Source of the DNA: a bacterium
Lineage (GTDB): Bacteria; ARS69
DNA: 64,000 bases
Assembly (NCBI GenBank): GCA_041393395.1
Contig: JAWKKG010000002.1
Location: forward strand, 124,468-188,467
Reading direction: 5' to 3'
The notes beneath the pieces are model-generated. The model saw only the letters and a list, made by a program, of their open reading frames with translations, was not told where the DNA came from and did not search any database. The translations under genes were made by a program, and so were the position numbers. Below are positions 1 through 64,000 of this stretch, piece by piece; position 1 is the stretch's first letter; every line of letters starts with the position of its first letter.

Positions 1-455
1 TCGATGCGCTCACGCTCGGCACCACCCTGCAGTACGTGCTGCCGCGCATGGGGTGGGTCGAGCCGTACGTCGCAGGCGGACTCTCGCTCACGTCGCAATC
101 GAACGACTTCTTCGTGTTCCGCCCGGACGTCTACGAGGTGCAGCCGAGCAACCCCGATCAATTCGCGCTGGCGAGCTGGAAGCGCTTCGACGCCGGCCCG
201 CGCGTGGGCATCGGCTTCGATCTCCAGCTCGGCACCCGCGCGTTCCCGTTCCTGGAGTACCGGCACCTGTTCGGCAAGGTCGGGATCTCCGCCCAGGACG
301 TGAAGATCGGCCCGCTGAGTCTCGCGTCGCTGGGGCTCGACGTGGACGACGTGCAGACGCTGCCCGACGACCCCGAGGTGGGAGGTCGTCCGTTCTCGCA
401 CGAGTACGACTGGGGCGGGCCCGAGGTGGTCGTCGGATTGAAGATCCTGTTCTGA
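1..455 (+). CDS. C-terminal part of an outer-membrane beta-barrel-like protein; the 5' end lies outside the window
   Basis: The ORF is open to the window edge in frame 3. It has alternating hydrophobic beta-strand-like residues and ends ...GLKILF with a terminal Phe, the typical OMP C-terminal signature. No start codon is in the window. Confidence 0.5.
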   Translation, partial: DALTLGTTLQYVLPRMGWVEPYVAGGLSLTSQSNDFFVFRPDVYEVQPSNPDQFALASWKRFDAGPRVGIGFDLQLGTRAFPFLEYRHLFGKVGISAQDVKIGPLSLASLGLDVDDVQTLPDDPEVGGRPFSHEYDWGGPEVVVGLKILF

Positions 456-528
456 TCGGCTAGACTCGCTCGCGCTCCGCGACGTCCCCCGCTCGTCGCC
501 CCTTCCCGGACCCTCCGGAGGCCGAACC

Positions 529-1188
529 ATGGAGATCCAGTACCTGGGGCACTCCGCGTTCGCGGTGCGGCTCGGCTCGGGCCGTCGGCTCGCGGTCGAC
601 CCGTTCCTGACCGGCAATCCGAAGGCGGCCGCGACGCCGGCCGACCTCGAGGACTGCGACACGGTGCTCGTCACGCACGACCACGGCGACCATGTCGGCG
701 ACGCGTTCCCGCTGTGCAAGAAGACCGGCGCCACGCTGGTGGCGATGTTCGAGGTGGCCGAGAACGCGGCGGCCGAGGGCGTGAAGGCCGAGCCCATGGG
801 AGTCGGCGGCGCGATCGCGCTCGGCGACGTCGTGGTGAACATGGTCAACGCCCAGCACTCCGCCGCCAGCGGCCACGCGGCCGGCTTCGTGCTCGAGGCG
901 GAGGGCCGCAATCTGTACTTCTCGGGGGATACGGGGCTGTTCGGGGACATGCGCCTGATCGGCGAGATCTGGCCTCTGGACCTCGCGGTGCTCCCGGTGG
1001 GGGACCGGTTCACGATGGGACCGAAGCTCGCGGCCCGCGCGGTGGAGTTCCTCGGACCGGAACACGTGATACCCTGTCACTACGGAACGTTCTCCCTGCT
1101 CCGACCCGACGCGAGCGAGTTCGTGACACGGGTCGGGAACCGAGCGAAGGTGCACGCCCTGACCCCAGGGGAGTCCCTGTCCCTTTGA
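529..1188 (+). CDS. UPF0173-type metal-dependent hydrolase (metallo-beta-lactamase fold)
   Basis: 219 aa; GGAGG Shine-Dalgarno 7 nt upstream of the ATG. Carries the THDHGDH zinc-binding motif (HxHxDH) and the overall MBL-fold pattern. Confidence 0.8.
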   Translation: MEIQYLGHSAFAVRLGSGRRLAVDPFLTGNPKAAATPADLEDCDTVLVTHDHGDHVGDAFPLCKKTGATLVAMFEVAENAAAEGVKAEPMGVGGAIALGDVVVNMVNAQHSAASGHAAGFVLEAEGRNLYFSGDTGLFGDMRLIGEIWPLDLAVLPVGDRFTMGPKLAARAVEFLGPEHVIPCHYGTFSLLRPDASEFVTRVGNRAKVHALTPGESLSL

Positions 1189-1211
1189 CCCCGTCCCCGC
1201 GGAAGTTCTCG

Positions 1212-2987
1212 ATGTCCGGATTCCTGCACCGCGCCCTCGTCTGCGGAGTGGCGGCCCTCGGCCTCGCGACTCCGGCCGAGGCGGCCATCCGTCGCGTCCC
1301 GACCGACTTCGTGACCCTGTTCCAGGCGATCTTCGAATCCGCGCCGGGAGATACGGTCCAGGTCGTGGGGAACGGCGGCGCGACCTTCCATCACGCGCAG
1401 CTCACGTTCGACAAGGACCTCACGATCCAGGGGGGATGGCGCGCGGATTTCGCGGTGCGCGACCCCGAGGTCTACGTGACGGTCGTTCGCGACACGACGA
1501 ATCTGTACAACAAGGCCCTGTTCCTCGTGGAGGGCTCACCCCGCCTGGTGTTCGACGGCATCCAGATCATCGGTGGTCAGATCGGGATCCGCTCGGAGGG
1601 CGGCGCGGACATCACCCTGCGCGACTGCACGATCCGGAGTCAGCGCAACGGCGCCGTGCCGAACACGCCGATCGGGCCGGCGGGCGGCGGCATCCGCATG
1701 GTGGGCGGCACGTTGCGGATCGAGAACACGCGGATCCAGAACATCGTCACCCGCACGGAAGGGGCGGGCATGGTGCTCGACGGCGTGTCCAGCTTCTCGG
1801 CGACGGGCCTGCAACTGGACAACGTGACGGCGGCCCGGCTCACCGGCGGTTCGAACGGCGGCGGGATCTGGGCGAGCGGCGTGCAGGACATCCTGATCGA
1901 GAACAGCACGCTGGAGAGTTGCTCGAGCGTCGCCGACGGCGGACTGCTGTTCGTCACCGGCGGCCCGGCGCTGTTGCGAGGATGCACGCTGCGGAACGGA
2001 CTCGCCTCGAGCGACGGTGGCGCGCTGGCGCTCGTCGAGGCCGGCGACGTGACGCTCGAGAACTGCGTGATGGAAGGCAATCGCGGTTTCTTCGGTGGCG
2101 GGATCCGCGCGGATGACTCGTCCCTGCTCACGCTGCGGGGATGCCGGATCGCGGAGAACGTCGCGCCGAACGAGGGGGCGGGTCTGTACCTGCACCGCAC
2201 CCCGTTCGAGTTCGAGAACTGCGAGTTCGAGGCGAACATCCGTCTCATCACGCCGCAGACGATCGTGGCCGAGGGGGCCTCGGCGCGCGTCATCGAATGC
2301 GACGGCTCCGTGACCGGAACGACGTTCACGAACGAGCGCTCCTCCGGGCGCGGCGGGAGCTGGTCGCAGATCGGCGGACTCGTCTCGTTCGACGGGTGCC
2401 GGTTCGAGAACTGCGAGTCCGGTGTGTTCGGAGGCGCGATCCAGATCGAGCTCGGCGGCGAGATCCAGGTGAGGAACTCCCTGTTCCACGGCAATCGCTC
2501 CAAGTTCGGCGGTTCGATCGCGACCTCGTTCACCGCCACCGTGAACATCGATCGGTCGACGTTCGTCGGCGACATCGCGGGGAGCGGTGGGGCGTCGGTG
2601 TACCTCGACACCGCCGCGATCGTGCGGTTCACGAACTCGCTCGCGTGCCTTGCGACGCGCGGGGACGTCATCTACTGCTCCGCGGCCACCCTGGAGGTCG
2701 ACCACTCCAACGTGTGGAACGACGATGCGGTAAACCAGCGCGAGGAGTACGGAGGCGCCTGCGGCGATCCCACCGGGACGAACGGCAACCTCGCGGTGAA
2801 CCCGGGTTTCTGCGTCCCCGCCGCGCCGGACTGGAGGCTGTCGGCCTCGTCGCCGCTGGTCGGGGCGGCCGCCGACGGGGGGGACATCGGCTGGTCCGGG
2901 GTCGGGTGCCCGGCGGCGGATCCGCTGTCGCTGGAGCCGACTTCCTGGGGGCGCCTGAAGGCGTCCTTCCGCCAGGGCGAACGCTAG
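1212..2987 (+). CDS. Secreted right-handed parallel beta-helix repeat protein (pectin-lyase fold) with the short C-terminal tag ...EPTSWGRLKASFR
   Basis: ATG at 1212 lies in frame inside the 714..2987 ORF; the upstream part of that ORF overlaps the hydrolase gene and is rejected. Signal peptide MSGFLHRALVCGVAALGLATPAEA. Repeated GG[AG]I/beta-helix turns and N-x-x-G motifs. The C-terminal module NVWNDD...NPGFC...SP...SWGRLKASFR is shared with the paralogs at 57209, 59238 and 43692. Confidence 0.75.
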   Translation: MSGFLHRALVCGVAALGLATPAEAAIRRVPTDFVTLFQAIFESAPGDTVQVVGNGGATFHHAQLTFDKDLTIQGGWRADFAVRDPEVYVTVVRDTTNLYNKALFLVEGSPRLVFDGIQIIGGQIGIRSEGGADITLRDCTIRSQRNGAVPNTPIGPAGGGIRMVGGTLRIENTRIQNIVTRTEGAGMVLDGVSSFSATGLQLDNVTAARLTGGSNGGGIWASGVQDILIENSTLESCSSVADGGLLFVTGGPALLRGCTLRNGLASSDGGALALVEAGDVTLENCVMEGNRGFFGGGIRADDSSLLTLRGCRIAENVAPNEGAGLYLHRTPFEFENCEFEANIRLITPQTIVAEGASARVIECDGSVTGTTFTNERSSGRGGSWSQIGGLVSFDGCRFENCESGVFGGAIQIELGGEIQVRNSLFHGNRSKFGGSIATSFTATVNIDRSTFVGDIAGSGGASVYLDTAAIVRFTNSLACLATRGDVIYCSAATLEVDHSNVWNDDAVNQREEYGGACGDPTGTNGNLAVNPGFCVPAAPDWRLSASSPLVGAAADGGDIGWSGVGCPAADPLSLEPTSWGRLKASFRQGER

Positions 2988-3381
2988 AATTCCCTTCGTT
3001 TTCCTGGACTTCACCGGATCTTCCGCGTCGCCGCGGCCCGGCTCGTTTGACTCGCGACGTCGCGGATTGCTAGACTGATCCCTCGTTCGGAGCGTGAGCT
3101 GCCCCCACGCACGAATCGATGGACCCTGATCGAGCAGCCCCAAACGACACCCTTTCGGCCCTGGTCCGGTCGGACGAGACCGACTCACTGAACCGAAGAA
3201 CATCCGATCGTCTGCCCGCTGGTCCTGCACCGGGGATTCTGTCATCGATGTCCTGCGATCCGAACGGGGCGCGACCCCGACCGGCCAACCCTTCGCTCCT
3301 CAGCTCGCACTGGGCCGTTTCACGCCCTGCCCGGCTCCTCGGTCCGATCCACGCACTTCCCAATCCCAAGAGGTGATCTCG

Positions 3382-6300
3382 ATGTCGATTCGCGTGCTCG
3401 CGAATGACGGGGCTCGTGCGCGTGTGTTTGCGCCATTGCGCTTCCTGCTGGTGGTCCTGGCATTGCTTGTGCCGGTCGGCGCCTCCGCGTCCGTCCTGAC
3501 CGCCCGCCTGCAGTTCGACGAGGCCGACCTGCGACTGGTCGACCAGAACGGAGCGCTCCGGGTGGCGCTCGTCGGCGAGACCGAGGTCGGCGGCGGGGAG
3601 GATGCGCCGTTGCCGATGGCGGTTCGGAGCTTCTACGTGCCCGCCGGCTACGAAGTGCGCGACGTCCGGGTCACTCCGGTCGATCGCGTGGAGGTCGCGC
3701 GCGCGGCGCGTCTCGTGCGGGAAGTCGCGCTCGACCCGGCGTCCGGTCGTCGTCCGTTCCCCGCGCCGGCGGTGGCGGGCGAGGGAGACCTGCATCCGGC
3801 GCGCACCGCGGTGACGCTCGGCGGCGGCGATCTCGGCGGTCATCGCGTGGAGTCGGTCGCCGTGTTCCCGGTGACCTGGAATCGCGCCACCGGCGCGCTG
3901 AGTCTCGCGCGGACCGTCGATCTCGAGCTCGAGCTCGCTCCGGTCGCGGCGCACGCGGAAGACCTCGTGGCGCTCCGTCCCGCGCCCGAGCGAGATCGTC
4001 TGTTCCTGGAGGCCGTGCGCGGCATGGTCTCGAATCCGGCCGACGTTCCGTTCGAGACGGACGAGCCGGCTCTGTCCCTGCCGGGCGGCTTCGCGCCGAC
4101 GGACCTTCCGAGCGTCGAGGGAAGCGGCGTGCAGATGGTCATCGTCACGACGGACGCGCTCGCGGCGGAGTTCCAGGGGCTCGCGGACTGGAAGACCAAG
4201 AAGGGTGTTCCGACCGTCATCCGTACGGTCGAGTGGATCGACGCGAACTACCCGGCCGGCCATGACGGCGCCGAGCGCGTCCGCATGTTCCTGAAGGACG
4301 CCTGGTCGAAGTGGGGCATCGGGATCGCGCTGCTCGGCGGCGACCACGACGTGGTGCCGATCCGGTTCGCGTGGAGCCGCTTCTTCTTCGGCGGCACCGG
4401 CGTGCCGACCGACCAGTACTACGCCTGCCTTTCGGGCGACTGGAACGCCGACGGCGACCAGTACTACGGCGAAGGCACGTACCAGCTCGACCCCGGAGAT
4501 CAGGTCGATCTGTACCCGGACCTCGTCGTCGGACGCGCGAGCGTGGAGAACGCGACCGAGGCGGCGACGTTCCGGACGAAGTCCCTCACGTACGAGAAGA
4601 ACCCGCCCGCGGGATACGTGGAAAAGGTCTGCTACCTCGCGGAGGTGCTGTTCCCGGACACGTGGGAGTACGGCGATCCGCCGGGCAACATCACGCTCGA
4701 CGGCAAGACGCTGACGGACGCGTTCGATCTGCATCTGCCCGTCGGCTGGACGCGTACGAAGTGCTACCAGTCGGACAACAATCTGGACCGGGCGCACGCG
4801 CTCACCCAGCTCTCCACCGGTCACCACCACCTGATGACGCTGATGAACCACGGCGACGCGTTCAAGTTCTCGGTCGGCAACGGCCTGAACCCGCTCATCT
4901 TCGTGGCGGACACGAACACGCTGACGAACGGCGATTACCTGATGTTCGTGATGGCGACCGCGTGCAATCCGAACCAGCTCGATCTGGAATGCCAGGGCGA
5001 GTCGTTCATGAACAACCCGACCGGCGGCGCCGTGGCGGTCATGGGACCCACGCGGGAAGACTTCCCGCTCTCGGCGTCGGACTACCACGAGTCGATGCTC
5101 GACCTCGCGTTCCGGGTGGGGATCACGGGATTCGGCGCGATGAACCAGCTGCACCGCGTGCCGTTCATCCCGATCGCCCAGACCGAGTCCACGCCCGACC
5201 GGTGGACGATGATGACGAAGATGCTCCTCGGCGATCCGGAGATCCGCTTCTGGACCGAGGAGCCGAAGGCGATGCAGGTCACCCATGTGCCGAGCGTGGC
5301 GCTGGGAACCCCCTCGATCACGGTGCACGTCGCGCAAACCGGGACGCCGATTCCGAACACGCTCGTGTGTATCAGCGATGCGAACGGGACCTATGCGCGC
5401 GGTCGTACGAACGCGGCCGGCGACGTGACGCTCGCGATCACGAGTTCTGCTACCGGCACGGTTTCGGTGGCGGCCACCGCGAAGAACTACCGCCCGAAGG
5501 AGAGCACGTTCTCGCTCACGGCGGCGGCCGGCGCGCAGCTCGCGCTCACGGGCGCCGTGCTGGACGATGACGCGATCGCGCCCTCTTCGGGGAACGGCGA
5601 TGGCGTCGTCGACGCCGGGGAGACGATCGAGGCGAACCTGTCGGTCAAGAACGCCGGCACCGTCACGGCGAACAGCGTCACGGCGACGGCGTCGATCGCC
5701 GCGGGCAGCAGCGCCACGTTCAACCTGCAGTACGCGGGCGTGGCCGATCCGTCGCGGGTGTTCGTGGGACCGGATGCGGTGAACCCTGCCGCGATTCCGT
5801 TCACCCTGAACTTCGCCGCGCCGAGCATCGACTACATCGGTCGCCCGAACATGAGCTTCGCGGCCGACTCGCTGTCCGACGCCGGCGTGTACCTCTGGCA
5901 GGACGACGAGGGCTGGCATCTCCGCTGGAGCACGGCCGGCGATTCCTCCGCGGTCACCGGCACGGTGACGACGGACGGGAAGATCCGCGCGACGCACACG
6001 CCGTTGCTCGAGGCCACGCTGGACTCCAGCAGCCTCAACGGCCCGGCGACCGTGCTGACGTTCGCGGGCACGACCACGGAGTCCGATCTCGTGGACGGCG
6101 TGGACTTCGCGATGTCGGACGCGTCGATGCTGACCGTGACCGGCGGCGGCAGCGCGAATCTCGGCAACATCACGGCCGGCGCCACGGCGGCCGGAACGAT
6201 CACGTTCGCGGTGTCGCCGAACGCGCGCGACGGCCAGGTCGGTTACGTGGACCTGACCTTCACGTCGACGCTCGCGAGCTGGACGGACGCGATCCCGGTC

Positions 6301-8553
6301 GTGTTCGCGGGTCCCGAGCTCGAGGCGTACGTCTTCGCGATCGACGACTCGAACAGCCCGCCGCTCTCCGGCGACGGCGACGGCATCGTCGAGGTCGGCG
6401 AGACGGTGCGACTCACGCCCACCGTGCTGAACCGAGGAACGGGCGCCGCCATCTCGGTCGATGGCGCGGCCACGGCGGCCGCCGGCATCACGTTCGTGGA
6501 CGCGGCGGATGCCTACGGCGACGTGGATCCGCTCGCTCAGACCGCCGGCACCGACGGCTACGTGTTCACCGTCACCTCGGCGGCGGGAACGTCCATCGAT
6601 CTCACGCTCACCGATTCGCTCGGTCGGACCACGGTCAAGAACATCGAGTTCGTGGCGCCGGCCGCGCCGGTGAACGTCGCGTTCGAATCCGGCTCCACGG
6701 AGATCACGGTCTCGTGGGATCCGGTCGCGGACGCGGACCTCGCCGGGTACAACGTCTACCGGAGCCCGACCTCCGGGTCCGGTCACACCCGCGTGAACTA
6801 CGAGCTGCTGCGTACGGGCTCGCGCTACGTCGACGAGGGCCTCGCGCTCGGGTCGATCCAGTTCTACTACCTGACGGCGGTGGACTCGTCCGGCAACGAG
6901 AGTCCGGCGTCGGCGGAGATCGAGGCGTGGACCACCATCCCGCAGGTCGGTGGCTTCCCGAAGGATGCGAACAGCAACGTGTTCAGCGGCATGACCATGG
7001 CCGACGCGGACAACGACGGCGACGGCCTCGAGCTGTTCGTGGGCTCGCAGGACTTCCGCATGTACGCGTGGGAAGACGACGGCTCGGACGTGGCCACCGA
7101 CTGGCCGGTCGCGGCGAACGCCGCGGTCTGGGCCACGCCGGCGCTCGGGGACCTCGACGGCGACAACCTGCTCGAGGTGATGTGGGGCGCGATGGACTCG
7201 CGATTCTACGTCACGCACCACGACGGTACGCCCGCGATCGGTCCGAATCGCTGGATCTTCGACGTGCAGGGTTCGAACCAGACCATGCGCGGCGCGCCGG
7301 TCATCGCGAACGTGGATGCGGATCCGGAGTACGAGTTCCTCGTGGGCACGGACTTCGGCACGCTCTACGGCTTCGAGCACGATGGCACGCCGCTGCCGGG
7401 TGCCGACTCGCTCGGCGTGATCTACACCGCGCCGCAGACGAACGAGTTTCCGCCGCGGATCTGGGGGCCGCTTGCGGTCGGCGACCTGGACGACAACGGG
7501 ACGATGGAGATCGTGTTCACGTGCTGGAACGATCGTCTGTACGTCATCGGGGCCGACGGCACCGATCGCCCCGGTTTCCCGATCCAGCATCCCGAGGACT
7601 TCCGCAACGGTCCGTCGCTCGGCGACCTGGACAACGACGGAACGCTCGAGATCGTCGCGGGGAACATCGACAGCAAGCTGTACGTGTGGAACCACGACGG
7701 CACGTCGTATCTCACCGGCACCAACGGCGTGTTCGCCGACCTGCCGGGCGAGATCCGGAGCCAGCCGGCACTGTGCCAGCTCGACGCGGATCCGGAGCTG
7801 GAGATCGTGGTCACCTGCATGGACGGCGCGATCTACGCGTTCAATCACGACGGCTCGGGCTTCACCCAGATCGGCGGGCTGCTCGCCATGCTCGATTCGG
7901 GTGACGGCATCTCGGCGAGCCCGATCGTCGTGGACGTGGACGGCGACGGCGACATGGAGATCCTCGTCGGCCATCGCAACGGCAGCTTCTACGGCGTGCA
8001 CCACACCGGCGCGCGCGTGGCGGGGCTCCCGATCCCGACGTCGCTCCAGATCTTCTCGACGGCGGCGGCCGGCGACATCGACAACGACGGAGACGTCGAC
8101 GTCGCGTTCGCGTCCTACGACGAGAGCGTGAACGTGCTCGACTTCCCGGGCGCGTCCACACCGGAGGCGTACGAGTGGCCGACGACGGGCGGCAACGTCC
8201 GGCGCACGTCGCTGTACGGCGAGCTCGCGGACGGCGGCGCGACGGACGTCACCCCGCTGCCGGGCAGCGCCGCGGTGCAGTTCGCGCTCTCGCAGAACAC
8301 CCCGAACCCGTTCCCCGGCGGCACCTCGATCGAGTTCGCGGTGCCGAAGACGCAGCACGTCACCCTGCGGGTCTACAACGTCGAGGGGCGTCTCGTGCGC
8401 ACCCTCGTCGACGAGTCCGTGCAGGCGGGGCGTGGTCGCGTGAACTGGGACGGTCGCGACGCCCAGGGTCGGGCGCTGTCCTCGGGCGTGTACTTCTACC
8501 GCCTCGACAACGGGGAGACGTCGGTGACCCGCAAGAGCGTGCTCCTGCGGTAG
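3382..8553 (+). CDS. Very large secreted multidomain protein: gingipain-like C25 cysteine peptidase domain, FG-GAP/VCBS beta-propeller repeats, a fibronectin-III domain, and a FlgD-Ig/T9SS-type C-terminal sorting domain
   Basis: ATG at 3382 is preferred over GTG at 3373 because AAGAGG sits 9 nt upstream. Signal peptide is present. C25 motifs: GGDHDVVP, NHGDAFKF (His) and ATACNPNQ (Cys). FG-GAP-like repeats: GDLDGDNLLEV, GDLDDNGTMEIV, GDLDNDGTLEIV, VDVDGDGDMEILV, GDIDNDGDVDVAF. FN3: VSWDPVADADLAGYNVYRS...YYLTAVDSSGNES. C-terminus ...GVYFYRLDNGETSVTRKSVLLR is a typical T9SS type-A CTD ending. Confidence 0.8.
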   Translation: MSIRVLANDGARARVFAPLRFLLVVLALLVPVGASASVLTARLQFDEADLRLVDQNGALRVALVGETEVGGGEDAPLPMAVRSFYVPAGYEVRDVRVTPVDRVEVARAARLVREVALDPASGRRPFPAPAVAGEGDLHPARTAVTLGGGDLGGHRVESVAVFPVTWNRATGALSLARTVDLELELAPVAAHAEDLVALRPAPERDRLFLEAVRGMVSNPADVPFETDEPALSLPGGFAPTDLPSVEGSGVQMVIVTTDALAAEFQGLADWKTKKGVPTVIRTVEWIDANYPAGHDGAERVRMFLKDAWSKWGIGIALLGGDHDVVPIRFAWSRFFFGGTGVPTDQYYACLSGDWNADGDQYYGEGTYQLDPGDQVDLYPDLVVGRASVENATEAATFRTKSLTYEKNPPAGYVEKVCYLAEVLFPDTWEYGDPPGNITLDGKTLTDAFDLHLPVGWTRTKCYQSDNNLDRAHALTQLSTGHHHLMTLMNHGDAFKFSVGNGLNPLIFVADTNTLTNGDYLMFVMATACNPNQLDLECQGESFMNNPTGGAVAVMGPTREDFPLSASDYHESMLDLAFRVGITGFGAMNQLHRVPFIPIAQTESTPDRWTMMTKMLLGDPEIRFWTEEPKAMQVTHVPSVALGTPSITVHVAQTGTPIPNTLVCISDANGTYARGRTNAAGDVTLAITSSATGTVSVAATAKNYRPKESTFSLTAAAGAQLALTGAVLDDDAIAPSSGNGDGVVDAGETIEANLSVKNAGTVTANSVTATASIAAGSSATFNLQYAGVADPSRVFVGPDAVNPAAIPFTLNFAAPSIDYIGRPNMSFAADSLSDAGVYLWQDDEGWHLRWSTAGDSSAVTGTVTTDGKIRATHTPLLEATLDSSSLNGPATVLTFAGTTTESDLVDGVDFAMSDASMLTVTGGGSANLGNITAGATAAGTITFAVSPNARDGQVGYVDLTFTSTLASWTDAIPVVFAGPELEAYVFAIDDSNSPPLSGDGDGIVEVGETVRLTPTVLNRGTGAAISVDGAATAAAGITFVDAADAYGDVDPLAQTAGTDGYVFTVTSAAGTSIDLTLTDSLGRTTVKNIEFVAPAAPVNVAFESGSTEITVSWDPVADADLAGYNVYRSPTSGSGHTRVNYELLRTGSRYVDEGLALGSIQFYYLTAVDSSGNESPASAEIEAWTTIPQVGGFPKDANSNVFSGMTMADADNDGDGLELFVGSQDFRMYAWEDDGSDVATDWPVAANAAVWATPALGDLDGDNLLEVMWGAMDSRFYVTHHDGTPAIGPNRWIFDVQGSNQTMRGAPVIANVDADPEYEFLVGTDFGTLYGFEHDGTPLPGADSLGVIYTAPQTNEFPPRIWGPLAVGDLDDNGTMEIVFTCWNDRLYVIGADGTDRPGFPIQHPEDFRNGPSLGDLDNDGTLEIVAGNIDSKLYVWNHDGTSYLTGTNGVFADLPGEIRSQPALCQLDADPELEIVVTCMDGAIYAFNHDGSGFTQIGGLLAMLDSGDGISASPIVVDVDGDGDMEILVGHRNGSFYGVHHTGARVAGLPIPTSLQIFSTAAAGDIDNDGDVDVAFASYDESVNVLDFPGASTPEAYEWPTTGGNVRRTSLYGELADGGATDVTPLPGSAAVQFALSQNTPNPFPGGTSIEFAVPKTQHVTLRVYNVEGRLVRTLVDESVQAGRGRVNWDGRDAQGRALSSGVYFYRLDNGETSVTRKSVLLR

Positions 8554-8579
8554 CTCGATCGGCACATCGTCGAACTCCT

Positions 8580-8618
8580 GCGGGCGGGGCCTCATCCGGG
8601 CTCCGCCCGCTGCCGTTT
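8580..8618 (+). terminator. Candidate intrinsic terminator downstream of the C25 protein gene
   Basis: GCGGGCGGGGCC-TCATCC-GGGCTCCGCCCGC forms a 12-bp stem with one G-U pair, followed by TGCCGTTT. The U-tract is weak. Confidence 0.4.
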
Positions 8619-8750
8619 ACAGCGGAGAGCCAGACGGCGGGACGGGGCAGGGAGCCCGGAGGTCGGCTTCGACCTTTCGGGATTCCGGCGGACCGGCGTA
8701 CGATGCGGCGGCCGCACGACGGGCGGATCCGAGGAAGGCGAGGGAGAGCG

Positions 8751-10169
8751 ATGCGCAGATCCAAGATCGTGGCCACCCTGGGGCCGGCGTCCTCGGCGCC
8801 CGAGTCCGTGCTCGAGCTCATCCGCTCGGGAGTCGACGTCTTCCGGCTGAACTACAGCCACGGCCGGCGCGAGGACCATGCGACCGCCGTGCAGGTCATC
8901 CGGGAGGCGGCTCGGATCCACGGTCGCGAGATCGGCATCCTGCAGGATCTGTCGGGGCCGAAGATCCGCACGGGGGCGCTGGAGGGGGAAGACGAGATCC
9001 GCTTCGAAGTCGACGAGGAGGTGCGCCTCGTCCCCGGCGACGGACCGATCCGCCCGGGCGTCCTCACGTCGAACCTGCCGTCCCTGATCGACGACCTGCG
9101 CCCCGATCAGCGCGTGCTGCTGCGCGACGGACGGCTCGAGCTGCGGACGATCGAGCGACGCGGCGAGGAGTTCCTGCTGCGCGTCGTTCGTGGCGGATTA
9201 CTGAGCGGGCGCGCGGGCATCAATCTGCCCGAGACCCGCATCTCCGTTCCGTCGCTCACCGAGAAGGACCGACTCGATCTCGCGCACGGGCTCGAGGTCG
9301 GCGTGGACATCGTGGCCCTCTCGTTCGTGCGGACCGCCCATGACCTCGAGGAGGCGCGAGCCGCCGCGGCGCCGCGCGAGATCTTCCTGATCGCGAAGAT
9401 CGAGAAGCCCGAGGCGATCGACAATCTGGACGAGATCCTCGCCGTGGCCGACGGCGTGATGGTCGCGCGGGGCGATCTCGGCGTGGAGATGCCGGCCGAG
9501 AGCGTGCCGGTCCTGCAGAAGCGCATCATCCGCGCGGCGAACCGGGTGCGCAAGCCCGTCATCACCGCCACCCAGATGCTCGAGTCGATGATCGAGAGTG
9601 CCGTGCCCACTCGGGCCGAGGCATCGGACGTGGCGAACGCGATCTTCGACGGCACCGACGCCGTGATGCTCTCCGGCGAGACGGCCACCGGTCACTATCC
9701 GATCGAGGCCGTCCGCACGATGGCTCGTATCGCGGCGAGCTGCGACAACCCGGACGACTCGCAACAGCGCCGGTTCCGATCCTCCGGCTCGACCCTCACG
9801 CCGGCCGAGGCCGTCGCGCGCGCCGCGAGCCGCGCTGCGGAGGACGTGCGCGCGAAGGCGCTCATCGTGTACACGGAGTCCGGCGCCACCGCACGCCTCC
9901 TCTCCTCGCAACGCCCGGGCGTCCCCGTCCTCGCGCTCGGCCCCGACCCGACCACCGCCCGCCGCCTGCGCCTCTCGTGGGGCGTGTACCCGCGTGTCAT
10001 GCCGCGGGTCGAGCGACTCGTGGAGATGCTCGAGATCGGCGAGAAGATTCTCGTGGACGCGGACCAGGTCGCGAACGGTGACCGGGTCGTCGTGGTGTCC
10101 GGGAGTACTGCGGCGAACCGCGGGGGGACCAACATGTTGAAGATCCATACCGTCGGGGAGACCTGGTAG
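8751..10169 (+). CDS. pyk: Pyruvate kinase
   Basis: ATG at 8751 is in frame inside the longer 8175..10169 ORF; a GGAGGCGAGGGAG purine-rich RBS lies upstream. Product: MRRSKIVATLGPAS...FRLNYSHG...MVARGDLGVE... with a C-terminal regulatory domain, 472 aa. Confidence 0.95.
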   Translation: MRRSKIVATLGPASSAPESVLELIRSGVDVFRLNYSHGRREDHATAVQVIREAARIHGREIGILQDLSGPKIRTGALEGEDEIRFEVDEEVRLVPGDGPIRPGVLTSNLPSLIDDLRPDQRVLLRDGRLELRTIERRGEEFLLRVVRGGLLSGRAGINLPETRISVPSLTEKDRLDLAHGLEVGVDIVALSFVRTAHDLEEARAAAAPREIFLIAKIEKPEAIDNLDEILAVADGVMVARGDLGVEMPAESVPVLQKRIIRAANRVRKPVITATQMLESMIESAVPTRAEASDVANAIFDGTDAVMLSGETATGHYPIEAVRTMARIAASCDNPDDSQQRRFRSSGSTLTPAEAVARAASRAAEDVRAKALIVYTESGATARLLSSQRPGVPVLALGPDPTTARRLRLSWGVYPRVMPRVERLVEMLEIGEKILVDADQVANGDRVVVVSGSTAANRGGTNMLKIHTVGETW

Positions 10170-10314
10170 GTTTCTGCGCTGTGTCGGCCTCGAGTCGGAG
10201 CCCCGGGGGAGTCCTGTTCGCGGGGTTTCTGCGCTGTGTCGGGCTCGAGTCGGAGCCCCGGGGGAGTCCTGTTCGCGACCGGTTTCGCTCGGTCGTCCCT
10301 GACCTCGCTGTGTC

Positions 10315-10473
10315 GTTCTCGATTCGGAGCCCGGGGGAGCCCTGTTCGCGACCGGTTCGCTCGGCCGTCCATGGCCTCGCTCACCTCGACGCGGCGACGG
10401 CTCCACCGTCCGTGGTTCCGCATCGTCGCCGCGACGTCGCGAACAGGACTCCCCCGGGCTCCGAATCGAGAAC
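10315..10473. mobile_element. MITE-like element copy 1 (159 bp) with 38-bp terminal inverted repeats
   Basis: Left TIR GTTCTCGATTCGGAGCCCGGGGGAGCCCTGTTCGCGAC (10315..10352); right TIR is its reverse complement at 10436..10473. An 83-bp core sits between them. Confidence 0.55.
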
Positions 10474-10765
10474 GACCTGCTTCGGTGAGCCTGGGAGGTT
10501 ACTCATGCCTCTTGGGCGCACTCGCGTGGGCTTCGATCCGCTCCTCCAGGCGGTGGCGTTTCCCACCGCGGGTCCTGCCACTGACGGCGGCGAGCTCTCG
10601 CCCGCGCTATCGACCTTGCCGAGCATGGGCCGCGGAACAGTGTCAGAGTCTCGCGTGCCGGCTGTGGCCGCGTGCCGCACTCGGCGCCGCGGTTCGCAGA
10701 TGGCGCGGAGCCGACGTATCCGCGTCCACGGCGTCGAACGGATCTCCCGGGCATCAGCAAGCGTG

Positions 10766-10927
10766 TCGGTCTCGGTTCGGGCCTCGGGGAGTCCTGTTCG
10801 CGACGCCGCGGCGACTTGGCGGAACCATGGACGGTGGAGCCGTCGCCGCGACGAGGTGAGCGAGGTCAAGGACGACCGAGCGAACCGGTCGCGAACAGGA
10901 CTCCCCGAGGCCCGGACCGAGACCGAC
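10766..10927. mobile_element. MITE-like element copy 2 (162 bp), inverted relative to copy 1
   Basis: 40-bp TIRs at 10766..10805 and 10888..10927. The core is the near-exact reverse complement of the copy-1 core (CGGTTCGCTCGG...CCATGG...GGCTCCACCGTCC). Confidence 0.55.
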
Positions 10928-10936
10928 AAGGTGCAC

Positions 10937-11404
10937 CTACAAAGCGCGCCCCATCTTCCTCACGCGCTCGAAGTGCGCCTTCTCCACCGGCTGCACCGAA
11001 AGCCGCATGCCCTTCTTGAGGACCCACATGCCATCCAGTGCGGGCTCTTCCTTCATGGCGGCGAGCGACACGACGTCCTCGAACTTCTCCTCGAACGTCA
11101 CATCCACGAGGAACCAGCGCGGCGCGCTGCGTTCCGCCTTCGCGTCGAAGTACTTGGACTTGCGATCGAACTGCGTGGGATCCGGGTAGCCGCCCTTTGC
11201 CACCTTCGCGATGCCGGCGACGCCGGGCGGGTCCGCGTTCGAGTGGTGGAACAGGACGAGGTCGCCGGGCTGGATCTCGTCGCGCAGGAAGTTGCGGGCG
11301 CGGTAGTTGCGCACGCCGTCCCACGCGGTGGTGCCGTCGCGCTCGAGGTCGTGGATGGAGTACGTGCCGGGCTCGGACTTCATGAGCCAGTAGCGTCGGG
11401 CCAT
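10937..11404 (-). CDS. EVE (PUA-like) domain protein
   Basis: Internal ATG at 11404 is preceded by a perfect AGGAGG RBS. Product MARRYWLMKSEPGTYSI...FRARNFLRDEIQPGDLVLFHHS... is the EVE-domain signature, 155 aa. The longer upstream extension to 11503 is not supported. Confidence 0.8.
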   Translation of the reverse strand: MARRYWLMKSEPGTYSIHDLERDGTTAWDGVRNYRARNFLRDEIQPGDLVLFHHSNADPPGVAGIAKVAKGGYPDPTQFDRKSKYFDAKAERSAPRWFLVDVTFEEKFEDVVSLAAMKEEPALDGMWVLKKGMRLSVQPVEKAHFERVRKMGRAL

Positions 11405-11642
11405 GGGAATCCTCCTTGCGGCCACCGAGAGTACCCAGCGGGCCGGGGAGGGGGCCAGTCGAGAAGGGGCCCGGGGCCGCGTCGATCGCGCGGCGGTCGG
11501 CACGCACCGGGATTCGCTCCCGAGTTCCGGAACGTCCGGTCCGGAAAGGCCACACCTTCTCGGGCCGGGTCGCCTTGACCGGGGAGCGCGCGGTGGCTAA
11601 CGTCGAATTCCGCCGCCACGCCCCGCGGCCCGGAGGCCTCCC

Positions 11643-14333
11643 TTGAACATCGAAGCCCTGCTGCTGGAAGAGATCCTTCCGCGCGTGGAGAAACCGAGCC
11701 GGTACCTCGGGAACGAGCTGAACGCGGTCCGCAAGGCGCCGGCGCCCGGCGACCTGCGGTTCGCGCTCGCGTTCCCGGATCTGTACGACGTCGGGCTCTC
11801 GAACCTCGGCATCCTGATCCTGTACCGGATCCTGAACTCGATGCCGGGCGTCGTCGCGGAACGCACCTACGCACCGGGCATCGACCTCGAGGCGCAGATG
11901 CGCGGGCGCGGCGTGCCGATGTTCTCGTGGGAGAGCAAGACACCGCTGTCCGAGTTCGACGCGATCGGCTTCTCGATCCAGTACGAGCTCGCGGCCACGA
12001 ACATCCTCACCATGCTCGACCTCTCCGGGATCCCGTTCCGGGCCGAGGACCGCGGCGACTCGCATCCGATCGTGTTCGCGGGCGGCCCGTGCGTGTACCA
12101 CCCGGAGCCGTACTCGCGATTCGTCGACGCCTTCGTGATCGGTGACGGCGAAGACGCGATCATCGGCGTGGCGAACGTGCTGCTCGGCACGAAGGGACGC
12201 CCGCGGCACGAGCGGCTGGAGGCACTCACCGAGATCCCCGGCGTGTACGTCCCGCTGCTGTATCCCACGGTGCGTGGCGCCGATGGCACGATCCTGCCCG
12301 ACCCGAACGGTCCGCGCATCCGCAAGGCGATGGTGCGAGACATGAACACGGCACCGTTCCCCACGGACTATGTGGTGCCGTACACGCAGCAGGTGCATGA
12401 CCGCGTCTCCATGGAGGTGCTGCGCGGCTGCACCCAGGGCTGCCGGTTCTGTCAGGCGGGCATGACCTACCGGCCCGTGCGCGAGCGCAGCCTCGAGACG
12501 GTCCAGTCGCTGCTGCAGGAGACGATCAAGAAGACCGGCTACGACGAGATCTCGCTCTCGAGTCTCTCGACCTGCGACTACTCCAAGGTGAACCACCTCG
12601 TGGAGAATTCCGTGCAGGCGCTGACTCCACTCGGGGTCGGGGTCACGCTGCCGTCGCTGCGCACGGATTCGTTCTCGGTGGACCTCTCGGACATGGTCGC
12701 CACCGCGAAGAAGTCCGGCATCACGTTCGCGCCCGAGGCGGCCACCCCGCGCCTGCGCGCGCTGATCGACAAGTGGATTCCGGATGAGGAGCTGATCGAG
12801 ACCACCGGCTCCGTGTTCGCGCGCGGCTGGAACAAGGTGAAGCTGTACTTCATGATCGGTCACCCCACGGAGACCGACGAGGACGTGACGGCGATCGGCC
12901 ACCTCGCGCGCCGCGTGCTCGCAGAGGGACGCAAGCACCATGCGGGCGCGGGAGTGAACGTCGGCGTGTCGACGTTCGTGCCGAAGCCGTTCACGCCGTT
13001 CCAGTGGGAGCGCCAGATCGACATCGAGGAGACCCGGCACAAGCAGGCGATCCTCCGCGAGCTGCTGAACGTGCGCGGCATCCGCTTCCGCCCGCACGAG
13101 GCGGAGAACAGCTGGCTCGAAGGGATCGTGTCGCGCGGCGACCGGAGCGTGGGCGAGCTGTTCGAGCTGGCCTGGCGGGAGGGCTGCCGCCTCGACGGCT
13201 GGTCGGAGCACTTCGAGTTCGGCAAGTGGGAACGCGCGATCGAGAAGTGGGGGCAGGATCCGAAGCACCTGCTGCGCGAGCGCGACGTGACGGAGCCGCT
13301 TCCCTGGGATCACATCGACATCCTGATCGAGAAGGCGTTCCTCGCGAAGGATCTCGAGAAGGCGAAGACCGCGGCGCTCGAGGCGGCGCTCACGTCGGAC
13401 TGCCGCAACGGCTGCCACGTGTGCGGCGTGATCCACGAGGAGAAGGCCGCCTGCGCGACCATGATCAAGACGTACAAGCGTGGTCGTCGCGAGGAGGCGA
13501 ACTGGACGCCGAAGCCGCCGCCCGAGACGATCTGGGACAAGCCGGACGTCGCGCGGATGCGGTTCCGCTTCGCGAAGAACCGCGAGGTCCGTCTGCTCTC
13601 GCACCTCGAGCTGCAGTCGGCGATCCAGCGCACGCTGCGACGCGCCGAGGTGCCGGCCGCGTACTCGCAGGGATTCAACCCGCACATGAAGCTCGCGTTC
13701 GGCGATGCGTTGCCGGTCGGCATGTCGAGTGACGCGGAGTACGGCGACGTGAAGCTGCGCGCGGAGATGGACGCCGAGGAGTTCGTGCGTCGCGTGAACG
13801 AGGTGCGCCCGGCGGGACTCGTCTTCTCGGCCGCGACGCGCATCGAACGGGACGCGCCGTCGCTCACCTCGAAGGTCGCGGCCGCCCGGTACCACGTGGG
13901 CCTCGGCCGCCTCGATCTCGACCCGGATCAGGTGCGCGAGCGCGTGGCGGCCCTGATGGCGGCCGACGAGTGGGTCGTGGAGAAGCGCGTGAAGAAGAAG
14001 CGTCACGACAAGGTCACCCGCTTCGACCTGCGCGAGCTCGTGAAGGAGCTCGACGTCGTGGAGAACGGAGAGCTCGCGCTGAACGCGTGCCTCGGTCGCC
14101 GCGGCGGCAACCTCGGCCGACCCAAGGAGCTCCTGCAGGCCCTGTTCGAGCTCGACGCGGATCGTCTCCTGGATGCCTCCGTCCACAAGATCGATTCGTA
14201 CGTGGAGTTCGACGGCGCGCTCGTGTCGGTCGGTTCCGGCTGGTCGGGAACCGGACGGTTCGATCCGTTCACGGCCGGCCGGCGTGGGCGGAATCCGGCG
14301 GGACGTCGCGACTCGTCGGCGGTCACGGCGTGA
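11643..14333 (+). CDS. B12-binding radical SAM protein (TIGR03960-like) fused to a DUF2344/TIGR03936-like C-terminal domain
   Basis: TTG start with GGAGG 6 nt upstream. N-terminus ...ILPRVEKPSRYLGNE is typical of this family, and CTQGCRFCQAG is the radical-SAM CxxxCxxC motif. 896 aa. Confidence 0.85.
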   Translation: MNIEALLLEEILPRVEKPSRYLGNELNAVRKAPAPGDLRFALAFPDLYDVGLSNLGILILYRILNSMPGVVAERTYAPGIDLEAQMRGRGVPMFSWESKTPLSEFDAIGFSIQYELAATNILTMLDLSGIPFRAEDRGDSHPIVFAGGPCVYHPEPYSRFVDAFVIGDGEDAIIGVANVLLGTKGRPRHERLEALTEIPGVYVPLLYPTVRGADGTILPDPNGPRIRKAMVRDMNTAPFPTDYVVPYTQQVHDRVSMEVLRGCTQGCRFCQAGMTYRPVRERSLETVQSLLQETIKKTGYDEISLSSLSTCDYSKVNHLVENSVQALTPLGVGVTLPSLRTDSFSVDLSDMVATAKKSGITFAPEAATPRLRALIDKWIPDEELIETTGSVFARGWNKVKLYFMIGHPTETDEDVTAIGHLARRVLAEGRKHHAGAGVNVGVSTFVPKPFTPFQWERQIDIEETRHKQAILRELLNVRGIRFRPHEAENSWLEGIVSRGDRSVGELFELAWREGCRLDGWSEHFEFGKWERAIEKWGQDPKHLLRERDVTEPLPWDHIDILIEKAFLAKDLEKAKTAALEAALTSDCRNGCHVCGVIHEEKAACATMIKTYKRGRREEANWTPKPPPETIWDKPDVARMRFRFAKNREVRLLSHLELQSAIQRTLRRAEVPAAYSQGFNPHMKLAFGDALPVGMSSDAEYGDVKLRAEMDAEEFVRRVNEVRPAGLVFSAATRIERDAPSLTSKVAAARYHVGLGRLDLDPDQVRERVAALMAADEWVVEKRVKKKRHDKVTRFDLRELVKELDVVENGELALNACLGRRGGNLGRPKELLQALFELDADRLLDASVHKIDSYVEFDGALVSVGSGWSGTGRFDPFTAGRRGRNPAGRRDSSAVTA

Positions 14334-14815
14334 GCGAGCTCGCCGCCGGCACGAAGGCGCCGGCGTTCTCGCTGCCGGGGCTGGGCGGCGGCAACGTCGG
14401 CGTGCCGACCGGGGCGTCGCTCACGTGCCTCGTCGTGTTCAAGTCCTCGTGTCCGACCTGCCGGTGGGCGCTGCCGTACTTCCAGGCGCTGCACGCGGGC
14501 ACGAAGAACGGTCCGCTCGCGGTGATAGGAATCGCGGAGGACGAGCCGGCCGACGCGCGCGCGCTGGCCGACGATCTCTCGCTCGACTTTCCGATCGCGC
14601 TCGAGGGCGAACCGTGGGCCACGTCCGAGGCTTACGAGTGCATCACGGTGCCCACGATGTTCCTGCTGGACGGCGACGACCGCGTGATCCTCACGTCGCC
14701 GGGCTTCGCGCGCGACGACATGATCGAGGTCGCGCGCCGGACGGCGGAGATCGCGGGGGGCGATCCGTTCGATCCGTTCGGTGGGAAGGACATGCCGCCG
14801 TTCCGCCCCGGCTGA
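14330..14815 (+). CDS. Thioredoxin-fold protein (redoxin/TlpA-like, CPTC active site)
   Basis: GTG start overlaps the radical-SAM stop (GTGA overlap), implying translational coupling. The CxxC motif is in ...VVFKSSCPTCRW.... About 161 aa. The longer 13970..14815 ORF is rejected because it overlaps the upstream gene. Confidence 0.7.
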   Translation: MSELAAGTKAPAFSLPGLGGGNVGVPTGASLTCLVVFKSSCPTCRWALPYFQALHAGTKNGPLAVIGIAEDEPADARALADDLSLDFPIALEGEPWATSEAYECITVPTMFLLDGDDRVILTSPGFARDDMIEVARRTAEIAGGDPFDPFGGKDMPPFRPG

Positions 14816-14852
14816 ACGTCGCGCAATCTCGCGCCGTGAGCGCGCCGCATTC

Positions 14853-15572
14853 CTAGAGCCAGGGCGACGCGAGCAGACGGATCGCCAGGATCACGAGCGC
14901 GATCCGGAACAGCGCGCGAAACGTCCGCTCCGGCAGCCGGTGCAGCAGTCGCGTGCCGAGCCACGTCCCCGCGATCACGCACGCGAGCAGCGGCAGGATG
15001 AGTCCGAGCTCGCCCCGGTAGTCGAATCCGATCGAGAGAAACGCCGGGATCTTGAGGAAATGCCCGAACGTCTGGATCACCGCCTTCGTGGCGACGATCT
15101 CCTTGCGATCGAGATCGTCGCGCAGGAAGAACGCCGCGAGGTACGGACCCGCGGCGCCGATCGTGATCGTGAGGAAGCCGCCGCCGATCCCGGCCGGGAC
15201 GTACGCCGCGAGCGGGAAGCGCAGGCGCTTCGGACGGAAGCGATCCCAGAGCAGGAACGAGAGCACGAGCGCGCCGATCGCCGGCCGGAACCACGGAATG
15301 CCGCCGTCTCGGTAGAGCTGGAGCCCGAGCCACGCGCCGACGATCATCGCGGGCGCGTACGCGAGAACGATCGGGCGGTTCGTGTGGCGCAGCAGCGTGA
15401 GCGCGCGCGATGCGTTGCTCGCGAGCTGCACGACTCCGTGCACCGGAACCACGACCCCGATCGGCAGCACGGCGGCCATCGCGGCGAGGAGGACGATGCC
15501 TCCCCCCATGCCCAGGACCCCGGAGAGGGCGGCGGACAGGAGGGCCACGGGGGCGAGGAAGGCGAGCGGCAA
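14853..15572 (-). CDS. TSUP/TauE-SafE family membrane transporter (DUF81)
   Basis: Multi-TM protein with GxGGG signatures: LGMGGGIVLL and AGIGGGFLTITIGAAGPYL. The chosen TTG start at 15572 has GGAGG 6 nt upstream. The ATG at 15698 would overlap the divergent gene start with no room for promoters. Confidence 0.7.
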   Translation of the reverse strand: MPLAFLAPVALLSAALSGVLGMGGGIVLLAAMAAVLPIGVVVPVHGVVQLASNASRALTLLRHTNRPIVLAYAPAMIVGAWLGLQLYRDGGIPWFRPAIGALVLSFLLWDRFRPKRLRFPLAAYVPAGIGGGFLTITIGAAGPYLAAFFLRDDLDRKEIVATKAVIQTFGHFLKIPAFLSIGFDYRGELGLILPLLACVIAGTWLGTRLLHRLPERTFRALFRIALVILAIRLLASPWL

Positions 15573-15696
15573 GCGGGACCTCCGGGGACGGCCACGGGAG
15601 CCCAGGCGCGGGCAGAGCGGACCGTAGCCAGCCGTTTCGCCGCCGTCGAGTCCCGGGGCGGTTGACCCACCGTCCCCGGCGGCCGATATTCCACCC

Positions 15697-16134
15697 ATGC
15701 GGACGTTTCTCGCTTCGAGCGGCCCTCGGGTCGCGCTCGACCGGATCCTGCGGGTGTTCCTCGCGGTCCTCGTGGCCCTGCCGCTGGGGGCCGGCGGGAT
15801 CTGCTGCTGCCTGTTCGAGAAGCCGGTCCAGTCGCCGGAGGTCGCCACCGCGCGGCCGTCCTGCTGCGCGGCCGCCGAGAGCCCCGCGTCCCCGGATGAG
15901 CCCTCGAAGGATGAGGACTGTCATTGCCCGGCCCGCGAACTGGCCGAGGCCCCGTCTTCGAGCTCGCCGCCGGAGCTCGTGACGCCCGGCCCGACCGGAC
16001 TCCTCGCGCTCGCGGCGGTGCCCGCCGTCGGCGCGCTCCTGCCCGAGTCCCCGGTCCGGTCCGCGCGCGCCCCGGACCCGCCCCCCGGCAGATCCGGGCG
16101 GATGCACGTCCGCCTCGCTGTATTCCGCTGCTGA
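15697..16134 (+). CDS. Small Cys-cluster protein with an N-terminal hydrophobic anchor; candidate metal-binding protein upstream of the heavy-metal efflux operon
   Basis: 145 aa with very high GC3 (about 90%), consistent with real coding. N-terminal TM/signal LRVFLAVLVALPLGAGG is followed by the Cys clusters ICCCLF, SCCAAAE and DCHCPA. Confidence 0.45.
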   Translation: MRTFLASSGPRVALDRILRVFLAVLVALPLGAGGICCCLFEKPVQSPEVATARPSCCAAAESPASPDEPSKDEDCHCPARELAEAPSSSSPPELVTPGPTGLLALAAVPAVGALLPESPVRSARAPDPPPGRSGRMHVRLAVFRC

Positions 16135-16231
16135 TTCCTCTCTCGATTCGATCGTGATTCGCGGCGGGCGACGTCCGCCCGCCGGATGACGTGTCGTCCG
16201 CCTTCGCGCGGACTCGAGAGAGGAGATTTCG

Positions 16232-17530
16232 ATGAAACGCTCCCGCGGCCTCGCGGCCGCCGTCGTGCTCGGCGCGACGCTGGCGTCGCCGCCCGCGATC
16301 CGGGCCGACGCGACGTCGACGTCGGGTCCGGCCTCGCCCGCCCTCGCGGACTATCTGCAAGCGGCCGAGGCGAACAATCCCGCCCTCGCGGCCGCGCGCC
16401 ATGCGACCGACGCCGACGTCGCGACCGTCGCGCGCGCCGGATCGTGGCCCGATCCGCAGCTCTCGGTCGGCTGGTTTCTCTCGCCGGTCGAGACGCGGGT
16501 GGGACCGCAGGAGCAACGTCTTGCGCTGCGCCAGCGCTTGCCGTGGGCGCGCGGGACGGCGCGCGAGGCGGCGGCCCGCACCGCCGACGTTTCCCGCGCG
16601 CGTGCGGAGGAGATCCGCGCCACGCTCCGCCGCGACGTCGCGCAGGCGTGGTGGGACGCCTACCTCCTCGAGCGCACGATCGCGATCACGTCGCGCAACC
16701 TCGAGCTCGTGGTCGACCTGGAGCGAGTGGTGCGCGAGAAGTACCGGACCGGTGAGGCGGGGCGACTCGATCTCGGCCGGGCGCACATCGAGCTCGGTCG
16801 CGTGGAGGACCGCGTGCGCGGGCTCCGGGATCGCGTGCCCGCGGTGCGCGCGCGTCTCGCGTCGCTGCTCTCGCTCCCGGACGGTTCGTCGCTGCCGCTG
16901 CCGGTCGATGCGGACTCCGTGCCGTCGGCGCCGTCCTCCGATCGCGTCACCGCGCAGGTCGGACCGGCCGCCCCCCGTCTCGCCACCGCCGACGCGCGCG
17001 TGGAAGAGGCCGGCGCGAGGCGCGCGCTCGCCGGGCGCGCGTCCTGGCCGGACCTGATGCTCGGAGTGGAGTGGATCCGCACCGGCGACGCGCGCGCCGC
17101 GAACGTCGCCGGCAGCGGCGACGATCCGTGGGTCGTGAGCGTGACCGCGGATCTCCCGATCTTCCGCGGGAAGATCCGCGGCGCGGTCGAGGAGGCCGAG
17201 GCGCGCGAGGCCGCGACGCGCTCCGAACGCCGGCGCACGGAGGACGAACTCCGCGCGGCGGCCGAGAGCGCGCGCGTGGACTGGGCCGACGCGGATCGCC
17301 GGATCGCGCTCTACCGCGACGGGCTCGTGCCGGAGGCCGCGGACTCGCGCGAAGCCGCATTCGCGGCGTACCGGGCCGGCGACGCGACGTTCCTGGACCT
17401 CGTGGACGCGGAGCGCCTGCTGCTCGAGCTGTCCATCGAGGAGGAGCGCGCGCGGGCCGACCGCGGTCGCGCGGCGGCCGCTCTGGAATTCGTGACGGGC
17501 CGGGACTGGACCGGGGAGGGGATCCGATGA
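16232..17530 (+). CDS. cusC: TolC-family outer-membrane efflux protein (CusC/CzcC-like)
   Basis: GAGAGGAG RBS; signal peptide MKRSRGLAAAVVLGATLASPPAIRA; coiled-coil outer-membrane-factor repeats; 432 aa. Confidence 0.85.
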   Translation: MKRSRGLAAAVVLGATLASPPAIRADATSTSGPASPALADYLQAAEANNPALAAARHATDADVATVARAGSWPDPQLSVGWFLSPVETRVGPQEQRLALRQRLPWARGTAREAAARTADVSRARAEEIRATLRRDVAQAWWDAYLLERTIAITSRNLELVVDLERVVREKYRTGEAGRLDLGRAHIELGRVEDRVRGLRDRVPAVRARLASLLSLPDGSSLPLPVDADSVPSAPSSDRVTAQVGPAAPRLATADARVEEAGARRALAGRASWPDLMLGVEWIRTGDARAANVAGSGDDPWVVSVTADLPIFRGKIRGAVEEAEAREAATRSERRRTEDELRAAAESARVDWADADRRIALYRDGLVPEAADSREAAFAAYRAGDATFLDLVDAERLLLELSIEEERARADRGRAAAALEFVTGRDWTGEGIR

Positions 17531-19464
17531 GCGCGCGACGGGGAGGGTGGGCGATCGTTCTCGTCCTCGCGATCGCGGGGACGGCGGGCTGGCTGCTCGG
17601 ACGGGGCGGTGACTCGAAGCCCGCGGCCGAATCGCCCGGCCCGGAGGCCGCGGCGGAGAGCGGCGAGGTCTGGACCTGCTCGATGCACCCGCAGATCCGG
17701 CTGTCGCATCCCGGAAAGTGTCCGATCTGCTTCATGGATCTGATCCCGGTGGAGGCCGGCGATGCCGGTGACACGTCGCCGGTGCTGACGATCTCGCCGG
17801 CCGCCCGCGCGCTCGCGGGAATCCGCACCGTGGAGGTCGTGCGTGATCGCCCGTCGGTCGAGGTGCGCCTGTTCGGGCGCGTCGCGGCGGACGAGACCCG
17901 CACCGCGAGCGAGACCGCGCGCGTGGCCGGCCGACTCGATCGGCTGTACGTGGACTTCACGGGCATCCGGGTCCGCTCCGGCGATCACCTCGCGGAGATC
18001 TACTCGCCCGAGCTGCTCGCCGCGCAGCAGGAGTACCTGCAGGCGCTCCGCACCCGCGACACGGGCTCCGGCGGAGACTTCCTCCGCGAGGCCACCCGAC
18101 AGACTGTGAAGGCGGCGCGCGACAAGCTCTCGCTGTTCGGACTCACGGATCGCCAGATCGAGTCGCTGGAGCAGCGTGGCCAGCCGTCGGATCACGTGAC
18201 GCTGTATTCCCACCAGGGCGGCATCGTGGTGGAGAAGCTCGCCACGGAAGGCGACTACGTGCAGACGGGCGCGGTGATCTATCGCATCTCCGATCTTTCT
18301 CGCGTGTGGGTGCTGCTCGACGCCTACGAGTCCGATCTCTCGTGTCTGCGCTGGGGACAGGAGATCGAGTTCGGCACGGATGCGCACCCCGGTCGCACGT
18401 TTCGCGGAACGATCTCGTTCGTGTCGCCCACGCTCGACCCCGCGACGCGTACGGCGAAGGTCCGCGTGAACGTGGCGAACGAGCGCGACGCGCTGAAGCC
18501 CGGGATGTTCGTCCGCGCGACGGTCTACGCCGAGGTCGACGACCACGGCGACGTGATCTCCGGCGTGGCGCCCGGTCAGTGGATGTGCCCCATGCACCCC
18601 GAGGTCGTGGCGCAGGGTCCGGGCACCTGCGAGGTCTGCGGGATGGCGCTCGTCCCGGCGGAGAAGCTCGGTCTGGTGGCGAGTCCCGGCGACGGGAAGG
18701 CGCCGATCGTGGTGCCGGTGCCGGCCGTGATGTTCACCGGGAAGCGCGCGCTCGTGTACGTCGAGCGCGACGTGGACGGCGCGCCCGGCTTCGAGGCGCG
18801 CGAGGTGACGCTCGGTCCGCGCGCCGGCGACTCCTACGTGGTGCTGGCGGGGTTGGCGGAGGGTGAGCGCGTCGTCGCGGAAGGCGCGTTCAAGATCGAC
18901 AGCGAGCTGCAGATCCGCGGACGCGAGAGCCTGATGAGCGCGCCGACGGCCGGTGTCCCGGCCGAGCCGGCCGCCGCGAGCTCCACGACGCCGCCGGGAG
19001 ACGCGGCGTTCGCCGCGCGACTCGCCCCGCTGTACGACGCCTACTTCGCGCTGTGGCGCGCCCTCGCCGGAGACGACGAGAAGGTGGCGCGAGCGGCCGC
19101 CGGGAAGGTGGCCGAGGCGGCGGCCGCGGTCGACGTCGACGATCGGGCGATGTCCGAGCGCCGCCTCTGGAAGGAGCAGTCGACCCGGATCGCCGAGGCC
19201 CTCGCGTCGGCGGATCGCGCGGATCTCGCCGCGCTGCGGGCCGCGTTCCAGACCGTGTCCGCGACGGTGGACGAGATCGAAGCGCGGTTCGGTCACGTCG
19301 GCGAGGCGTGGGTGCGCACCCACTGTCCGATGGCGTTCGACTTCGCCGGCGCGGACTGGCTGCAGACGCAGAAGGAGATCCTGAATCCCTACTTCGGATC
19401 CGAAATGCTGCGCTGCGGCTCCGTCACGCAGGAGCGTCCGCCCGTCGCGGGGAGCGGGTCGTGA
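17527..19464 (+). CDS. cusB: RND efflux periplasmic adaptor (CusB/SilB-like) with two N-terminal metal-binding CxMHP...CPxC motifs and a C-terminal DUF3347-like extension
   Basis: ATG overlaps the cusC stop (ATGA). Motifs: WTCSMHPQIRLSHPGKCPICFMDL and WMCPMHPEVVAQGPGTCEVCGMAL; membrane-fusion-protein beta-barrel/lipoyl core; C-terminal HCPMAF...WLQ...NPYFG. The upstream part of the 17071 ORF is rejected. Confidence 0.85.
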   Translation: MSARRGGWAIVLVLAIAGTAGWLLGRGGDSKPAAESPGPEAAAESGEVWTCSMHPQIRLSHPGKCPICFMDLIPVEAGDAGDTSPVLTISPAARALAGIRTVEVVRDRPSVEVRLFGRVAADETRTASETARVAGRLDRLYVDFTGIRVRSGDHLAEIYSPELLAAQQEYLQALRTRDTGSGGDFLREATRQTVKAARDKLSLFGLTDRQIESLEQRGQPSDHVTLYSHQGGIVVEKLATEGDYVQTGAVIYRISDLSRVWVLLDAYESDLSCLRWGQEIEFGTDAHPGRTFRGTISFVSPTLDPATRTAKVRVNVANERDALKPGMFVRATVYAEVDDHGDVISGVAPGQWMCPMHPEVVAQGPGTCEVCGMALVPAEKLGLVASPGDGKAPIVVPVPAVMFTGKRALVYVERDVDGAPGFEAREVTLGPRAGDSYVVLAGLAEGERVVAEGAFKIDSELQIRGRESLMSAPTAGVPAEPAAASSTTPPGDAAFAARLAPLYDAYFALWRALAGDDEKVARAAAGKVAEAAAAVDVDDRAMSERRLWKEQSTRIAEALASADRADLAALRAAFQTVSATVDEIEARFGHVGEAWVRTHCPMAFDFAGADWLQTQKEILNPYFGSEMLRCGSVTQERPPVAGSGS

Positions 19465-22400
19465 TCGCCGCGATCGTCCGCGGTTGCCTCGAGAACCGCT
19501 TCGTCGTGCTGCTCGCCACCGCGATGCTGATCGTGGCGGGCCTCGTCGTGGCGCCGTTCGCCTGGCACCTCGGTCCGCTGCCTCGCGATCCCGTGCCCGT
19601 GGACGCGATCCCGGATCTCGGGGAGAACCAGCAGATCCTGTTCACGGAGTGGCCGGGTCGCTCCCCCCGCGACGTGGAGGACCAGATCACGTACCCGCTG
19701 ACCGCGTCGCTGCTCGGGCTGCCGGGCGTGCGCACGGTGCGGAGCAACTCGTTCTTCGGATTCAGCTCCATCTACGTGATCTTCGAGGAGAACGTCGACT
19801 TCTACTGGTCGCGTTCGCGCATCCTCGAGAAGCTCGCGAGCCTGCCGAAGGGAACGCTGCCGGAGGGCGTGCAGCCCGCGCTCGGACCGGACGCGACCGG
19901 TCTCGGTCAGGTGTTCTGGTACACGCTGGAAGGGCGCGATGCGGACGGCAATCCCGCGCCGGGCTGGGATCCGCAGGAGCTGCGCACGATCCAGGACTTC
20001 CAGGTCAAGTACGCGCTCGCGGCGGTACATGGCGTGGCCGAGGTCGCCTCCGTGGGCGGGCACGTCGCCGAGTACCAGGTCGACGTCGATCCGGACGCGT
20101 TGCGGGCGCGCGGCGTGACGCTCGCCCAGGTGACGGACGCCGTGCGACGCTCGAACGCCGACGTCGGCGCGCGCACGCTCGAGATCGCGAACGCGGAGTA
20201 CGTCGTGCGCGGGATCGGGTTCCTGCGCAGCGTGGGGGACCTCGAGGAGAGCGTGGTCGTCGCGCGCGAGGGGGCGCCGGTCCGGATCCGCGACGTGGCG
20301 CACGTGTCGCGCGGCCCGGCGTTGCGCCGCGGCGTGCTCGACAAGGACGGCGCGGAGGCCGTCGGCGGCGTGGTCGTGGTGCGTTACGGCGAGAACCCGC
20401 TCGCCGCCATCCGCGGCGTGAAGGAGAAGATCGCGGAGATCGCGCCGGGACTCCCTGTGCGCACGCTGGAGGACGGGCGGCTCTCGCGCGTCACGGTGGT
20501 GCCGTTCTACGATCGGACGGGGCTCATCCACGAGACGCTCGGCACGCTGAACGACGCGCTCTCGCAGGAAGTGCTGATCACGATCGTGGTCGTGCTCGTG
20601 ATGATCGGCCACCTCGCCACGTCGGCTCTCGTTTCGCTCGTGCTTCCGCTCGCCGTGCTCGTGGCGTTCCTCGGCATGAAGCTGATCGGCCTCGACGCGA
20701 ACGTCGTGTCGCTCGCGGGCATCGCGATCGCGATCGGCACGATCGTGGACATGGGCATCGTGGTGCTCGAGAACGTCCTTCGCCACGCCGAACGCGCGGA
20801 GCCCGGCGAGTCGCGGGTGGAGATCGTCCGGCGGGCGACGACCGAGGTCGGCGGGGCGGTGCTCACCGCGATCCTCACCACCGTGGTCAGCTTCCTGCCC
20901 GTGTTCACGATGCACGGTCCGGAAGGAAAGATGTTCCGGCCGCTCGCCTGGACCAAGACGTTGACGCTGCTCGCATCGGTGATCGTGGCGCTGACGATCC
21001 TGCCGACGCTCGCGACGTTCCAGCGCGGGCTCGGTCGCGACACGGCCTCCCGGCGCGGCCGCTGGATTCGAGTCGCGGTCATCGCCGTCGCCGTCGTGTT
21101 CCTCGCCGTCCGCTGGCTCCCGCTCGGGCCCGGTCGATCCACGGCGCTGAACCTGCTGTTCGTGGGCGCGCTGCTCGCGTTCTGGCTCGGCGGCTTCTGG
21201 TTCTTCCGTCGGTCCTATCCGCAGCTTCTCGGCTGGTGTCTCGCGCACAAGGCGGCGGTGCTCGGCCCGGTGGCCGTGTTGCTGGTGGGTGGCGGCCTCG
21301 CGTGGTCCACGCTCGGGAAGGAGTTCCTGCCGCCGCTGGACGAGGGCTCGTTCCTGTACATGCCCACCACGATGCCGCACGCGTCGCTCGGCGAGGCGCG
21401 CGACGTCCTCTCCACGCTGGATCGCGCGATCGGCGCGTTGCCGGAGGTGGAGCTCGCGGTGGGGAAGATCGGTCGCGTCGACAGCGCGCTCGATCCGGCG
21501 CCGATCTCCATGGTGGAGACGGTGGTCCAGATCAAGCCGGAGTACGGCGTCGACGAGAACGGTCATCGCGTGCGCCAGTGGCGGGACGAGATCCGCGATC
21601 TCGACGACGTGTGGAACGCGATCACGGAGACGGCGCAGCTCCCGGGCACGACGTCGGCGCCGCGGCTCCAGCCGATCGCCGCCCGGCAGGTGATGCTGCA
21701 GAGCGGGATGCGCGCGCCGATGGGCGTGAAGGTCCGCGGCCCGGACCTCGAGACGATCGAGCGCGTGGGGCTCGAGATCGAGAAGCTGCTCAAGGAGGTG
21801 CCGGGCGTCGAAGCGTCGGCGGTGCTCGCGGATCGCGTGGTGGGCAAGCCGTATCTCGAGATCGAGATCGATCGGGAGGCGCTCGCGCGCTACGGCCTGC
21901 ACGTCCGCGACGTCCAGGACGTGATCGAGGTCGCGATCGGAGGCCGGGCGATCACGCGCACGGTGGAGGGTCGCGAGCGCTACGACGTGCGCGTGCGCTA
22001 CCTGCGCGAGCTGCGGGATTCTCCGGAGGCGCTCGGCGGCATTCTCGTCTCCGCGCCGTCCGGCGTGCAGATCCCGCTGCGCGAGCTCGCGACGTTCCAG
22101 ACGGTCCGCGGCCCGCAGTCGATCAAGAGCGAGGACACGTTCCTCGTGGCGTACGTCGTGTTCGATCGCCGCCCGGGCACGGCGGAGGTCGACGTGGTGG
22201 AGGCGGCGCGGGATCACCTGCGGCAGGCCGTCGCGGATGGCCGGCTGGAGATCCCCTCCGGCGTGAGCTACCAGTTCGCGGGGAGCTTCGAGAACCAGGT
22301 GCGGTCCGAACGGCGCCTGAAGCTCGTCCTGCCGCTCGCACTCGCCGCGATCGTGCTGCTCCTGCAGCTGCAGTTCCGGCGGATCTCCGTCACGCTGCTC

Positions 22401-22883
22401 GTGTTCTCGGGCGTGTTCGTGGCTTGGGCGGGCGGATTCGTCCTGCTGTGGCTCTACGGGCAGCCGTGGTGGCTCGACGTCCCCGGCCTGGGCGGGATGC
22501 TGCGGGAGACGTTCCACGTGGGGCCGATCAACCTTTCCGTGGCGGTGTGGGTCGGCTTCCTCGCGCTGTTCGGGATCGCGACGGACGACGGGGTGTTGAT
22601 CGCGACGTACCTCGGGCAAGTCTTCCGCGAGCGTCGCCCCACGACGGTCGAAGGCGTGCGGGCGGCCACGGTCGAGGCGGCGTCCCGCCGGATCCGACCC
22701 GCGCTGATGACCACGGCCACGACGATCCTCGCCCTGCTGCCCGTCCTCACTTCCGCGGGGAAGGGGGCGGATGTCATGATCCCGATGGCGATTCCGTCGG
22801 TGGGCGGAATGACCGTCGCGATACTCACGGTCCTGGTGGTTCCGGTGCTCTGGAGTGTTCTGCACGAAAGGAGAGTTCGATGA
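19461..22883 (+). CDS. cusA: Heavy-metal efflux RND permease (CusA/CzcA family)
   Basis: GTG overlaps the cusB stop (GTGA). 12-TM RND architecture, about 1140 aa. N-terminus IVRGCLENRFVVLLATAML is typical of the HME family. Confidence 0.9.
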   Translation: MIAAIVRGCLENRFVVLLATAMLIVAGLVVAPFAWHLGPLPRDPVPVDAIPDLGENQQILFTEWPGRSPRDVEDQITYPLTASLLGLPGVRTVRSNSFFGFSSIYVIFEENVDFYWSRSRILEKLASLPKGTLPEGVQPALGPDATGLGQVFWYTLEGRDADGNPAPGWDPQELRTIQDFQVKYALAAVHGVAEVASVGGHVAEYQVDVDPDALRARGVTLAQVTDAVRRSNADVGARTLEIANAEYVVRGIGFLRSVGDLEESVVVAREGAPVRIRDVAHVSRGPALRRGVLDKDGAEAVGGVVVVRYGENPLAAIRGVKEKIAEIAPGLPVRTLEDGRLSRVTVVPFYDRTGLIHETLGTLNDALSQEVLITIVVVLVMIGHLATSALVSLVLPLAVLVAFLGMKLIGLDANVVSLAGIAIAIGTIVDMGIVVLENVLRHAERAEPGESRVEIVRRATTEVGGAVLTAILTTVVSFLPVFTMHGPEGKMFRPLAWTKTLTLLASVIVALTILPTLATFQRGLGRDTASRRGRWIRVAVIAVAVVFLAVRWLPLGPGRSTALNLLFVGALLAFWLGGFWFFRRSYPQLLGWCLAHKAAVLGPVAVLLVGGGLAWSTLGKEFLPPLDEGSFLYMPTTMPHASLGEARDVLSTLDRAIGALPEVELAVGKIGRVDSALDPAPISMVETVVQIKPEYGVDENGHRVRQWRDEIRDLDDVWNAITETAQLPGTTSAPRLQPIAARQVMLQSGMRAPMGVKVRGPDLETIERVGLEIEKLLKEVPGVEASAVLADRVVGKPYLEIEIDREALARYGLHVRDVQDVIEVAIGGRAITRTVEGRERYDVRVRYLRELRDSPEALGGILVSAPSGVQIPLRELATFQTVRGPQSIKSEDTFLVAYVVFDRRPGTAEVDVVEAARDHLRQAVADGRLEIPSGVSYQFAGSFENQVRSERRLKLVLPLALAAIVLLLQLQFRRISVTLLVFSGVFVAWAGGFVLLWLYGQPWWLDVPGLGGMLRETFHVGPINLSVAVWVGFLALFGIATDDGVLIATYLGQVFRERRPTTVEGVRAATVEAASRRIRPALMTTATTILALLPVLTSAGKGADVMIPMAIPSVGGMTVAILTVLVVPVLWSVLHERRVR

Positions 22884-23581
22884 AGAAGCTGATGCTGGTG
22901 ATCGTGGCCCTCGCGGGGGCGGCCGTCGGCTACTGGGTGTCGTCGCGGGCCGGTTCGGAGGACGCCTCGCCGAAGGAAGCCACGGCGAAGGAGGCTGCCG
23001 CGCAGGTCTCGATTCCGGCCGACGCACAACTCGCGTGGTATCCGTGGACGGACTGTCCGATCTGCGGCATGGAGCTCGGCGACGCGCCGGTGAATGCCAC
23101 GAGCGGCGGCGAGCTCGTTCGACTCTGCAGCGACGGATGCGCCGAGAAGTTCCAGGCCGACCCGCAGCCCGTGCTCGCGAAGCGCGAGGCGGCAATCCGG
23201 GAGGCGCAGGGGCCGCTCTACGCGCTCACGGTGTGCCCGGTCAGCGGCGAGGAGCTCGGCAGCATGGGCGACGCCACCGAGCACGTCTTCGGGTCGCGAC
23301 TCGTGCGGTTCTGCTGCGATCACTGCGTTCCGAAGTTCGTCGCCGATCCGGCCGCGGCGTTCGCGCAGATCGATTCGGCGGCGGTGCAGGCGCAGCTCGC
23401 GGTCTATCCCACGGACGAGTGCCCGGTGATGGAGGGCATGAAGCTCGATTCCATGGGCACGCCGAAGAACGTGCTGTGGAACGGTCGCCTCGTGCGGCTC
23501 TGCTGCGACTCGTGCACCGAGGACTTCGCGAAGGACCCGGCTGCCTACGTCGCGAAGGTGTGGGGCCCGCAGGGAACCTGA
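22880..23581 (+). CDS. Periplasmic protein with three tandem YHS/TRASH-like metal-binding repeats
   Basis: ATG overlaps the cusA stop (ATGA). Signal peptide MKKLMLVIVALAGAAVG. Three repeats of ...CP(I/V)xG(M/E)ELG...LVR(L/F)C(S/C)D(G/H/S)C...F..DP. Confidence 0.7.
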   Translation: MKKLMLVIVALAGAAVGYWVSSRAGSEDASPKEATAKEAAAQVSIPADAQLAWYPWTDCPICGMELGDAPVNATSGGELVRLCSDGCAEKFQADPQPVLAKREAAIREAQGPLYALTVCPVSGEELGSMGDATEHVFGSRLVRFCCDHCVPKFVADPAAAFAQIDSAAVQAQLAVYPTDECPVMEGMKLDSMGTPKNVLWNGRLVRLCCDSCTEDFAKDPAAYVAKVWGPQGT

Positions 23582-23588
23582 TCGCGCG

Positions 23589-24179
23589 TCAGTCCGCGAG
23601 CGCGAGTGCCAGCTGGGCCGTGTCGTCGCGGAGTGCCACGCCCTCGTGGCGGAGCAGCCAGTGCTTGCGGGCGACGCCGCCGCCGAAGCCGGTGAGGCGT
23701 CCGTCGGCGCCCACGATCCGGTGGCACGGGATCACGAGCGGGATCGGATTCGATCCCACGGCGCCGCCGGCCGCGCGCGCGGAACCGGGATGCCCGACCT
23801 CCGCCGCGAGCTGGCCGTACGTACGGGTCTCGCCCACGGGAATGCGTCGCAGGGCGTTCCACACCGCGGCCTGGAAGCCGGTGCCGCCGGGGTCTGCCGG
23901 CAGCTCGTCCAGCGCGGTCGGGTCGCCGCGGAAGTAGCGGGTGAGCGCGCGGGCGGGGGCCGAGCGCTCGCCCGCCTCCTCGCGCTTCACTTCCGGTCCG
24001 AACCGCGCGGTCAGGTAGGCGAACAGATGCGACGTGACGTCGCCGGGCGCCCACTTCGTTTCCCAGGTCGAGCGGGACATCGCGTGGTCCATCCGGGCGG
24101 CCACGATCACGTCGTCCTTCCAGGCGAGCGCCACGCGCCCCACCGGAGTGTCCTGCGCGCACCACCGGATCGTCGTCAT
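23589..24179 (-). CDS. ogt: Methylated-DNA-protein-cysteine S-methyltransferase (Ogt/MGMT)
   Basis: Active-site PCHRIV and a helix-turn-helix; 196 aa. Its start ATG overlaps the stop of the upstream ada/alkA gene (ATGA). Confidence 0.9.
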   Translation of the reverse strand: MTTIRWCAQDTPVGRVALAWKDDVIVAARMDHAMSRSTWETKWAPGDVTSHLFAYLTARFGPEVKREEAGERSAPARALTRYFRGDPTALDELPADPGGTGFQAAVWNALRRIPVGETRTYGQLAAEVGHPGSARAAGGAVGSNPIPLVIPCHRIVGADGRLTGFGGGVARKHWLLRHEGVALRDDTAQLALALAD

Positions 24180-25639
24180 GCCGGAGTCTCCTTCTTCCAG
24201 AGGTACAGGACGGCGTAGGCGCGCCACGGCCGCCAGCGCTCCGAGAGGGCGAGCGCTTCCGCCGCGGACGGCATGCCGTCCCCGTTCTCGAGTGCGCGAC
24301 GCACGCCGAGGTCGCCGGCCAGGAACGTGTCCGGCTGCCCGAGCGCGCGCATCGCGACGTACTGCGCGGTCCACTCGCCGATTCCCGGCACGTCCATCAG
24401 CGCGAGATGGGTGCGGTCGTGGCACTCGCCCCACGACAGCGGGAGCTCGCGCGCCGACACCCGGCGGCCGAGCTCGCGGATCGCGTCGATGCGCTGCTGC
24501 GGGATGCCGAGATCCGAGAGCGGGGCGGTCGCGAGCGTTTCCGGGGTCGGGAACAGGAGAGTCACCCCGCCGTCCTGCTCGGCCGGCGGGAGCGGCGCTC
24601 CGTGCCGGGCGGCGACGCGGCCGGTCAACGTCGTGGCTCCCTTGACCGAGACCTGCTGTCCGAGGATCGCGCGCACGCACAGCTCGAATGGATCCCAGGC
24701 GCCGGGCACGCGCAGGCCCGCGTGCCGCCGGACGACGTCGCCGAGCACCGGATCCGCCCCGAGGCGGTCCGCGATCGGGACCGGATCCGCGCCGAGGTCG
24801 AACAGGCGTCGCGTCCGCTCCGCGAGATCCATGAGTCGACGCCTGGCCGAAGCGGGAGCGGACAGCACGAGGCACGGTCGATCCTCGCAACGTCGCACGC
24901 GGATCACCCCGCGGCAGTCGTCGTACGCGAAGCTGCGTCGGTACTCGCCGTCGACGACTTCCTCCACCCCGGGCGTCGCGCGCGCCGCGAAGTAGTCGAG
25001 CAGGGCAGGCCAGTCGAACGGCTCGCGATACGGCAGGCGCAGCTCGATGCGACCTTCGGGCGAATCCTGACCTTCCGTGCGCGCGACCTTGCGGATCTCG
25101 GTCGGCGAGCGACCGAACGTCTCGCGCATCACCGTGTTGAAGCGCTTCACGCTCTGGAAGCCCGCCGCGAACGCGATGTCGCGCATCGGCAGATCCGTGT
25201 CGTCGAGCAGCTTGCGCGCGAAGTGGATGCGACGTGTCTGCGCGACCGCGAGCGGCGACGCGCCGACGTGTCGATCGAACAGTCGTCGCAGGTGCCGGCC
25301 GCCCACACCGAGACGATCCGCGAGATCGTCCACGCTGCCGCCGTCGAGTTCGCCCTCCGAGATGAGACGGAGCGCGCGCGCGACGGTGGCCGAGGTGCCG
25401 TGCCAGGCCGGCGTGCCCGGGGCGGTCTCCGGCCGGCAACGTCGGCAGGGACGGAAGCCCGCCGCCTCGGCCGCGGCCGCGTTCGAAAAGAAGCGGACAT
25501 TGTCCCGCTTCGGCGTGCGGGCCGGGCAGATCGGCCGGCAGTAGATTCCGGTGCTGGTCACGCCCGCGAAGAAGCGGCCGTCGAAACGACGGTCGCGGCT
25601 CTTGAGGGCGTCGTAGAAGCGGTCCGTGGGGGTCGACAT
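24176..25639 (-). CDS. alkA: Ada-like methylphosphotriester sensor plus AraC HTH, fused to an AlkA DNA-3-methyladenine glycosylase II domain
   Basis: N-terminal Zn site FFAGVTSTGIYCRPICPAR...PCRRCRP (Ada N-terminus), an AraC-type HTH, then an HhH-GPD glycosylase domain (...LMDVPGIGEWTAQYV...). Start set at ATG 25639, preceded by a TGnTATAC extended -10 only 6 nt upstream. Confidence 0.85.
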   Translation of the reverse strand: MSTPTDRFYDALKSRDRRFDGRFFAGVTSTGIYCRPICPARTPKRDNVRFFSNAAAAEAAGFRPCRRCRPETAPGTPAWHGTSATVARALRLISEGELDGGSVDDLADRLGVGGRHLRRLFDRHVGASPLAVAQTRRIHFARKLLDDTDLPMRDIAFAAGFQSVKRFNTVMRETFGRSPTEIRKVARTEGQDSPEGRIELRLPYREPFDWPALLDYFAARATPGVEEVVDGEYRRSFAYDDCRGVIRVRRCEDRPCLVLSAPASARRRLMDLAERTRRLFDLGADPVPIADRLGADPVLGDVVRRHAGLRVPGAWDPFELCVRAILGQQVSVKGATTLTGRVAARHGAPLPPAEQDGGVTLLFPTPETLATAPLSDLGIPQQRIDAIRELGRRVSARELPLSWGECHDRTHLALMDVPGIGEWTAQYVAMRALGQPDTFLAGDLGVRRALENGDGMPSAAEALALSERWRPWRAYAVLYLWKKETPA

Positions 25640-25781
25640 GATCCTCGTATAGCACGCGGCGCGGGGCGGAGATGGCCGCATTCGGACGTCCCGGTGGGGG
25701 CGGGGGACGAGCGGGAACGAGGCGGGGGCGACCCGCCCGCGCTCCCGCCGGACCGCGCGACGAGGCGGTCGGCGGTCGGCG

Positions 25782-26915
25782 CTACTCGTCCCGCCAGGAC
25801 GCGAGCAGGCTCTCCGTGTCCCGGACCATGCGCTCCATCGAGAAGCGCTCCTTCACGAGCGCGAGGCTGCGCTCCCCCATGCGGCGCGCGTGATCGCGAT
25901 CCGCGAGCACCCGGGCGAGCGCGTTCGCGAGGCCGTCGACGTCGCGCGGCTCGACCACGAAACCGTTCTCGCCTTCCTCGATCATCTCCGGCACGCCGCC
26001 GACGCGCGTCGTCACGAGCGGCTTCCCCATCGCCATCGCCTCGAGGAACGACATCGGAAACGTCTCGACCGTGGTGCTGCACAGCACGGAAACGTCGAAC
26101 AGCGAGAGCACACGCGGCACGTCCGTGCGTCGTCCCGTGAACACCACTCGGTCTCCGAGCGAGAGCTCGCCCGCGAGTCGCTCCAGCTTCTCCCGTTCCA
26201 CGCCCTCGCCCACCACCAGGAACCGCGCGTCCGGCACCCGCTCGAGAACGCGCGCGGCCGCGCGGAGAAACGTCGCGTGGTCTTTCTCGGGGCGCAGCAT
26301 CGCGAGGATGCCGGCGACCGGCGCGTCGCTCGCGATCCCGAGTTCGCGCGCGAGGTCCGCGTCGCGTGGCGCCGGACTCCAGTCCGTGAGATCGATGCCG
26401 TTGTAGATCACGCGGATCGTGTTCGGGTCGTAGCCCTTGTCCTCCACGAGGAACGGGATCTGACCGCGCGCGACCGCGATGGCGCCGTCGATCCAGCGCG
26501 CGAGTCGACGTTCGATCGGCCGCTTCTTCGGATCCGTGTCGATGCGGCCGGTCGCGTGCTCCGCCATCAGGATCGGCCGGATCCCGAGGATGCGTCCCAC
26601 GAGCACCCCGACGACCATCGTGGAGAATCCACGGATCACGAGGGCCCGCACCCGTTCCGCGCGGCAGATCCGCAGCAGCCGCCACGCGAACCGCGGGTCG
26701 AGCTTCCCGGGCACGTTCAGGACGTGGGTCGCCACGCCCGCCGCCGCGATCGGCTCCAGGAAGTGGCCGCCGTGCTTCTGACAGACGACGATCGGGCGGA
26801 ATCGTGTCCGGTCGAGCCGGGTCACGAGCTCCGCGAGCTGCCGCTCCGCGCCGCCCGTGTCCAGATGGGTGACGAGGAACAGGACCGGCCAGGGGGCGTC
26901 CGAGGGAGGGTTCAT
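25782..26915 (-). CDS. GT4-family (GT-B fold) glycosyltransferase
   Basis: 378 aa. N-terminus LVTHLDTGGAERQL and the C-terminal E-x7-E region ...ETFPMSFLEAMAMGKPLVTTRVGGVPEMIEEGENGFVV. The upstream extension of the 742-aa ORF is rejected. Confidence 0.85.
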   Translation of the reverse strand: MNPPSDAPWPVLFLVTHLDTGGAERQLAELVTRLDRTRFRPIVVCQKHGGHFLEPIAAAGVATHVLNVPGKLDPRFAWRLLRICRAERVRALVIRGFSTMVVGVLVGRILGIRPILMAEHATGRIDTDPKKRPIERRLARWIDGAIAVARGQIPFLVEDKGYDPNTIRVIYNGIDLTDWSPAPRDADLARELGIASDAPVAGILAMLRPEKDHATFLRAAARVLERVPDARFLVVGEGVEREKLERLAGELSLGDRVVFTGRRTDVPRVLSLFDVSVLCSTTVETFPMSFLEAMAMGKPLVTTRVGGVPEMIEEGENGFVVEPRDVDGLANALARVLADRDHARRMGERSLALVKERFSMERMVRDTESLLASWRDE

Positions 26916-27002
26916 CCGGGTCAGGATAGCACGCGGCCTCCCGGACCGACGATCGAGAAACCCCGGAAACCCCGCAACGACAGGCACTTCCGGGGCCGTG
27001 TC

Positions 27003-27031
27003 TTGACAGAGGGCCCGCGGATTTCTACTCT
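27003..27031 (+). promoter_or_regulatory. Candidate sigma-70-type promoter for erpA
   Basis: TTGACA (27003..27008), a 17-bp spacer, then TACTCT (27026..27031). Confidence 0.35.
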
Positions 27032-27167
27032 GGTACATGTCCCGCCCGCCCCGGGCTCGCGAGATGCCGGTGAACACGCCGGGCCGCGTCGGACCGGACG
27101 AGGAGCGTGAGAGTTCCTCGGGGCGGAGTTTTCCCGGCAGTCGCCGGAACCCGAACGTGAGGCGAAC

Positions 27168-27515
27168 ATGACGACCGATGTGAAGATGCCCACCCTCGAC
27201 ATCACCGATGTCGCGTCCGCGAAGATGTCCGAGATCCTCCGGGAAGAGAAGATGGAGGGGAAGGGCGTGCGGATCTACGTCGAGGGCGGCGGATGCTCGG
27301 GCTTCCAGTACGGCTTCGCGTTCGACGAGGCGCGGGACACGGATTTCCGGTTGCCCATGAAGGAAGGCTTCGAGGTGCTCGTGGACACGTTCAGCATGAA
27401 CTATCTCCGCGGCGCGAACGTCGACTTCGTGGACACGATCGAGGGTTCGGGATTCAAGATCTCGAATCCGAACGCGACCGGCTCCTGTGGTTGTGGGTCC
27501 TCGTTCTCGGTCTAG
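27168..27515 (+). CDS. erpA: Iron-sulfur cluster insertion protein (ErpA/IscA, HesB family)
   Basis: 115 aa with the three conserved Cys, GGGCSGFQY and CGCGSSF. Confidence 0.9.
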   Translation: MTTDVKMPTLDITDVASAKMSEILREEKMEGKGVRIYVEGGGCSGFQYGFAFDEARDTDFRLPMKEGFEVLVDTFSMNYLRGANVDFVDTIEGSGFKISNPNATGSCGCGSSFSV

Positions 27516-27535
27516 CGGGCGCCCTGCGGCAGGAT

Positions 27536-27573
27536 GAAGAGGGTCCCCGCGAGGCGGGGGCCCTCTTTTTTTA
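27536..27573 (+). terminator. Rho-independent terminator downstream of erpA
   Basis: GAAGAGGGTCCCCGC-GAGG-CGGGGGCCCTCTT is a GC-rich 13-bp stem, followed by a run of seven T. Confidence 0.65.
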
Positions 27574-27608
27574 TCGGTGCTCTCGGCACCCGAGAGCGCA
27601 GCGGGAAG

Positions 27609-27705
27609 AGCGCCGGGAGCGCAGGCCGCCGGCAGCGCGACGCGGCGTCTGGCGGCGCGCAGGCCGCCGGCAGCGCGACGCGACATCTGGCGGCGCGCAG
27701 GCAAC
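27609..27705. repeat. 41-bp tandem direct repeat, about 2.3 copies, between convergent genes
   Basis: CGCAGGCCGCCGGCAGCGCGACGCG(G/A)C(G/A)TCTGGCGGCG appears twice, then a partial CGCAGGCAACAGG. Confidence 0.6.
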
Positions 27706-27759
27706 AGGAAAGGAATCGACGAGATGCGCGAGAAGGATCGATCGGGGCGGAGGACGAGG

Positions 27760-28566
27760 TCAGGACGTACCGGCACGATCCTGGCGGTCCGTCCCGTCGG
27801 GATCGCCCGGCGCGTGGGGCGAACGGCGCCGGAGCGTCGCGACGAGCGCGGTGATCGTGGCGGGCGTCGTGCCGCAGCAGCCGCCGACCGCGTGGAGGAA
27901 CGCCCCGCTGCCGTCGAGCGCGCGAGCGAAGGACTCGGGAGTCTCCGGCCAGCGTCCGTTCCGGGGAAGGCCGGCGTTCGCCTTGATCCACAGCGGGGCG
28001 CCGAGCGCATCGGCGACCGTTCGGCCGACGTCGACCGCCACGTGCACGGGAGTGCAGCTCACGCCGGGAAGTGCGCCGGCGTCCGCGAGGGCGCGGGCGG
28101 CATCGAGCGCGGTCGTGCCGTCGGGCAGGCGACCGTCCGCCGAGACCACGACGCCGGCCCAGATCGGCACGTGCGGCATCGCCTCCCGCGCCCCGGCGAC
28201 GAGCACGAGCGCATCCCGGAGAGCGACCTGGGTCTCGACGAGGACGAGATCCGGGGCGACGACCCGGAGGACCTCGAGCTCGCGCGCGGATGCGGGGAAC
28301 GGCCCGACGCTCGCGGCCACGCGGGTCGTCGGCGCGCCGGCGGCCACGACGCCGGCCCGCGCGAGCCCGAACGCGCGCACTGCGTCGGCGACGTCGCCGA
28401 ACGTGTTCGCCGTGATCACTTCCGCGCCGGCACGAACGTAGTCGCGCGCCACCGCGGCGACGTCGTCCGGCGCGGACTCGTTCGCCGCGACGGACGTGCC
28501 CGCGAACGTCACACCGCGCGCGCGCAGCAGCGTTCCCGTCGCACCGTCCAGGATCACGGGAGACAT
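27760..28566 (-). CDS. Homocysteine S-methyltransferase-family protein (Hcy-binding domain; MmuM/BHMT/MetH-N-terminus-like)
   Basis: 268 aa. Contains the C-terminal Zn-ligand motif ...HAVGGCCGTTPA. Start chosen at ATG 28566, because the 28632 start would overlap the divergent JAMM gene. Confidence 0.7.
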   Translation of the reverse strand: MSPVILDGATGTLLRARGVTFAGTSVAANESAPDDVAAVARDYVRAGAEVITANTFGDVADAVRAFGLARAGVVAAGAPTTRVAASVGPFPASARELEVLRVVAPDLVLVETQVALRDALVLVAGAREAMPHVPIWAGVVVSADGRLPDGTTALDAARALADAGALPGVSCTPVHVAVDVGRTVADALGAPLWIKANAGLPRNGRWPETPESFARALDGSGAFLHAVGGCCGTTPATITALVATLRRRSPHAPGDPDGTDRQDRAGTS

Positions 28567-28601
28567 CGCGGCACCCCGGCGTTCGGTGGGAGGAGACGGG
28601 C

Positions 28602-29078
28602 TTGCTGAAAATCCCCGAGGCGCTGCACGCATCGATCGGACATCACGGCGCGCTCGCCTATCCGCACGAGTGCTGCGGCGCGATGCTCGGATGTGCGACG
28701 CCGGAGGGGAAGACCGTGACCCGGCTCGAGTCGCTCGAGAACGCGGATACGGAGGCCGCGGATCGCCGCTTTCTCGTGACGGATCGGGACTACGTGCGTC
28801 TCGAACGACTGGCGGCCGAGCTCGGTCTCGATCTGCTGGGGTTCTATCACTCGCATCCGGATCACCCGTCGCGGCCGTCGCGGACCGATCTGGAGCACGC
28901 GTTTCCGTGGTTTTCCTATGTCATCGTGGCGATCGAGCGGGGCGTGCCTTCGACCCTCACGTCGTGGGTGCTGGAGGAGGATCGCAGTGCGTTCCGCGCC
29001 GAGGCCATCGAACGAACCGCGGGTCCCTCCGGGCCCGAGCCGACCGCCGAAGGAGCCTCGCCATGCCACGAATCCTGA
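28602..29078 (+). CDS. JAMM/MPN+ metalloprotease (Mov34 family; Mec/HcyD/QbsD-like)
   Basis: TTG start with GGGAGGAG RBS. JAMM motif E...HSHPDHPSRPSRTD (HxHx7Sx2D). Confidence 0.8.
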   Translation: MLKIPEALHASIGHHGALAYPHECCGAMLGCATPEGKTVTRLESLENADTEAADRRFLVTDRDYVRLERLAAELGLDLLGFYHSHPDHPSRPSRTDLEHAFPWFSYVIVAIERGVPSTLTSWVLEEDRSAFRAEAIERTAGPSGPEPTAEGASPCHES

Positions 29079-29347
29079 TCCCGACTCCGCTTCGACCGTA
29101 CGTGGAACATCAACCCGCCGTCGAGGTCGAAGGCGCGACGGTGGGGGAGGCCCTGAAGGATCTCGTGCGCCGTCACGCCGCGGTCGCGCGTCACCTGCTC
29201 GACGAGACGGGGGCGATCCGCAGTTTCGTGAACGTCTACGTCAACGACGAGGACATCCGTCACCTGCAGCGGACGGAGACGTCGCTGGCCGGGACCGACA
29301 CGATCTCGATCGTGCCGTCCGTCGCCGGCGGTCGGGAGGTCCGGTGA
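29063..29347 (+). CDS. ThiS/MoaD/CysO-family sulfur-carrier protein with a 4-residue extension after the Gly-Gly (...VAGG-REVR)
   Basis: 94 aa, GAAGGAG RBS, beta-grasp pattern. The diglycine is not C-terminal, so proteolytic maturation is needed before use. Confidence 0.75.
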   Translation: MPRILIPTPLRPYVEHQPAVEVEGATVGEALKDLVRRHAAVARHLLDETGAIRSFVNVYVNDEDIRHLQRTETSLAGTDTISIVPSVAGGREVR

Positions 29348-30495
29348 TGGCGCGGCTCACTCCCGAGGAGATCCGCCGGTACTCGCGTCACCTGATCATG
29401 CCGGAGGTCGGGCTCGCCGGACAGGAGCGCCTGAAGGACGCGCGCGTCCTTTGCGTGGGTACGGGCGGCCTCGGGTCGCCGCTCGCGCTGTACCTCGCCG
29501 CGGCCGGTGTCGGCACGATCGGTCTCGTGGACTTCGACGAGGTCGACGAGTCGAACCTGCAGCGCCAGATCATCCACGGCACGTCGGACGTCGGTCGTCG
29601 CAAGGTCGTGTCCGCGCGCGAGACGATTCGCGAGATCAACCCCAACGTGCACGTCGAGCTCTACGAGACGCGGCTCTCGTCCTCGAACGCACTCGACATC
29701 CTCGCGTCGTTCGACGTGATCGCCGACGGGACGGACAATTTCCCGACCCGCTATCTCGTGAACGACGCGTGTGTCCTGCTCGGCAAGCCGAACGCCTACG
29801 GCTCGATCTTCCGCTTCGAGGGGCAGGCGTCCGTGTTCTGTCATCCGGAGGGACCGTGCTATCGGTGTCTGTATCCCGAGCCGCCGCCGCCCGGCCTCGT
29901 CCCGAGCTGCGCGGAGGGCGGAGTTCTCGGGATCCTGCCCGGCACGATCGGCCTCGTGCAGGCGACGGAGGTCATCAAGCTCGTGCTCGGCATCGGCGAG
30001 ACGCTCGTCGGGCGCCTGATGCTGTACGATGCGCTCTCCATGAAGTTTCGCGAGATGCGGGTGCGTCGCGACCCGGCCTGTCCGGTGTGCGGCGAGAACC
30101 CGTCGATTCGCGACCTCATCGACTACGACGAGTTCTGCGGCATCCCCGAATGGGAGGAGTCTCAGCGCGTGGATTCGGATTGGGAGATCGGCGCGACCGA
30201 GGTCCACGAACGCCGGCTTCGAGGCGAGGATCTCTTCCTGCTCGACGTTCGCAACCCGGACGAGTTCTCGCTCTGCCGGATCGAGGGCTCGCACCTGCTC
30301 CCGTTGCCGCACTTGCTGGACGGGGTCTCCGAGCTCGACTCGGCGCGCGAGATCATCGTCTACTGCCGCACCGGCATCCGGTCGGCGCAGGCCGTGAACG
30401 TGCTGCGGGACATGGGCTTCCGCAAGGCGAAGAACCTCCGGGGTGGCATTCACGCCTGGTCGGCGGAGGTCGATCCGTCGATTCCGCGATACTAG
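29347..30495 (+). CDS. moeZ: Adenylyltransferase/sulfurtransferase MoeZ (ThiF/MoeB E1-like domain fused to a C-terminal rhodanese domain)
   Basis: ATG overlaps the ThiS-like stop. Nucleotide-binding VGTGGLGSP, Zn-binding CxxC pairs (CYRC...CPVC), and rhodanese active-site CRTGIRS. 382 aa. Confidence 0.9.
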   Translation: MARLTPEEIRRYSRHLIMPEVGLAGQERLKDARVLCVGTGGLGSPLALYLAAAGVGTIGLVDFDEVDESNLQRQIIHGTSDVGRRKVVSARETIREINPNVHVELYETRLSSSNALDILASFDVIADGTDNFPTRYLVNDACVLLGKPNAYGSIFRFEGQASVFCHPEGPCYRCLYPEPPPPGLVPSCAEGGVLGILPGTIGLVQATEVIKLVLGIGETLVGRLMLYDALSMKFREMRVRRDPACPVCGENPSIRDLIDYDEFCGIPEWEESQRVDSDWEIGATEVHERRLRGEDLFLLDVRNPDEFSLCRIEGSHLLPLPHLLDGVSELDSAREIIVYCRTGIRSAQAVNVLRDMGFRKAKNLRGGIHAWSAEVDPSIPRY

Positions 30496-30496
30496 T

Positions 30497-30555
30497 TGCG
30501 GGTTCGCGGGTTCGCGGGTTCGCGGGTCTACGGGTCCGCGGGTCCGCGGCGCCGC
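30497..30555. repeat. Tandem octamer microsatellite, (GCGGGTTC)n-like, about 7 units
   Basis: ttGCGGGTTCGCGGGTTCGCGGGTTCGCGGGTCTACGGGTCCGCGGGTCCGCGG, immediately after the moeZ stop. Confidence 0.7.
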
Positions 30556-30767
30556 CGTTCCGCCGAAACCGCCGTCTCGGAGAGTCTCCCGAGAACAGCC
30601 CGAGGACGTTCTTCCGGGCCGGATATAGCAACGGGCTTGCCTTCGAGCCGTTCCTGGCGCATGATCAAGCGCTCGGCAGACTTCGGTTCGCCGGGCGTCC
30701 GAAGGGCGGATCCGGCCCCGCCCAATCCCCTCGGACTCACCTGCCGGCCAGGCCAGGAGGACGCGCC

Positions 30768-31142
30768 TTGGCCCGCGTGCTGGTGATCGATGACGACGTG
30801 CAGGTGCAAAACATGCTCGCCCAGATGCTCGGCCAGCTCCGACTCGGGGTCCTGACCGCCTCCGACGGCATTGACGGCGTCGCCCAGGCGCGAACGCAGT
30901 CCCCGGATCTCGTGATCGCCGACATCTACATGCCCGACGGGGACGGGATCTCCACGATCCTGGCCATTCGCGAGTTCGATCCGAGTGTTCCCATCGTCGC
31001 GCTCTCGGGCGGAGGACGGATGAAGTCCTTCGATCTCCTCGAGGCGTCCGCGGCCGCGGGGGCGAATCGAACGATGCGCAAGCCGGTCGATCTGGAAGAG
31101 CTCCTCGACGTCGTGCACGAGCTTCTGCCGTCCTGGCGTTGA
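30768..31142 (+). CDS. Single-domain CheY-like response regulator (receiver domain only)
   Basis: TTG start with CAGGAGGA 6 nt upstream. LVIDDD...DLVIADIYMPDGDG...VALSG... carry the phospho-acceptor Asp and the conserved Lys. Confidence 0.75.
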   Translation: MARVLVIDDDVQVQNMLAQMLGQLRLGVLTASDGIDGVAQARTQSPDLVIADIYMPDGDGISTILAIREFDPSVPIVALSGGGRMKSFDLLEASAAAGANRTMRKPVDLEELLDVVHELLPSWR

Positions 31143-31392
31143 CGGCCCGCGGGTGAGCGCTCCGCGCCGCCCAACCGGGTAGGCGCGGCCGAGCCGCCGC
31201 CCGATCGGGTGGATGCGCTGTGTTGCCCGCTCCGGTGAGAGAACGCCGCTGGTTCGGGTCGACCTGGGGCCCGCACCGGCGAGCGTCCGGCTGAGATCGC
31301 CGCCCCCCGGGCCCCCGGCTGTCGTCCGCGGCGGCCGCGCCTTCCACCTGCCGGGGGGGCGTCCGCGTCCACATCTGCCGGCTCGGGCCGGA

Positions 31393-31468
31393 ACGCCGCG
31401 TCTCGCGCCCGGGGCCCCGCGTCTCGCCCGGGCCCCGCGTCTCGCCCGGAGCCCCGCGTCTCGCCCAC
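31393..31468. repeat. About 19-bp tandem repeat, 4 copies (CCCCGCGTCTCGCCCGGGG-like)
   Basis: cgcgtctcgcgcccggggccccgcgtctcgcccgggccccgcgtctcgcccggagccccgcgtctcgcccaccc. Confidence 0.65.
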
Positions 31469-31511
31469 CCGTTCCTGCCCCCGATGTTTCTCTCGAGCCC
31501 TGGACGTCTGC

Positions 31512-31535
31512 TACCGATATGATATCATATCGGTA
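31512..31535. promoter_or_regulatory. Perfect 24-bp AT-rich palindrome TACCGATATGATATCATATCGGTA, a candidate operator (possibly overlapping a -10), 31 bp upstream of the SPFH gene
   Basis: It is exactly self-complementary and strikingly AT-rich in a roughly 70% GC background. Confidence 0.45.
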
Positions 31536-31565
31536 TCGCATTCCGACGCGAAGGAGGATCGTTCG

Positions 31566-32435
31566 ATGACCAGGGAAACAGTTTCGAAGCCGGCTTCCGG
31601 CGGATTGATGGTCGTGCTGCTGTTCGCGTTGCTCGCTCTTTCCGTCGCGCTCCTGATCGGGGGCGGTTCGAGCAGTTCCCCGCCGATCATCGTGGCCGGT
31701 GTGCTCGGCATTCTCCTGACGGTCCTGCTCGTGAACGGCTTCCTCGTCGTCCAGCCGAACCAGGCGGCGGCGCTCGTCTTCTTCGGGAAGTACGTCGGTT
31801 CCGTGAAGACGAACGGATTCTTCTGGGTCAATCCGTTCATCGTGAAGAAGAAGGTATCGCTTCGAGCCCGCAACCTGAACGGCGAGCGGTTGAAGGTCAA
31901 CGATCGGGCGGGGAACCCGATCGAGATCGCGGCCGTCGTCGTGTGGCAGGTTCAGAACACCGCCCAGTGCCTGTTCGACGTGGACGACTACGTCGAGTAC
32001 GTCAAGACCCAGAGCGAGTCGGCGGTGCGTCACCTCGCCACGTCGTATCCCTACGACTCCGCCGATGCGGCGGGCGAGCATTCACTCCGGGGCGACATCG
32101 AGGTCGTGAGTGGTCAACTCGAGCGCGAGCTCGCGGAACGCCTCTCGCGAGCGGGAGTCGACGTCCTGGAAGCGCGTCTCTCGCACCTCGCCTACGCACC
32201 GGAGATCGCCGGTGCGATGCTGCAGCGTCAGCAGGCGGACGCGATCATCGCCGCGCGCGCGAAGATCGTGGACGGCGCTGTGGGCATGGTCGAGGACGCG
32301 CTGAATCATCTCGGTCAGCGGCAGATCGTCGAGCTGGACGACGAGCGCAAGGCCCAGATGGTGATGAATCTCCTGGTGGTGCTGTGCGGTCACGCCGACG
32401 CGCAGCCGGTGCTCAACGCGGGCTCGATGTACTAG
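31566..32435 (+). CDS. SPFH/Band-7 (stomatin/prohibitin-like) membrane protein
   Basis: GAAGGAGGA RBS, N-terminal TM helix, SPFH core, coiled-coil C-terminus; 289 aa. Confidence 0.85.
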
Positions 32436-32475
32436 ATCGACCCGCGCGAGCGACGCGAGCGGAGGGGAGGGGAAC

Positions 32476-32661
32476 GTGCCGAAGCGGAAGGCCTACCTGC
32501 TCCGGATCCCGCCGGATCTGTGGGAAGAGATCAGCCGCTGGGCGGCCGACGACCTCCGAAGCGTCAACGGCCACATCGAGTGGGTGCTGCGGGAAGCGGT
32601 GCGGCGGCGCCGCGCTCCCGGCCGACGGGACGACCCACCGCCGGCGTCGCGCGAAGAGTGA
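32476..32661 (+). CDS. Small Arc/MetJ-type ribbon-helix-helix DNA-binding protein
   Basis: GTG start with GGAGGGGAGGGGAAC upstream; 61 aa; high GC3. MPKRKAYLLRIPPDLWEEISRWAADDLRSVNGHIEWVLREAV matches the Arc-family pattern. Confidence 0.55.
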   Translation: MPKRKAYLLRIPPDLWEEISRWAADDLRSVNGHIEWVLREAVRRRRAPGRRDDPPPASREE

Positions 32662-32674
32662 CGTGCACTCTCGA

Positions 32675-33541
32675 TCAGTTGTCGCCGCAGGGGTTCGAGA
32701 ACGTGGACATGTCGGCGGTGCAGCTCATCCCCTCGAAGGAGTAGGTCAAGCCGCCCTCCCCGTCGAACGAGACGTCGACCGGAACGCCGGGTCCGCGGTC
32801 GAAGCCGAACCCCCCGAACGATCCGATCTCGTAGGTCCCGCTCGGATACCGGTCGAACCGCGGTGACGCGGTGTCGTCGAAGCCGTAGTCCAGGGCGACT
32901 TCCTGCACGAACGTGACGTTGCCCGCCTCCTCGAAGCGGACCGTCCCGCGCTGCCGGACGAGCCCCGGACCGCCCGCCCGATCGCCATCGAGGGTGCAAA
33001 CGAGCGCGCCGGTCGGCGTGGTCACCTCGAGATCGATCCCGATGTCGGACGGGAGCTGCACCGTGAGCCCCTTCGGCGTGGCCGTCGCGAAGTCGAACGG
33101 CATGAAGATCGTGTACTGCAGCCCGGGCGAGGTCTCCACGAGCGTCACGAACAGCGCGGCTTCCACTTCCGTGTTCGTCGACACCACCAGCGGCAGCGGG
33201 GTTCCGCAGTCGATCTGGAAATCCGTGAACGTGACGCGGTAGGTGAGCGGATCGGAGTCCTGCGCGTCGGTGACGATCGCTCGCCCGATCCCGCAATCGG
33301 AGTTGATCTGCACCGGCGTCGTGCCGCCCCCGTCGTGGATCTCGACGACCGTCTCCGCGAACGTGTTCAGCAGGTTGTAGATCCCGGTGAACACGATGGC
33401 GGACTGGAAAATCGAGTCCGCGTTGAGCACGCCATTGTCCTGGGGAGTGACCGGTCCGCGCTGATCGTCGCAGGCCGGAGCGGCCAGGAGCACGAGGGCC
33501 GAGAAGAGGAACGGTCCCAGGGCGCGGCGGACTCGATTCAT
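32675..33541 (-). CDS. Lipoprotein of unknown function
   Basis: Start set at ATG 33541. Lipobox LLAAPAC. 288 aa, Thr/Gly-rich. Confidence 0.6.
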   Translation of the reverse strand: MNRVRRALGPFLFSALVLLAAPACDDQRGPVTPQDNGVLNADSIFQSAIVFTGIYNLLNTFAETVVEIHDGGGTTPVQINSDCGIGRAIVTDAQDSDPLTYRVTFTDFQIDCGTPLPLVVSTNTEVEAALFVTLVETSPGLQYTIFMPFDFATATPKGLTVQLPSDIGIDLEVTTPTGALVCTLDGDRAGGPGLVRQRGTVRFEEAGNVTFVQEVALDYGFDDTASPRFDRYPSGTYEIGSFGGFGFDRGPGVPVDVSFDGEGGLTYSFEGMSCTADMSTFSNPCGDN

Positions 33542-33840
33542 GGGAGGACTCCGGGTTCGCGAGGTATCGACGCACGCGTACAGTCCATCATCCTTAGCAA
33601 AAGGGCGGGGAGATGTCCAGTCGGGCGGAACCGACGTGATTGCAAGGGCTTGGGGACCACCGACGGTCGAGCCGGGACGCGCTTTCGCCCCGGGGCGGTC
33701 GGGCGGGCGGGCGACGCGGGCACCCGACGCGCGAAGAGCCGCCGTCTGGCGACTGGCGGCACGCGGGGGCCCGGAGAACGGCCTCGGCCCGAGTCCGACT
33801 CGCGAGGTCGGTCGAGCGCGGCTCGGTCGCCCGGGCGCCG

Positions 33841-33950
33841 GTCGACCGCCCACTCGGTCCGCGGGGGCGGTCAACCGCCACTCCGTGCGCGGGCCGATCG
33901 ATCGCCACTCGCCCCGCCCCGGCGCCGGTCGACAGCCCACCCGGCGGTTC
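33841..33950. repeat. Degenerate tandem repeats of about 28 bp (GGTCGACCGCCCACTCGGTCCGCGGGGGC-like, about 4 units) in a 508-bp divergent intergenic region
   Basis: ggtcgaccgcccactcggtccgcgggggcggtcaaccgccactccgtgcgcgggccgatcgatcgccactcgccccgccccggcgccggtcgacagcccacccggcgg. Confidence 0.5.
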
Positions 33951-34048
33951 GTAGATTGAAGGCCCGCCACGCTTCGCCGGGAGACCAGCGGCGCTTCGTT
34001 GGAGGCTTCGCCGGGCAGCGCCGGTGGTGTTTCGATGGGGAGGTCACG

Positions 34049-34576
34049 ATGTCGCTTCGCATGATCGCCCGGCTCGGGAATCCCGTGCTCCTTCGCCCGG
34101 CCGCTCCCATTGATCCCGCCCTCGTCGGGGCGAAGGACTTCCAACGTCTCGTGGACGACATGATCGAAACGATGATGGAGGCGCCCGGCGTGGGACTGGC
34201 CGCCCCGCAAGTCCACGAATCGATTCGCCTGTTCGTGATGGACCCGGGCGATCGCGACGACACCGACGTGGGACTCGAGGTCCTCGTGAACCCGAGCCTG
34301 TCCGTCCCGGAGGACGGCGACCACCTGTCGCTGTGGGAAGGGTGTCTTTCCATCCCGGGGATTCGCGGACAGACGCTGCGCCACGCGGCCGTCGACGTCG
34401 AGTACCTCGACCGCAACGGGGAGCCGAGACGTCGTCGCTTCGAGGGGTTTGCGGCCGCGGTCGTTCAGCACGAATATGACCATCTGGACGGCGTGCTGTT
34501 CTTGAAGCGGATGCCGGACCTGTCGCTTCTCGCGTTCGACGATCAGTACGCTCGTTGGTTTGATTGTGGTTCGTAG
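34049..34576 (+). CDS. def: Peptide deformylase
   Basis: Motifs GCLSIPG and HEYDHLDG, plus Gly-rich motif 1; 175 aa. The upstream part of the 33335 ORF is rejected. Confidence 0.9.
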   Translation: MSLRMIARLGNPVLLRPAAPIDPALVGAKDFQRLVDDMIETMMEAPGVGLAAPQVHESIRLFVMDPGDRDDTDVGLEVLVNPSLSVPEDGDHLSLWEGCLSIPGIRGQTLRHAAVDVEYLDRNGEPRRRRFEGFAAAVVQHEYDHLDGVLFLKRMPDLSLLAFDDQYARWFDCGS

Positions 34577-35770
34577 TCTGTGTTTGGCCCGGATCTTTCA
34601 TTGGTCCGGGGCATGTCATCAGATGCCTCCGCGCTCCGGCCGCCGTTCTGTCCCAACTCGAATTGCCCAAATCATTGGGCCAGAACCACTTGGGCCTATC
34701 GGAAGATAGGCTTCTCATCGCCGGATCGACGCGGGTGTAAACACCAGAGGTATCAATGCAAGTTCTGTCGGCGCGCCTTCAGTTTACAGTCGTTCCGTTC
34801 CACCTACTGGATGAAGCGGCCGGACCTACTCGTTCCTGTCTTCCTGCGGCTCGTGGGGTGCTCGGGTTACCGACAGATCGCGAGAGAACTGCGTGTTTCC
34901 CATACCACGATCATGCGAATCGCCGAGAGACTCGGTAGGCATTGCTTGCTCTACCAGTGGCAGCACGTGCGCGATCTGAAGCTGTCCGAGATCGTCGTCA
35001 TCGACGGTTTCGAGAGCTTTGCCCACTCGCAGTTCTATCCCTGCCATCTGAACCTCGCGGTCGGGGCGGAGAGCCACTTCACCTACGCGTTTGCTGAGGC
35101 TGAGCTCCGCCGCAAGGGCACCATGACCGTCTGGCAGAAGCACCGGAGAGCCGAGCTCGAGCGGCAGCACGGTCGCCCGGACCCGAAAGCGATCGAGAAG
35201 AGCGTTGCGGAACTGGTTGCGATGCTGCCTTCGTCGACCGGGGTGCTCTCCGTACGCACCGATGAGCATCCGGCGTACCCCCGGGCGTTTCGTCGCAGCG
35301 GGCGACGGATTCAGCACATGAAGACGTCGTCGGCGGAGGCACGAGTTCCCTCGAACCCCTTGTTCCCCGTCAACCTGGCAGATCTTCTCATCCGGCATTC
35401 GGGCGCGAACCACAAACGAGAGACGATTGCCTTCTCGAAGACCCTCCAAAGTGCCGTGGAGCGATTGGCGATCTTTGTGGTGTGGCGGAATTTCGCGAAG
35501 TCGTTCTCGGAAAAGGTGCAGGACGCCACCCCGGCCATGCGGCTCGGGGTGGCTCGCGCGAAACGGTCTGTGGAGGAGATACTCGGTTCCCGCCTGTTCG
35601 TGTCCAAGACGGTGTTGCCAGGGCGTTGGGGAGGCTACTACCGTCGCGAGGTGGTGACGCTCCCGCGGGGTCTGTCACGACCGCACCGACTGCAGTACGC
35701 CGACTGAGTCTCGCGCCGTTCCGATGCCGACCGGCGGACGAGCTTCGGACACAGTTTCCGAACCACAATC
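34562..35770 (+). mobile_element. Insertion sequence of about 1.2 kb, IS1595-like, with imperfect roughly 24-bp terminal inverted repeats
   Basis: IRL GATTGTGGTTCGTAGTCTGTGTTTGG (34562..); IRR is the reverse complement of GATTGTGGTTCGGAAACTGTGTCC (..35770). It carries a single transposase ORF. The ends abut or overlap the stop codons of def and of the convergent 35770..37932 gene. Confidence 0.6.
34580..35707 (+). CDS. DDE transposase with N-terminal zinc-ribbon and HTH (IS1595-family-like)
   Basis: CPNSNCPNH...CKHQRYQCKFC zinc ribbon; HTH ...GYRQIARELRVSHTTIMRIAERL; DDE-like EIVVIDGFES...DEHPAYP...NLADLLIRHSGANHKRETIAFSKTLQSAVERLAIFVVWRNF. The ATG at 34613 is an alternative start. Confidence 0.75.
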   Translation: MFGPDLSLVRGMSSDASALRPPFCPNSNCPNHWARTTWAYRKIGFSSPDRRGCKHQRYQCKFCRRAFSLQSFRSTYWMKRPDLLVPVFLRLVGCSGYRQIARELRVSHTTIMRIAERLGRHCLLYQWQHVRDLKLSEIVVIDGFESFAHSQFYPCHLNLAVGAESHFTYAFAEAELRRKGTMTVWQKHRRAELERQHGRPDPKAIEKSVAELVAMLPSSTGVLSVRTDEHPAYPRAFRRSGRRIQHMKTSSAEARVPSNPLFPVNLADLLIRHSGANHKRETIAFSKTLQSAVERLAIFVVWRNFAKSFSEKVQDATPAMRLGVARAKRSVEEILGSRLFVSKTVLPGRWGGYYRREVVTLPRGLSRPHRLQYAD

Positions 35771-37932
35771 TACTCGATGTATCCGAGAGCGCGCAGTTCG
35801 TCGCGGATTCTGTCATCCACGCCGGTGGCAATCGCATCCCCCGGCTCCTCATCCTCACGCGCCCCGTACGTCGCGATCCAGCGCACCGGATGCGCCTCAC
35901 GCCAGGCGGGATCGAAGAGGTCCATGAGCGGAACTCCCTCGACGTCGAGCGGGCACGGCGCGCCGAGCGCGTAGAGGACGGTGGAGGCGATGTCGATGGC
36001 GCGGGCGCCGTCGATCGTGGCGGCGGCGCGGAACGGGCCGCCGGCGGCGACGAGGAGACCGTCCATGCGGTGGTCGCCGGAGTGGCCCTCCGGCACGCGG
36101 ATATCGGTCAGGGGGAACTCGACGTCGCCCGTGCCGGTGGCGCCTGCCGGCGGGAGGAGGACCCGGTCGCCGGCGACCGTCTCGTCGAACACCGCGACGA
36201 GACGTGGCCCGAGCTCGTCCTCGTCCAGCGCGAGCGCGCGGAACAGCGGCTCGTTTCCGTTCACGCGGCAGGCGGCGAGACGTTCCTTGGCGAGGGCGAG
36301 TGAGGTCGCGTCGCCGAGGCCGCCGATCCGGAGCACGCGACGCGCGTCGACGGTCGGCGGCCGAGGGTCGAATACGACGCTGCGGGCGGAGTCGGCCGCG
36401 CCGCCCGTGCCGGCCTGGAGCTCCGCGAGCCCGCACAGCTCGAGGAGCCGGTTCGGACGCCACCACTGACTGCGTTCGTTGTTCGTGAGGAATCCGTGGT
36501 CGGAGAGCACGAGCACGCCGGTCTCGGGGTCGAGCAGGTCGAGTGCCTCGCCCAGCAAACCGTCCATGAATCGATAGTATCGATCGACGACGGGCGCGAA
36601 CGCCGCTTCCTCTTCGGGCGTGAGGTCGCCGTACACGAGGTCGGCCACCCGCTCGCCGTCCTTTGCCGCGAGCCGGTACTTCCAGAACAGATGCTGGGTG
36701 TTGTCATTGCCGCGGAAGTACAGCGCCGTGAGATCGGGTTGTCCGTGACGCAACGCGACCCGCGCGGACTCGAGCGTGACGAGGTCGTGCCGGACGACGT
36801 CGTCGAGAATGCCGAGCGATCGGCGCGCCTGGCCCCAGCGATTCGCCCGCCAGTCCGCGAAGCGATCCGGCGGGATGTCGGTGAAGCTCGCGATCTCCCG
36901 GTCGGCGCGGGCGTCGACCCGGGCGCGCGCGGAATCCACGGCCGCGGTCAGCGCTTCGGGCGAGATGCGACGTGGCAGATCGTCGAAGTCGACGCGATCG
37001 GAGATCATGGCACCGGCGATCGCTTCCGCCGGCCACGTGACGTACCAGTTCACGAACGCGGACGTGAACCCGGCCCGCGCACCGAGATTCCAGATTGCCG
37101 GCACGCGTCGCAGGTTCGACGTGACCGGGACGCGATCGCCGTCGCGCCGGACGACGAAGTCCTCGATCCCGTGGACGGATGGCACGGCGCCGGTGGCCAC
37201 GGACGTCCAGACCACGGGGGACTTCGGTGGCCGGATGGAGCGCAGGTCTCCGCGACAGCCGCGTTCGATCAGCGCCTGGAGATTCGGCATCCGCCCGGCC
37301 GCGATCGCCTCGTCCACGAGGCGACCGTCGATGCCATCCAGTCCCAGGATCGCGATCTTCACGCCGGTGGGAACCCGCTCGGGATCCGCGACTTGCGTGC
37401 CGTCCGGTCGCGCGGGAGCGCGACTCGCGAACGCGCTCACGCCCACGACCCAGATCGTCGCGGAGACGACGAAGCCGCTCGCGAGCGCACGGCGCGGTCC
37501 CCGCGGAAGGCGGGTCGTGATTGCGCCCGCGACGACTCCCGCGATCGCCGCCGCCACTCCGCCGATGCCCACGAGTGCCCAACCGACGTCCTGCGCGAGT
37601 GCGCGGTGGCGCCAGACGCTGCCCAGCACGAATCCGTCGAGTGCGACGAGGGCCGCTCCGACGAGCACCGCGCGAACGGCGGAGGGGCCTCGACGGACGA
37701 GCGCCCCGATCACCAGTGCCACTCCGGCGCCGATCAGCGCGTGCCCGCCGACGTACCAGGCCGTCGCCACCGCGGCGGTGTCGAGGCGGATCAGCGTCGC
37801 GTCGGCGAAGCGACCGGAGAGCACGCGGAACACCGCGTTGAGGGCGTCGGCCCACACGTGCCACGTGGCCGAGAGCTCCAGGAAGTGGAGCCACGCGCCG
37901 AGGACGGCCCCGGCGGCGGCGCCCTCCAGCAA
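35770..37932 (-). CDS. Membrane-anchored alkaline-phosphatase-superfamily protein (type I phosphodiesterase/nucleotide pyrophosphatase-like domain), paralog 1
   Basis: N-terminal polytopic TM region of about 170 aa, then ...IAILGLDGIDGRLVDEAIAAGRMPNLQAL...VVWTSVATG...SDHGF.... 720 aa. Paralogous to 44677..46686. Confidence 0.7.
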   Translation of the reverse strand: MLEGAAAGAVLGAWLHFLELSATWHVWADALNAVFRVLSGRFADATLIRLDTAAVATAWYVGGHALIGAGVALVIGALVRRGPSAVRAVLVGAALVALDGFVLGSVWRHRALAQDVGWALVGIGGVAAAIAGVVAGAITTRLPRGPRRALASGFVVSATIWVVGVSAFASRAPARPDGTQVADPERVPTGVKIAILGLDGIDGRLVDEAIAAGRMPNLQALIERGCRGDLRSIRPPKSPVVWTSVATGAVPSVHGIEDFVVRRDGDRVPVTSNLRRVPAIWNLGARAGFTSAFVNWYVTWPAEAIAGAMISDRVDFDDLPRRISPEALTAAVDSARARVDARADREIASFTDIPPDRFADWRANRWGQARRSLGILDDVVRHDLVTLESARVALRHGQPDLTALYFRGNDNTQHLFWKYRLAAKDGERVADLVYGDLTPEEEAAFAPVVDRYYRFMDGLLGEALDLLDPETGVLVLSDHGFLTNNERSQWWRPNRLLELCGLAELQAGTGGAADSARSVVFDPRPPTVDARRVLRIGGLGDATSLALAKERLAACRVNGNEPLFRALALDEDELGPRLVAVFDETVAGDRVLLPPAGATGTGDVEFPLTDIRVPEGHSGDHRMDGLLVAAGGPFRAAATIDGARAIDIASTVLYALGAPCPLDVEGVPLMDLFDPAWREAHPVRWIATYGAREDEEPGDAIATGVDDRIRDELRALGYIE

Positions 37933-37969
37933 CCGCTGCGAAACGGAACTCGAGTCGCGGGAAGTCAGG

Positions 37970-38626
37970 CTACGTTCTCCGGGGGTCGGGAATCGGGGCG
38001 GGCTCGCCGGTTGCGCGACGGACCCGCCTCGGGAACAAGATGTCCCGCATCTCGTCCGCGTCCAGGTCGGGGAAGCAGGCCCAGGCCTCGCGCAACGAGT
38101 CGGGCAGCGCCTCGGTCAGGATCTCGAGGCGCTCTCGACCGCTCGCGGTCTCCGCGACAGCCGAGGGGGTGCGCCCGCCGAGCGCGTCATTCGGGAGGAA
38201 CGGCCAGGCGAGCCGCAGGTAGAGCTCCGCGACCTCGCGTCGGGCGAGGTGCGGCGAGTCGGCTTGTCCCGCGGGCCCGCAGATCGCGTTCGGATTCTCC
38301 AGCAAGCGCTCGAACGGCAGGGCGCGCGTCTCGTCGTGGGGCCACGCGGTGCCGCCCGAGATCTCCCGCTCCGCCGCGCGAAGCCACTCCTCCGAGAAGG
38401 ACTCGATCACGAGCGCGCCACCGCCGGAACAGACGCGGGCGAACGCGAACGGGGTGTCGTCGTCTTCCGGATCGAGTCGCGTCCACTCCGCGCGCAGGCA
38501 GCGGTCGCGGGGGACGAGGCGGAACGCCTCGCGTTCCCCGAGAGCCCGCACGCGCGCGCTCTCCTCGTGGAAGCGGACGGCCTGATGCAGCGCGAGCCGC
38601 CCGGGATCGAGTCGAGACCCGCTCAT
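37970..38626 (-). CDS. Hypothetical protein
   Basis: 218 aa with high GC3; no recognisable motifs. Confidence 0.45.
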   Translation of the reverse strand: MSGSRLDPGRLALHQAVRFHEESARVRALGEREAFRLVPRDRCLRAEWTRLDPEDDDTPFAFARVCSGGGALVIESFSEEWLRAAEREISGGTAWPHDETRALPFERLLENPNAICGPAGQADSPHLARREVAELYLRLAWPFLPNDALGGRTPSAVAETASGRERLEILTEALPDSLREAWACFPDLDADEMRDILFPRRVRRATGEPAPIPDPRRT

Positions 38627-38725
38627 GGACTGCTCCTTTCCGCGGCCGAATGACGGCGACGCGGGTTCGAGTCTCTTCCGACCGGACGGCGGCGCCGCGC
38701 GAGGGCGGCCGCCGCCGGCCGAGGA

Positions 38726-39781
38726 CTACGCGTGATCGAGCGGGACCTTGTCGGCCTCCGCCAGGAACGCGACGAGCAGGTCGATCGACGCCTGGATATC
38801 CTTGCGGTGGCACATCTCGATCACCGAGTGCACGTACCGCGACGGGATCGACACGCAGCCGGCCGGCACGCCGCCTCCCGCACGCTGGATCGCCGCGGTA
38901 TCCGTGCCGCCCTTCGTGAGGACCTCCATCTGGTACGGGATCTTCTTCTTCTGCGCGATCGCGCGGAGCGCATCGACCACGCGGAAGTCGGAGATCACGC
39001 TCGAGTCCATGACCTTGATCGCCGTGCCGGCTCCGAGCTTCGTCACGTGCTCTTCGGAGCTCGCGCCGGGCACGTCGTTCGCGAGCGTGACGTCGAGCGC
39101 GATGCCGAGATCCGGCCGCAGCGCTTCGGCGGCGACCGTCGCGCCGCGGATGCCGACCTCTTCCTGGGTCGTGGCGACGGCGATGACTTCCACCGCGTGG
39201 CTCTTCAGCGCGCGAACCGCCTCGATCATCACGAACACGCCCACGCGGTCGTCGAGCGACTTCGTGCAGACCGATTCGCCGATGTCCACGAAGTCGCGCT
39301 CGCGCGTCGCCAGGTCGCCGACCGAAACGAGCTTGTCGACCTTCGCCTTGGGCAGGCCGAGATCGATGAAGAAGTGCTCGAGCTTCGGCGGGCGCTGGCG
39401 CTCCTCGTCCGTCATGATGTGGATCGGCTTGCTGCCGATCACGCCCAGCACGTCCTTGCGTCCGTGGACGATGACGCGCTGGGTGGAGAGGGTCTTCGGA
39501 TCGAAACCGCCGAGCGGCGCGAACCGGAGGAATCCGTTCTCGTCCACGTGGGTCACGATCAGCGAGATCTCGTCCATGTGGGCGGAAAGCATGACCCGGC
39601 GGGGCTCGCCCTTCCCGGCGCGGCCGCGGGGCCGGCGGGTCGCGAACACGTTGCCCATCCGGTCGACTTCGATCTCGTCCACCAGCGGGGACAGCTCGCG
39701 GATCACGATTTCACGGATCCGCTCCTCCCGGCCCGGGGGGCCCGGCGTCCGGCACAGCTCACTCAGCAGTTCGACGTTCAT
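38726..39781 (-). CDS. M42-family metallopeptidase (glutamyl aminopeptidase / FrvX-like)
   Basis: Start at ATG 39781. MLSAHMDEI..., ...SKSLDDRVG... and ...EEVGIRGA... are the M42 metal-ligand motifs. 351 aa. Confidence 0.85.
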   Translation of the reverse strand: MNVELLSELCRTPGPPGREERIREIVIRELSPLVDEIEVDRMGNVFATRRPRGRAGKGEPRRVMLSAHMDEISLIVTHVDENGFLRFAPLGGFDPKTLSTQRVIVHGRKDVLGVIGSKPIHIMTDEERQRPPKLEHFFIDLGLPKAKVDKLVSVGDLATRERDFVDIGESVCTKSLDDRVGVFVMIEAVRALKSHAVEVIAVATTQEEVGIRGATVAAEALRPDLGIALDVTLANDVPGASSEEHVTKLGAGTAIKVMDSSVISDFRVVDALRAIAQKKKIPYQMEVLTKGGTDTAAIQRAGGGVPAGCVSIPSRYVHSVIEMCHRKDIQASIDLLVAFLAEADKVPLDHA

Positions 39782-39936
39782 TGCATCTCCTGCGGTCGCT
39801 CTCGGTTCCGGACGGCCGTGTCGGCGGACGGTCGAATCCGGGCGCGGCGAAGGGCGCCCGGGAATGGTAACTTCATCCCGCTCCGCGCGGAAGTCGAAGC
39901 TTGCGGAGCCGAATCGTACGGGCACGAGGGCGGCGC

Positions 39937-42900
39937 ATGCGGGAGCCAGGCACCGAATCCGGGGGAGATCCGCGGGAGATCCGCGCGCTCGCCGACGTCC
40001 TGCACGCTTCGGGAGAGACCTACCGGCGGGACGGCGACTTCGCGCGGGCGGCCGAGTTCTTCCGCAAGAGCCTCGAGATCCTCGGGGCGGCCGGGAGTCC
40101 CGCCCGGCAGGTGGAGGTCCGCCTCGACCTCGCGCGCGTGCTGGTCCGCCTCGGCGACGTCGACGAGGCGAGCCGGCTCGTGGAGGCCGCGCGGGAGGGC
40201 CTCGGTGGGGAGGGTGATCCCCGCGTCCGAGCGGAGTGCCATCAGCTGCTCGGCAACATCGCTCGCGGCCGCGGTCGCCCGGCCGACGCCGAGACGCACT
40301 ACAACCGCGCGCTCGAGCTCTACGGCGAGGTGCGCGACGATCACGGGGTGGCGGCGACCCTCGCGCTGTTCGGCATCCTGCACAACGAACGCGGCAACTA
40401 CGAGGCGGCGGAGGAGCGTTACCGGGCCGCCCTCGCGCTGTTCGAGCGGGTCGGCGACGACGAGCAGATCGCGGCGCTCACGAACAACCTGGGAACGCTC
40501 TTCCTGCGCCGCGGCGACCTCGCGCGCGCCGCCGAGGAACTCGAACGGGCGCGCGGGTTGTTCGAGAAGCTCGGTGATCGACTCGGCGTGGGCAAGTGCC
40601 ACAACAACCTCGCCGGTATCTATCGTGCGCTCGGCCAGGACGGGAAGTCGGCGGAGTCTTTCCGGCAGGGTCTCACGATCTTCGAGCAGATCGGCGACAA
40701 GCGCGGCGCCGCGATCGCGGCGAACAACCTCGCGGTCATCGAGCAGGACTTCGGTCGCTGGGACGAAGCGGAGAAGCTCCACCGCCGCAGCCTGGAGCTG
40801 AAGCGCGAGATGGACGATCGCTCGGGCGAGGCCGTCTCGCTCGGCAACCTCGCCGACGTGGCATTCTTCCGCGGCGAGTGGGACAAGGCGGGGCGACTGT
40901 ACCGTGACGCGCTCGCGCTGCAGCAGGCGGCCGCGAATCGCGCCGGTTGCGCGTGGGTGCACAACCATGCCGCGCGCCTGTCCCTCGCGCGCGGTCAGCA
41001 GGATCGCGCCGGGCGGGAAGCGGCGAACGCGCGCCAGATCGGCAGGGAAGTCTCCTCGCGCGAGATCCAGGCCGAGGCGATCGTCACGGAGATCCGCCTC
41101 GCGCTCGCGGCGGGCGATCTCGGGGGCGCGCGACGTCTCCTGAACGAGGCCGAGGATCTCGCCCGCGGCATGCGCAGTCGCGAGGTGGAGGCGCTCGTGC
41201 GCCGGTCGCGCGGCGAGGTGCTCGCGGCGGAAGGTTCCACCGACGAAGCGGACGAGGTCTTCGACGAGGTCGCGCGTGCGTTCCGGCGTTTGCGCCGCCC
41301 GTTCGATCTCGCGTCGGTGGAGCTCGCACGCGGCCTCGCGTGGGCGTTCGCGAAGCGCGGCGACCGGGCGGTGGAGCCGTTCACCGAGGCGGAGCGGATT
41401 CTCGACGAGCTCGGCGCCTCCGTGCACGTGCTCTCGCCGCTGCGCACCGCCGTCGAGTTTCTCGTCGGCAATCGACCGGGCGACGGACAGGAGCTCGCCG
41501 AGGCGGGTCTCCGTCTCGCGCGACGTCTCGCGGACGACGAATCGGTGGAGGCCTTCGGGCGGCTCGCGAGCGAGGTCGCCCGCGAGCACGAGGACGAGCG
41601 GGCGCCGGGCCTGCGCCTCGCCGACGTCGGTCGATTCGCGGAATCGCTCCTGCGCCTGCCGGGGGGCGAGGACCCCGTCGCGTTCACGCTCGCTCGTCTC
41701 CTCGACGAGCTGCGGGGCGATCGCGGCGTGCTCCTCGTGCGCGACACGGACGCGGAACGCTTCGAGGTGACGGCCTCGGACGGCTTCGAAGACCCCGGGC
41801 GCACGGATGCCGTGCGCGCCGCGGAGCGCGCCGTGGAAACGGGCGAGGTCTGGCGCGACTTCCGCGGCGGAGAGCGCGACAAGCCGCGGTCCCGCCTCGT
41901 ATTGCCGTTCGGTCTCGGGGCGCCGGTCGTGGGCGCGGTGCATCTGGAGACATCCGTGGGAGCGCGCGGTTTCGGCGAGGACGACGAGCGCTATGCGTTC
42001 GCGGTCGCCACCGTGCTCGTGCTGCACCTGGCGGGCGCGGCGCCGGAGCCGACCGCCGTCGCGCGGGTGCGCGTGGCGCCGCGCGAGAAGCCGGCCGCGT
42101 TCGCGGAGATCGTGGGCGACTCGGGTCGCATGAGCGAGGTCTGCGATACCGCGCGCAAGGTCGCCGCGAGCAACACCACGGTCCTGATCCTCGGCGAGAG
42201 CGGGACCGGCAAGGAGCTTCTCGCGCGCGGGATTCACCGATCTTCGCCGCGACGCGAAGGTCCGTTCGTCGCGGTGAACTGTCCGTCGATTCCGCGCGAC
42301 CTGCTCGAGAGCGAGCTGTTCGGCTACGAGAAGGGGGCGTTCACCGGAGCGGACGAGACGAAGGAAGGACGCCTCGAGCTCGCGAACGGCGGCACGCTGT
42401 TCCTCGACGAGCTCGGCGATCTCCCGTTCTCGGCCCAGGCGAAGCTGCTGCGCGTGCTGCAGGAGCGCACGTTCGAGCGGCTCGGCGGGCTCGCCACCCG
42501 GCGCGTCGACGTCCGGATCCTCGCCGCGACGTCGGTCGATCTCGCGCGCGCCGTCGCGGAGCGCCGGTTCCGTGAGGACCTGTACTACCGACTGAACGTC
42601 GTGCCGATCGTGATGCCGCCGTTGCGCGAACGCCCCGAGGACGTGCCGGCCCTGGTGGACCACTTCCTCTCGCGCTATCAGGTGGAGAGCCGTCCGGTGC
42701 AGTGGGTCAGCCCGGAGGCGCTGCGGCTGCTCACGGCGTATCCGTGGCCCGGAAACGTCCGCGAGCTGGAGAATGCGATCCAGTACGCGCTGAGCCTCAT
42801 GGACGGGGACACGCTGCGGCCCGCCGACCTGCCGCGGGTCGTGCGCTCGCACCAGGCGAGCGGGGAGGCGGCGGCCGGCAGTCTGCAGTCCGAGGTCGAC

Positions 42901-43092
42901 CGCCTGGAGCGGGACCTCATCCAGCAGGCGCTGGAGGCGACCGATTGGAATCGGAGCGAGGCTGCCCGGCGCCTCGGGACGAACGAGTCCAAGATCCGTC
43001 AGCGCATGAAGAAGCACGGGATCGCGCCTCCCCGGCGCGGTCGGCGAATCGCTCCGCGGGGCCGCGATTTCGGCAAATCCGACGAAGTCTGA
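39937..43092 (+). CDS. Sigma-54-dependent transcriptional activator with N-terminal TPR repeats and a GAF-like sensor, AAA+ sigma-54 interaction domain, and C-terminal Fis-type HTH
   Basis: GESGTGKE Walker A, GAFTGA sigma-54 contact motif, ...DLYYRLNV..., C-terminal [29 protein letters not shown], many TPR-like LGNIA/YNRAL repeats. ATG 39937 is preferred; the TTG at 39901 is possible. Confidence 0.85.
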
Positions 43093-43269
43093 AGCTCCTT
43101 GATTTCAATCGGTTGCGCCTCACTTTCCACGGATTCGGCGATTTCCACGAGCGCCTTCCGTCGCGGGGCCGACGAAGCTCCGATTCGGGCGACATTCCTG
43201 CGTTCATAAGTTGTTTAAAATCAATCGCATCGCGGCTTGATTCGTCGTTTCCGACGAGCCGCGAAGAAT

Positions 43270-43285
43270 TGGCACCAACGTTGCT
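43270..43285 (+). promoter_or_regulatory. Sigma-54 (-24/-12) promoter TGGCAC-N5-TTGCT
   Basis: TGGCACcaacgTTGCT has exact GG-N10-GC spacing. It lies 178 bp downstream of the sigma-54 activator gene and upstream of a small ORF and the LTD/C-tag protein gene. Confidence 0.6.
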
Positions 43286-43404
43286 CTTTGGGGTCGCATC
43301 GCCGGGCGAACTTCCCGGCGGTGGAGAGGACGACCCCCGTGGATTCTCAGAAGACCGACACGAACCGGCCGAGGGGCAGGGGCCGAGGCAAGCTGGGGCG
43401 GCGA

Positions 43405-43623
43405 ATGAACCTCGCAATGTCCCTGGCTCTGGCCGGTTTCGTGGTCGGCTTCTGGGGTCTCGTCCAGGGGTTCGCGGCGCCGGGCGACGTTCCGGCGCCG
43501 ACTCGGGGACCCGAGCCTCTCCATCGCGGGGAAGCCCTGGCGGGCGACCTGGCGCTGGAGCGCCCGGCCCCGCCCGTTCCCGCGCGGATCGCGGGCGATC
43601 TCGAGATCCGGCTCCCGCGCTAG
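43405..43623 (+). CDS. Possible small hydrophobic secreted/membrane peptide
   Basis: 72 aa, MNLAMSLALAGFVVGFWGLVQGFAAPG..., sitting between the sigma-54 promoter and the LTD gene. Confidence 0.3.
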   Translation: MNLAMSLALAGFVVGFWGLVQGFAAPGDVPAPTRGPEPLHRGEALAGDLALERPAPPVPARIAGDLEIRLPR

Positions 43624-43691
43624 ACGAGCGATCGCCCGCTCGCGTGCGCTACAATCGGTGGACTCTTCCACCGCTGACCGAGGACGACCCG

Positions 43692-44672
43692 ATGCGATTC
43701 CCTGCTTCTCGTGCCGTGCTCCTGCTCGCACTCCTCGTCGCGGCGCCGGTCCGCGCCGACGTCCTGCTCAACGAGTTCGGGCGCACGGGCGCGGGCGCGA
43801 GCACCGTCGAGCTCTACAACGCGCTCCCGGACACGGTGGATCTGACGGGCTGGTTCCTGCGCAATCAGGACGGCCTCGAGGTCGCGCTGTCCGGCAGCAT
43901 CGCACCCGGCGAGCACCAGACCACCTCCACCGGGAACCTCGTGGTGGAGGGCGGCCAGATCGAGCTGTACGACGGGACGCTGCTGCAGCGGGACGAGGTC
44001 TCCTTCGGCGATCAGGGTGGGGCGCCGCTGCCGCCGCCGGGAGCTTTCTCGTGCGCGCGCTCTCCCGACGGCACGGACACCGACGACGACGCGGCCGACT
44101 GGAACCTCGACTCCACGCCGACCTTCGGCGCCACGAACGATCATCTGCCCGCGAACCTCGGCTTCTCGAACGTCGCCATCAACGAGGTCGGGCGCAGCGC
44201 GTTCGCGTTCGGCCGTCTCGCATGCCCGACGCCCCGCATCGAGCTCCACAACAAGGGCGTGACGCCGGTGAACCTGAACGGCTGGTTCCTCACCGATGGC
44301 CGCCAGGTCGTACCCCTGAGCGGTCCGCTGCCGGCCAACGGCTTCGTCGTCGTGACGGACTTCCCGCCGCTGTTCTGCTTCGAGGAGACGCATGTGCTCT
44401 ACCTGTTCGGGCCGGCCGGGCGCCGCTTCGATCAGGTCGGAGTGCTCGGCTCGTCGCTGCCGCCGGGCAGTCTCGAGGACAGCTGGCAGCGCGTGCCGGA
44501 TGGATCCGGCCCGTACGACGGCTACGACTACGCGACCAGCGGTGGTTCCGTCACGTGGGTGATCCGCACGTCCACGTTCGGGCAGCCGAACGGGAGCGGT
44601 CCGATCACGGATGCACCGGAGCTCGACACGGAAACCTGGGGACGTCTGAAGGCCGGCTACCGGGTCCGCTGA
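43692..44672 (+). CDS. Secreted protein with two lamin-tail-domain (LTD) repeats and the ...ETWGRLKAGYR C-terminal tag
   Basis: GAGGA RBS. Signal peptide MRFPASRAVLLLALLVAAPVRA. LTD pattern twice: VLLNEFGRTG...VELYNALPDTVDLTGWFLRNQDG and VAINEVGRSAF...IELHNKGVTPVNLNGWFLTDGRQV. C-terminus TETWGRLKAGYRVR. The upstream part of the 42702 ORF is rejected. Confidence 0.75.
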   Translation: MRFPASRAVLLLALLVAAPVRADVLLNEFGRTGAGASTVELYNALPDTVDLTGWFLRNQDGLEVALSGSIAPGEHQTTSTGNLVVEGGQIELYDGTLLQRDEVSFGDQGGAPLPPPGAFSCARSPDGTDTDDDAADWNLDSTPTFGATNDHLPANLGFSNVAINEVGRSAFAFGRLACPTPRIELHNKGVTPVNLNGWFLTDGRQVVPLSGPLPANGFVVVTDFPPLFCFEETHVLYLFGPAGRRFDQVGVLGSSLPPGSLEDSWQRVPDGSGPYDGYDYATSGGSVTWVIRTSTFGQPNGSGPITDAPELDTETWGRLKAGYRVR

Positions 44673-44676
44673 TCGA

Positions 44677-46686
44677 TCAGCGGAGGGTCTCGCGCGGGGC
44701 GCCCGGCGGGTCGTAGGTCGCGACCATGCCGGGCAGCCGGTTCGCGGTGCTCGCATCGAGCGCCTCGGCCAGGACATCGCCGGGGAGATCCGCCGCGAGA
44801 TCGTGTCCGGTGAGCACGAGCAGCGTGGGGACGACGTCGAGAAGCGATCCGCTCTCGATCCGCGATCCCGGCGCGACTCCCTTGCCCTGCAGCACGATCG
44901 CTCCGGTGTCGCTCATCTGCGCGCTCTCGAGGACCTCGGATGCGCGCACGAGCTCGTCGACCGCGGCGCGTCCGCCCTGGAAGAGCACGAGGTCGTCGAA
45001 GTGGGTCGCCACCTCGGGGCGTACGGTGACGACGACGTTGCCCCACTCGTCCACGCGCGCCGAGAACGCGCGCGCGTCGCCGCGCGCGAGCCGCGCCGTC
45101 TCGAACAGACGCCGCACGCGTTCGCGGTTTCCTTCCTGACCCGGGTTCATGCGCACGTACGTGCGCGCGCCGAGATTGGTCGCTTCCACCGCGCCCTTCA
45201 GGCGCATCTCGCGCAGGAGCGGTTCCACCTTGAGGGAGAGCGTGCGCCGCGAAGCGTCCGAGACCGCCTCCGCGCCGTGATCCGAGAGGATGATCACGAG
45301 GTCGTTCGGCTCCGTCTCGGAGAGAATGCGACCCAGGAAATCGTCGCAGATGCGGTACGCCTCCTGCACGCTGTCTCCGTAGCGCGCGACGTCGTCCGGC
45401 GAGATGCCCGGGAACTCCGTGGGGTCGTAGTACTTCCAGAAGTACGACTGCGCCACGTGCACGATGTTCGTGTAGTACGCGGCGAAGTCCACCGGGCGCT
45501 GGCGGCGGAGCTCCGCGAAGTAGTCGCAATTCAGCTTCGCGCGGAGCTTGCGGCGCGTGAACAGCCGCGCCGTGTCGAGCGAGCGACCGTGGACGACGTC
45601 GGAACCGATCTCCTGGCCGGCCGCGATCAACGTCGAGAGGCGCACACCCCACCGGATCCCCAGGAACGCGAAGCGACAGTACCGGCCCCAGGTCCGGTCG
45701 CGTCTCGTCTTCTCGCTCATCGCGAGCTCGCGAATGAAGCTCGCCTCGACGGGCCACGTCTCGGTGCCCGGATCCGACACGGCGGGCACGACGAACCCGT
45801 CCGTCCGTTGCGGGGGCGCGGTCACCGGCCAGCCGAACAGCCCGACGGACCATCCGCGATCTCCGAGGATGTCCCAGATGCGCGAGACCTGGACGTCCTC
45901 GGCGGTCTCGTTGAAGCCGTGGATCCCGTGCTCGTCGGGCATCTTGCCGCTCGCGATCGACGTCCACACCGCCGTCGCCATCGAGGGACGGAGCGACCGC
46001 ACGTCGCCCCACGCGCCTTCGCGGCGCAGCCGAACGAGGTTCGGCATTTCTCCGCGGTCGGCGAGATCCTCCACGACCTTCCAGGAGAGGCCGGGCATCG
46101 CGACCATCAACACGCGGGAACCGGGGGCCTTGCCGCGTCCCCACTCGGTCGCGCCGAGCACGACCGCGAGGACCGGAAGCACGAGGAGTGCGGGCCACAG
46201 CCACCAGCGCGAGCGCTTCGCCATCGCCCAGACCGCGAACGCGCCGATGAGCGCGAGGCCGGTCGCGAGCACGATCGCGCCGCCGTACCGCGCGAACTCC
46301 GAGGCGGAGAACGTGCCGAGGTAGGCGGGGAGCAGGGCCAGGCCGATGGGGAACGTCACGAATGCCGTCGCGGTGCCGGCGAGCCATTCCAGCGCGCGCC
46401 GCGGATCCTCACTGGAGCCGATGTGCGCGAGGCGGTCCAGTCCGCGGCCCACGGTCAGACCGAGCAGTGCCCCGAGGGCGACGGGCAGCGCGAGGAACAC
46501 GCCGACTCCGTATCCCAGGTGATCGACGAAGCGGGGGTTCAGGAGAAGTGTCGCCGCGGCGAGCAACGAGGCGAAGAAGAGGGAGGCCGCGATTCCGGAG
46601 CGGGTGAGCTTCCAGAGCAAGGCGCATTTCTCCTGGAGACGGAATCGAGCCCAACGAGCGTAGCGAACCGGCCGTCGCCGCGTCAA
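44677..46686 (-). CDS. Membrane-anchored alkaline-phosphatase-superfamily protein, paralog 2
   Basis: N-terminal TM region; ...VLMVAMPGLSWKVVEDLADRGEMPNLVRL...AVWTSIASG...SDHGAE.... An alternative TTG start at 46620 has AGGAGA upstream. Confidence 0.7.
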   Translation of the reverse strand: MTRRRPVRYARWARFRLQEKCALLWKLTRSGIAASLFFASLLAAATLLLNPRFVDHLGYGVGVFLALPVALGALLGLTVGRGLDRLAHIGSSEDPRRALEWLAGTATAFVTFPIGLALLPAYLGTFSASEFARYGGAIVLATGLALIGAFAVWAMAKRSRWWLWPALLVLPVLAVVLGATEWGRGKAPGSRVLMVAMPGLSWKVVEDLADRGEMPNLVRLRREGAWGDVRSLRPSMATAVWTSIASGKMPDEHGIHGFNETAEDVQVSRIWDILGDRGWSVGLFGWPVTAPPQRTDGFVVPAVSDPGTETWPVEASFIRELAMSEKTRRDRTWGRYCRFAFLGIRWGVRLSTLIAAGQEIGSDVVHGRSLDTARLFTRRKLRAKLNCDYFAELRRQRPVDFAAYYTNIVHVAQSYFWKYYDPTEFPGISPDDVARYGDSVQEAYRICDDFLGRILSETEPNDLVIILSDHGAEAVSDASRRTLSLKVEPLLREMRLKGAVEATNLGARTYVRMNPGQEGNRERVRRLFETARLARGDARAFSARVDEWGNVVVTVRPEVATHFDDLVLFQGGRAAVDELVRASEVLESAQMSDTGAIVLQGKGVAPGSRIESGSLLDVVPTLLVLTGHDLAADLPGDVLAEALDASTANRLPGMVATYDPPGAPRETLR

Positions 46687-46754
46687 GGCGACCCCGGGAC
46701 GGTCGTCGGACCCGCGGCGGACCGAAACCCGGGCGAGGAATCCGTAGCGCGAGG

Positions 46755-48476
46755 CTAGTGGACGCGGACCGCCGGCTCCCAGGCGAGGGAGCGGATTCCG
46801 CCGAGCGATTCCGCCGTGAGCGCCCGTCGCACGCCGTGAGCGACCTCGTTCGCCGAGAGGCGCCGGATCTCACCCGAGCGGAGCAGGTCCAGGGCCGAGC
46901 GCTCGCGCGGATAGTGGACGAGGTCCACCTTCGTGTCCGGATCCAGGTCCGCGAGCTCCCGGGCGACGTCCAGCGCCTGCCAGAACGTCCCGAGATCGTC
47001 CACGAGCCCGCGCTCGAGCGCCTGGCCGCCGGTCCAGACCCGGCCGCCGGCGACGGCCTCGATCTCCTCCGGCGTCCGGCCGCGCGCGTCCGCGATGTCC
47101 GCGATCCAGCGGTCGTAGGTCGCGAGGTGGTCGCGCGCCACGAGGTCCCACTGCTCGGGCGTGAAGTCCGTGAGCTCCGAGAACAGGAGCGCGTTCGGCG
47201 CGTACGCGATCGTGTCGTGCGTGATGCCGAGCTTCTCGTACAGACCGCGGACGTTGAGCTTGCCCGTGAGCGAACCGATCGAGCCCGTGATGCCGTTGCG
47301 CGGGCAGACGATCCGGTTCGCGCGGAAGCTCATGGTGTATCCGGCGGATGCGGCCACGTCGGCCACGGAGACCACGACCGGCTTCTCGTCGCGCAGGCGC
47401 TGCACCGCGTGCGCAATCAGGTCCCCGCCGACGGTCGCGCCGCCGCCGGTGTCCCAGCGCAGGATGACGGCCTTCACGGAGTCGTCTTCGCGGGCGTCTT
47501 CCAGGTCGTCGACGATCCGGTCCGGGCCGAGGGTGAGCCCCACGACCGTGTCGAAGCGATCGTCGCCGTTCGCCGCCACGAATCCCTGCGCGTGCACGAC
47601 GGCGATCTTGTCGCGGCCGGCGAGCTTCACCGCGCGACGTTCCACGTGCGCGTACGCGGGCGAGGACACGGACGCCAGGTGCTTGTCCGTGCCCCGGCAG
47701 TGATCGGCGAGCTCGTCCCACCAGAGGAGTCCGTCCACCACGCCCGCGGCGAGCGCATCGTCGGCGCGGAGGATTCCGCGCGCGCGAAGGTCGCCGACGT
47801 CGTCCGCGTCGAGGCCGCGGTTCTTGTCCAGCACGCGCACGTAGGACGAATCGAGCTCGTCGAACAGCCAGGTCACGTTCTCGATCGCCTCGTCCGAGGA
47901 CTGCTTGCGCGTGAACAGCTCCACCGCGCTCTTGTAGGCGCCGATCGCGTGGAAGTTCGGCGTCACGTCGAGCAGATCGAACGTTCCCTTGAGGTGCTCG
48001 ATCTGCGCCGCGCGACCGAACGCGTACACCTCGCCGTTCGGCGCGAGGAAAACGCTGTCGCACTCGCTCGCGAGGTACAGCGCCGTCTCTCCGAACGACT
48101 CGGCGTGCGCATACACGGGCTTGCCGGCATCGCGCACGCGGCGGATGCCGGCGCGGATCTCGTCGAGCTTGCCGAGGCCGGCCGCGAATCCGTCGAGACG
48201 GAAGATCACGCCCGTGATGCGATCGTCCACCGCGGCCTTCTCGAGGTTCTCCGTGACCTCCATCAGGCAGGTGCGCGGATCGTCGAACAGCTCGCTGAGG
48301 GTGGGAGGCGTGTAGTACTCGAGCAGGCCGCCGTTCAGGCGAATCGTGAGCCAGGAGTCGTCGCGCGGACCGGTGTCTCCGAGCACCGCCACCGCGACGA
48401 GCGCCAGGGTCGGAACGATCACACAGAACGCGATTGCCAGGACAACCGCCACGAACGTGCGGAAGAACGCGAGCAT
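46755..48476 (-). CDS. sppA: Signal peptide peptidase SppA (protease IV, 67K type; tandem S49 domains)
   Basis: N-terminal TM anchor, two ClpP/crotonase-like S49 repeats, and the catalytic Ser region ...AASAGY...; 573 aa. Confidence 0.9.
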   Translation of the reverse strand: MLAFFRTFVAVVLAIAFCVIVPTLALVAVAVLGDTGPRDDSWLTIRLNGGLLEYYTPPTLSELFDDPRTCLMEVTENLEKAAVDDRITGVIFRLDGFAAGLGKLDEIRAGIRRVRDAGKPVYAHAESFGETALYLASECDSVFLAPNGEVYAFGRAAQIEHLKGTFDLLDVTPNFHAIGAYKSAVELFTRKQSSDEAIENVTWLFDELDSSYVRVLDKNRGLDADDVGDLRARGILRADDALAAGVVDGLLWWDELADHCRGTDKHLASVSSPAYAHVERRAVKLAGRDKIAVVHAQGFVAANGDDRFDTVVGLTLGPDRIVDDLEDAREDDSVKAVILRWDTGGGATVGGDLIAHAVQRLRDEKPVVVSVADVAASAGYTMSFRANRIVCPRNGITGSIGSLTGKLNVRGLYEKLGITHDTIAYAPNALLFSELTDFTPEQWDLVARDHLATYDRWIADIADARGRTPEEIEAVAGGRVWTGGQALERGLVDDLGTFWQALDVARELADLDPDTKVDLVHYPRERSALDLLRSGEIRRLSANEVAHGVRRALTAESLGGIRSLAWEPAVRVH

Positions 48477-48494
48477 TTGAGTCTCCTCGTGGCG

Positions 48495-49613
48495 CTAGGG
48501 CACGTCGGGAACGTCGCGCGTGCCGAAGCGCAGTCCGTGCAGCTGGACGCCGCGCCCCCGGATCCGGATCTCCAGATGATGCACGCCGAACGGCAGACCG
48601 CAAACGAGCTCGTAGACCCCGCCTCGTTCCACGAGCGCCCTCGTCGTGGGGCCGGCCTCGCCCGCTTCGTCGAGGTCCAGGTCGGCGCCGGCGAAGCGGG
48701 GTCCCGGCGTCGCGCCGTCCACGCGGATCTCGAGCTCGGGAATCTCGTCTCCCGAATCCGGCGGCGTTCCGAGCACCGCGAGCACGTCGGCGCCCTCGAA
48801 GACGATCGCGACCTGTCCCTCGTCGCTCCGCAGCTCGAGGTGGTCGGCGGCCGAGCCGAACGTGCCCTCGAGGTACGGGCGGCCCTCGGCGCGGAGGTCC
48901 GGCGGCGTCTCGAACGTCCGCTCCTCGGGCTCGGGCTCCCCGGGCTCGGCGAGTGCGAGTCCGCGGGTCCCGAAGCGGATCTCCGGTGTCGGGTACCAGC
49001 GCGGCGCGCCCGGGCGGCCGACGGCCGGGTCCGGCTCCAGGGTCGGCGGCAGGGGCTGCTCCGGACGGCCCTCGGACAGCAGGAGACGGATCGTGCTCTC
49101 CAGCTCGCCGAGCGTCTCGGCGCCCCGGCCGAGGGTCCGGAGATAGCCCTGGTGATCCACGAGGGCCCGGCAGGGCAGGTCGCCCGCGTTCCAGGCCCGG
49201 AAGACCTCGTAGGTGCGGTCCAGCGCGACCGGCCACGGGACGCCGAGGCGCCACAGCTCGCGGCGGACCGCCTCCGGGCTGCGCTCGAACTCGTAGGCCG
49301 GTACATGCACCCCGAGAACGGTGAGCCCCGCGTCGCCATAGCGGTCCGCGAGGGCCCGAAGGTGGCGGAGCCCGCCGACGCCGTCCGGGTCGCCGAGCGA
49401 GAGGAAGTCCACGAGGAGCGTCCGGCCCCGCAACGAGCCCAGGGCGAGGGGCTCCCCGGACCAGTCGGCGCCGTGCAGCGGCGGGGCCTCGATCTTGCCG
49501 GGACTCAGGAGCTTCAGGGTGGGCCTCCGGTGGCTGGTCCGGGCGCCGGCGGGTCTTCGCCGGCATCGTCCGGACCGTCGGGGGAACGTCCCGCCCGGGC
49601 GATCCCCCGTCAA
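48495..49613 (-). CDS. Thioredoxin-fold domain protein (redoxin-like, no CxxC) with a C-terminal extension
   Basis: ...TLLVDFLSLGDPDGVGGLRHLRALADRYGDAGLTVLGVHVPAYEF...WPVALD.... The start is uncertain; a TTG at 49613 is the nearest in-frame start upstream of the domain. The 5' remainder of the 628-aa ORF is rejected. Confidence 0.45.
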   Translation of the reverse strand: MTGDRPGGTFPRRSGRCRRRPAGARTSHRRPTLKLLSPGKIEAPPLHGADWSGEPLALGSLRGRTLLVDFLSLGDPDGVGGLRHLRALADRYGDAGLTVLGVHVPAYEFERSPEAVRRELWRLGVPWPVALDRTYEVFRAWNAGDLPCRALVDHQGYLRTLGRGAETLGELESTIRLLLSEGRPEQPLPPTLEPDPAVGRPGAPRWYPTPEIRFGTRGLALAEPGEPEPEERTFETPPDLRAEGRPYLEGTFGSAADHLELRSDEGQVAIVFEGADVLAVLGTPPDSGDEIPELEIRVDGATPGPRFAGADLDLDEAGEAGPTTRALVERGGVYELVCGLPFGVHHLEIRIRGRGVQLHGLRFGTRDVPDVP

Positions 49614-49727
49614 GACTTGTCGAAACCCGCCGATATAACCGGTGACCCCGCGACAGACATCGTGAAGCGCAGCGCAACGGGGAAGACGAATCTCTCTCGG
49701 GACCCGAGATCGGAGGTTGGACCCGCA

Positions 49728-50402
49728 ATGATCACCACGCGTTCCCGGTCTTCCAAGGACGCGGGCTTCACGATGCTCGAGCTGATCGTGGTCGTCGCCG
49801 CGATCGCGATTCTCGCGGCGATCCTGACGCCCATGGTGCTGAAGCTCATCGACGACTCGCGCATCACCCGCGCCAAGAGCGAGACCGAGTCGATCGCGGT
49901 GGCGCTCTCGGCGCTGTACAAGGACACGGCCCAGTGGCCGTACACGAATGCGAACGGTCCGTCCGGCAACTCCGTCAGCCGGCTGATCGGTTCCACGAAC
50001 GTCGCCACGGGCGCGGCGACCGGCGCGGGCGCCGGCGCGGCGAACTGGGGCACGTACGGGACGTCGAAGCCTCTCGGCGACTTCCTGTACTGGAACAACC
50101 CGGACGACAACTCCAGCGCCACCGGCAGCAATGCGGACGAGTCGCAGGACTACGCGACCACCGGCGAGGCCGCGTGGAAGGGCCCGTACCTCGACGCCTA
50201 CGACGTCGAGGATCCGTGGGGCCACGCGTACGTCGTGAACGTGCGCTACCTCCCGGGCGGCTCGTACGGCGGGGCCGTGCGACACAAGGTCATGGTCCTG
50301 TCGGCCGGTCCCGACGGACGCTGGTCCACGCCGTTCTCCGACGCGACGACCGAGACCATCATGGGCGACGACATCGGCCACGTGGTGTACGTCCGGAACT
50401 AG
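49728..50402 (+). CDS. Prepilin-type N-terminal cleavage/methylation domain protein (type IV pilin/T2SS pseudopilin-like)
   Basis: GGAGG RBS. Class III signal ...SSKDAG|FTMLELIVVVAAIAILAAIL. 224 aa. It sits in frame at the end of a long spurious ORF. Confidence 0.75.
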   Translation: MITTRSRSSKDAGFTMLELIVVVAAIAILAAILTPMVLKLIDDSRITRAKSETESIAVALSALYKDTAQWPYTNANGPSGNSVSRLIGSTNVATGAATGAGAGAANWGTYGTSKPLGDFLYWNNPDDNSSATGSNADESQDYATTGEAAWKGPYLDAYDVEDPWGHAYVVNVRYLPGGSYGGAVRHKVMVLSAGPDGRWSTPFSDATTETIMGDDIGHVVYVRN

Positions 50403-50508
50403 CGGGAGCGCGGTCCGAGAGAGTCGTCGGCGCGGGAAAGAGCCGGCGAGGGAGACGCGGGTCGTCGGGAGACGGCCCGCGTTTCGTTTGGGGGACGACG
50501 GCGGCCGA

Positions 50509-51333
50509 CTAGATGCCCACCACCACGAGCGCCAGCACCACGAAGCCGAGCACCGCGTTGATCCGGAAGAACGCGAGGTCCACGCGGTGCGCCTGCCAGT
50601 GCTCCACCGCGAGGAGAGTGCCGACGGCCGCGAGGGCGACCAGCGCGAGCGGCCCCGAGAGCCATCCGATCGTTAGCCACGCGAGCACCCCGAACGCCAC
50701 GACGTGCACGGCGGCCGCGACCCGGAGCGCCGCCGCTCGGCCCAGCGCCGCGGGAATCGAGCGCAGTCCCTCGCGCCGGTCGAACTCGAGATCGAGCGTG
50801 GCGTAGATGATGTCGAAGCCCGCCACCCACAGCCACGTGAAGATCGCCAGCAGGTGAACCGGCCCGAACGGCAGCACCGAGTTCGTGACCGCGACGTACG
50901 CGCCGATCGGTCCGAACCCGAGCCCGGCGCCGACCCCGAAGTGCGCGAGCGGCGTGAACCGTTTCATCAGCGGGTAGAGCACGAAGATCGCGAGCGGGAT
51001 CGGCAGCAGCTTCAGGCACAGCGGCGGCAACGCCAGCACCGCGCCGACGAACATCGCGAGGCCGATCGCCGCCACCGCGATCGCCGCCCCGAGCGTCATG
51101 CGCCCGGACGGCAGCTCCCGGCTCGCCGTGCGGGGGTTCCGGGCGTCGATGTCGCGGTCCAGGATGCGGTTCAGTGCCATCGCGAGCGTGCGGGCGCCCG
51201 TGCCGGCCACGAGGATCCACACGAGCGGCATCACGGGTGGCCACCCGCCGGCGCCCAGCACCGCGCCGGCCAGCAGCAGCGGCAGCGAGAAGAGCGTGTG
51301 CTCGAACTTCACGAAGTCCAAAAGCTTGCGCAT
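50509..51333 (-). CDS. UbiA-family aromatic prenyltransferase
   Basis: NRILDRDIDARNPRT (NxxxDxxxD motif) and a second Asp-rich motif ...DIIYATLDLEFDR; about 8 TM helices; 274 aa from ATG 51333. Confidence 0.8.
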   Translation of the reverse strand: MRKLLDFVKFEHTLFSLPLLLAGAVLGAGGWPPVMPLVWILVAGTGARTLAMALNRILDRDIDARNPRTASRELPSGRMTLGAAIAVAAIGLAMFVGAVLALPPLCLKLLPIPLAIFVLYPLMKRFTPLAHFGVGAGLGFGPIGAYVAVTNSVLPFGPVHLLAIFTWLWVAGFDIIYATLDLEFDRREGLRSIPAALGRAAALRVAAAVHVVAFGVLAWLTIGWLSGPLALVALAAVGTLLAVEHWQAHRVDLAFFRINAVLGFVVLALVVVGI

Positions 51334-51440
51334 GGTCCGCAGGATACCCGGGAAGCTGCTATTCTGGAACATCGCGGCCGGAAGCCCCGTGCCCGCCCTG
51401 GTCCGCCGATTCTCCGAATCGGTCCCTCTCGAGGAGCCCG

Positions 51441-52448
51441 ATGGGCATCGATCGCCTGGCCCCCGTCCGAGACGTTCGCGAGGAGGCGGTCTCGTTCGAG
51501 ACCGTCCGCAAGGTGTTCGACCGCCACGTGGCGGTGGACGACCTCTCGTTCCGCGTGCCGCGCGGCACGATCTACGGCCTGCTCGGGCCGAACGGGGCGG
51601 GGAAGACCACGTCGATGCGGATGCTCATGGGCATCCTCGCGCCGGACGACGGGCGCATCCGGATCCTCGGCGAGTCGCCGGGCGAGGCCGTGCGCGAGCG
51701 CATCGGCTACCTGCCCGAGGAGCGCGGTCTCTATCCCACGATGAGCGTGATCGACAACCTGAAGTTCTTCGGGTCGATCCGCGGGCTGTCGGTGGGGGAG
51801 GCGCGGCGTCGCGCGACGGACTGGCTGCACCGCGTGCGCCTCGGCGGATCGGCCACGCGCAAGCTCGCGGAGCTCTCCAAGGGGAACCAGCAGAAGGTCC
51901 AGTTCGTGGCGGCGGTGCTGCACGACCCGGATCTCCTCGTGCTCGACGAGCCGTTCACCGGCCTCGACCCCGTGAACCAGGACCTGCTGCGCGCGCTCGT
52001 GCTCGAGCTCGCGACGCTCGGCAAGACCGTGATCCTGTCCACGCACCTCATGGACGAGGTCGAGCGGCTGTGCTCGCGGATCGCGCTCGTGAGCGGGGGA
52101 CGGGCGCTGGTGGAGGGGCCGCTGGCCGAGGTGAAACGTCGGCACGGGAGCGACACGCTCGCGGTGGACGTCGCGGGCGACGGGGCGGCGATCGAGTCGC
52201 ACCCGGACGTCGCGGAGCAACGTCGCCTCGGGAACTCGTTCGAGGTGCGGCTGCGGGACGGCGTGGATCCATCGGCGTGGCTGGCGGAGATCGCGGCACG
52301 CGTGCCGGTCACGCGCTTCGAGGTCCGCGCGCCGAGTCTGCACTCGATCTTCGTGAGCCTGGTCGGCGGGGACGCGCCGGCGTCCGTGGAGCCGGCGAAG
52401 TCGCCGGCCCGCGCCGGCCGCGCGTCGCAATCGGTGGAGGCGCCATGA
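51441..52448 (+). CDS. ABC transporter ATP-binding protein (ABC-2/DrrA-like)
   Basis: GAGGAG RBS. Walker A GPNGAGKTT, signature LSKGNQQK, Walker B LLVLDEP. 335 aa. Confidence 0.9.
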   Translation: MGIDRLAPVRDVREEAVSFETVRKVFDRHVAVDDLSFRVPRGTIYGLLGPNGAGKTTSMRMLMGILAPDDGRIRILGESPGEAVRERIGYLPEERGLYPTMSVIDNLKFFGSIRGLSVGEARRRATDWLHRVRLGGSATRKLAELSKGNQQKVQFVAAVLHDPDLLVLDEPFTGLDPVNQDLLRALVLELATLGKTVILSTHLMDEVERLCSRIALVSGGRALVEGPLAEVKRRHGSDTLAVDVAGDGAAIESHPDVAEQRRLGNSFEVRLRDGVDPSAWLAEIAARVPVTRFEVRAPSLHSIFVSLVGGDAPASVEPAKSPARAGRASQSVEAP

Positions 52449-53686
52449 GACTCCCGCAGGTGATGCGCATCGCGAAGCGCGAGTACGTGGAGAGCGTGCG
52501 CAAGAAGTCGTTCGTGTTCGGTCTGATCGCCACGCCGGTGCTGCTGCTGATGATGGTGGTGCTGCCGCTCGTGTCCGGTGCCCTGTTCGACGCGGACGAG
52601 GCGAGGATCGCCGTCGTGGATCCCACGGGCGAGATCGGGCCGCGGCTCGCCGGCACGGACTGGCCGAGCGGAGACGGCGCGCGCACGCGCTCCGAGTTCG
52701 TGGTGTACGAGAGCAATGCACCTTCTCCCGAGACGCTGGACGCGCTCGTGGCGGCCGGCGAGTACAGCGGCTGGCTGCGCGTGCCCGAGGACTTCGAGCA
52801 GACGGGCAAGTACGAGTACCGCAGCGAGTCGGTCACGAACGTGGCGCTCCTGCAGGCGCTGGAGACGCGACTCGATCAGCTCGCGGCGGAGCGGGAGGCG
52901 CGCCGTCTCGGGCTGGACGACGCGCAGGTCGAGCGCCTGCTCGCCGGCACGTCGCTGCGCACGATCCGTCTCGGCGCCGATGGAGCGTCCGAGGCCGACT
53001 TCACGCAGGTGTACCTGAAGGCCGTGGCGCTCGTGATGATCCTGTTCTTCGCGCTGATCCCCACCGGCCACATCCTCATGCGGTCCGTGATCGAGGAGAA
53101 GGCGAACCGCGTGATCGAGGTGCTCGTGTCCAGCGTGTCGCCGCTGGAGCTGATGACGGGGAAGGTGCTGGGCCTCGGTGCCGTGGGGCTCACGATGCTC
53201 GGCGTGTGGACGGTGGCGGGCACGCTGCTGTCGATCCGGTTCGGGCGCGCGCTGCCGGTCGCGGGCGGAGAGCTCGCGGTGTTCGCGGCGTTCTTCGTGC
53301 CCGGTTACTTCCTGTTCGCCGCGCTGCTCGGCGGCATCGGCTCGGTGTGCCGCACCGAGCGCGACGCGCAGCCGTTCCTCACGCCGATCTCGATGACGAT
53401 GCTGCTGCCGGTGATGATCGGGTTCGCGATCGCGCAGCAGCCGGATCACTGGCTCGCGCGCGCGCTCACGTTCTTTCCCCCGATGACGCCGAGCCTCGTG
53501 CTGTTCCGCTACGCGATCAAGCCGCCCCCGTTCGCGGAGATGGCCGCGGCGTGGGTCTTGCTCGTGGCGGGCACGGTGATCACGCTGATCGCGGCGTCGC
53601 GCGTGTTCCGCACCGGCATCCTCATGACGGGCAAGCGGCCGACGTTGCCGGAGCTGCTGCGCTGGGCGAGGGCGTCGGCGGGGTAG
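52445..53686 (+). CDS. ABC-2 family transporter permease
   Basis: ATG overlaps the ATPase stop (ATGA). N-terminal TM, a large extracytoplasmic loop, then 5 C-terminal TMs; 413 aa. Confidence 0.8.
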   Translation: MRLPQVMRIAKREYVESVRKKSFVFGLIATPVLLLMMVVLPLVSGALFDADEARIAVVDPTGEIGPRLAGTDWPSGDGARTRSEFVVYESNAPSPETLDALVAAGEYSGWLRVPEDFEQTGKYEYRSESVTNVALLQALETRLDQLAAEREARRLGLDDAQVERLLAGTSLRTIRLGADGASEADFTQVYLKAVALVMILFFALIPTGHILMRSVIEEKANRVIEVLVSSVSPLELMTGKVLGLGAVGLTMLGVWTVAGTLLSIRFGRALPVAGGELAVFAAFFVPGYFLFAALLGGIGSVCRTERDAQPFLTPISMTMLLPVMIGFAIAQQPDHWLARALTFFPPMTPSLVLFRYAIKPPPFAEMAAAWVLLVAGTVITLIAASRVFRTGILMTGKRPTLPELLRWARASAG

Positions 53687-53830
53687 GGTTCGGGAATCCC
53701 GGATGCCGACCCGAGGTCGGCTCGAATACGTTCATATCAATGGAGTCGACGTCCGGCGACTCCCCAGCGCGCCTCTCCCCCGCGCGCTCGCCGAGACTCC
53801 TTCCACGCTCGTTGCGGCCTCCGAGCGTCT

Positions 53831-53882
53831 GCGACCGGATCCGCCGGTCGCTACTGCCCTCCCTCCCGGGAGACGCAAGATG
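53831..53882 (+). promoter_or_regulatory. Conserved 5' leader, copy A: 8-bp-arm palindrome GCGACCGG-ATCCG-CCGGTCGC, a C-rich tract, SD inside the palindrome CTCCCGGGAG, and the ATG
   Basis: Near-identical over 52 bp to 59189..59240 (copy B), which sits upstream of the paralogous beta-helix gene. Confidence 0.55.
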
Positions 53883-56800
53883 CGCAGGTTCTTGCAAGTC
53901 CTGGCACGAATCGTGCCCCCCCCCATTTCTGGAAACAGGTAGCGCGCTCGGAATCGCGGCACTCGCTCTGATACCCTGGTCCACAGCCCGGGCGGACGTT
54001 ACCGACGCCCGGCTCTGGGAGCCCGCCGTGCAGATGACGTTTGCCGAGTTCGACGTGCAGGTGCTGGCCAAGCAGCTCGCCCGCCGATCGGGTGGGGGGT
54101 TCCATCAGATCGTGGAAGCGTGGTCCGACAGCCTCGGTCGCAACAACGGCTTCGGCTGGTACCTCGAGGTCGGACCGTCCCTCGATTGGGCTTCGGCCTG
54201 GCAGGATCGCGAGCTGTTCACTTTCGTTCCCGACACGACTGTCGGAAACAAGGTCCCGTACGGGCATTCCGACTTTCGCATGCTCGTCAGCAACGACGAC
54301 GACGTACACGCGTTCTACGAGGCGAAGTTCTATCCGCCCGATTCGATCCGAGCAATGGTCGCTTACAAACGTCGGGGTGGGGTGTCGTGGGACTCCGCGT
54401 CCGACCCGGTGTTTCTCGCTCCCGGCTGCGTGAGTGACTCGCCGCGCCCCTACTACGATAGCGAAACAGACATCATGCACCTGATGTTCACGGCGGCGGC
54501 TACCACGGGATGCTACCCCGCTCCTCCGTCCGGCACGGACCTGCAGGTCTATACGAGAAAGGCAGTGTCCGCCGCAGACTCCGCTTGGGCGCCGCTGACG
54601 TACATGTACCCGAGCATTGGCCTCGGTCCGATCGGGGGCGGTGTGTTCGCGGAAGCCGACACGGTGCACTTCTTCGGGAGTCGAACAGAGAACCAAAGCG
54701 GGTGGAAAGTCGTCACGGTGATCCACCGGAGCGGACTCCGCCCGCCCCCGGCGAGTACTGGACGTTCGCCCACGTCGATACGCTCGACTCTTTTCTGGTG
54801 CCTGGTGATGGCGATCCCCGATCGGAGCCCGAGGACCAGCCCACACCCTTCGAAGGGGCCAGCGGCGACTCCCTCTACGTGGCCTGGGCTCGACCGATGG
54901 GTACGACCGGCGCCGACGAGGTGATGTTCGCCGTCTACGATCTTCGGGACACTTTATGGACCCCGGACAACTGCCCCACGGGTAACTGCGGTTCGCTTCC
55001 CCCGTTCGGTCTCCAGCTCACGACGACGGATGATTCCGCGGAGGACTCGTGGGATCCAAAGGTGGTCGTAGACGCGGCCGGCGCCGTTCACGTCTTCTAT
55101 CGCGTCGGCGATCCCTCGACCCTGCAGCACTTGTTCAACTCTGGCGACCCGACCAACCTCGCGGACTGGAGCGAGCCGACGATCCTGTCGTTCGAGGAGG
55201 AGCACACGGCGAGACTGCCGACGGTGGTCGCCGACGCTGACACCCTGTGGGTCGCGTACTCCGCTCAGTCTCTGACCGGATGCACGGCGAATTGCCGGCA
55301 GGGCTTCTTCAAGCTCGGCACCCGTCACGTGAACTGGGGCGGCACGGTCAACGTCCGCTCGGACTTCGTCGTGGCGTCGGCCGGCACGCTCTCGATCGCG
55401 CCGGGCACCACGGTGATCGCGGGCGCGGCTCCCGTCGGAAACCTGGGCAATCGCGCGGACGACGTCGAGATCGTGGTGGGCGGAACCCTGCTCGCGGAAG
55501 GAACGTCGACCGAGGCGGTGACCTTCACCGGAGATGTCGCGACCCCGGGATCCTGGGGAGGCATCTTGTTCCGCGACACCGCCGACGACTCGCCGAGTTC
55601 GATCTCGTACGCCGACTTCGAGTATCCGGAGTTCGCGGTGCAGGTCGACTCGCTGGCCGGGACGCTGTTTCGGCCCACGTTTGCGGGAGTCGCCCAGGCC
55701 GACGTCTACGTTGATCGGAGTACACGGTTGCCGCTGGGATCGGCCTGGTGGTTCGAATCCCCCGTGAGCATCCGCGTTGCTTCTGAGGACGCCGCCCAGC
55801 CGGGTGGTGACATCTCCATCACCATCGACGGCGACCTGTACGCGCAGCCCGCGGGTGGCCGGGTGCAGGTTCTGTCCGCGTCCCCGACCGCAAGCGGGGA
55901 GGACTGGGAGGGGATGGTCGTCCGGTCTGCGGGCACGATCATCGCCTCGAACCTCGAGATCGGGCACTGCCGCAATCCCCTGACTCTGCTTGCCGCGGAC
56001 CACGCGCAGCTCTTCGACAGTGAACTTCACACCTTCGCGGGAGACGGTGTGTTCGACTGGGGCTCAGATGCGCGCATCGAGCGATGCCTCATTTGGAACG
56101 GCGGGCTCGATGTGCAGGCGAGCGCTGGATCCGCGATTCGCAGCATCAGCTCGGCGACTTGGGCTCTTGCCGACACCATCGACGGTCGGTTTTCGCACGG
56201 AATCTGGAGCTCGTATTCATACGGATTCTGCACCGCGGCCCCGATTCCGCTCGGGAAGACCATCCAGATCGACGGGAATGTGATCCGAGGCCCCGGCGTC
56301 GAACACCCTTCGGAGACGGGACGCGGACTGTACGTCGAGTGGATCTGTCACGGAATCGACGCGCTGGTGTCGGACAACTGTGTCTCGCAGTGGCCGCAGC
56401 AGGGCATCTCGCTCTCCAATGCGGCCAACACCCAGGTCGCGTGCAACTGGGTGGACAGTACGGAAGTCGGACTGAAACATTTCCGGGGCGATCATGTTCC
56501 CTCGGGTGACGCGGACGTCCAGTTCCGACGGAACGTTGTCAGTGCCTGGGAGACTCGCGGCATCAACGTGACCTCTCCGGAGGGGTTCGAAATGGCGGAT
56601 CTCTCCACAGCGGCGCGGAACGAGGTGCGCCAGGATGGCCAGGACGACACCTTCGTTCGGTTTCGCCCCACGAGCAGCACGCAAGGTGCCGAGTTCGATG
56701 TGAGCAACCAGCTCTGGGTTGACCCCACCGGCGCCGTTCTCACGGATCCTGCGGACGTGCTCACCGACTGCGACTTCAACCTGCTGTCGCCCATCGTGAT

Positions 56801-57206
56801 CACCTCGCTGCTGACGTCCCAGGAGCGCTGCGCGAGCATAGCGACGTGCCCAGGAAGCTCGCAGGCGGTGGCCCGGCGAGGCGCAGACCGCGCACCGGAA
56901 CCAGGAGCAGAACGTGGCGACCCGCCACGCCGTTTCGAGAGCTTCGTGGAAACGGTGGCCGGGCGAGCGCGAGTCGTGCTGGCCGGTCCGGCGGACACGG
57001 AGCCGCCCGTGCAGGGGCGTGTCTACGACGTCGCCGGGCGTCTCGTTCAGGAGGTCCATGGCACCTTGGTGTCTCCCGGTCGGTACGTGCTCGAATGGAA
57101 CGGCTCGACTGGGGCAGGCCATCAAGCGGCAGACGGTGTGTACTTCTTGCGCGTCGAAGCCCCGGGCCATCATCGAACGCACAAGATCGTCCGGATCCGG
57201 AGGTAG
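53880..57206 (+). CDS. Large secreted protein: BNR/sialidase-like N-terminal region, right-handed beta-helix region, and a FlgD-Ig/T9SS-type C-terminal domain. As sequenced, the reading frame is broken twice at homopolymeric C tracts (C9 at 53916..53924 and C5 at 54745..54749), so it may be a pseudogene, a sequencing artefact or phase-variable.
   Basis: Frame 0 gives ATG 53880 MRRFLQVLARIVPPP..., which stops at 53942. Frame 1 (53925..54749) continues a signal-peptide-like ...FLETGSALGIAALALIPWSTARA|DVTD... and plausible protein up to ...WKVVTVIHRSG. Frame 0 again (54750..57206) runs GEYWTFAHVD... to the C-terminus ...GRVYDVAGRLVQEVHGTLVSPGRYVLEWNGS...GVYFLRVEA.... Removing one C at the first tract and adding one at the second restores a single ORF of about 1105 aa. 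Confidence 0.55.
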
Positions 57207-57208
57207 CC

Positions 57209-58513
57209 ATGCGACGACTTTCGATTTCGGGCGGAGTGATCGCCCTTCTCTCGACAGGGTTCGCTTCGATCGACGTGGCTTCCGCGACGACTCTACGGGT
57301 CCCCGAGGACTTCCCGACCATTCAAGCGGCCGTGGACGCGGCGGGTCCGATCGACGTCGTGGACGTCGCCCCGGGCACGTGGTCGGACGCGGAGACGCGT
57401 TCCGTCTGGAACGGCGGGATGTACGTCAACGTCCGGTCGGTCGTGTTCTTGAAACCGGGAATCACCGTGCGCTCTCGGAGTGGCGCCGAAGCCACGGTCA
57501 TCGACCTGTCGCTGAACCCCGGTCCGGGGTTCCAGACCCCCGTGGTCTATCCGGGACAACAGGCGGGGCCCGCGACGATCCAGGGCTTCACGGTGCTCGG
57601 AGCCGGCTCGGGCGGAGGCGGCATCAGTTCCCTCGCGGCGCAGAAGCTCATCGTCCGCGACTGCATCGTGCGGGACATCCACACCGGGGGACGTGCGATC
57701 ACGACGGCCAACGGCGGTGGGCTGGAGATCTACGACACCCTCGTGGAGAACGTCACCTTGCTCGGCGGCACCGCGGTCCGCGCCATCAGCGGCGGAAGTC
57801 TGAAGATGATCCGGACTACGATTCGCGACAACTCGGCGGGTGGGGTCTACTCCACGGTTCCGACGATCCTCGAGGATTGCAACTTCGTCCGGAATCGGAC
57901 GACGCAAGTGGGAGCAGGAGCCAACCTCCAGGGGCCGTCCGAAGTCACGCGGTGTCTGTTTCAGGAGAATGTCTCGCTGGAGGATCCAGGCGGGGGATTG
58001 GTCGTCTCGTCGTCACCCGCTGTAGTCGAGGGATGCACTTTCGCTCGCGATTCCTGCGGCGCCACGGGAGCGGCGGCGGGGATGTGGGTGGCTTATGCGC
58101 CGGGACTCTCGGTGATTCGCAACAACACATTCGTCGGGTGCCATTCTCCGGTCTTCCCTGCATCTGCGTTCGGCGTGTCCAGTAGCGTCGTCGAGTTCTC
58201 GAACAACATCGTCGCTGGCAGCACCGGATCGGCCGCACTGCACAACGTTGGTGGCACGATCACGGGGGGCTGCAACGACTACTGGAACAACGAGGAAGGG
58301 GACTTCGAGGCCTGGACCCCGCTCCCCACCGACTTGTCCGCCGATCCACTCTTTTGCGATCCCGAAGCTCACGATTTCCGACTGCACAGCAACTCTCCTT
58401 GCGCGCCGGATCAGAACCCGACCTGCGGTCAGGTCGGAGCTTGGTCCGTCGCGTGCGGTTCCGTGTCCATCGAGCCCCTGTCCTGGGGGCGAATCAAGGG
58501 GGCGTACCGATGA
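57209..58513 (+). CDS. Secreted right-handed beta-helix protein, paralog A, with the ...SWGRIKGAYR C-terminal tag
   Basis: GGAGG RBS 3 nt after the upstream stop. Signal peptide MRRLSISGGVIALLSTGFASIDVASA. N-terminal LRVPEDFPTIQAAVDAA is a pectin-lyase-fold hallmark. C-terminal module GCNDYWNNEEGDF...DPLFCDPEAHDFRLHSNSPC...CGSVSIEPLSWGRIKGAYR. 434 aa. Confidence 0.8.
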   Translation: MRRLSISGGVIALLSTGFASIDVASATTLRVPEDFPTIQAAVDAAGPIDVVDVAPGTWSDAETRSVWNGGMYVNVRSVVFLKPGITVRSRSGAEATVIDLSLNPGPGFQTPVVYPGQQAGPATIQGFTVLGAGSGGGGISSLAAQKLIVRDCIVRDIHTGGRAITTANGGGLEIYDTLVENVTLLGGTAVRAISGGSLKMIRTTIRDNSAGGVYSTVPTILEDCNFVRNRTTQVGAGANLQGPSEVTRCLFQENVSLEDPGGGLVVSSSPAVVEGCTFARDSCGATGAAAGMWVAYAPGLSVIRNNTFVGCHSPVFPASAFGVSSSVVEFSNNIVAGSTGSAALHNVGGTITGGCNDYWNNEEGDFEAWTPLPTDLSADPLFCDPEAHDFRLHSNSPCAPDQNPTCGQVGAWSVACGSVSIEPLSWGRIKGAYR

Positions 58514-59124
58514 AACCGCGTGCGATCTCGCTCGTCCTCGCAGTGCTCGCCGCTGCCACCTCCGTCCACGCCGAGACTCAGGTCTTCCCGTGCACGGAGC
58601 AGGCGGTGATCACCAGCGGCGCGGGTCTGGGGCGTCTTCTCTTCCGATTCGATGGCACGACGGTCCTGCGCGATGAACTCGTCACGGCGGCGTGGCTCGA
58701 TGTCTCCTGTTCGAACGCATCTGGCGACGCCCTCACCGTGCGGATGGCTCCGCTGGATCGGGCCTGGTCGGTCGGATCCGTGACCTGGACGTCTCCGTGG
58801 CACGACGCCGGCGGCGATCTCGCTCGAGCGTTCGTAACGACCGAGGACGTCGCGTCCAGTTCGGTCCGCCTGAACGTGACGGAGTGGGTGCGCAGTCACC
58901 TCGCCGGAGAGGTCGCGGACTACGGCCTCATGCTCACGGTCGACGACGGGGCGCGAGGGGGTCTTACCTCCAACGAACGAGCGATATTCGGCGATCCGCC
59001 GGTCGCCACGCTGACGATCGAGTTCCGTAGCTTGACGGCTCAAGGGATCGAAGGCGGGCCCCGCGCCTACTTGGCGCGTCGTGAGGCGCGCGTCGCGGCC
59101 GATCGGGCGGACCGGTTGAGGTAG
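58510..59124 (+). CDS. Small secreted partner protein A (unknown family), translationally coupled to beta-helix A
   Basis: ATG overlaps the upstream stop (ATGA). Signal peptide MKPRAISLVLAVLAAATSVHA. Paralogous to 60562..61191 through shared blocks S(V/A)TW(T/S)SPW, ...E(V/G)(A/L)(D/G)YGL(M/I)..., ...L(T/A)(I/L)(E/R)(F/V)RSLTA(Q/R)G. 204 aa. Confidence 0.7.
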   Translation: MKPRAISLVLAVLAAATSVHAETQVFPCTEQAVITSGAGLGRLLFRFDGTTVLRDELVTAAWLDVSCSNASGDALTVRMAPLDRAWSVGSVTWTSPWHDAGGDLARAFVTTEDVASSSVRLNVTEWVRSHLAGEVADYGLMLTVDDGARGGLTSNERAIFGDPPVATLTIEFRSLTAQGIEGGPRAYLARREARVAADRADRLR

Positions 59125-59188
59125 CGGACTCGGCGAGGCTGTCCGTCGCCCGGCGATGACCGCCTGGGCTTCGCTGAAGTTCTCGTCG

Positions 59189-59240
59189 GCGACCGGATCC
59201 GCCGGTCGCACCTGCCCTCCCTCCCGGGAGACGCAAGATG
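59189..59240 (+). promoter_or_regulatory. Conserved 5' leader, copy B (palindrome, C-rich tract, SD, ATG)
   Basis: GCGACCGGATCCGCCGGTCGCACCTGCCCTCCCTCCCGGGAGACGCAAGATGCG differs from copy A at only 2 positions. Confidence 0.55.
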
Positions 59241-60575
59241 CGAGGCCCTCGATCGATTGCACGCCGGAGACTTGTGTGCGGCGCGGCGACTGGTGGTGAT
59301 CCGATGAGATTGCGAATCACTCTCGCCGCGGGGATCGTCTTCGGTGTCGGCCTTGCTGCGGCCGACGCGAGCATCCTCCGGGTTCCTGAGGACTACTCGT
59401 CTGTCCTCGCGGCGGTCGACGCCGCGGTTTCGGGCGACAGCGTGCTCGTTCAGCCGGGCACTTGGACCGACACGGCGATCCGGATCGCTCCCACCGGAGC
59501 GTACGTCAAGTCCACGCTGTTCGTGAAGCCGGGCATCACCGTGCTGGGGCTCGGTGGACCGGAGGTCACGACGCTCGATGTTGGTCCGGAAGTTGGTGCG
59601 TTCGCCGTGACGATTACAAACAATGCTCCTGGCTCGGCGCCGTCGTACGTGATTGGCTTCACCATCACGGGTGGCGGGACAGGTGTTGGCGGATACGGCG
59701 GATCTCCCCTGGAGCTCCACGATTGCCGGATCGTCGACAATCCGCGGCAGGCGGCCAACATCGCCTACACCCGCTTGACCTTGGTCGGAGGAACAATCAC
59801 GGGAAATGCAGAGGGTCAGTCGAGCCCGCAGTGGGGATGTGTGTTCGGCCACGAAAGCGCCTTGGAACTGCGACAAGTCACGATCGAACGAAACTCAAAC
59901 GTCTTCGGTGTCGTTTTCGATAGCCAACCACAGTCTGTTCGCTTGATCGACTGCACGTTTCTCGACCAGACGCTCGCCTGCCGCGTCTGGGACTGCCCGG
60001 ACTTCGTGGTCGAGAACTGCTCGTTCGTCCGGTGTTCGGACGGTGGCATTCAAGTGCGAAACTGCCAGGGTCGGATCGAGTTCACGACGTTCGCTTATGA
60101 CACGTCCGGGGCGGGTGGGGGAGCCCAGCTGAGTCGCTCGACGATCGAAGTCAGCAACAACACGTTCTATCGCTGCCACACCGACGGATCCGCCGCCGCA
60201 CTGTCCGTTTCGTTCACGGACGGCGGCGTCCACAACAACATCTTCACGGGCTGCACGACACCCCGCGGCACGGTCTCCTTCGGCGGCGGCACCCAGCACC
60301 CCTCCACCGGCTGCAACCTCTTCTGGGACAACGAGGGCGACGACTTCTGGAACGACTGGGTCCCCGCCCCCACCGACATCGAGGCGGACCCCGAGTTCTG
60401 CAACGAAACCGTCCTCGACCTGACGCTGCACTCCACGTCCCCCGCCGCCTCCGCGAACTCCGCCTGCGGTCTCCTCGGCGCGTTCGATGTCGGCTGCGGC
60501 TCCGTCTCCGTCGACGCCACGAGCTGGGGTCGCCTCAAGAACCTCTACCGGAGCTCGGATCATGAAGACCGCTAG
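59238..60575 (+). CDS. Secreted right-handed beta-helix protein, paralog B, with the ...SWGRLKNLYR C-terminal tag
   Basis: The conserved-leader ATG at 59238 is in frame; an alternative start ATG at 59303 gives a clean signal peptide MRLRITLAAGIVFGVGLAAADA. LRVPEDYSSVLAAVDAA; beta-helix repeats; C-terminal module GCNLFWDNEGDDF...DPEFCNETVLDLTLHSTSP...CGSVSVDATSWGRLKNLYRSSDHEDR. Confidence 0.8.
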   Translation: MRGPRSIARRRLVCGAATGGDPMRLRITLAAGIVFGVGLAAADASILRVPEDYSSVLAAVDAAVSGDSVLVQPGTWTDTAIRIAPTGAYVKSTLFVKPGITVLGLGGPEVTTLDVGPEVGAFAVTITNNAPGSAPSYVIGFTITGGGTGVGGYGGSPLELHDCRIVDNPRQAANIAYTRLTLVGGTITGNAEGQSSPQWGCVFGHESALELRQVTIERNSNVFGVVFDSQPQSVRLIDCTFLDQTLACRVWDCPDFVVENCSFVRCSDGGIQVRNCQGRIEFTTFAYDTSGAGGGAQLSRSTIEVSNNTFYRCHTDGSAAALSVSFTDGGVHNNIFTGCTTPRGTVSFGGGTQHPSTGCNLFWDNEGDDFWNDWVPAPTDIEADPEFCNETVLDLTLHSTSPAASANSACGLLGAFDVGCGSVSVDATSWGRLKNLYRSSDHEDR

Positions 60576-61191
60576 AACGCATTCGATCGCGCTCCTCGCG
60601 CTCGCCGCCATCCTGGGCGCAGTCGCTCCTTCCCGGGCGAGCGAGCCGACTCTCTCCCTCTCGCGCACGGTGATCACGGACTCCTACGGCCGCTCCCGGA
60701 TCCTGTTCGAGATCCCGTCGTTGCAGGAGTACCGCGAGGAGTGGGTCTCCTCCGCCACCTTGATCCTCGACCTGCCTCCCGGATCCTTCCCGGGCGAAGT
60801 CGAGCTCCTGGTGGACGCCGTCGCGACCCCGTGGGGCGGAAGTGCCACGTGGAGTTCGCCGTGGACTCACCCCGGCGGCGACGTGGAAGGGCAGACCGGC
60901 GACGGCACCACCCTGGCCGCCGGACCGTCCCCGTCTCAGGTCCGACTCGACGTGACCACCGCGCTCCGCGGCATGGTGGAGGGCGACCTCGGCGAGTACG
61001 GACTCATCGTGTACCCGTCCGATCCCGCGAAGCCGGGGTTCACGGCCGCGGAATCCCAGGTGCTCGCCTCCGCCAGCGGGACGCTGGCGCTGCGGGTCCG
61101 CAGCCTCACCGCGCGCGGCTACCACGGGGGAGCCAAGGCGCTCCTGGATCGCAAGCGCAGCGCCCGACTCCTGGAGGACCATCCGCAGTAG
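60562..61191 (+). CDS. Small secreted partner protein B, paralog of 58510..59124
   Basis: ATG lies 14 nt before the upstream stop, so the genes overlap. Signal peptide MKTARTHSIALLALAAILGAVAPSRA. It has the same conserved blocks as partner A. 209 aa. Confidence 0.7.
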   Translation: MKTARTHSIALLALAAILGAVAPSRASEPTLSLSRTVITDSYGRSRILFEIPSLQEYREEWVSSATLILDLPPGSFPGEVELLVDAVATPWGGSATWSSPWTHPGGDVEGQTGDGTTLAAGPSPSQVRLDVTTALRGMVEGDLGEYGLIVYPSDPAKPGFTAAESQVLASASGTLALRVRSLTARGYHGGAKALLDRKRSARLLEDHPQ

Positions 61192-61228
61192 CGCCGCAAC
61201 CTCCTCCTCGCACGCTTCGAGCAATGAA

Positions 61229-61270
61229 GAAGGGCAGGCCGTCCTCGACGACCTGCCCTCGCTTCTTCAG
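61229..61270. terminator. Candidate bidirectional terminator hairpin between convergent genes
   Basis: AGGGCAGG-(14 nt loop)-CCTGCCCT is followed by CGCTTCTTC. The U-tract is weak. Confidence 0.35.
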
Positions 61271-61291
61271 CTCTCTCCGCCCGCGTCTCCG

Positions 61292-61747
61292 CTAGCGGTA
61301 GATCGACTTCACCCGACCCCAGCTCTCGCTCTCCACGGAGATCGCCGGGAACTCCGGGGCGCCCATCTGGATCCACTCGCGGATCACGTCGATGGTCGTC
61401 TGCGGCAGCGGGCCGCCGATGAGCGGCATCTGGTTGCCCACGATCCACGGGCAGTTCTCGAGCTTGCAGATGATGTAGCTGTTGTCCGGATCGAACGGCG
61501 CCACGCGAACCGCCGTGGGCACCTCCACGCTCGGCACGTCCACGAGGAAGCTGAACGCCTGGCCCTCGCGCAGGTCGAGGTTCGCCTGCATCGCGCCGCC
61601 GTGGCAGGCGGCGAGCGCGCAGCCCGGCGTGAAGACGTTCGCCTGGATGTCCTGCAGGGTGGGCTCGAACGGACCGCCCGCGGCCCGGGCGCTGCCGAAG
61701 CCGAGGAGGGTCAGAACGGAAAGAGTCGCAATCGTCGCAACGCGCAT
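61292..61747 (-). CDS. Small secreted Cys-motif protein carrying the same ...SESWGRVKSIYR C-terminal tag
   Basis: Start at ATG 61747. Signal peptide MRVATIATLSVLTLLGFGSARA. Contains CALAACHG (Cx4CH) and CKLENC. 151 aa. The 216-aa upstream extension is rejected. Confidence 0.6.
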   Translation of the reverse strand: MRVATIATLSVLTLLGFGSARAAGGPFEPTLQDIQANVFTPGCALAACHGGAMQANLDLREGQAFSFLVDVPSVEVPTAVRVAPFDPDNSYIICKLENCPWIVGNQMPLIGGPLPQTTIDVIREWIQMGAPEFPAISVESESWGRVKSIYR

Positions 61748-61970
61748 GGGCCGCTCCAATCGACGGGTCCAAGGGGTCTCCCGGACGCGCCGGAGCGCGC
61801 CGGGTGGGGGATTCCGGTTGCACCCCGTCGTGTGGAACGGGGGGATGTCGCGATGATAGTGGATTCGGAGTCTCCGAGGGAACCCCGGCGCTGCGCGAGG
61901 CGCTCGCCGCCGCCGCTCACGAGATCCGGATCCTTCTGTCACGAATTCCCCGGGGGCCCGGGAGCCCGCG

Positions 61971-61999
61971 TTGACGGGCCTCTCGGGCCGGGGTAGCGT
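61971..61999 (+). promoter_or_regulatory. Candidate sigma-70-type promoter for ubiX-ubiD
   Basis: TTGACG, a 17-bp spacer, then TAGCGT. Confidence 0.35.
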
Positions 62000-62091
62000 C
62001 CCGGGTCCTGCCCCCGTCGTCCCGTTCTTCTCGAGGCAAGGGCTCCGGATCGGCCGCCGCGGCCCGCCCGAGCCGCGGCCCCCGGAGTGCC

Positions 62092-62646
62092 ATGCGAACT
62101 GTCGTCGTGATCACGGGAGCCTCCGGCGCCGTCTTCGGGATCGAGCTGCTGAAGCGCCTGCCCGGCGAGAAGGTCCTCATCCTCACGAAGTGGGGGAAGG
62201 TCGTGATCCGCGAGGAGACCGGCCTTTCCGTCTCCGAGGTCGAGGCGCTGGCGGACTCCGTCTTCTCGGACGAGGATCTGGCCGCACCGATCTCCTCCGG
62301 CTCGAATCCGTTCGACGCGGTCGCGGTGCTGCCGATGAGCGCGAGCTTCCTCGCGAAGGTCGCCGCCGGGCTCGGCGACACGCTCGGCACGCGCGTCTGC
62401 CACATCGCGCTGAAGGAGCGCCGACGTCTCGTGCTCGCCCTGCGCGAGACGCCCGTCACCGGCATCACGCTCGACAACGCGGCGCGCGTGTCGCGCGAGG
62501 GCGCGATCGTGATGCCGGTGTCGCCGTTCTTTTACCTGAAGCCGGACTCGATCGATCGACTCGTGGGCGACTACGTCGATCGCATGGTGCAGACGCTGAC
62601 CGGTGCGCCGATGCCGGACGGCTGGAAGCGCGAGGATCTCGCGTGA
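62092..62646 (+). CDS. ubiX: Flavin prenyltransferase UbiX (Pad1 family)
   Basis: VVITGASGAVFGIELLKRL, a Rossmann-like flavoprotein of 184 aa. Confidence 0.9.
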   Translation: MRTVVVITGASGAVFGIELLKRLPGEKVLILTKWGKVVIREETGLSVSEVEALADSVFSDEDLAAPISSGSNPFDAVAVLPMSASFLAKVAAGLGDTLGTRVCHIALKERRRLVLALRETPVTGITLDNAARVSREGAIVMPVSPFFYLKPDSIDRLVGDYVDRMVQTLTGAPMPDGWKREDLA

Positions 62647-64000
62647 GGGATCTGCGCGAGTTCCTGACCGCGGTGGAGCGGGCGGGTGAGCTGCGTCGCG
62701 TGAAGACGCCGGTGGATGCGCGGCTCGAGATCACCGAGATCTGCCAGCGTGTGGTGCGCGAGGAAGGTCCGGCCCTCCTGTTCGAGAACGTGGAGGGCGC
62801 CGACTTCCCGCTCGCGATCAACCTGTTCGGCTCGCGACGGCGCGTGGAACTCGCGCTCGGCCGGCCGCCGGCCGCGATCGGCGAGTCGCTGGTGGGACTC
62901 GCGGAAAAGATGAAGTCGCCGAGCCTCGGCGCGCTGCTCGGGAGCGCCGGCGAGCTCGCGCGCCTGCGCGGCATGAAGCCGAAGCTCGTCGGCGGCGGTC
63001 CCGTGCGCGAAGTGGCCGAGGCGCCGAACCTCGAGCGCCTGCCGGTGCTCACGTGCTGGCCGGACGACGGCGGGCCGTTCTTCACGTTCCCGCTCGTGCA
63101 CACGAAGAGCCCGCGCGACGGTTCCCTGAACGTCGGCATCTACCGAATGCAGCGCTTCGGCCCGGCCGAGACGGGCATGCACTGGCAGATCGGGAAGGGC
63201 GGCGGCTACCACCACTTCGAGGCGGAGGACGAGGGGAAGCCGCTGCCGGTCGCGGTGGCGCTCGGCGGCGATCCCGCGCTGATGCTCGCCGCGATGATGC
63301 CGCTGCCGGAGGGTCTGAGCGAGGCGGCGTTCGTGGGGCTGCTGCGCGGCGCGCCACTCGAGCTCTCGCGCGGCCGCGCCGTGGATGTGCCGGTGCCCGC
63401 GCGCGCGGAGTTCGTGCTGGAGGGCGAGGTGGCGGCGGGCGAGCGCCGCACCGAGGGTCCGTTCGGCGATCACTTCGGTCACTACTCGGCGGCGGCGCCG
63501 TTCCCGGTGTTCCGCGTGAAGCGCGTGTCCCGCCGCCGCGACGCGATCTACCCCGCGATCGTGGTGGGCAAGCCGCCGCAGGAAGACGGATTCATGGGCA
63601 ACGCCGTGCAGGAGCTGCTCGGTCCGTTGATCCGGCTGCCGCACCCCGAGATCCGCGACCTGTGGACGTACGAGGCGACCGGTTTCCACCACCTGCTGGT
63701 GGCGTCCTCCGAGGAGCGCTTCGAGAAGGAGGCGATGCGGTCCGCGTTCGGGTTGCTCGGCCAGGGGCAGCTCGGTCTCACGAAGGTGCTCGTGATGGTC
63801 GGCCGCGACGTGGACCCGCGCCACCTCGACGCGGTGCTCGACGCGATCGCCGACCGCTTCGAGCCGACCGAGGACTTCCACCTGCTCACGAAGGTGCCGT
63901 TCGACACGCTCGACTTCACGAGCTACACGCTGAACGTCGGCAGCAAGATGATCCTGGACTGCACGCGCGGTCCGGCCGGCGCGCCGCTGCCCGAGCTGCC
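62643..64000 (+). CDS. ubiD: UbiD-family prFMN-dependent decarboxylase; 3' end beyond the window
   Basis: GTG overlaps the ubiX stop (GTGA). ...NLFGS...GIYRMQ...GGGYHHFEAEDEGKPLPVAVALGGDP...GPFGDHFGHY.... No stop codon before the window end. Confidence 0.9.
   Translation, partial: MRDLREFLTAVERAGELRRVKTPVDARLEITEICQRVVREEGPALLFENVEGADFPLAINLFGSRRRVELALGRPPAAIGESLVGLAEKMKSPSLGALLGSAGELARLRGMKPKLVGGGPVREVAEAPNLERLPVLTCWPDDGGPFFTFPLVHTKSPRDGSLNVGIYRMQRFGPAETGMHWQIGKGGGYHHFEAEDEGKPLPVAVALGGDPALMLAAMMPLPEGLSEAAFVGLLRGAPLELSRGRAVDVPVPARAEFVLEGEVAAGERRTEGPFGDHFGHYSAAAPFPVFRVKRVSRRRDAIYPAIVVGKPPQEDGFMGNAVQELLGPLIRLPHPEIRDLWTYEATGFHHLLVASSEERFEKEAMRSAFGLLGQGQLGLTKVLVMVGRDVDPRHLDAVLDAIADRFEPTEDFHLLTKVPFDTLDFTSYTLNVGSKMILDCTRGPAGAPLPEL

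Follow-up and report, generated by a model that had tools for sequence, protein, structure and literature searches.

Work on C-terminal sorting signals has time and again uncovered the machinery behind them: sortase, exosortase, rhombosortase, archaeosortase, and type IX secretion (T9SS). The T9SS type A CTD (TIGR04183/PF18962; PF13860 variant) forms the very end of signal-peptide proteins whose passengers vary widely, and is read by SprA/Sov with PorV. CTERM signals (IPTL-CTERM PF18203/TIGR04174, PEP-CTERM/exosortase, LPXTG/sortase, GlyGly-CTERM/rhombosortase) consist of a short C-terminal signature followed by basic residues on exported proteins; the transmembrane helix after the signature defines the whole class. 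Other soluble proteins are held at membranes by C-terminal amphipathic stretches: the C-terminal helix of E. coli PBP5 and PBP6, both of which are Sec-exported, and the membrane-targeting sequences of MinD and FtsA. Braun lipoprotein ends in ...YRK, and its C-terminal Lys is linked to peptidoglycan by L,D-transpeptidases. A lipoprotein export signal (LES) of Bacteroidetes was reportedly described by Lauber, Cornelis and Renzi in 2016. This very short linear peptide directs Sec-exported proteins of the FCB group to the surface, and sets a precedent in that about 5-10 aa, and no folded domain, make up the signal. We describe here a C-terminal tag that resembles each of these systems in part.

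A tag shared by five exported proteins

In the window, i.e., the whole stretch of 64,000 nucleotides analysed, five exported proteins have in common a C-terminal tag of 10-18 residues with consensus ...P-[TV]-P-x-x-x-[ST]-[ST]WGR[ILV]Kxx[YF]R (Table 1). The sequence-only reading had claimed one motif for these five C-termini, and translation of the window confirmed all five. Six-frame translation of the window gave five occurrences each of WG[RK][LIVM]K and [ST]WG.[LIVM]K..[YF]; every occurrence was a tag site and was located about 9-17 residues before a stop. The back-translated tag DNA pattern had 5 matches vs 0.00 expected from 100 dinucleotide-preserving shuffles of the window. This five-fold recurrence is genuine, and chance falls far short of explaining it. 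Synonymous positions vary among the five tag DNAs (GGG/GGA/GGT, CGC/CGT/CGA/CGG, CTG/ATC/CTC/GTG, TCC/ACC/AGC); thus, the tag is conserved at the peptide level.

Table 1. Positions of tagged genes, their tags, and untagged comparator genes in the window
Feature	Coordinates	Strand	Description
Tagged gene 1	1212..2987	+	signal peptide and right-handed beta-helix passenger (PF13229, E = 3.8e-24), 591 aa
Tag 1	2925..2987	+	C-terminus ...LSLEPTSWGRLKASFRQGER, stop; LSLEPTSWGRLKASFR with QGER extension before the stop; core SWGRLKASFR at 2943-2972
Tagged gene 2	43692..44672	+	signal peptide and two LTD stretches, 326 aa
Tag 2	44619..44672	+	C-terminus ...LDTETWGRLKAGYRVR, stop; ELDTETWGRLKAGYR with VR before the stop
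Tagged gene 3	57209..58513	+	signal peptide and beta-helix passenger, 434 aa
Tag 3	58454..58513	+	C-terminus ...SIEPLSWGRIKGAYR, stop; SVSIEPLSWGRIKGAYR directly before the stop, tag end being exactly the protein C-terminus
Tagged gene 4	59238..60575	+	beta-helix passenger; signal peptide start more likely at second Met, about 59304, MRLRITLAAGIVFGVGLAAADA
Tag 4	60495..60575	+	C-terminus ...VDATSWGRLKNLYRSSDHEDR, stop; VSVDATSWGRLKNLYR with SSDHEDR extension before the stop
Tagged gene 5	61292..61747	-	signal peptide and small Cys-containing domain without family, 151 aa
Tag 5	61292..61342	-	C-terminus ...VESESWGRVKSIYR, stop; AISVESESWGRVKSIYR directly before the stop
Comparator without tag	3373..8553 (also 3382 start)	+	Peptidase_C25 and FG-GAP, with FlgD_ig/Por_Secre_tail T9SS-type CTD; roughly 1,720 aa (1,723-1,726 aa by start codon); adjoins tagged gene 1
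Comparator without tag	54510..57206	+	beta-helix protein with FlgD_ig-type CTD at its end; directly upstream of tagged gene 3

The passengers differ as had been read from the sequence: three gave Beta_helix, one gave LTD in two stretches, and one had no family. All five proteins have Sec-signal-like N-termini (e.g., MRFPASRAVLLLALLVAAPVRA followed by DV, and MRVATIATLSVLTLLGFGSARA followed by AG), in agreement with the signal peptides claimed earlier. The product of tagged gene 2 is identical to NCBI MAG protein R3B81_00715. Two apparent homologues of tagged gene 5 also end in the tag: a metagenome fragment (P0009), and a tagged protein (L054) whose tail likewise runs GAPEFP...(E)xx[ST]WGRVK and whose kinship is judged from that tail alone. 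Current NCBI names of the tagged proteins examined are only 'hypothetical protein', 'lamin tail domain-containing protein', or 'right-handed parallel beta-helix repeat-containing protein'. The tagged genes are 5 of about 48 genes called in the window. The genes around them are ordinary housekeeping genes.

Two untagged proteins of the window had been assigned T9SS CTDs. For 3382..8553, a Por_Secre_tail/FlgD_ig CTD was matched. For 53880..57206, the CTD was present, but the frame is interrupted by 3 in-frame stops and is open only from 54510. Upstream there is a frame with a signal-peptide-like start that runs to 54924, and the sequence suggests that the 5′ part of the gene is frameshifted.

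Occurrence and position of the tag across genomes

When the motif search was extended beyond the window, as the sequence-only reading had proposed, the matches listed were mostly C-terminal and in MAGs of Eisenbacteria and the FCB group. We scanned a tag-encoding DNA pattern over 185,579 species genomes and obtained at least 119 matches at at least 116 loci. Because the pattern was GC-biased (Arg = CGN, Lys = AAG) and the match list is a lower bound, the phyletic picture is a sample. About 108 of the 119 matches listed were C-terminal, within a few residues of the end, and the final Arg was directly followed by a stop codon in 94 of the 119 (binomial p about 1e-100 vs 3/64). Nearly all C-terminal matches listed came from Candidatus Eisenbacteria or allied FCB-group MAGs; 8 non-terminal (chance) matches among those listed came from other phyla. 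Relaxed-motif matches beyond the pattern, in fetched loci L001-L117, were C-terminal in 19 of 19 cases, with none internal.

Positions left free in the search pattern were conserved: P(-7) in 41%, [TV](-6) in 74%, P(-5) in 61%, and [VAT](-4) in 86%. Cys was found at -8/-9 in about one third, and L at +7 in 48%. W, G and K were near-invariant across paralogues and phyla. The single residue after Y/F, in tags that have only one, was Arg in 118 of 120; longer tails have 1-15 extra residues beyond the tag. A tag-only profile search of a 5.8-billion protein set returned only short fragments, all of them tag-ended. Every tag carrier found was an uncultured MAG. The tag is common among exported proteins of the uncultured phylum Eisenbacteria and relatives, and sits exactly where known cell-surface sorting signals sit.

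Export signals and passengers of tagged proteins

Signal-peptide-like N-termini, called with a crude in-house predictor whose background was high (33% of controls), were found in 79 of 96 tagged ORFs vs 226 of 690 further coding-like ORFs from these loci (Fisher p = 1.3e-20). The enrichment expected by the sequence-only reading was present, and the tag did not occur equally in cytoplasmic proteins. A lipobox-like site was found in only 7 of the 96 tagged proteins. LES is N-terminal, acidic, and lipoprotein-specific, whereas the tag is C-terminal, basic, and mostly on non-lipobox proteins.

Pfam passengers of the 96 proteins were mutually unrelated (LTD 10, NHL 7, Beta_helix 7). Others were cupredoxin, beta-lactamase fold, phosphoesterase, DUF642, TIMP, and CHRD. 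NCBIfam choice-of-anchor families were also matched (W, 1.6e-53; L, 9.7e-57; C, 1.2e-24), as were ScyF (2.9e-66) and PepA, families with PEP-CTERM archetypes. CTERM signals occur on the same families (choice-of-anchor C/L/W, ScyF, PepA). Cupredoxins and the beta-lactamase-fold enzyme are classically periplasmic, and their presence among tagged passengers speaks against a sorting or anchoring signal.

Comparison with described sorting domains

CTD models TIGR04183, PF18962, PF13860, and PF13585 had no match at E<=1 in the five full tagged proteins; the positive controls 3382-8553 and 54510-57206 were both matched. Eight isolated tails had no match at E<=10 to Pfam and NCBIfam sorting-signal models, and the sole Pfam/NCBIfam match concerning the tag was CD24 (E = 0.12). 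In searches with the full proteins, too, the models of both libraries left the tail region unmatched. The sequence-only reading had allowed that the tag might belong to a described sorting domain; no NCBIfam sorting-signal model fitted it. A PDB profile search with 58 tails gave 0 matches at E<=10. The tag motif strings were absent from the full-text literature (8 million texts), in which we also found nothing that pairs Eisenbacteria with type IX secretion. The tag is apparently undescribed, i.e., outside Pfam, NCBIfam, PDB, and the literature searched.

Three known classes of C-terminal signal were compared with the tag. A folded beta-sandwich of about 70-100 aa, which is the form of the T9SS type A CTD, differs from the tag, whose conserved module is about 10-18 aa and is predicted by AF2 as a linker and a tethered helix of 8-9 residues. 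The tag shares with CTERM signals a conserved C-terminal signature, signal-peptide proteins, and diverse passengers including 'choice-of-anchor' domains. However, it has no transmembrane helix between signature and basic end: only 7-8 residues (R-[ILV]-K-x-x-[YF]-R) follow W-G, and mean hydrophobicity of the tag 10-mer is -0.32. The OMP beta-signal has an aromatic last residue that ends a barrel strand, whereas Arg was last in 118/120 tags and the passengers are soluble folds.

Exchange of the tag with known signals on homologous proteins

Among 120 homologues of the beta-helix gene, 109 matched the tag regex, and about 5 more had near-variant ends. Five ended in a FlgD_ig-like CTD (Pfam record of FlgD_ig for 2, confirmed in this analysis for 2), and 1 partial protein ended at a CTD-like start. 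The CTD or the tag directly followed the same CGLIGAxPVGC module. The LTD family gave 30 matches, of which most were tagged, 4 had a FlgD_ig CTD, and 1 had an IPTL-CTERM motif, all at the same junction. The IPTL-CTERM HMM matched this last homologue (P0156) with 34.6 bits, so that this HMM can detect such a short signal in a full-length protein; neither it nor the PEP-CTERM HMM matched the tag. The IPTL-CTERM signature ...PTLSEWG of the LTD homologue aligned with ...[ST][ST]WG of the tag. No protein examined had both tag and CTD, and FlgD_ig and Por_Secre_tail were absent from the 25 most frequent of the 33 Pfam families of the 96 tagged proteins. These comparisons of homologous passengers show the tag to be interchangeable, at the level of sequence, with two known signals: the T9SS CTD and IPTL-CTERM.

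The exchange raises the possibility that the tag is a minimal T9SS signal, read by the same type IX machinery as the 70-100-aa CTD. On this view T9SS would carry the tagged proteins on a signal drastically reduced in length, and their fate might differ, e.g., release instead of PorU-mediated attachment. We consider this explanation unlikely. It is consistent with the presence of the tag in Eisenbacteria and allied FCB MAGs, where T9SS-type CTD proteins are abundant in the same loci, and with the identical junction at which tag and CTD swap in two families of homologous passengers. A basic last residue is also favoured in both (CTDs 21/27; one-residue tags 118/120 Arg; longer tails 40/79; controls 22%), and strand-type hydrophobic moment of the tag 10-mer is on the high side (0.68 vs 0.39 +/- 0.21 for shuffles). 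These points are opposed by the lack of HMM similarity of the tag to Por_Secre_tail, FlgD_ig, or CHU_C, and by the ends of the CTDs themselves. A PSSM was built from the last 9 residues of 36 FlgD_ig-type CTD-like ends (fetched loci and homologue sets). It gave -10.3 for tags, -11.1 for control C-termini, -10.8 for shuffled tags, and +10.4 for CTDs left one out. The possibility that the tag is the terminal beta-strand of a T9SS CTD was ruled out, since this PSSM scored tags no better than controls. MAFFT aligned ...TKAxYR of LTD tags with ...TKAIVRTR of CTD homologues, but the PSSM gave no general likeness. The near-invariant W-G, and with it the core W-G-x-[ILV]-K, is absent from the CTD ends listed; the AF2 models show a helix instead of a strand; IPTL-CTERM, with which the tag is exchanged as well, does not belong to the T9SS signals; and T9SS recognition uses a folded beta-sandwich.

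Predicted structure of the tag

In the AF2 model of the tagged gene 3 product (mean pLDDT 92), tag residues 426-433 were helical, with block pLDDT 72-75. In the model of the tagged gene 2 product, helix 316-324 (pLDDT about 45-55) was located in the tag, with Trp at 315 and a preceding linker of pLDDT <50. AF2 thus predicts, at moderate to low confidence for the tag, an independent module on both of these different passengers: a short helix preceded by a linker of lower confidence.

A cationic, aromatic amphipathic helix might itself stick an exported protein to the membrane surface or LPS, with no receptor. The 2-turn helix on a flexible tether in both modelled proteins would suit such a peripheral anchor, and the tag resembles the C-termini of PBP5/PBP6, MinD, and FtsA in being short, predicted helical, aromatic/basic-rich, and on a soluble protein. 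On a helical wheel, W, [ILV], [LM], and Y cluster in an arc of 120 degrees, with R, K, and R at its flanks; Trp and Tyr, like basic residues, are typically interfacial; and the initial S/T could serve as helix N-cap. However, helical hydrophobic moment (Eisenberg) of the tag was not above that of shuffles (0.42 vs 0.40; 46% of shuffles were equal to or above the tag), mean hydrophobicity was negative, and about 9 residues would give only weak affinity. Known amphipathic anchors are poorly conserved, whereas W, G and K of the tag are near-invariant across hundreds of paralogues. Nor would an anchor explain why an export signal, e.g., the T9SS CTD, takes the place of the tag in homologues. The probability of this explanation is low. 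The near-invariant W, G and K would fit protein recognition better than generic lipid binding.

Genes beside the tagged genes

When 1,159 ORFs from the 116 loci and the window were clustered all against all, no recurrent candidate for a sorting enzyme, receptor, protease, or transpeptidase emerged beside tagged genes. The only neighbour clusters obtained were a TPR/sigma-54-activator/kinase cluster and a CTD-linked cluster; the latter had 35 members in 30 of the 116 loci and the window, most of which end in a CTD. CTERM signals have a dedicated sorting enzyme; we know of none for the tag.

These data bear on the possibility of covalent attachment or processing, in which the invariant Lys is cross-linked to peptidoglycan or another acceptor, W-G-R-x-K is cut by a sortase-like or C25-type peptidase, or the tag is a C-terminal degron for a periplasmic tail-specific protease. 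The invariant Lys and the Y-R at the chain end resemble ...YRK of Braun lipoprotein, and a large C25-family peptidase adjoins tagged gene 1. However, Lys is the last residue in Braun lipoprotein but is 4 residues before the final Arg in the tag, and the tag tolerates 1-15 further residues behind it. Among the neighbours of tagged genes in the 116 loci and the window, there was no recurrent L,D-transpeptidase, sortase, or Prc-like gene. The C25 protein at 3373-8553 was considered as PorU/sortase and is not called a sortase because the PorU model matches only its CTD. A degron is hard to rationalise on such a large exported share (5 of about 48 window genes). Covalent attachment or processing is very improbable.

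That the tag has no sorting role, i.e., recurs by chance, caps the passenger structurally, or is a nucleic-acid element (terminator, regulatory RNA) overlapping gene ends, is contradicted by the count of 5 vs zero expected in shuffles, synonymous variation that indicates selection on peptide rather than DNA, unrelated passenger folds, and the AF2 position of the tag after a lower-confidence linker in both models; we found nothing in its favour and give it virtually no weight.

Proposed role of the tag

We propose that Eisenbacteria and allied FCB-group phyla use the tag as a short linear C-terminal signal by which Sec-exported proteins are sorted or anchored, and consider this reading probable (about 0.6). 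The sequence-only reading had suggested a tag for sorting or anchoring that differs from the T9SS CTD, and C-terminal position, unrelated exported passengers, choice-of-anchor families, and exchange with CTD and IPTL-CTERM support it. The N-terminal signal peptide would export the protein, and the passenger would fold in the periplasm. The last 18 or so residues would stay exposed. They begin with a linker rich in Pro and Thr (often C-x-P-[TV]-P-[VAT]-x-x-[ST]) and continue with [ST]-W-G-x-[ILV]-K-x-x-[YF]-R, where the chain usually ends. A putative dedicated envelope receptor or sorting machine would then bind the tag peptide, as a predicted 2-turn helix that presents W, [ILV], [LM], and Y plus the invariant Lys. 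This machine would set the final envelope location, i.e., whether the protein is delivered to, or retained at, the outer membrane or cell surface. A decision of this kind is made by T9SS CTDs for homologous passengers, and IPTL-CTERM-type signals are proposed to do likewise. We infer that a receptor reads the tag; the destination of tagged proteins and any cleavage of the tag are likewise put conditionally.

A more specific form of this proposal, which we offer tentatively, is that the tag is the address label of an unrecognised envelope-sorting pathway of Eisenbacteria and related FCB phyla, parallel to T9SS, in which an outer-membrane translocation or surface-attachment machine would read a C-terminal peptide of ~10 residues that lacks both transmembrane helix and folded domain. 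If so, the pathway would handle a large share of the secretome, to judge from 5 of about 48 window genes.

The tag departs from both known architectures of C-terminal sorting signal, having neither a transmembrane helix nor a folded domain. In a phylum for which there are metagenomes only, it is very abundant, and on homologous proteins it swaps with T9SS CTDs. If the tag feeds T9SS, it would challenge the view that T9SS needs a folded CTD. The tag would justify a new annotation model, and could serve as bait for receptor discovery by phylogenetic profiling or peptide-docking screens. With its simple sequence as a handle, the exported and probably surface-directed proteome of Eisenbacteria and relatives could be predicted.

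Conservation of a C-terminal tag within and beyond the window

The five C-termini read exactly as the sequence-only reading had given them. Its statement that all five proteins are exported was borne out by Sec-type signal peptides at their N-termini (5/5), and the passengers proved as different as it had held: by Pfam, three are Beta_helix, one is LTD (two stretches), and no family was found for the 151-aa protein. In a six-frame translation of the 64-kb window (69.5% G+C), WG[RK][LIVM]K and [ST]WG.[LIVM]K..[YF] each occurred five times, always at the tag sites and 9-17 residues from the stop.

A profile built from the five tails found 21 short metagenomic proteins, 20 of which end in ...[ST]WGR[LIV]Kxx[YF] plus zero to few residues; the exception ends in ...ALFQ. 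Scanning one genome per species (185,579 species) with the pattern WSNTGGGGNCGNNTNAAGNNNNNNTWYCGN revealed at least 116 loci. Among the 119 matches listed, 94 had a stop codon immediately 3' of the final Arg (p ~1e-100), and ~108 lay within a few residues of the protein end. Eight non-terminal matches among those listed came from Pseudomonas, Niastella, Oscillospiraceae, Planctomycetaceae, Desulfobacterales, Chloroflexia, Terriglobia and one Acidobacteriota MAG; a frameshift or the loss of a stop codon may account for a ninth, at locus L013 of an Eisenbacteria MAG. The relaxed motif [ST]W[GSA]x[ILVM]Kxx[YFW] gave 19 additional sites in the fetched loci, all C-terminal (19/19), several of them adjoining another tagged gene.

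By record-title labels, the terminal-tag loci among the matches listed belonged to Candidatus Eisenbacteria / Eiseniibacteriota (50), unclassified 'bacterium' MAGs (40), 'Gemmatimonadota' MAGs (6), Krumholzibacteriia (3), Latescibacterota (1), Zixiibacteriota (1), and MAGs with labels of other phyla, possibly mis-binned (7). Carriers of genuine terminal tags with non-FCB labels were Limnocylindria (loci L033 and L046), Udaeobacter (L062), Phycisphaera (L044), Actinobacteria RBG_16_64_13 (L071), Gammaproteobacteria (L083) and Acidobacteriota (L035). These are short contigs, and since their passenger families resemble those of Eisenbacteria (NHL, cupredoxin-like), they may be mis-binned; if they truly are, the tag could be used as a contamination marker.

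Tagged genes were often tandem or near-identical duplicates (loci L074, L092, L049, L006, L018 and L072), suggesting recent paralogue expansion. Locus L074 (OZ244210.1 1840001-1848000) has two 224-aa copies, both ending ...DFCIPPVSTDPFSWGRIKARYRN, and a third, relaxed-motif gene.

Conservation extended to positions left free by the search pattern. The consensus was C(-9/-8)-x-P-[TV]-P-[VAT]-x-x-[ST]-[ST]WGR[VIL]K[AS][L]YR, and in 82 of 97 non-redundant tags the protein ended at its final Arg. In the homologue sets, W, G, K and Y/F were nearly fixed; variation was seen at position 3, which is R in Eisenbacteria, and at position 4, where the LTD family has Thr. The final Arg was present in 118/120 tags with a single residue beyond Y/F, and the last residue of longer tails was R/K in 40/79.

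Proteins that carry the tag

The proposed enrichment of the tag in exported proteins held across loci: a crude predictor called signal-peptide-like N-termini in 79/96 tagged proteins vs 226/690 other coding-like ORFs of the same loci (Fisher p = 1.3e-20). Tagged proteins had a median length of 251 aa, and only 7/96 had a lipobox-like site. Their passengers were mutually unrelated. Pfam matches, to only 33 families in total, included LTD (10), NHL (7), Beta_helix (7), cupredoxin (3), beta-lactamase fold, phosphoesterase, DUF642, TIMP and CHRD. NCBIfam matches were choice-of-anchor W, L and C domains, ScyF (NHL PEP-CTERM protein), PepA (PEP-CTERM) and halocyanin/plastocyanin. NCBIfam 'choice-of-anchor' families are defined by their occurrence upstream of differing C-terminal anchoring signals.

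Neither Pfam nor NCBIfam assigned the 151-aa product of tagged gene 5 to a family; it may be a domain that binds haem or a metal. Metagenome fragment P0009 has the same ...C-x-L-E-x-CP...GQQMPLIGGPLPQ... region, and the tail of the tagged protein at locus L054 matches that of gene 5.

Exchange with known signals

Of 120 homologues of the beta-helix protein of tagged gene 3, 109 matched the tag regex and ~5 more ended in near-variants. Five ended in a FlgD_ig-like T9SS-type C-terminal domain (CTD; checked with Pfam), and one partial homologue stopped at a CTD-like start. Every ending came after the same ...SPCAP..CGLIGAxPVGC module. Among 30 homologues of the LTD protein, forms of ~330 aa bore the tag, four forms of ~405 aa bore a FlgD_ig CTD, and one (P0156, a metagenome protein) bore an IPTL-CTERM motif (34.6 bits). 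The ...PTLSEWG signature of P0156 aligned with ...P[TV]P...[ST][ST]WG of the tag, with [ST]-x-W-G at the same position, which could reflect common ancestry or convergence. Instead of ending P0156, the motif occupies residues 308-331 of 405; ~74 residues, which include more hydrophobic stretches, come after it.

The tag matched no model in Pfam (up to 2025) or NCBIfam (release 20, June 2026) and no PDB sequence, and its motif strings were not found in the full-text literature searched. It is thus undescribed as measured against these sources. Its identity with the terminal strand of a CTD was ruled out. The OMP beta-signal ends in an aromatic residue, whereas the tag does not. Nor does the tag have the transmembrane helix that marks the PEP-CTERM, IPTL-CTERM and LPXTG class.

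Predicted structure and interpretation

AlphaFold2 modelled both passengers confidently (mean pLDDT 92 for the beta-helix protein and 87.5 for the LTD protein) and in each formed the tag into a short helix, preceded by a linker of lower confidence. The helix spans residues 426-433 in the former (block pLDDT 72-75) and 316-324 in the latter (pLDDT ~45-55; linker 305-314, <50).

The best-supported reading, to which we give a probability of about 60%, makes the tag a short linear signal at the C-terminus, for sorting or anchoring, that a dedicated, putative envelope component would recognise. What was observed points to this reading: where the tag sits, how well it is conserved, its association with signal peptides, the variety of its passengers and its exchange with signals of two established types. 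Moreover, a Sec-exported soluble protein of a diderm would need an extra signal only for leaving the periplasm or for fixation. All functional statements on the tag rest on comparative genomics of uncultured organisms. Gene neighbourhoods of tagged genes revealed no candidate machinery.

Tags and CTDs alike favoured a basic last residue (R/K in 21/27 CTDs vs 22% of controls). Both signals occur at the same loci, CTD proteins being frequent neighbours there; no protein seen carried both. We consider it unlikely that the T9SS itself is the receptor. Similarly doubtful is a receptor-independent cationic or aromatic anchor to membrane or LPS. In a helical-wheel projection, W, [ILV], [LM] and Y lie on the same side, with R, K and R at its edges; the helical hydrophobic moment was not above that of shuffles, the strand-type moment was somewhat high, and the near-invariance of W, G and K would speak for a protein as the binding partner more than for generic binding to lipid. 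That the tag is where proteins are covalently linked, processed or degraded seems quite improbable. We give a negligible share to chance, to a structural cap and to an element at the nucleic-acid level: the degenerate DNA pattern of the motif matched five times in the window vs 0.00 expected from shuffles, and the five DNA copies varied at synonymous positions, indicating that the peptide is what is conserved.

Neighbouring genes and significance

Tagged genes and other features of the window
Feature	Position	Strand	Observation
Tagged gene 1	1212-2987	+	
Giant protein, ~1,720 aa	3373-8553	+	directly downstream of tagged gene 1; Peptidase_C25 (E = 4e-45), Ig-like, fn3, FG-GAP repeat, T9SS CTD
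Cus-like heavy-metal efflux operon	16232-23581	+	outer-membrane factor (OEP), CusB-like membrane-fusion protein with HMBD domains, YHS/TRASH-domain protein
Large ORF in Cus-like operon	19461-22883		presumed RND pump
TPR and sigma-54-activator gene	39937-43092		AAA+/Fis HTH
Sigma-54 promoter consensus	43270-43285	+	perfect (TGGCACCAACGTTGCT)
Tagged gene 2	43692-44672	+	LTD; NCBI locus tag R3B81_00715
CTD-bearing beta-helix gene	53206-57206	+	more than one ORF
Its upstream frame	~53.95 kb to 54924	+	signal-peptide-like start (...LGIAALALIPWSTARA, then DV)
Its CTD frame	54510-57206	+	open
Tagged gene 3	57209-58513	+	beta-helix
ORF between tagged genes	58510-59124	+	signal-peptide-like start (MKPRAISLVLAVLAAATSVHA); 4-nt overlap with stop of tagged gene 3
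Tagged gene 4	59238-60575	+	beta-helix
ORF between tagged genes	60670-61191	+	
Tagged gene 5	61292-61747	-	151 aa; C-x4-C-H-G motif (FTPGCALAACHGG), second Cys pair (ICKLENCP)

Both CTDs that the sequence-only reading had set beside the tag are genuine, but its gene at 53880-57206 is no intact ORF: there looks to be a frameshift (pseudogene or assembly error) near 54.85 kb, and the upstream 269-aa part had no Pfam match. The giant protein matched the PorU model over the CTD only, and therefore looks like gingipain-like cargo rather than a T9SS sortase. Neither ORF between the clustered tagged genes had a Pfam match; the 4-nt overlap suggests that the first is co-transcribed with tagged gene 3. 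TPR-containing sigma-54-activator-like or kinase-like genes lay beside tagged genes in ~18/116 other loci listed. Together with the sigma-54 consensus between the activator gene and the LTD gene, these recurrent neighbours suggest that some tagged genes may belong to sigma-54/enhancer-binding-protein regulons. The Cus-like operon is unrelated to the tag.

C-terminal sorting signals are already known as a kind. What would be new is the architecture of this putative signal: ~10-18 residues, with neither a transmembrane segment nor a folded domain, in diderm bacteria.

What the first reader, a model, noticed from the sequence alone, without database searches (positions are those of the whole stretch)
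10170..10930. Nested cluster of MITE-like inverted-repeat elements filling the 760-bp pyk/EVE intergenic region
Two elements of about 160 bp lie at 10315..10473 and 10766..10927 in opposite orientation, each with 38 to 40-bp terminal inverted repeats of core GGAGCCCGGGGGAGTCCTGTTCGCGAC and near-identical 83-bp cores. Two extra direct TIR copies sit at about 10185 and 10240. Six-frame translation shows the mirrored peptide SPGGVLFA on both strands. Such elements can form large cruciform or stem-loop RNAs and may act as REP/BIME-like regulatory or recombinogenic sites.
Basis: seen in the sequence. Interest (0 to 1): 0.6.

Follow-up and report, generated by a model that had tools for sequence, protein, structure and literature searches.

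The report
Inverted pair of TwoAYGGAY-like hairpins
Two mirror-image copies of a 165-base Y-shaped hairpin fill the gap between two converging genes; they resemble a known bacterial RNA motif of unknown function (TwoAYGGAY) and recur at a second site in the same species, so this is a small family of structured repeats, not a classic miniature transposon.

Summary
Element A (10312-10476) and element B (10764-10928) are each 165 bp, with 41-bp arms that are 98% complementary and an 83-bp core. They lie in opposite orientation around a 287-bp non-coding spacer. Two truncated arm copies sit at 10169-10309.

The repeat is not unique to this locus. A MAG of the same species carries the whole module again upstream of comEA-pilB. 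Relatives carry modules of the same design but different sequence.

It is not a demonstrable MITE. I found no target-site duplication and no transposase. The arms co-vary rather than being conserved (5 compensated pairs, 0 one-sided among the 37 pairs scored), while the core is almost invariant.

On one strand only, each element matches Rfam TwoAYGGAY at 39-42 bits, just under the cut-off of 43. It forms a long stem and a three-way junction, and both hairpin loops read CC-AYGGAC-GG, as in genuine Agathobacter copies.

Best reading: a GC-rich, long-stemmed, twin variant of the TwoAYGGAY class, probably a protein-binding RNA. The partial arms are by-products of DNA-hairpin instability. Function and mode of spread remain inferred.

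The parts
8751..10169 (+). Pyruvate kinase gene (context). Its TAG stop directly abuts the first partial arm copy.
   Evidence: Pfam PK and PK_C. Start at MRRSKIVATLGP.
10169..10222 (+). Partial copy 1: about 17 nt of outer flank (GGTTTCTGCGCTGTGTC) plus 37 nt of the left arm, truncated at GTTCGCG.
   Evidence: the repeat finder D3. TRF 55-bp period, 98% identity.
10224..10309 (+). Partial copy 2: outer flank, full left arm and about 30 nt of core. It joins the next unit at the microhomology CGCT.
   Evidence: the repeat finder D3 and D5, TRF 73-bp period, sequence reading.
10312..10476 (-). Element A, 165 nt. Arms 10312-10352 and 10436-10476, core 10353-10435. The strand that carries the AYGGAC loops is the minus strand.
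   Evidence: Inverted repeat I2, 41 nt, 98%. Fold -139.7 kcal/mol, z -13.4. Rfam TwoAYGGAY 39.1 bits on the minus strand only. Own covariance model 129.9 bits (this copy was in the model's seed alignment, so the score is by construction).
10477..10763 (.). Spacer, 287 bp, non-coding. Its two ends (10477-10503 and 10737-10763) are themselves inverted repeats and well conserved. The middle is poorly conserved (65-78%).
   Evidence: Flat third-position GC. An ATG-led ORF in the window has no ATG in L005. Block identities. No support from consensus folding; covariation term +5.35.
10764..10928 (+). Element B, 165 nt, an inverted copy of A (88%). Arms 10764-10804 and 10888-10928, core 10805-10887. 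The AYGGAC strand is the plus strand.
   Evidence: Inverted repeats I3 and I1. Rfam TwoAYGGAY 40.9 bits on the plus strand. Own covariance model 132.7 bits (this copy was in the model's seed alignment, so the score is by construction).
10929..10939 (.). Outer flank of B (AGGTGCACCTA). It overlaps the TAG stop of the EVE gene (10937-10939, minus strand).
   Evidence: Sequence reading. The same flank occurs in L005 and L004.
10937..11404 (-). EVE-domain protein gene (context).
   Evidence: Pfam EVE, 7.7e-53. The exact protein was found on 6 public contigs.

Best explanation
The intergenic region holds a twin module: two TwoAYGGAY-class structured elements in opposite orientation, with their sense (GGA-loop) strands pointing away from a shared 287-bp spacer. 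Each 165-nt unit folds into a stem of 41-47 bp. The stem is capped by a three-way junction whose two hairpins present C-AYGGAC-G loops. One hairpin also carries GGA/GGA internal loops and the other carries two GA/GA internal loops. What is shown: the anatomy; the co-variation of the arms; the near-invariance of the core; the strand-specific near-threshold match to RF01731; and the recurrence of the whole module at a second locus and in relatives. What is inferred: the active form is RNA made from the GGA strand, and it works by binding a protein that recognises GGA loops. Sequestration of CsrA is the published hypothesis for this family. The very long stems would additionally act as a two-way barrier to transcription and RNA decay between the converging pyk and EVE genes. 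The two truncated arm copies would be DNA-level by-products, made by slippage or deletion at microhomologies when replication meets the hairpin. How the module reached two loci is unknown.
For: Rfam TwoAYGGAY hits occur on one strand only: A minus 39.1 bits, B plus 40.9, L005 copy 42.0. The generic long-hairpin model MIR918 hits both strands. Both loops read CC-ACGGAC-GG or CC-AUGGAC-GG, the same as in genuine copies from Agathobacter rectalis that score 149-159 bits. The junction residues AG and CGG align to the model. Two tandem GA loops in one hairpin match the published description of the family (PMC4333381). Over five full copies, 31 of the 37 scored long-stem pairs are invariant, 5 change on both sides, 0 change on one side only and 1 departs only through an unpaired cell. 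One further compensated pair lies in a core hairpin, and 97% of cells are paired against 35-44% when partners are slid. This count excludes the four long-stem columns that the consensus fold left unpaired. My own reading of the L005 arms finds three mismatches there, all transitions that give G-U on the GGA strand, so the arms are not perfectly complementary in every copy. The core is 88-96% conserved and the arms 85-100%, against 65-78% for most of the spacer. The GGA strand folds better than its complement in all 8 elements tested, 7 of them distinct, by 3.4-17 kcal/mol. G-U pairs number 16 on the GGA strand against 7 on the other. That asymmetry is expected for RNA, not for a DNA cruciform. 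The same divergent twin layout recurs upstream of comEA-pilB in the same species (L001/L075), in a relative with unrelated arm sequence of 95-109 bp and CC-NGGAC-GG loops (L072), and between a sigma-54 regulator and mazE in another relative (L074).
Against: All three scores are below Rfam's gathering cut-off of 43. The conserved internal-loop sequences of the family (AAACACAG and CGUCAAG...AAA) are absent. There are no expression data, and no sigma-70-like promoter or intrinsic terminator was found. No csrA gene lies in the window or the fetched loci, and the rest of the genome could not be examined. In this locus the sense strands run antisense into the 3' ends of pyk and EVE, which does not fit a simple 5'-UTR role. 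Arms of 41-109 bp with almost no wobble pairs are far longer than an RNA function needs. Together with the truncated arm copies and an inverted copy of the manC 3' end in L072, they point to DNA-level palindrome dynamics. The covariation rests on only five sequences, some of them orthologous.
Confidence: 0.5

Rival explanations
1. A non-autonomous mobile DNA element (MITE- or REPIN-like). The 620-bp module, or each 165-bp palindrome, would be selfish DNA moved by an enzyme encoded elsewhere. On this view the hairpin shape is what that enzyme recognises on single-stranded DNA.
For: The whole module, spacer included, is present at two unrelated loci of one species at about 83% identity. It is present in some relatives and absent in others. 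L073 keeps only a 19-nt remnant at the manC/comEA site. pyk is followed directly by an HDOD gene in L071 (Pfam on its DNA) and, by the gene table only, on the JGI contig that carries P0002. The spacer is a mosaic, 95% identical to L005 in one part and 65% in another, which suggests exchange between copies. The element abuts stop codons on both sides. Short-read contigs break at it. Genuine TwoAYGGAY is itself multi-copy, with 4 places in one 252-kb Agathobacter replicon.
Against: No target-site duplication can be shown, because the terminal TA lies inside the palindrome GTAGGT...ACCTAC. No transposase, Y1/HUH enzyme, integrase or reverse transcriptase turned up among the window proteins scanned. 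Only one locus lies in 64 kb. There was no hit in plasmids, phages, viral contigs or JGI metagenomes, nor among 5.8 billion predicted proteins searched with the six-frame translation. The arms vary between copies with compensation while the core is invariant. The G-U asymmetry favours one strand.
Confidence: 0.25
2. A purely DNA-level structure: cruciform-prone palindromes acting as a protein-binding, recombination or replication-pausing site, with no functional transcript.
For: The element folds strongly as DNA (-78.8 kcal/mol, z -12.6). Among the long-stem pairs scored, changes between copies are Watson-Crick to Watson-Crick. Truncated arm copies lie at microhomologies. In L072 the palindrome extends to include an inverted copy of the manC 3' end. 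The locus coincides with a synteny break.
Against: The Rfam match is strand-specific and the stability is strand-biased. The loop sequences are conserved, and they matter only on one strand. The same loops occur in an AT-rich Clostridial RNA family that does not have perfect long arms.
Confidence: 0.12
3. An invertible DNA switch: the 136-nt inverted repeats would flip the 287-bp spacer.
For: Long inverted repeats flank a short segment.
Against: The spacer has the same orientation relative to EVE in the window and in the independent assembly L005 (L006 covers only its first part). No recombinase gene is nearby. No promoter-like site lies in the spacer.
Confidence: 0.03
4. A one-off local duplication, a chance palindrome, or a small protein gene (the 'mirrored peptide').
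For: All copies in the window lie within 760 bp.
Against: A second locus exists in the same species, and analogous modules exist in relatives. There are 6 copies of the 19-mer against 0.05 expected. Third-position GC is flat and the ORF start is not conserved.
Confidence: 0.02

Closest known systems
TwoAYGGAY RNA motif (Rfam RF01731, clan CL00106; Weinberg et al. 2010, PMC2864571)
   Same: A long closing stem, a three-way junction and two hairpins whose loops read C-AYGGAC-G. Tandem GA internal loops in one hairpin. Junction residues AG and CGG. About 165-170 nt. More than one copy per replicon. The match is strand-specific at 39-42 bits.
   Different: The score is just below the gathering cut-off of 43. 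GC content is 70% against about 49% for the Agathobacter copy. The family's conserved internal-loop sequences are missing. The closing stem is much longer and almost perfectly paired (41 bp here, up to 109 bp in relatives). The elements occur as divergent inverted pairs with truncated arm copies. The host is a Gemmatimonadota-like lineage, whereas the known hosts are Clostridiales, gamma-proteobacteria and human-gut metagenomes.
CsrB/RsmY/RsmZ-type CsrA-sequestering sRNAs. TwoAYGGAY was linked to these by Gardner and Eldai (PMC4333381). That clan CL00106 groups them is my recollection, not something I checked.
   Same: Several GGA motifs are displayed in hairpin and internal loops: about 4 per element here and 6 per element in L072.
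   Different: No csrA gene was seen and no expression data exist. Csr/Rsm RNAs have no 40-100-bp perfect stems and are not palindromic DNA repeats.
REP/REPIN elements mobilised by RAYT transposases
   Same: Extragenic palindromic repeats that form hairpins, whose arms keep complementarity through compensated changes. They sit at gene ends. (From my knowledge of Bertels and Rainey 2011; not re-read here.)
   Different: REPINs are short, occur in tens to hundreds of copies, and flank a RAYT gene. Here only two loci are known, the units are 165-300 nt with a conserved non-palindromic core, and no RAYT gene was seen.
Bacterial MITEs such as Correia, ERIC/IRU and RUP
   Same: Size class of 100-200 bp, terminal inverted repeats, intergenic location, ability to fold in transcripts.
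   Different: No target-site duplication and no parent insertion sequence. The arms are variable and the core conserved, where MITEs show the reverse.
T-shaped inverted terminal repeats of adeno-associated virus and Y-shaped Streptomyces telomere foldbacks (structural analogy only, from my own knowledge)
   Same: A long stem capped by two small hairpins, present as an inverted pair.
   Different: Those are the ends of linear replicons. Here the elements are internal to a chromosome, flank only 287 bp, and no Rep or terminal protein is nearby.

Membership tests
TwoAYGGAY RNA (RF01731) | Two hairpins whose terminal loops read AYGGAY | tested here: met
   Hairpin X loop is ACGGAC (A, L001a) or AUGGAC (B, L005a). 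Hairpin Y loop is AUGGAC (A, L005a) or AAGGAC (B, L001a). Both are closed by CC/GG as in the Agathobacter copies, except hairpin Y of element B, which is closed by UC/GA (GGUC-AAGGAC-GACC). AAGGAC departs from the motif at one position.
TwoAYGGAY RNA (RF01731) | Both hairpins enclosed by a long outer stem, forming a three-way junction | tested here: met
   Minimum-free-energy folds of all copies. Full-length alignment to model positions 1-168.
TwoAYGGAY RNA (RF01731) | Score at or above Rfam's gathering cut-off (43 bits) | tested here: not met
   39.1, 40.9 and 42.0 bits. Genuine copies score 148.6 and 159.2 bits. The diverged relatives L072 and L074 give no hit.
TwoAYGGAY RNA (RF01731) | Conserved internal-loop and junction sequences between the outer stem and the hairpins (AAACACAG; CGUCAAG...AAA) | tested here: not met
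   These model positions are deleted in all three alignments. Only the junction AG and CGG are kept.
TwoAYGGAY RNA (RF01731) | Two tandem GA motifs in one stem (as described in PMC4333381) | tested here: met
   Hairpin Y reads GGU-GA-GC-GA-GGCC...GGCC-GA-GC-GA-ACC and is invariant in 5 copies. Literature statement.
MITE | Target-site duplication flanking the element | tested here: inconclusive
   No direct repeat at the ends of the module. A possible TA lies inside the terminal palindrome GTAGGT...ACCTAC. The comEA-side end of the second locus has no TA.
MITE | Terminal inverted repeats shared with an autonomous insertion sequence or transposase | tested here: not met
   No transposase among the window proteins scanned. 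No arm match elsewhere in the window, nor in plasmids, phages or viral contigs. The rest of the genome could not be searched.
MITE | Many dispersed copies with conserved termini | tested here: not met
   Only two loci are known in the species. The arms differ between copies through compensated changes while the core is conserved.
REP/REPIN | Short (about 20-40 nt) palindromes in tens to hundreds of copies, associated with a RAYT gene | tested here: not met
   Units are 165-304 nt. One locus lies in 64 kb. No Y1 transposase was found among the window proteins scanned. The genome-wide count cannot be tested here.
Csr/Rsm sponge RNA | Several GGA motifs in unpaired positions, plus a CsrA protein in the same genome | tested here: inconclusive
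   The GGA loops are present. tblastn with E. coli and B. subtilis CsrA finds nothing in the window or the fetched loci. The remainder of the genome was not available.

The most novel reading that the evidence does not exclude
The divergent twin module is a self-contained unit that duplicates within genomes. On this reading TwoAYGGAY-class elements are not ordinary sRNA genes but structured elements that persist and spread across phyla (Clostridia, gamma-proteobacteria, and here a Gemmatimonadota-like lineage). Their function would reside in the GGAC-presenting three-way junction, and their closing stems would grow at the DNA level by palindrome extension, from 41 bp here to 109 bp in a relative that has even captured an inverted copy of a neighbouring gene's 3' end. 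A more speculative sub-reading is that the GGAC loops are read by a PUA/EVE-type protein such as the one encoded next door.
Probability: 0.2. Interest if true: 0.65.

Novelty: new variant of a known kind. Interest (0 to 1): 0.45.

Why it matters
TwoAYGGAY has been an orphan motif since 2010, known mainly from gut Clostridia, and CsrA sequestration is still an untested guess for its role. A GC-rich version in a distant phylum keeps only the three-way junction and the C-AYGGAC-G loops. That pinpoints the part of the motif under selection. It also supplies a natural 'minimal' variant for binding studies. The twin inverted layout, the very long co-varying arms and the truncated arm copies show that these elements also behave as unstable DNA palindromes. 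They break short-read assemblies and mark a synteny breakpoint, which matters for MAG quality and annotation. One contig of this locus is filed under the wrong phylum.

Tried and rejected
1. The genome-contig scan with the arm 19-mer gave 3 loci, and only L001 was real.
2. The metagenome scan with the invariant core 19-mer gave 60 loci, all chance matches of 23-42 nt. The viral-contig scan gave nothing.
3. blastn of the whole region against plasmids and phages gave no match.
4. I concatenated the six-frame translation of the region and searched it against 5.8 billion proteins, hoping to catch spurious ORFs called in other copies. There was no hit.
5. An exact look-up of the window's pyk protein found nothing on record. 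The look-up of P0121, which sits on a 1.16-Mb contig, also failed.
6. Consensus folding of the spacer from three sequences gave no covariation support. The ATG-led ORF in the spacer was rejected because L005 has no ATG there and third-position GC is flat.
7. The promoter and terminator scan found nothing. GC skew shows no switch, so this is not an origin or terminus.
8. My own covariance model, built from five near-identical cores, found no further copy in the window. It also failed to recover the L072 elements or the genuine Agathobacter copies, because it is too narrow. It did reveal a second, degenerate element in L074.
9. The MIR918 and VA RNA hits were rejected as generic long-hairpin matches. 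MIR918 scores about equally on both strands, and VA RNA is weak on both (27.6 and 12.5 bits).
10. The bioRxiv preprint 10.64898/2026.09.22.753630 mentions twoAYGGAY 52 times but could not be opened. Term probes showed only 'twoAYGGAY RNA' 8 times, 'elements' 4, 'loci' 5 and 'integrase' 0, and that the paper holds at most one of CsrA, transposase, recombinase and endonuclease. Its conclusions are unknown to me and could change the novelty rating.

Full report
**What is in the sequence**

The 767-bp gap between pyruvate kinase (8751-10169, plus strand) and an EVE-domain gene (10937-11404, minus strand) holds two full elements. Element A is 10312-10476 and element B is 10764-10928.

- Each element is 165 bp, with 41-nt arms that are 98% complementary around an 83-nt core.
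- B is the reverse complement of A (136 nt, 88%).
- Left of A lie two truncated copies, 10169-10222 and 10224-10309 (TRF periods of 55 and 73 bp).
- The arm core 19-mer occurs six times, all here, against 0.05 expected by chance.
- No other long palindrome exists in the 64-kb window.
- Third-position GC is flat across the region, and the only ATG-led ORF in the spacer has no ATG in a related contig. The 'mirrored peptide' is therefore just the palindrome read in both directions.

**Is the repeat unique to this locus?**

It is not.

- An exact look-up of the EVE protein found six public contigs. One is L004 from GCA_020431545.1, a MAG labelled Gemmatimonadetes and 97% identical to the window over 5.4 kb. 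Three of them (L004, L007, L008) end within about 95 bp of the EVE stop, in the first arm copies; the others stop inside the module or just before it.
- The arm 19-mer found one real relative in the species-representative genomes. This is L001, where the whole module, spacer included and about 83% identical, lies next to a helix-hairpin-helix (comEA-like) gene and pilB. It is not next to pyk or EVE.
- L001 is labelled Phycisphaerales. It is nevertheless 99.5% identical over 1960 bp to L075, a contig of the same Gemmatimonadetes MAG as L004, and L075 begins inside the element.

One species therefore carries the module at two or more unrelated loci. Beyond this clade the family is rare. There was no true hit in JGI metagenomes, viral contigs, plasmids or phages, nor among predicted proteins.

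**Relatives**

At the manC/comEA-pilB site the picture varies among relatives.

- L072 (PilB 88% identical) has two elements of 276 and 304 nt in inverted orientation. Their arms are 95-109 bp long and unrelated in sequence to the window's arms. They show the same three-way junction, GGA/GGA internal loops and CC-NGGAC-GG loops.
- L073 (94%) has lost the module and keeps a 19-nt remnant.
- L074 (85%) has a plain long hairpin at that site. It also carries another divergent pair of such elements between a sigma-54 regulator and mazE.
- In L071 (pyk 78% identical) and, by its gene table, on the JGI contig carrying P0002 (75%), pyk is followed directly by an HDOD gene. The window's module therefore sits at a synteny break.

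**Pattern of conservation**

I aligned five full copies and counted base pairs.

- Of the 37 long-stem pairs scored, 31 are invariant, 5 change on both sides with pairing kept, none changes on one side only, and 1 departs only through an unpaired cell.
- One more compensated pair lies in a core hairpin.
- 97% of cells are paired, against 35-44% when the partners are slid by 1-3 columns.
- The consensus fold leaves four long-stem columns unpaired, so mismatches there are not counted. My reading of the L005 arms finds three, all transitions that give G-U on the GGA strand.
- Cores are 88-96% identical and arms 85-100% among the window, L005 and L001.
- Most of the spacer is only 65-78% identical, and it is a mosaic: window against L005 is 95% in one part and 65% in another.

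This is the reverse of what transposase-bound TIRs show. Selection, or some homogenising process, acts on pairing and on the core.

**Identity of the element**

Rfam's TwoAYGGAY model matches full length and on one strand only. A scores 39.1 bits on the minus strand, B 40.9 on the plus strand, and the L005 copy 42.0. The gathering cut-off is 43. Generic hairpin models hit both strands.

On the matching strand both core hairpins end in CC-AYGGAC-GG. One hairpin has GGA/GGA internal loops. The other has two GA/GA internal loops, which fits the 'two tandem GAs' described for the family.

I located genuine members in an Agathobacter rectalis replicon. They score 148.6 and 159.2 bits, and the replicon holds 4 places. 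Their loops, CC-AUGGAC-GG and CC-ACGGAC-GG, are identical to ours. The conserved internal-loop sequences of the family are missing from ours.

I therefore class this as a TwoAYGGAY-like variant, not as a proven member.

**Which strand, and RNA or DNA?**

In all 8 elements tested (7 of them distinct) the GGA strand folds better than its complement, by 3.4-17 kcal/mol. It carries 16 G-U pairs against 7 on the other strand. This favours an RNA made from that strand.

In every twin module the GGA strands point away from the spacer. This holds for the window, L005, L001, L072 and L074.

No promoter or terminator consensus was found. The arms are also much longer and more perfect than an RNA function needs.

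Each truncated arm copy ends at a short homology with the start of the next unit. The homology is CGCT in the window and GGGAGT in L001. I read the truncated copies as slippage or deletion products made at a DNA hairpin. This step is an inference.

L072 carries an inverted copy of the last 35 nt of manC on the far side of its first element. That again points to palindrome dynamics at the DNA level.

**Mechanism**

My best-supported account has three parts.

1. The elements are TwoAYGGAY-class structured RNAs that display GGA loops and bind a protein. CsrA sequestration is the only published hypothesis (PMC4333381).
2. Here they are arranged as a divergent twin that also forms a two-way structural barrier between converging genes.
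3. Their DNA behaves as an unstable palindrome.

The anatomy, covariation, recurrence and Rfam resemblance are shown. Transcription, the binding partner and the way the module reached two loci are inferred. The main rival is a selfish palindromic DNA element moved in trans. The two readings are not mutually exclusive.

**Novelty and caveat**

The motif class is known (Weinberg 2010, PMC2864571). The host phylum, the GC-rich minimal core, the very long co-varying arms and the twin inverted layout are not described in what I could read.

A preprint of September 2026 treats twoAYGGAY at length but could not be opened. It may already assign a function.

Rating: new variant of a known kind, moderate interest.

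Noticed in passing
L072:8581-8615 and L072:8941-8975: The last 35 nt of the manC coding sequence recur as an inverted copy (94% complementary) on the far side of the first hairpin element. The palindrome has in effect captured flanking gene sequence.
   Followed up: partly
L074:17047-17151 (-) and L074:17357-17495 (+): A further divergent pair of three-way-junction elements with GGA loops lies between a sigma-54 response regulator and a mazE-fic toxin-antitoxin pair in a relative (GCA_046330135.1). One partner has a degenerate outer stem (fold z-score only -2.6).
   Followed up: partly
L074:9012-9158: At the manC/comEA site this relative has a plain 147-nt hairpin with no three-way junction (63-nt arms, 79% complementary). 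Its arm shares GAGTCGGAGC with the window's partial arms.
   Followed up: no
L073:5352-5375: A relative that lacks the module keeps GTAGGTG-TCTCGGTCCGGG immediately after the manC stop. This looks like a remnant of the outer flank and the start of the arm, which suggests loss of the module from this lineage, not an ancestrally empty site.
   Followed up: partly
L001 (JAGQOG010000135.1) against L075 (JAGQIB010000195.1): A 2.4-kb contig binned into a 'Phycisphaerales' MAG, which serves as the GTDB species representative, is 99.5% identical to a contig of a 'Gemmatimonadetes' MAG from the same study. This is likely mis-binning of a repeat-truncated contig.
   Followed up: partly
window 10167-10175 and 10931-10939: Both converging genes end in TAG embedded in the element's terminal GTAGGT (TGGTAGGTT and TTGTAGGTG). 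manC at the other locus also ends in TAG in three relatives. From my own knowledge, TAG is usually not the commonest stop codon in high-GC genomes; I did not check its frequency here.
   Followed up: no
window 10169 / 10937, compared with L071:1717-1776: In L071, and by its gene table on the JGI contig carrying P0002, pyk is followed within 58-130 bp by a co-oriented HDOD gene. In the window pyk is followed by the module and a converging EVE gene, so the module marks a rearrangement breakpoint.
   Followed up: partly
window 10477-10763 compared with L005 and L001 (alignment A2): The spacer is a mosaic. Window against L005 is 95% identical next to element B but only 65% next to element A, although their EVE proteins are identical. 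This suggests recombination between copies.
   Followed up: partly
L077 (Agathobacter rectalis NZ_CP143948.1): 656-824 and 5997-6166: Genuine TwoAYGGAY copies lie upstream of, and co-oriented with, a methyl-accepting chemotaxis gene and a GGDEF gene. The 252-kb replicon holds four places in all. One copy sits beside a TauE gene, and a TauE gene also lies 4 kb from the window's module. That is probably coincidence.
   Followed up: no
window 3394-8553: A giant 1719-aa protein with Peptidase_C25, FG-GAP and FlgD_ig domains and a Por_Secre_tail (type IX secretion sorting) domain. This fits an FCB-group or Gemmatimonadota-like organism.
   Followed up: no
window 54000-60000: GC is lower here (0.65-0.66 against about 0.70). 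My simple third-position-GC gene caller found no genes between 52449 and 60166. The ORFs there carry beta-helix and FlgD_ig domains. The region may be horizontally acquired.
   Followed up: no
window 27619-27702: A 38-bp tandem repeat, 2.2 copies, 95% identical. Not examined.
   Followed up: no

Follow-up and report, generated by a model that had tools for sequence, protein, structure and literature searches.

NifA acts from TGT-N10-ACA sites, 3-N10-3 dyads that lie upstream of a -24/-12 promoter with an AT-rich tract between, while assembly of the NorR ring uses three dyad sites. NorR is also one of the classical activators, along with PspF, PrpR and RtcR, whose genes adjoin those of their targets. 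The GAF domain of NorR is thought to keep the AAA+ domain inactive until the signal comes (PMC2941729). A further precedent is the PEP-CTERM/PrsR system (Haft et al. 2006, PMC1569441), in which the genes for tagged secreted proteins are preceded by a long non-coding region that carries an activator-site motif and a -24/-12 sigma-54 motif, and in which a TPR protein belongs to the regulatory set (PMC1569441). For bacterial lamin-tail domains (LTDs), a role in membrane or surface targeting or in substrate binding has been proposed (PMC6085458).

Here, we describe a locus from an uncultured Eisenbacteria-like bacterium, within the 64-kb stretch of DNA that was analysed (the window). The locus holds a conserved sigma-54/activator circuit whose kind is already known, with NifA and NorR as its nearest counterparts. 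We consider it probable that this circuit is locally wired, the activator acting through dyad sites on a promoter that serves a small protein and an LTD protein. For an uncultured phylum, it would be one of the earliest regulatory circuits to be both concrete and testable; a literature search did not find Eisenbacteria paired with sigma-54.

The activator gene and the -24/-12 element

The first gene of the locus (39937..43092; + strand, like the small ORF, the LTD gene, the promoter elements, the hairpin and the ribosome-binding site described below) encodes a sigma-54 enhancer-binding protein of 1051 aa, counted from the ATG at 39937, an assignment drawn from Pfam, motifs and orthologue identity, which over the full length is 67% to the L001 orthologue and 33% to the distant L009 protein. 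A TPR array (about 39985-41412; Pfam TPR_12 and TPR_MalT) and a GAF_3 domain (about 41680-42030; 35.5 bits against a cutoff of 27) are followed by the Sigma54_activat domain (PF00158; 42109-42609, E 2.5e-70), AAA_lid_14 (42625-42873, Pfam) and a C-terminal HTH_8 domain (42898-43017, E 4e-11). The Walker A motif GESGTGKE, the Walker B motif FLDELGD and the GAFTGA motif, read in the translation at 42334-42351, are intact, and an ESELFG motif is present. The protein thus combines the AAA+ core motifs of a bacterial enhancer-binding protein with an N-terminal module of TPR and GAF_3, and the Pfam domains and the motif at 42334 bear out the original prediction of a TPR-GAF-AAA+ activator with GAFTGA. 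It scores under the cutoff of all 25 named NCBIfam activator models listed, the best match being NifA (365 bits against a cutoff of 529).

The promoter element TGGCAC-CAACG-TTGCT (43270..43285), recognized by motif scan and orthologue alignment, consists of TGGCAC (43270-43275), the spacer CAACG (43276-43280) and TTGCT (43281-43285). Its GG-N10-GC geometry and its position 178 bp past the activator stop (43092) are as predicted; all seven scored positions match, the site agrees with the TGGCAC-N5-TTGCW consensus, and in a weighted GG-N10-GC scan it is the sole 7/7 site within the window. The exact pattern TGGCAC-N5-TTGC occurs once in the 64 kb, against a mean of 0.02 in dinucleotide shuffles, 2 of 100 of which contained a match. 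Transcription from this element is predicted to start at about 43296.

The comparison set comprised the window locus and six orthologous loci with an LTD identity of 50-58%, in a seven-locus alignment; the gene order activator, small ORF, LTD gene is kept in L001-L005, L016 and L017. Across the seven orthologous loci aligned, TGG (43270-43272) and TTGC (43281-43284) are invariant columns with zero indel between them, the 5-nt spacer and the flanks drift, and the element ranks first by score in the GG-N10-GC scan of each orthologous locus. The same alignment bears on a reading that we find scarcely credible, namely that the motif is a chance match or part of a coding sequence, a 128-aa ORF from a TTG (43237-43623), and has no promoter function. 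That ORF does span the motif, and GC3 in its frame rises from about 43270, but the expected number of chance matches is the 0.02 given above, the seven orthologues keep the -24/-12 bases and not the reading frame across them, and their start codons align with 43339, 3' of a conserved ribosome-binding site. An ORF with an RpoN box was found neither in the window nor in the 17 loci fetched.

Dyad sites upstream of the promoter

In six of the seven loci, three TCG-N10-CGA dyads precede the -24 GG, at distances of about 21, 127 and 192 bp, and no outer TCG or CGA triplet varies across the seven-locus alignment. In the window, site A (TCGGCAAATCCGACGA, 43070..43085) falls among the final codons of the activator gene and is centred 193.5 bp before the GG; site B (TCGGCGATTTCCACGA, 43135..43150) is centred 128.5 bp upstream, at about -150 from the predicted start; and site C (TCGTCGTTTCCGACGA, 43242..43257), a perfect 6-N4-6 palindrome, is centred 21.5 bp upstream, at about -46. 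The distance between the centres of A and B is 65 bp in all six orthologues in which site A was detected, L004 being the one in which it was not, and site C stands 20.5-21.5 bp from the GG in 7/7 loci. For the centre of site B, the distance to the GG is 126.5-128.5 bp in six loci; in L003 it is 116.5 bp, sites B and C there being closer by 9-11 bp, or about one helical turn. Site C is the sole 12/12 match among the AT-rich-spacer dyad matches across the window and scores 12/12 in four of the seven loci examined. UAS-like repeats had been envisaged 80-150 bp upstream of the promoter, and one dyad, 120-135 bp upstream and with its spacing kept, occupies that interval.

Between sites B and C runs an AT-rich tract (TAAGTTGTTTAAAATCAATCG, 43200..43235) at which GC content drops to 0.47 within a 70% GC window, and which is conserved in part only; it may be a bending site. 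By eye, the IHF consensus is matched exactly in L001 and is not matched by the window tract. At -46, site C stands closer to the promoter than is usual for an enhancer, and it could serve as a repressive or governor site.

From sequence comparison, the dyads would be bound by the adjacent activator. Its recognition helix is conserved in the six orthologues where it is readable, and distant relatives have a different recognition helix and no dyads. This joint conservation, and joint absence, argues against the very unlikely alternative that the sigma-54 promoter is real but answers to a different activator, with the adjacent TPR-GAF protein acting elsewhere and the dyads binding another regulator; so do the position of one dyad within the activator gene itself and the fact that the classical activators NorR, PspF, PrpR and RtcR adjoin their targets. 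Its support comes from distant clades, in which the activator family is paired with an LTD gene in the absence of a sigma-54 promoter, so that the targets of the activator there must lie elsewhere. The activator-LTD pair recurs in four more distant loci amid other flanking genes, with neither the small ORF nor a sigma-54 promoter between activator and LTD gene. Activator and LTD genes abut or overlap, with the -24/-12 element missing, in L007, L009 and the P0029 locus; in L015, the region upstream of the LTD gene yielded no GG-N10-GC site. This makes the promoter arrangement clade-specific, and the more ancient activator-LTD link may be something other than that of an activator and its target. 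For the orthologous loci, the comparative evidence speaks for a functional sigma-54 promoter on which the adjacent activator acts.

The small, putatively exported protein and the lamin-tail gene

At the predicted 5' end of the transcript lies a conserved GC hairpin or palindrome (CATCGCCGGG / CCCGGCGGTG, 43297..43323), whose core GCCGG...CCGGC is invariant in the orthologue alignment with zero compensatory changes, so that an RNA stem and a DNA operator are indistinguishable here. The ribosome-binding site (GGAGAGGA, 43323..43330) stands 8 nt ahead of a GTG at 43339; in the alignment of seven orthologues, six of its eight positions never vary, and the start codons line up immediately 3' of it. 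The gene that begins at this GTG (43339..43623; orthologue alignments A2 and A8; GC3 0.80-0.84) encodes a small, putatively exported protein of 94 aa with a candidate RR-type signal. The 72-aa hydrophobic peptide originally called from the ATG at 43405 is a truncation, ruled out by the orthologues and the conserved ribosome-binding site. The NCBI annotation of a near-identical MAG carries the truncated 72-aa form, and the gene model of this small orphan, putatively exported protein is now corrected.

The small protein has a basic N-terminus with a conserved, twin-arginine-like RG-LGRR-x-LA motif, then a hydrophobic stretch, then a conserved core, PLHR..ALAG.L.LERPAxPVPxRVxG. Of 14 family members, 13 share GRRxxLA; the hydrophobic stretch spans 15-24 residues, and judged from these features a membrane anchor and a cleaved Tat signal appear equally possible. 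All 16 members of the family are hypothetical proteins from this lineage, and no Pfam or NCBIfam match to the small protein was found.

The downstream gene (43692..44672) encodes a secreted protein of 326 aa with two lamin-tail domains, as had been proposed. It consists of a signal peptide (aa 1-22; by eye, MRFPASRAVLLLALLVAAPVRA with cleavage before D), LTD1 (about aa 24-140), LTD2 (about aa 161-293) and then a Pro/Gly/Thr linker. Pfam LTD (PF00932) matches in two stretches (48.2 bits against a cutoff of 34.3), the AlphaFold2 model forms two beta-sandwiches (pLDDT 86, pTM 0.82), and Foldseek relates the model to the lamin Ig-fold domains 2lll, 1ifr and 3gef with probability 1.0. As LTDs have no catalytic site, the protein is most likely a binding or anchoring module at the cell surface.

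Whether the LTD gene depends on the sigma-54 promoter is the point at which the original prediction needs qualifying: the promoter itself is upheld by its seven-locus conservation and by the dyads, and a -10-like hexamer, TACAAT (43650..43655), 36 nt ahead of the LTD start codon, is a candidate sigma-70-type promoter. TA[CG]AAT is invariant in the seven orthologues, 23-54 nt ahead of the LTD start codon; with both strands of the 64 kb counted, the hexamer is found just 3 times. Since some orthologues have it overlapping the 3' end of the small ORF and others have it past the stop, its conservation is at the DNA level. This suggests that the LTD gene may also have its own promoter at 43650 and need not depend solely on the sigma-54 promoter. 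Taken further, the sigma-54 promoter would control essentially the small, putatively exported protein alone and the LTD gene would use the sigma-70-type promoter. Its support is that the hexamer is invariant whatever the frame or stop of the small ORF, and it accords with distant relatives, which express their LTD gene without a sigma-54 promoter. We hold it to be unlikely. A conserved -35 was not seen near the hexamer, and a consensus scan was also empty, finding neither a sigma-70-type promoter nor a terminator anywhere from the activator stop through the LTD gene; with no terminator after the small ORF and a gap to the LTD gene of 46-91 bp, on the same strand, in all orthologues, read-through is likely. 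The pairing of activator and LTD gene across clades, moreover, argues for a functional link to the LTD gene and not to a lineage-restricted small ORF.

The LTD protein ends in ...ETWGRLKAGYRVR, within which the tag TWGRLKAGYRVR (44634-44669) carries the end motif [ST]WGR[LIV]K..[YF]R. The motif also ends four other ORFs of the window, three beta-helix proteins and one without a Pfam domain, which confirms that the LTD protein shares its tag with the beta-helix family. It is retained in 12/12 LTD homologues read with a short tail, and the longer paralogues P0019 and P0015 have different ends. Among paralogues, a FlgD_ig domain (a T9SS-type sorting domain elsewhere in the window) takes the tag position, and in others, by eye, an IPTL-CTERM-like tail. 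The tag does not have the form of a PEP-CTERM/exosortase signal, being about 10 hydrophilic residues, [ST]WGRxKxx[YF]R, without a hydrophobic segment, and neither of the two tagged proteins scanned, the LTD protein and a 272-aa ORF (61292-62110), matched NCBIfam sorting-signal models. A scan of the other tagged genes in the window yielded no -24/-12 element, leaving one of the five with such a promoter; within the window, the proposed tie between the tag family and an enhancer-binding protein is confined to the LTD member. A broader scheme, in which the activator-LTD pair is an old Eisenbacteria signalling module and a cytoplasmic TPR-GAF sigma-54 activator governs a surface protein exported via [ST]WGRxKxx[YF]R as an undescribed C-terminal sorting signal, strikes us as doubtful. 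If it is true, PEP-CTERM/PrsR would be joined by a second case in which sigma-54 control goes with a dedicated protein-sorting tag, and both the tag and the sensor architecture would be new.

The proposed circuit and described systems

In the locally wired circuit, the cytoplasmic activator would use its long TPR array, its GAF domain or the two together to sense a signal. Its dimers would bind the three TCG-N10-CGA dyads through the C-terminal Fis-type helix-turn-helix and, from positions at about -216 (within the 3' end of the activator gene itself), -150 and -46, nucleate an AAA+ ring whose GAFTGA loops, at the expense of ATP, open the sigma-54 holoenzyme bound at TGGCAC-N5-TTGCT. Use of this promoter and co-transcription of the small ORF and the LTD gene are both read from sequence features: the transcript would begin at about 43296 with the short GC hairpin, encode the 94-aa, putatively exported protein and, since no terminator follows the small ORF, probably extend over the double-LTD protein with its SWGR-type tag. 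The -10-like hexamer probably adds a second, activator-independent level of LTD expression. TCG-N10-CGA and its geometry offer a candidate enhancer motif for an uncharacterized class of TPR-GAF activators, and the circuit would link a bacterial lamin-tail protein to a defined, signal-dependent regulator; that link suggests a handle on the conditions under which the LTD protein is produced.

With the PEP-CTERM/PrsR system, the locus shares a short C-terminal tag, upstream activator sites with a sigma-54 motif, and TPR in regulation. Here, however, the tag has no PEP motif, transmembrane helix or basic tail, and the locus showed no exosortase. The activator, to which the TPR is fused, is not of the response-regulator type, and of the window's five tagged genes just one carries the promoter. 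The likeness to the extracellular nuclease ExeM lies in a secreted protein with the lamin-tail Ig-like fold, a marginal match (E 0.0039), whereas the protein here has two LTDs and a tag and no nuclease or other catalytic domain. NorR (norR-norVW) is closer, with its GAF-AAA+-HTH architecture, an activator gene adjoining its target and three dyad sites; the activator here differs in scoring 313 bits against a cutoff of 476, in a tandem and not divergent gene arrangement and in its added TPR array. NifA, the best NCBIfam match, likewise has a GAF domain ahead of AAA+ and a Fis-type helix-turn-helix, and the 3-N10-3 dyads and AT-rich tract upstream of the -24/-12 element reproduce a NifA-like geometry. 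Set against NifA, the present system falls short of the 529-bit cutoff at 365 bits, has an extra N-terminal TPR array of about 560 aa, and employs a TCG-N10-CGA dyad at three sites, one at -46 and one in coding sequence, upstream of a non-nif target.

The predicted sigma-54 promoter and the adjoining activator

The sigma-54 circuit at this locus is judged genuine: it is conserved, and the activator adjoins its predicted target. The analysis also corrects the model of the small gene, defines a candidate enhancer and points to a likely second promoter for the gene of the secreted double lamin-tail domain (LTD) protein. The -24/-12 element, TGGCAC-CAACG-TTGCT at 43270-43285, is the only exact match to the promoter pattern in the window, the mean for shuffled sequence being 0.02, and the sole 7/7 site of a weighted GG-N10-GC scan. 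We compared the window with six independent loci (L001, L002, L003, L004, which is the same as L005, L016 and L017) that were fetched for homologues of the LTD or small protein. All six share the gene order M42 peptidase (-), activator (+), small ORF (+), LTD (+), phosphodiesterase (-) and S49 peptidase (-), and their LTD proteins, where a figure was obtained, are 50-58% identical to that of the window. In the seven-way alignment, TGG (43270-43272) and TTGC (43281-43284) are invariant columns at a constant distance, no indel intervening; the 5-nt spacer and the flanking sequence vary, with TGGCAC, TGGCAT, TGGCCC and TGGTAC as the -24 forms, and the element is the best-scoring site in each orthologous locus. 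Invariant -24/-12 bases, drifting surroundings and a top score at every locus together form the pattern of a sigma-54 holoenzyme promoter rather than of a chance match, and support the promoter of the original prediction. No RpoN box was found in the window or the fetched loci.

The activator (39937-43092, +) consists of a long TPR_12/TPR_MalT array followed by GAF_3 (35.5 bits against a cutoff of 27), Sigma54_activat (E 2.5e-70, with GAFTGA), AAA_lid_14 and HTH_8, and scores under the cutoff for all named NCBIfam activators, NifA being the best match. For its sensor region (aa 1-720) only five close homologues were found. Metagenomes hold a few unrelated TPR(+GAF)-sigma-54 proteins, all uncharacterised; literature searches found nothing on TPR-containing activators or on regulation in Eisenbacteria. 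Autoregulation was considered and rejected, as the divergent stretch that precedes the activator gene contains neither a candidate activator-binding dyad nor a -24/-12 element. The activator genes are frame-shifted in the metagenome contigs L003 (4500-5492 and 2228-5062), where the AAA+ part runs on in another frame, and L002 (4113-5291), where the activator is called as a 392-aa fragment. Since neither the regulatory region nor the HTH is disrupted, these shifts are probably assembly errors, pseudogenisation being the less probable reading.

Candidate activator sites upstream of the promoter

Three dyads of the form TCG-N10-CGA lie upstream of the -24/-12 element: A (43070-43085), within the last codons of the activator gene, B (43135-43150) and C (43242-43257; TCGTCG-TTTC-CGACGA), the last being the only 12/12 match among the AT-rich-spacer matches in the window. 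Their outer triplets are invariant columns for all three in the seven-orthologue alignment. Measured from the -24 GG, dyad C is centred at 20.5-21.5 bp in 7/7 loci and dyad B at 126.5-128.5 bp in 6/7, with A and B 65 bp apart in the six loci in which site A was detected; the dyad search of the seven loci did not find A in L004, and in L003 both B and A sit about 10 bp nearer, roughly one helical turn. Between the dyads conservation is poor except for an AT-rich tract, with GC down to 0.47. A scan allowing three mismatches returned 344 matches and was uninformative because the motif resembles GC-rich codons; the specificity of the sites comes only from their conservation and the AT-rich spacer.

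We infer that the dyads are candidate sites for the adjacent activator, whose recognition helix is near-identical in the six orthologues with readable sequence; it differs in distant relatives, from which the dyads are also missing. Dyad C, at about -46, is nearer than classical enhancers and may act as a third nucleation site or as a negative 'governor' site. The last activator codons (43062-43092, encoding RDFGKSDEV and the stop) overlap dyad site A. The DNA of this tail in orthologues (TTTCGGCA..TCCG.CGA) is conserved at least as well as the peptide (DFGKSDE, GFGNSAE or DFGTSDE) and, judged from sequence, what constrains the tail may be a binding site and not the protein it encodes.

The small gene, the LTD gene and a second promoter candidate

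A GC hairpin or palindrome with an invariant core (43297-43323) lies just past the predicted transcript start near 43296, and a ribosome-binding site (GGAGAGGA) is also conserved just downstream of that start. No covariation was seen in the hairpin, and Rfam returned sub-threshold miRNA noise only. The small ORF had originally been opened at ATG 43405, giving a 72-aa peptide. Since the start codons of the orthologues all align with GTG 43339, and a start at the ATG would remove an invariant RG-LGRR motif, the gene (43339-43623, +) instead encodes a protein of 94 aa. This protein combines a twin-arginine-like motif with a hydrophobic stretch and a conserved core of 45 aa. Neither Pfam nor NCBIfam has a matching model, and the family comprises 16 members, all hypothetical and confined to this lineage. 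For P0037 (KC591_13760, locus L010), from a MAG whose LTD protein shows 94% identity, NCBI gives the small gene in its 72-aa form; this public model is probably too short, because it drops the RG-LGRR N-terminus conserved in the family alignment.

The LTD protein (43692-44672, +) is identical to hypothetical protein R3B81_00715, encoded on a 1.16-Mb contig of an unclassified MAG. Relatives carry the label Candidatus Eisenbacteria/Eiseniibacteriota or, in loose usage, Gemmatimonadota; the GC content of the window is 69.5%. Pfam recognises two LTD stretches, and the AlphaFold2 model (pLDDT 86) folds into two beta-sandwiches, matched to lamin Ig-fold domains at a probability of 1.0. A genome scan with a narrow LTD alignment yielded only five loci. 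The function of bacterial LTDs is not settled (PMC6085458).

The small ORF and the LTD gene have an invariant TA[CG]AAT hexamer between them, TACAAT at 43650-43655 in the window, 23-54 nt upstream of the LTD start codon. Relative to the small ORF its position shifts: depending on the orthologue, it covers the stop or last codons or falls past the stop, which indicates that it is conserved as DNA; counting both strands, the window contains three copies. We read it as the -10 of a candidate sigma-70-type promoter without a conserved -35, and the LTD gene probably has basal expression in addition to read-through from the sigma-54 promoter. A scan for consensus promoters and terminators between the genes found none. 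The only other plus-strand copy in the window, at 2985-2990, overlaps the stop of a tagged beta-helix gene ending at 2987, some 400 bp upstream of a C25 peptidase gene; it is a stop-overlapping -10-like element of the kind seen at 43650.

Distant pairs, the C-terminal tag and known systems

Pairs of TPR-activator and LTD genes recur in more distant lineages, with 35-40% LTD identity and other flanking genes. The two genes are 53 bp apart in L007 and 43 bp apart in L009, whose activator aligns collinearly with that of the window (33% identity); they overlap by 4 bp at the P0029 locus and have a peptidase gene inserted between them in L015. The small ORF is absent from all four loci, and no acceptable GG-N10-GC precedes the LTD gene in L007, L009 or L015, the L015 candidate TCGCAC-N5-TTGCA having its GG broken. 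The functional tie between the two genes therefore predates the promoter arrangement of the window; in the distant clades one transcript probably covers both the activator and the LTD gene. An LTD paralogue in L006, with a FlgD_ig tail instead of the tag, does not adjoin an activator.

The module in the window is flanked by two paralogous membrane-anchored type I phosphodiesterase/nucleotide pyrophosphatase genes (35770-37932 and 44677-46686, both -) and by M42 (38726-39778, -) and S49 (SppA-like; 46755-48476, -) peptidase genes. Close orthologues share this neighbourhood, distant ones do not; it could conceivably serve to scavenge nucleotides, DNA or phosphate from outside the cell.

Five window proteins end in the tag [ST]WGR[LIV]K..[YF]R, 0-7 residues from the stop: three beta-helix proteins, the LTD protein (C-terminus TWGRLKAGYRVR) and one 272-aa protein without a Pfam domain, their ORFs ending at 2987 (+), 44672 (+), 58513 (+), 60575 (+) and 61292 (-; gene 61292-62110). 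The linker before the tag is Pro/Gly/Ser-rich or Cys-containing, and the tag itself lacks a hydrophobic segment. Two of the tagged proteins, the LTD protein and the 272-aa ORF, were scanned against NCBIfam without matching a sorting-signal model; the tag may be a signal for sorting or anchoring that has not been described before. The idea that other tag-family genes carry a -24/-12 site did not hold for any in the window. A 5/7 site at 3452 falls where the C25 peptidase gene encodes its signal peptide and is probably a chance match.

LTD paralogues of ~405 aa replace the short tag (44631-44669 in the window) with other C-terminal modules, P0019 (locus L006, 6001-7218) ending in a FlgD_ig domain and P0015 in a hydrophobic tail (PTLSEWGLILLSLLVV...) that is IPTL-CTERM-like by eye; such swapping suggests that the tag signals export or anchoring. 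Downstream of the L006 paralogue come a second LTD gene and a weak EpsH-like (exosortase) ORF. The window also encodes a protein of ~1720 aa (3382-8553, +) with a C25 (gingipain-like) peptidase domain, FG-GAP repeats and a FlgD_ig/Por_Secre_tail C-terminal domain, and a beta-helix protein with a FlgD_ig tail (54510-57206, +), so that T9SS-type C-terminal domains and the SWGR tag coexist in one genome.

In its logic and anatomy, with the activator gene adjoining its target, the window circuit is classical. The closest known system is NifA, which has the same GAF-AAA+-HTH arrangement as the window activator and whose upstream sequence is of the form 3-N10-3. NorR, in which the AAA+ domain is reported to be repressed by the GAF domain (PMC2941729), also resembles it. 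The PEP-CTERM/PrsR system demonstrates that genes for tag-bearing secreted proteins can be sigma-54-controlled as a class (PMC1569441); in the window, by contrast, the promoter is found at only one of five tagged genes, and the tag is without any PEP-CTERM feature.
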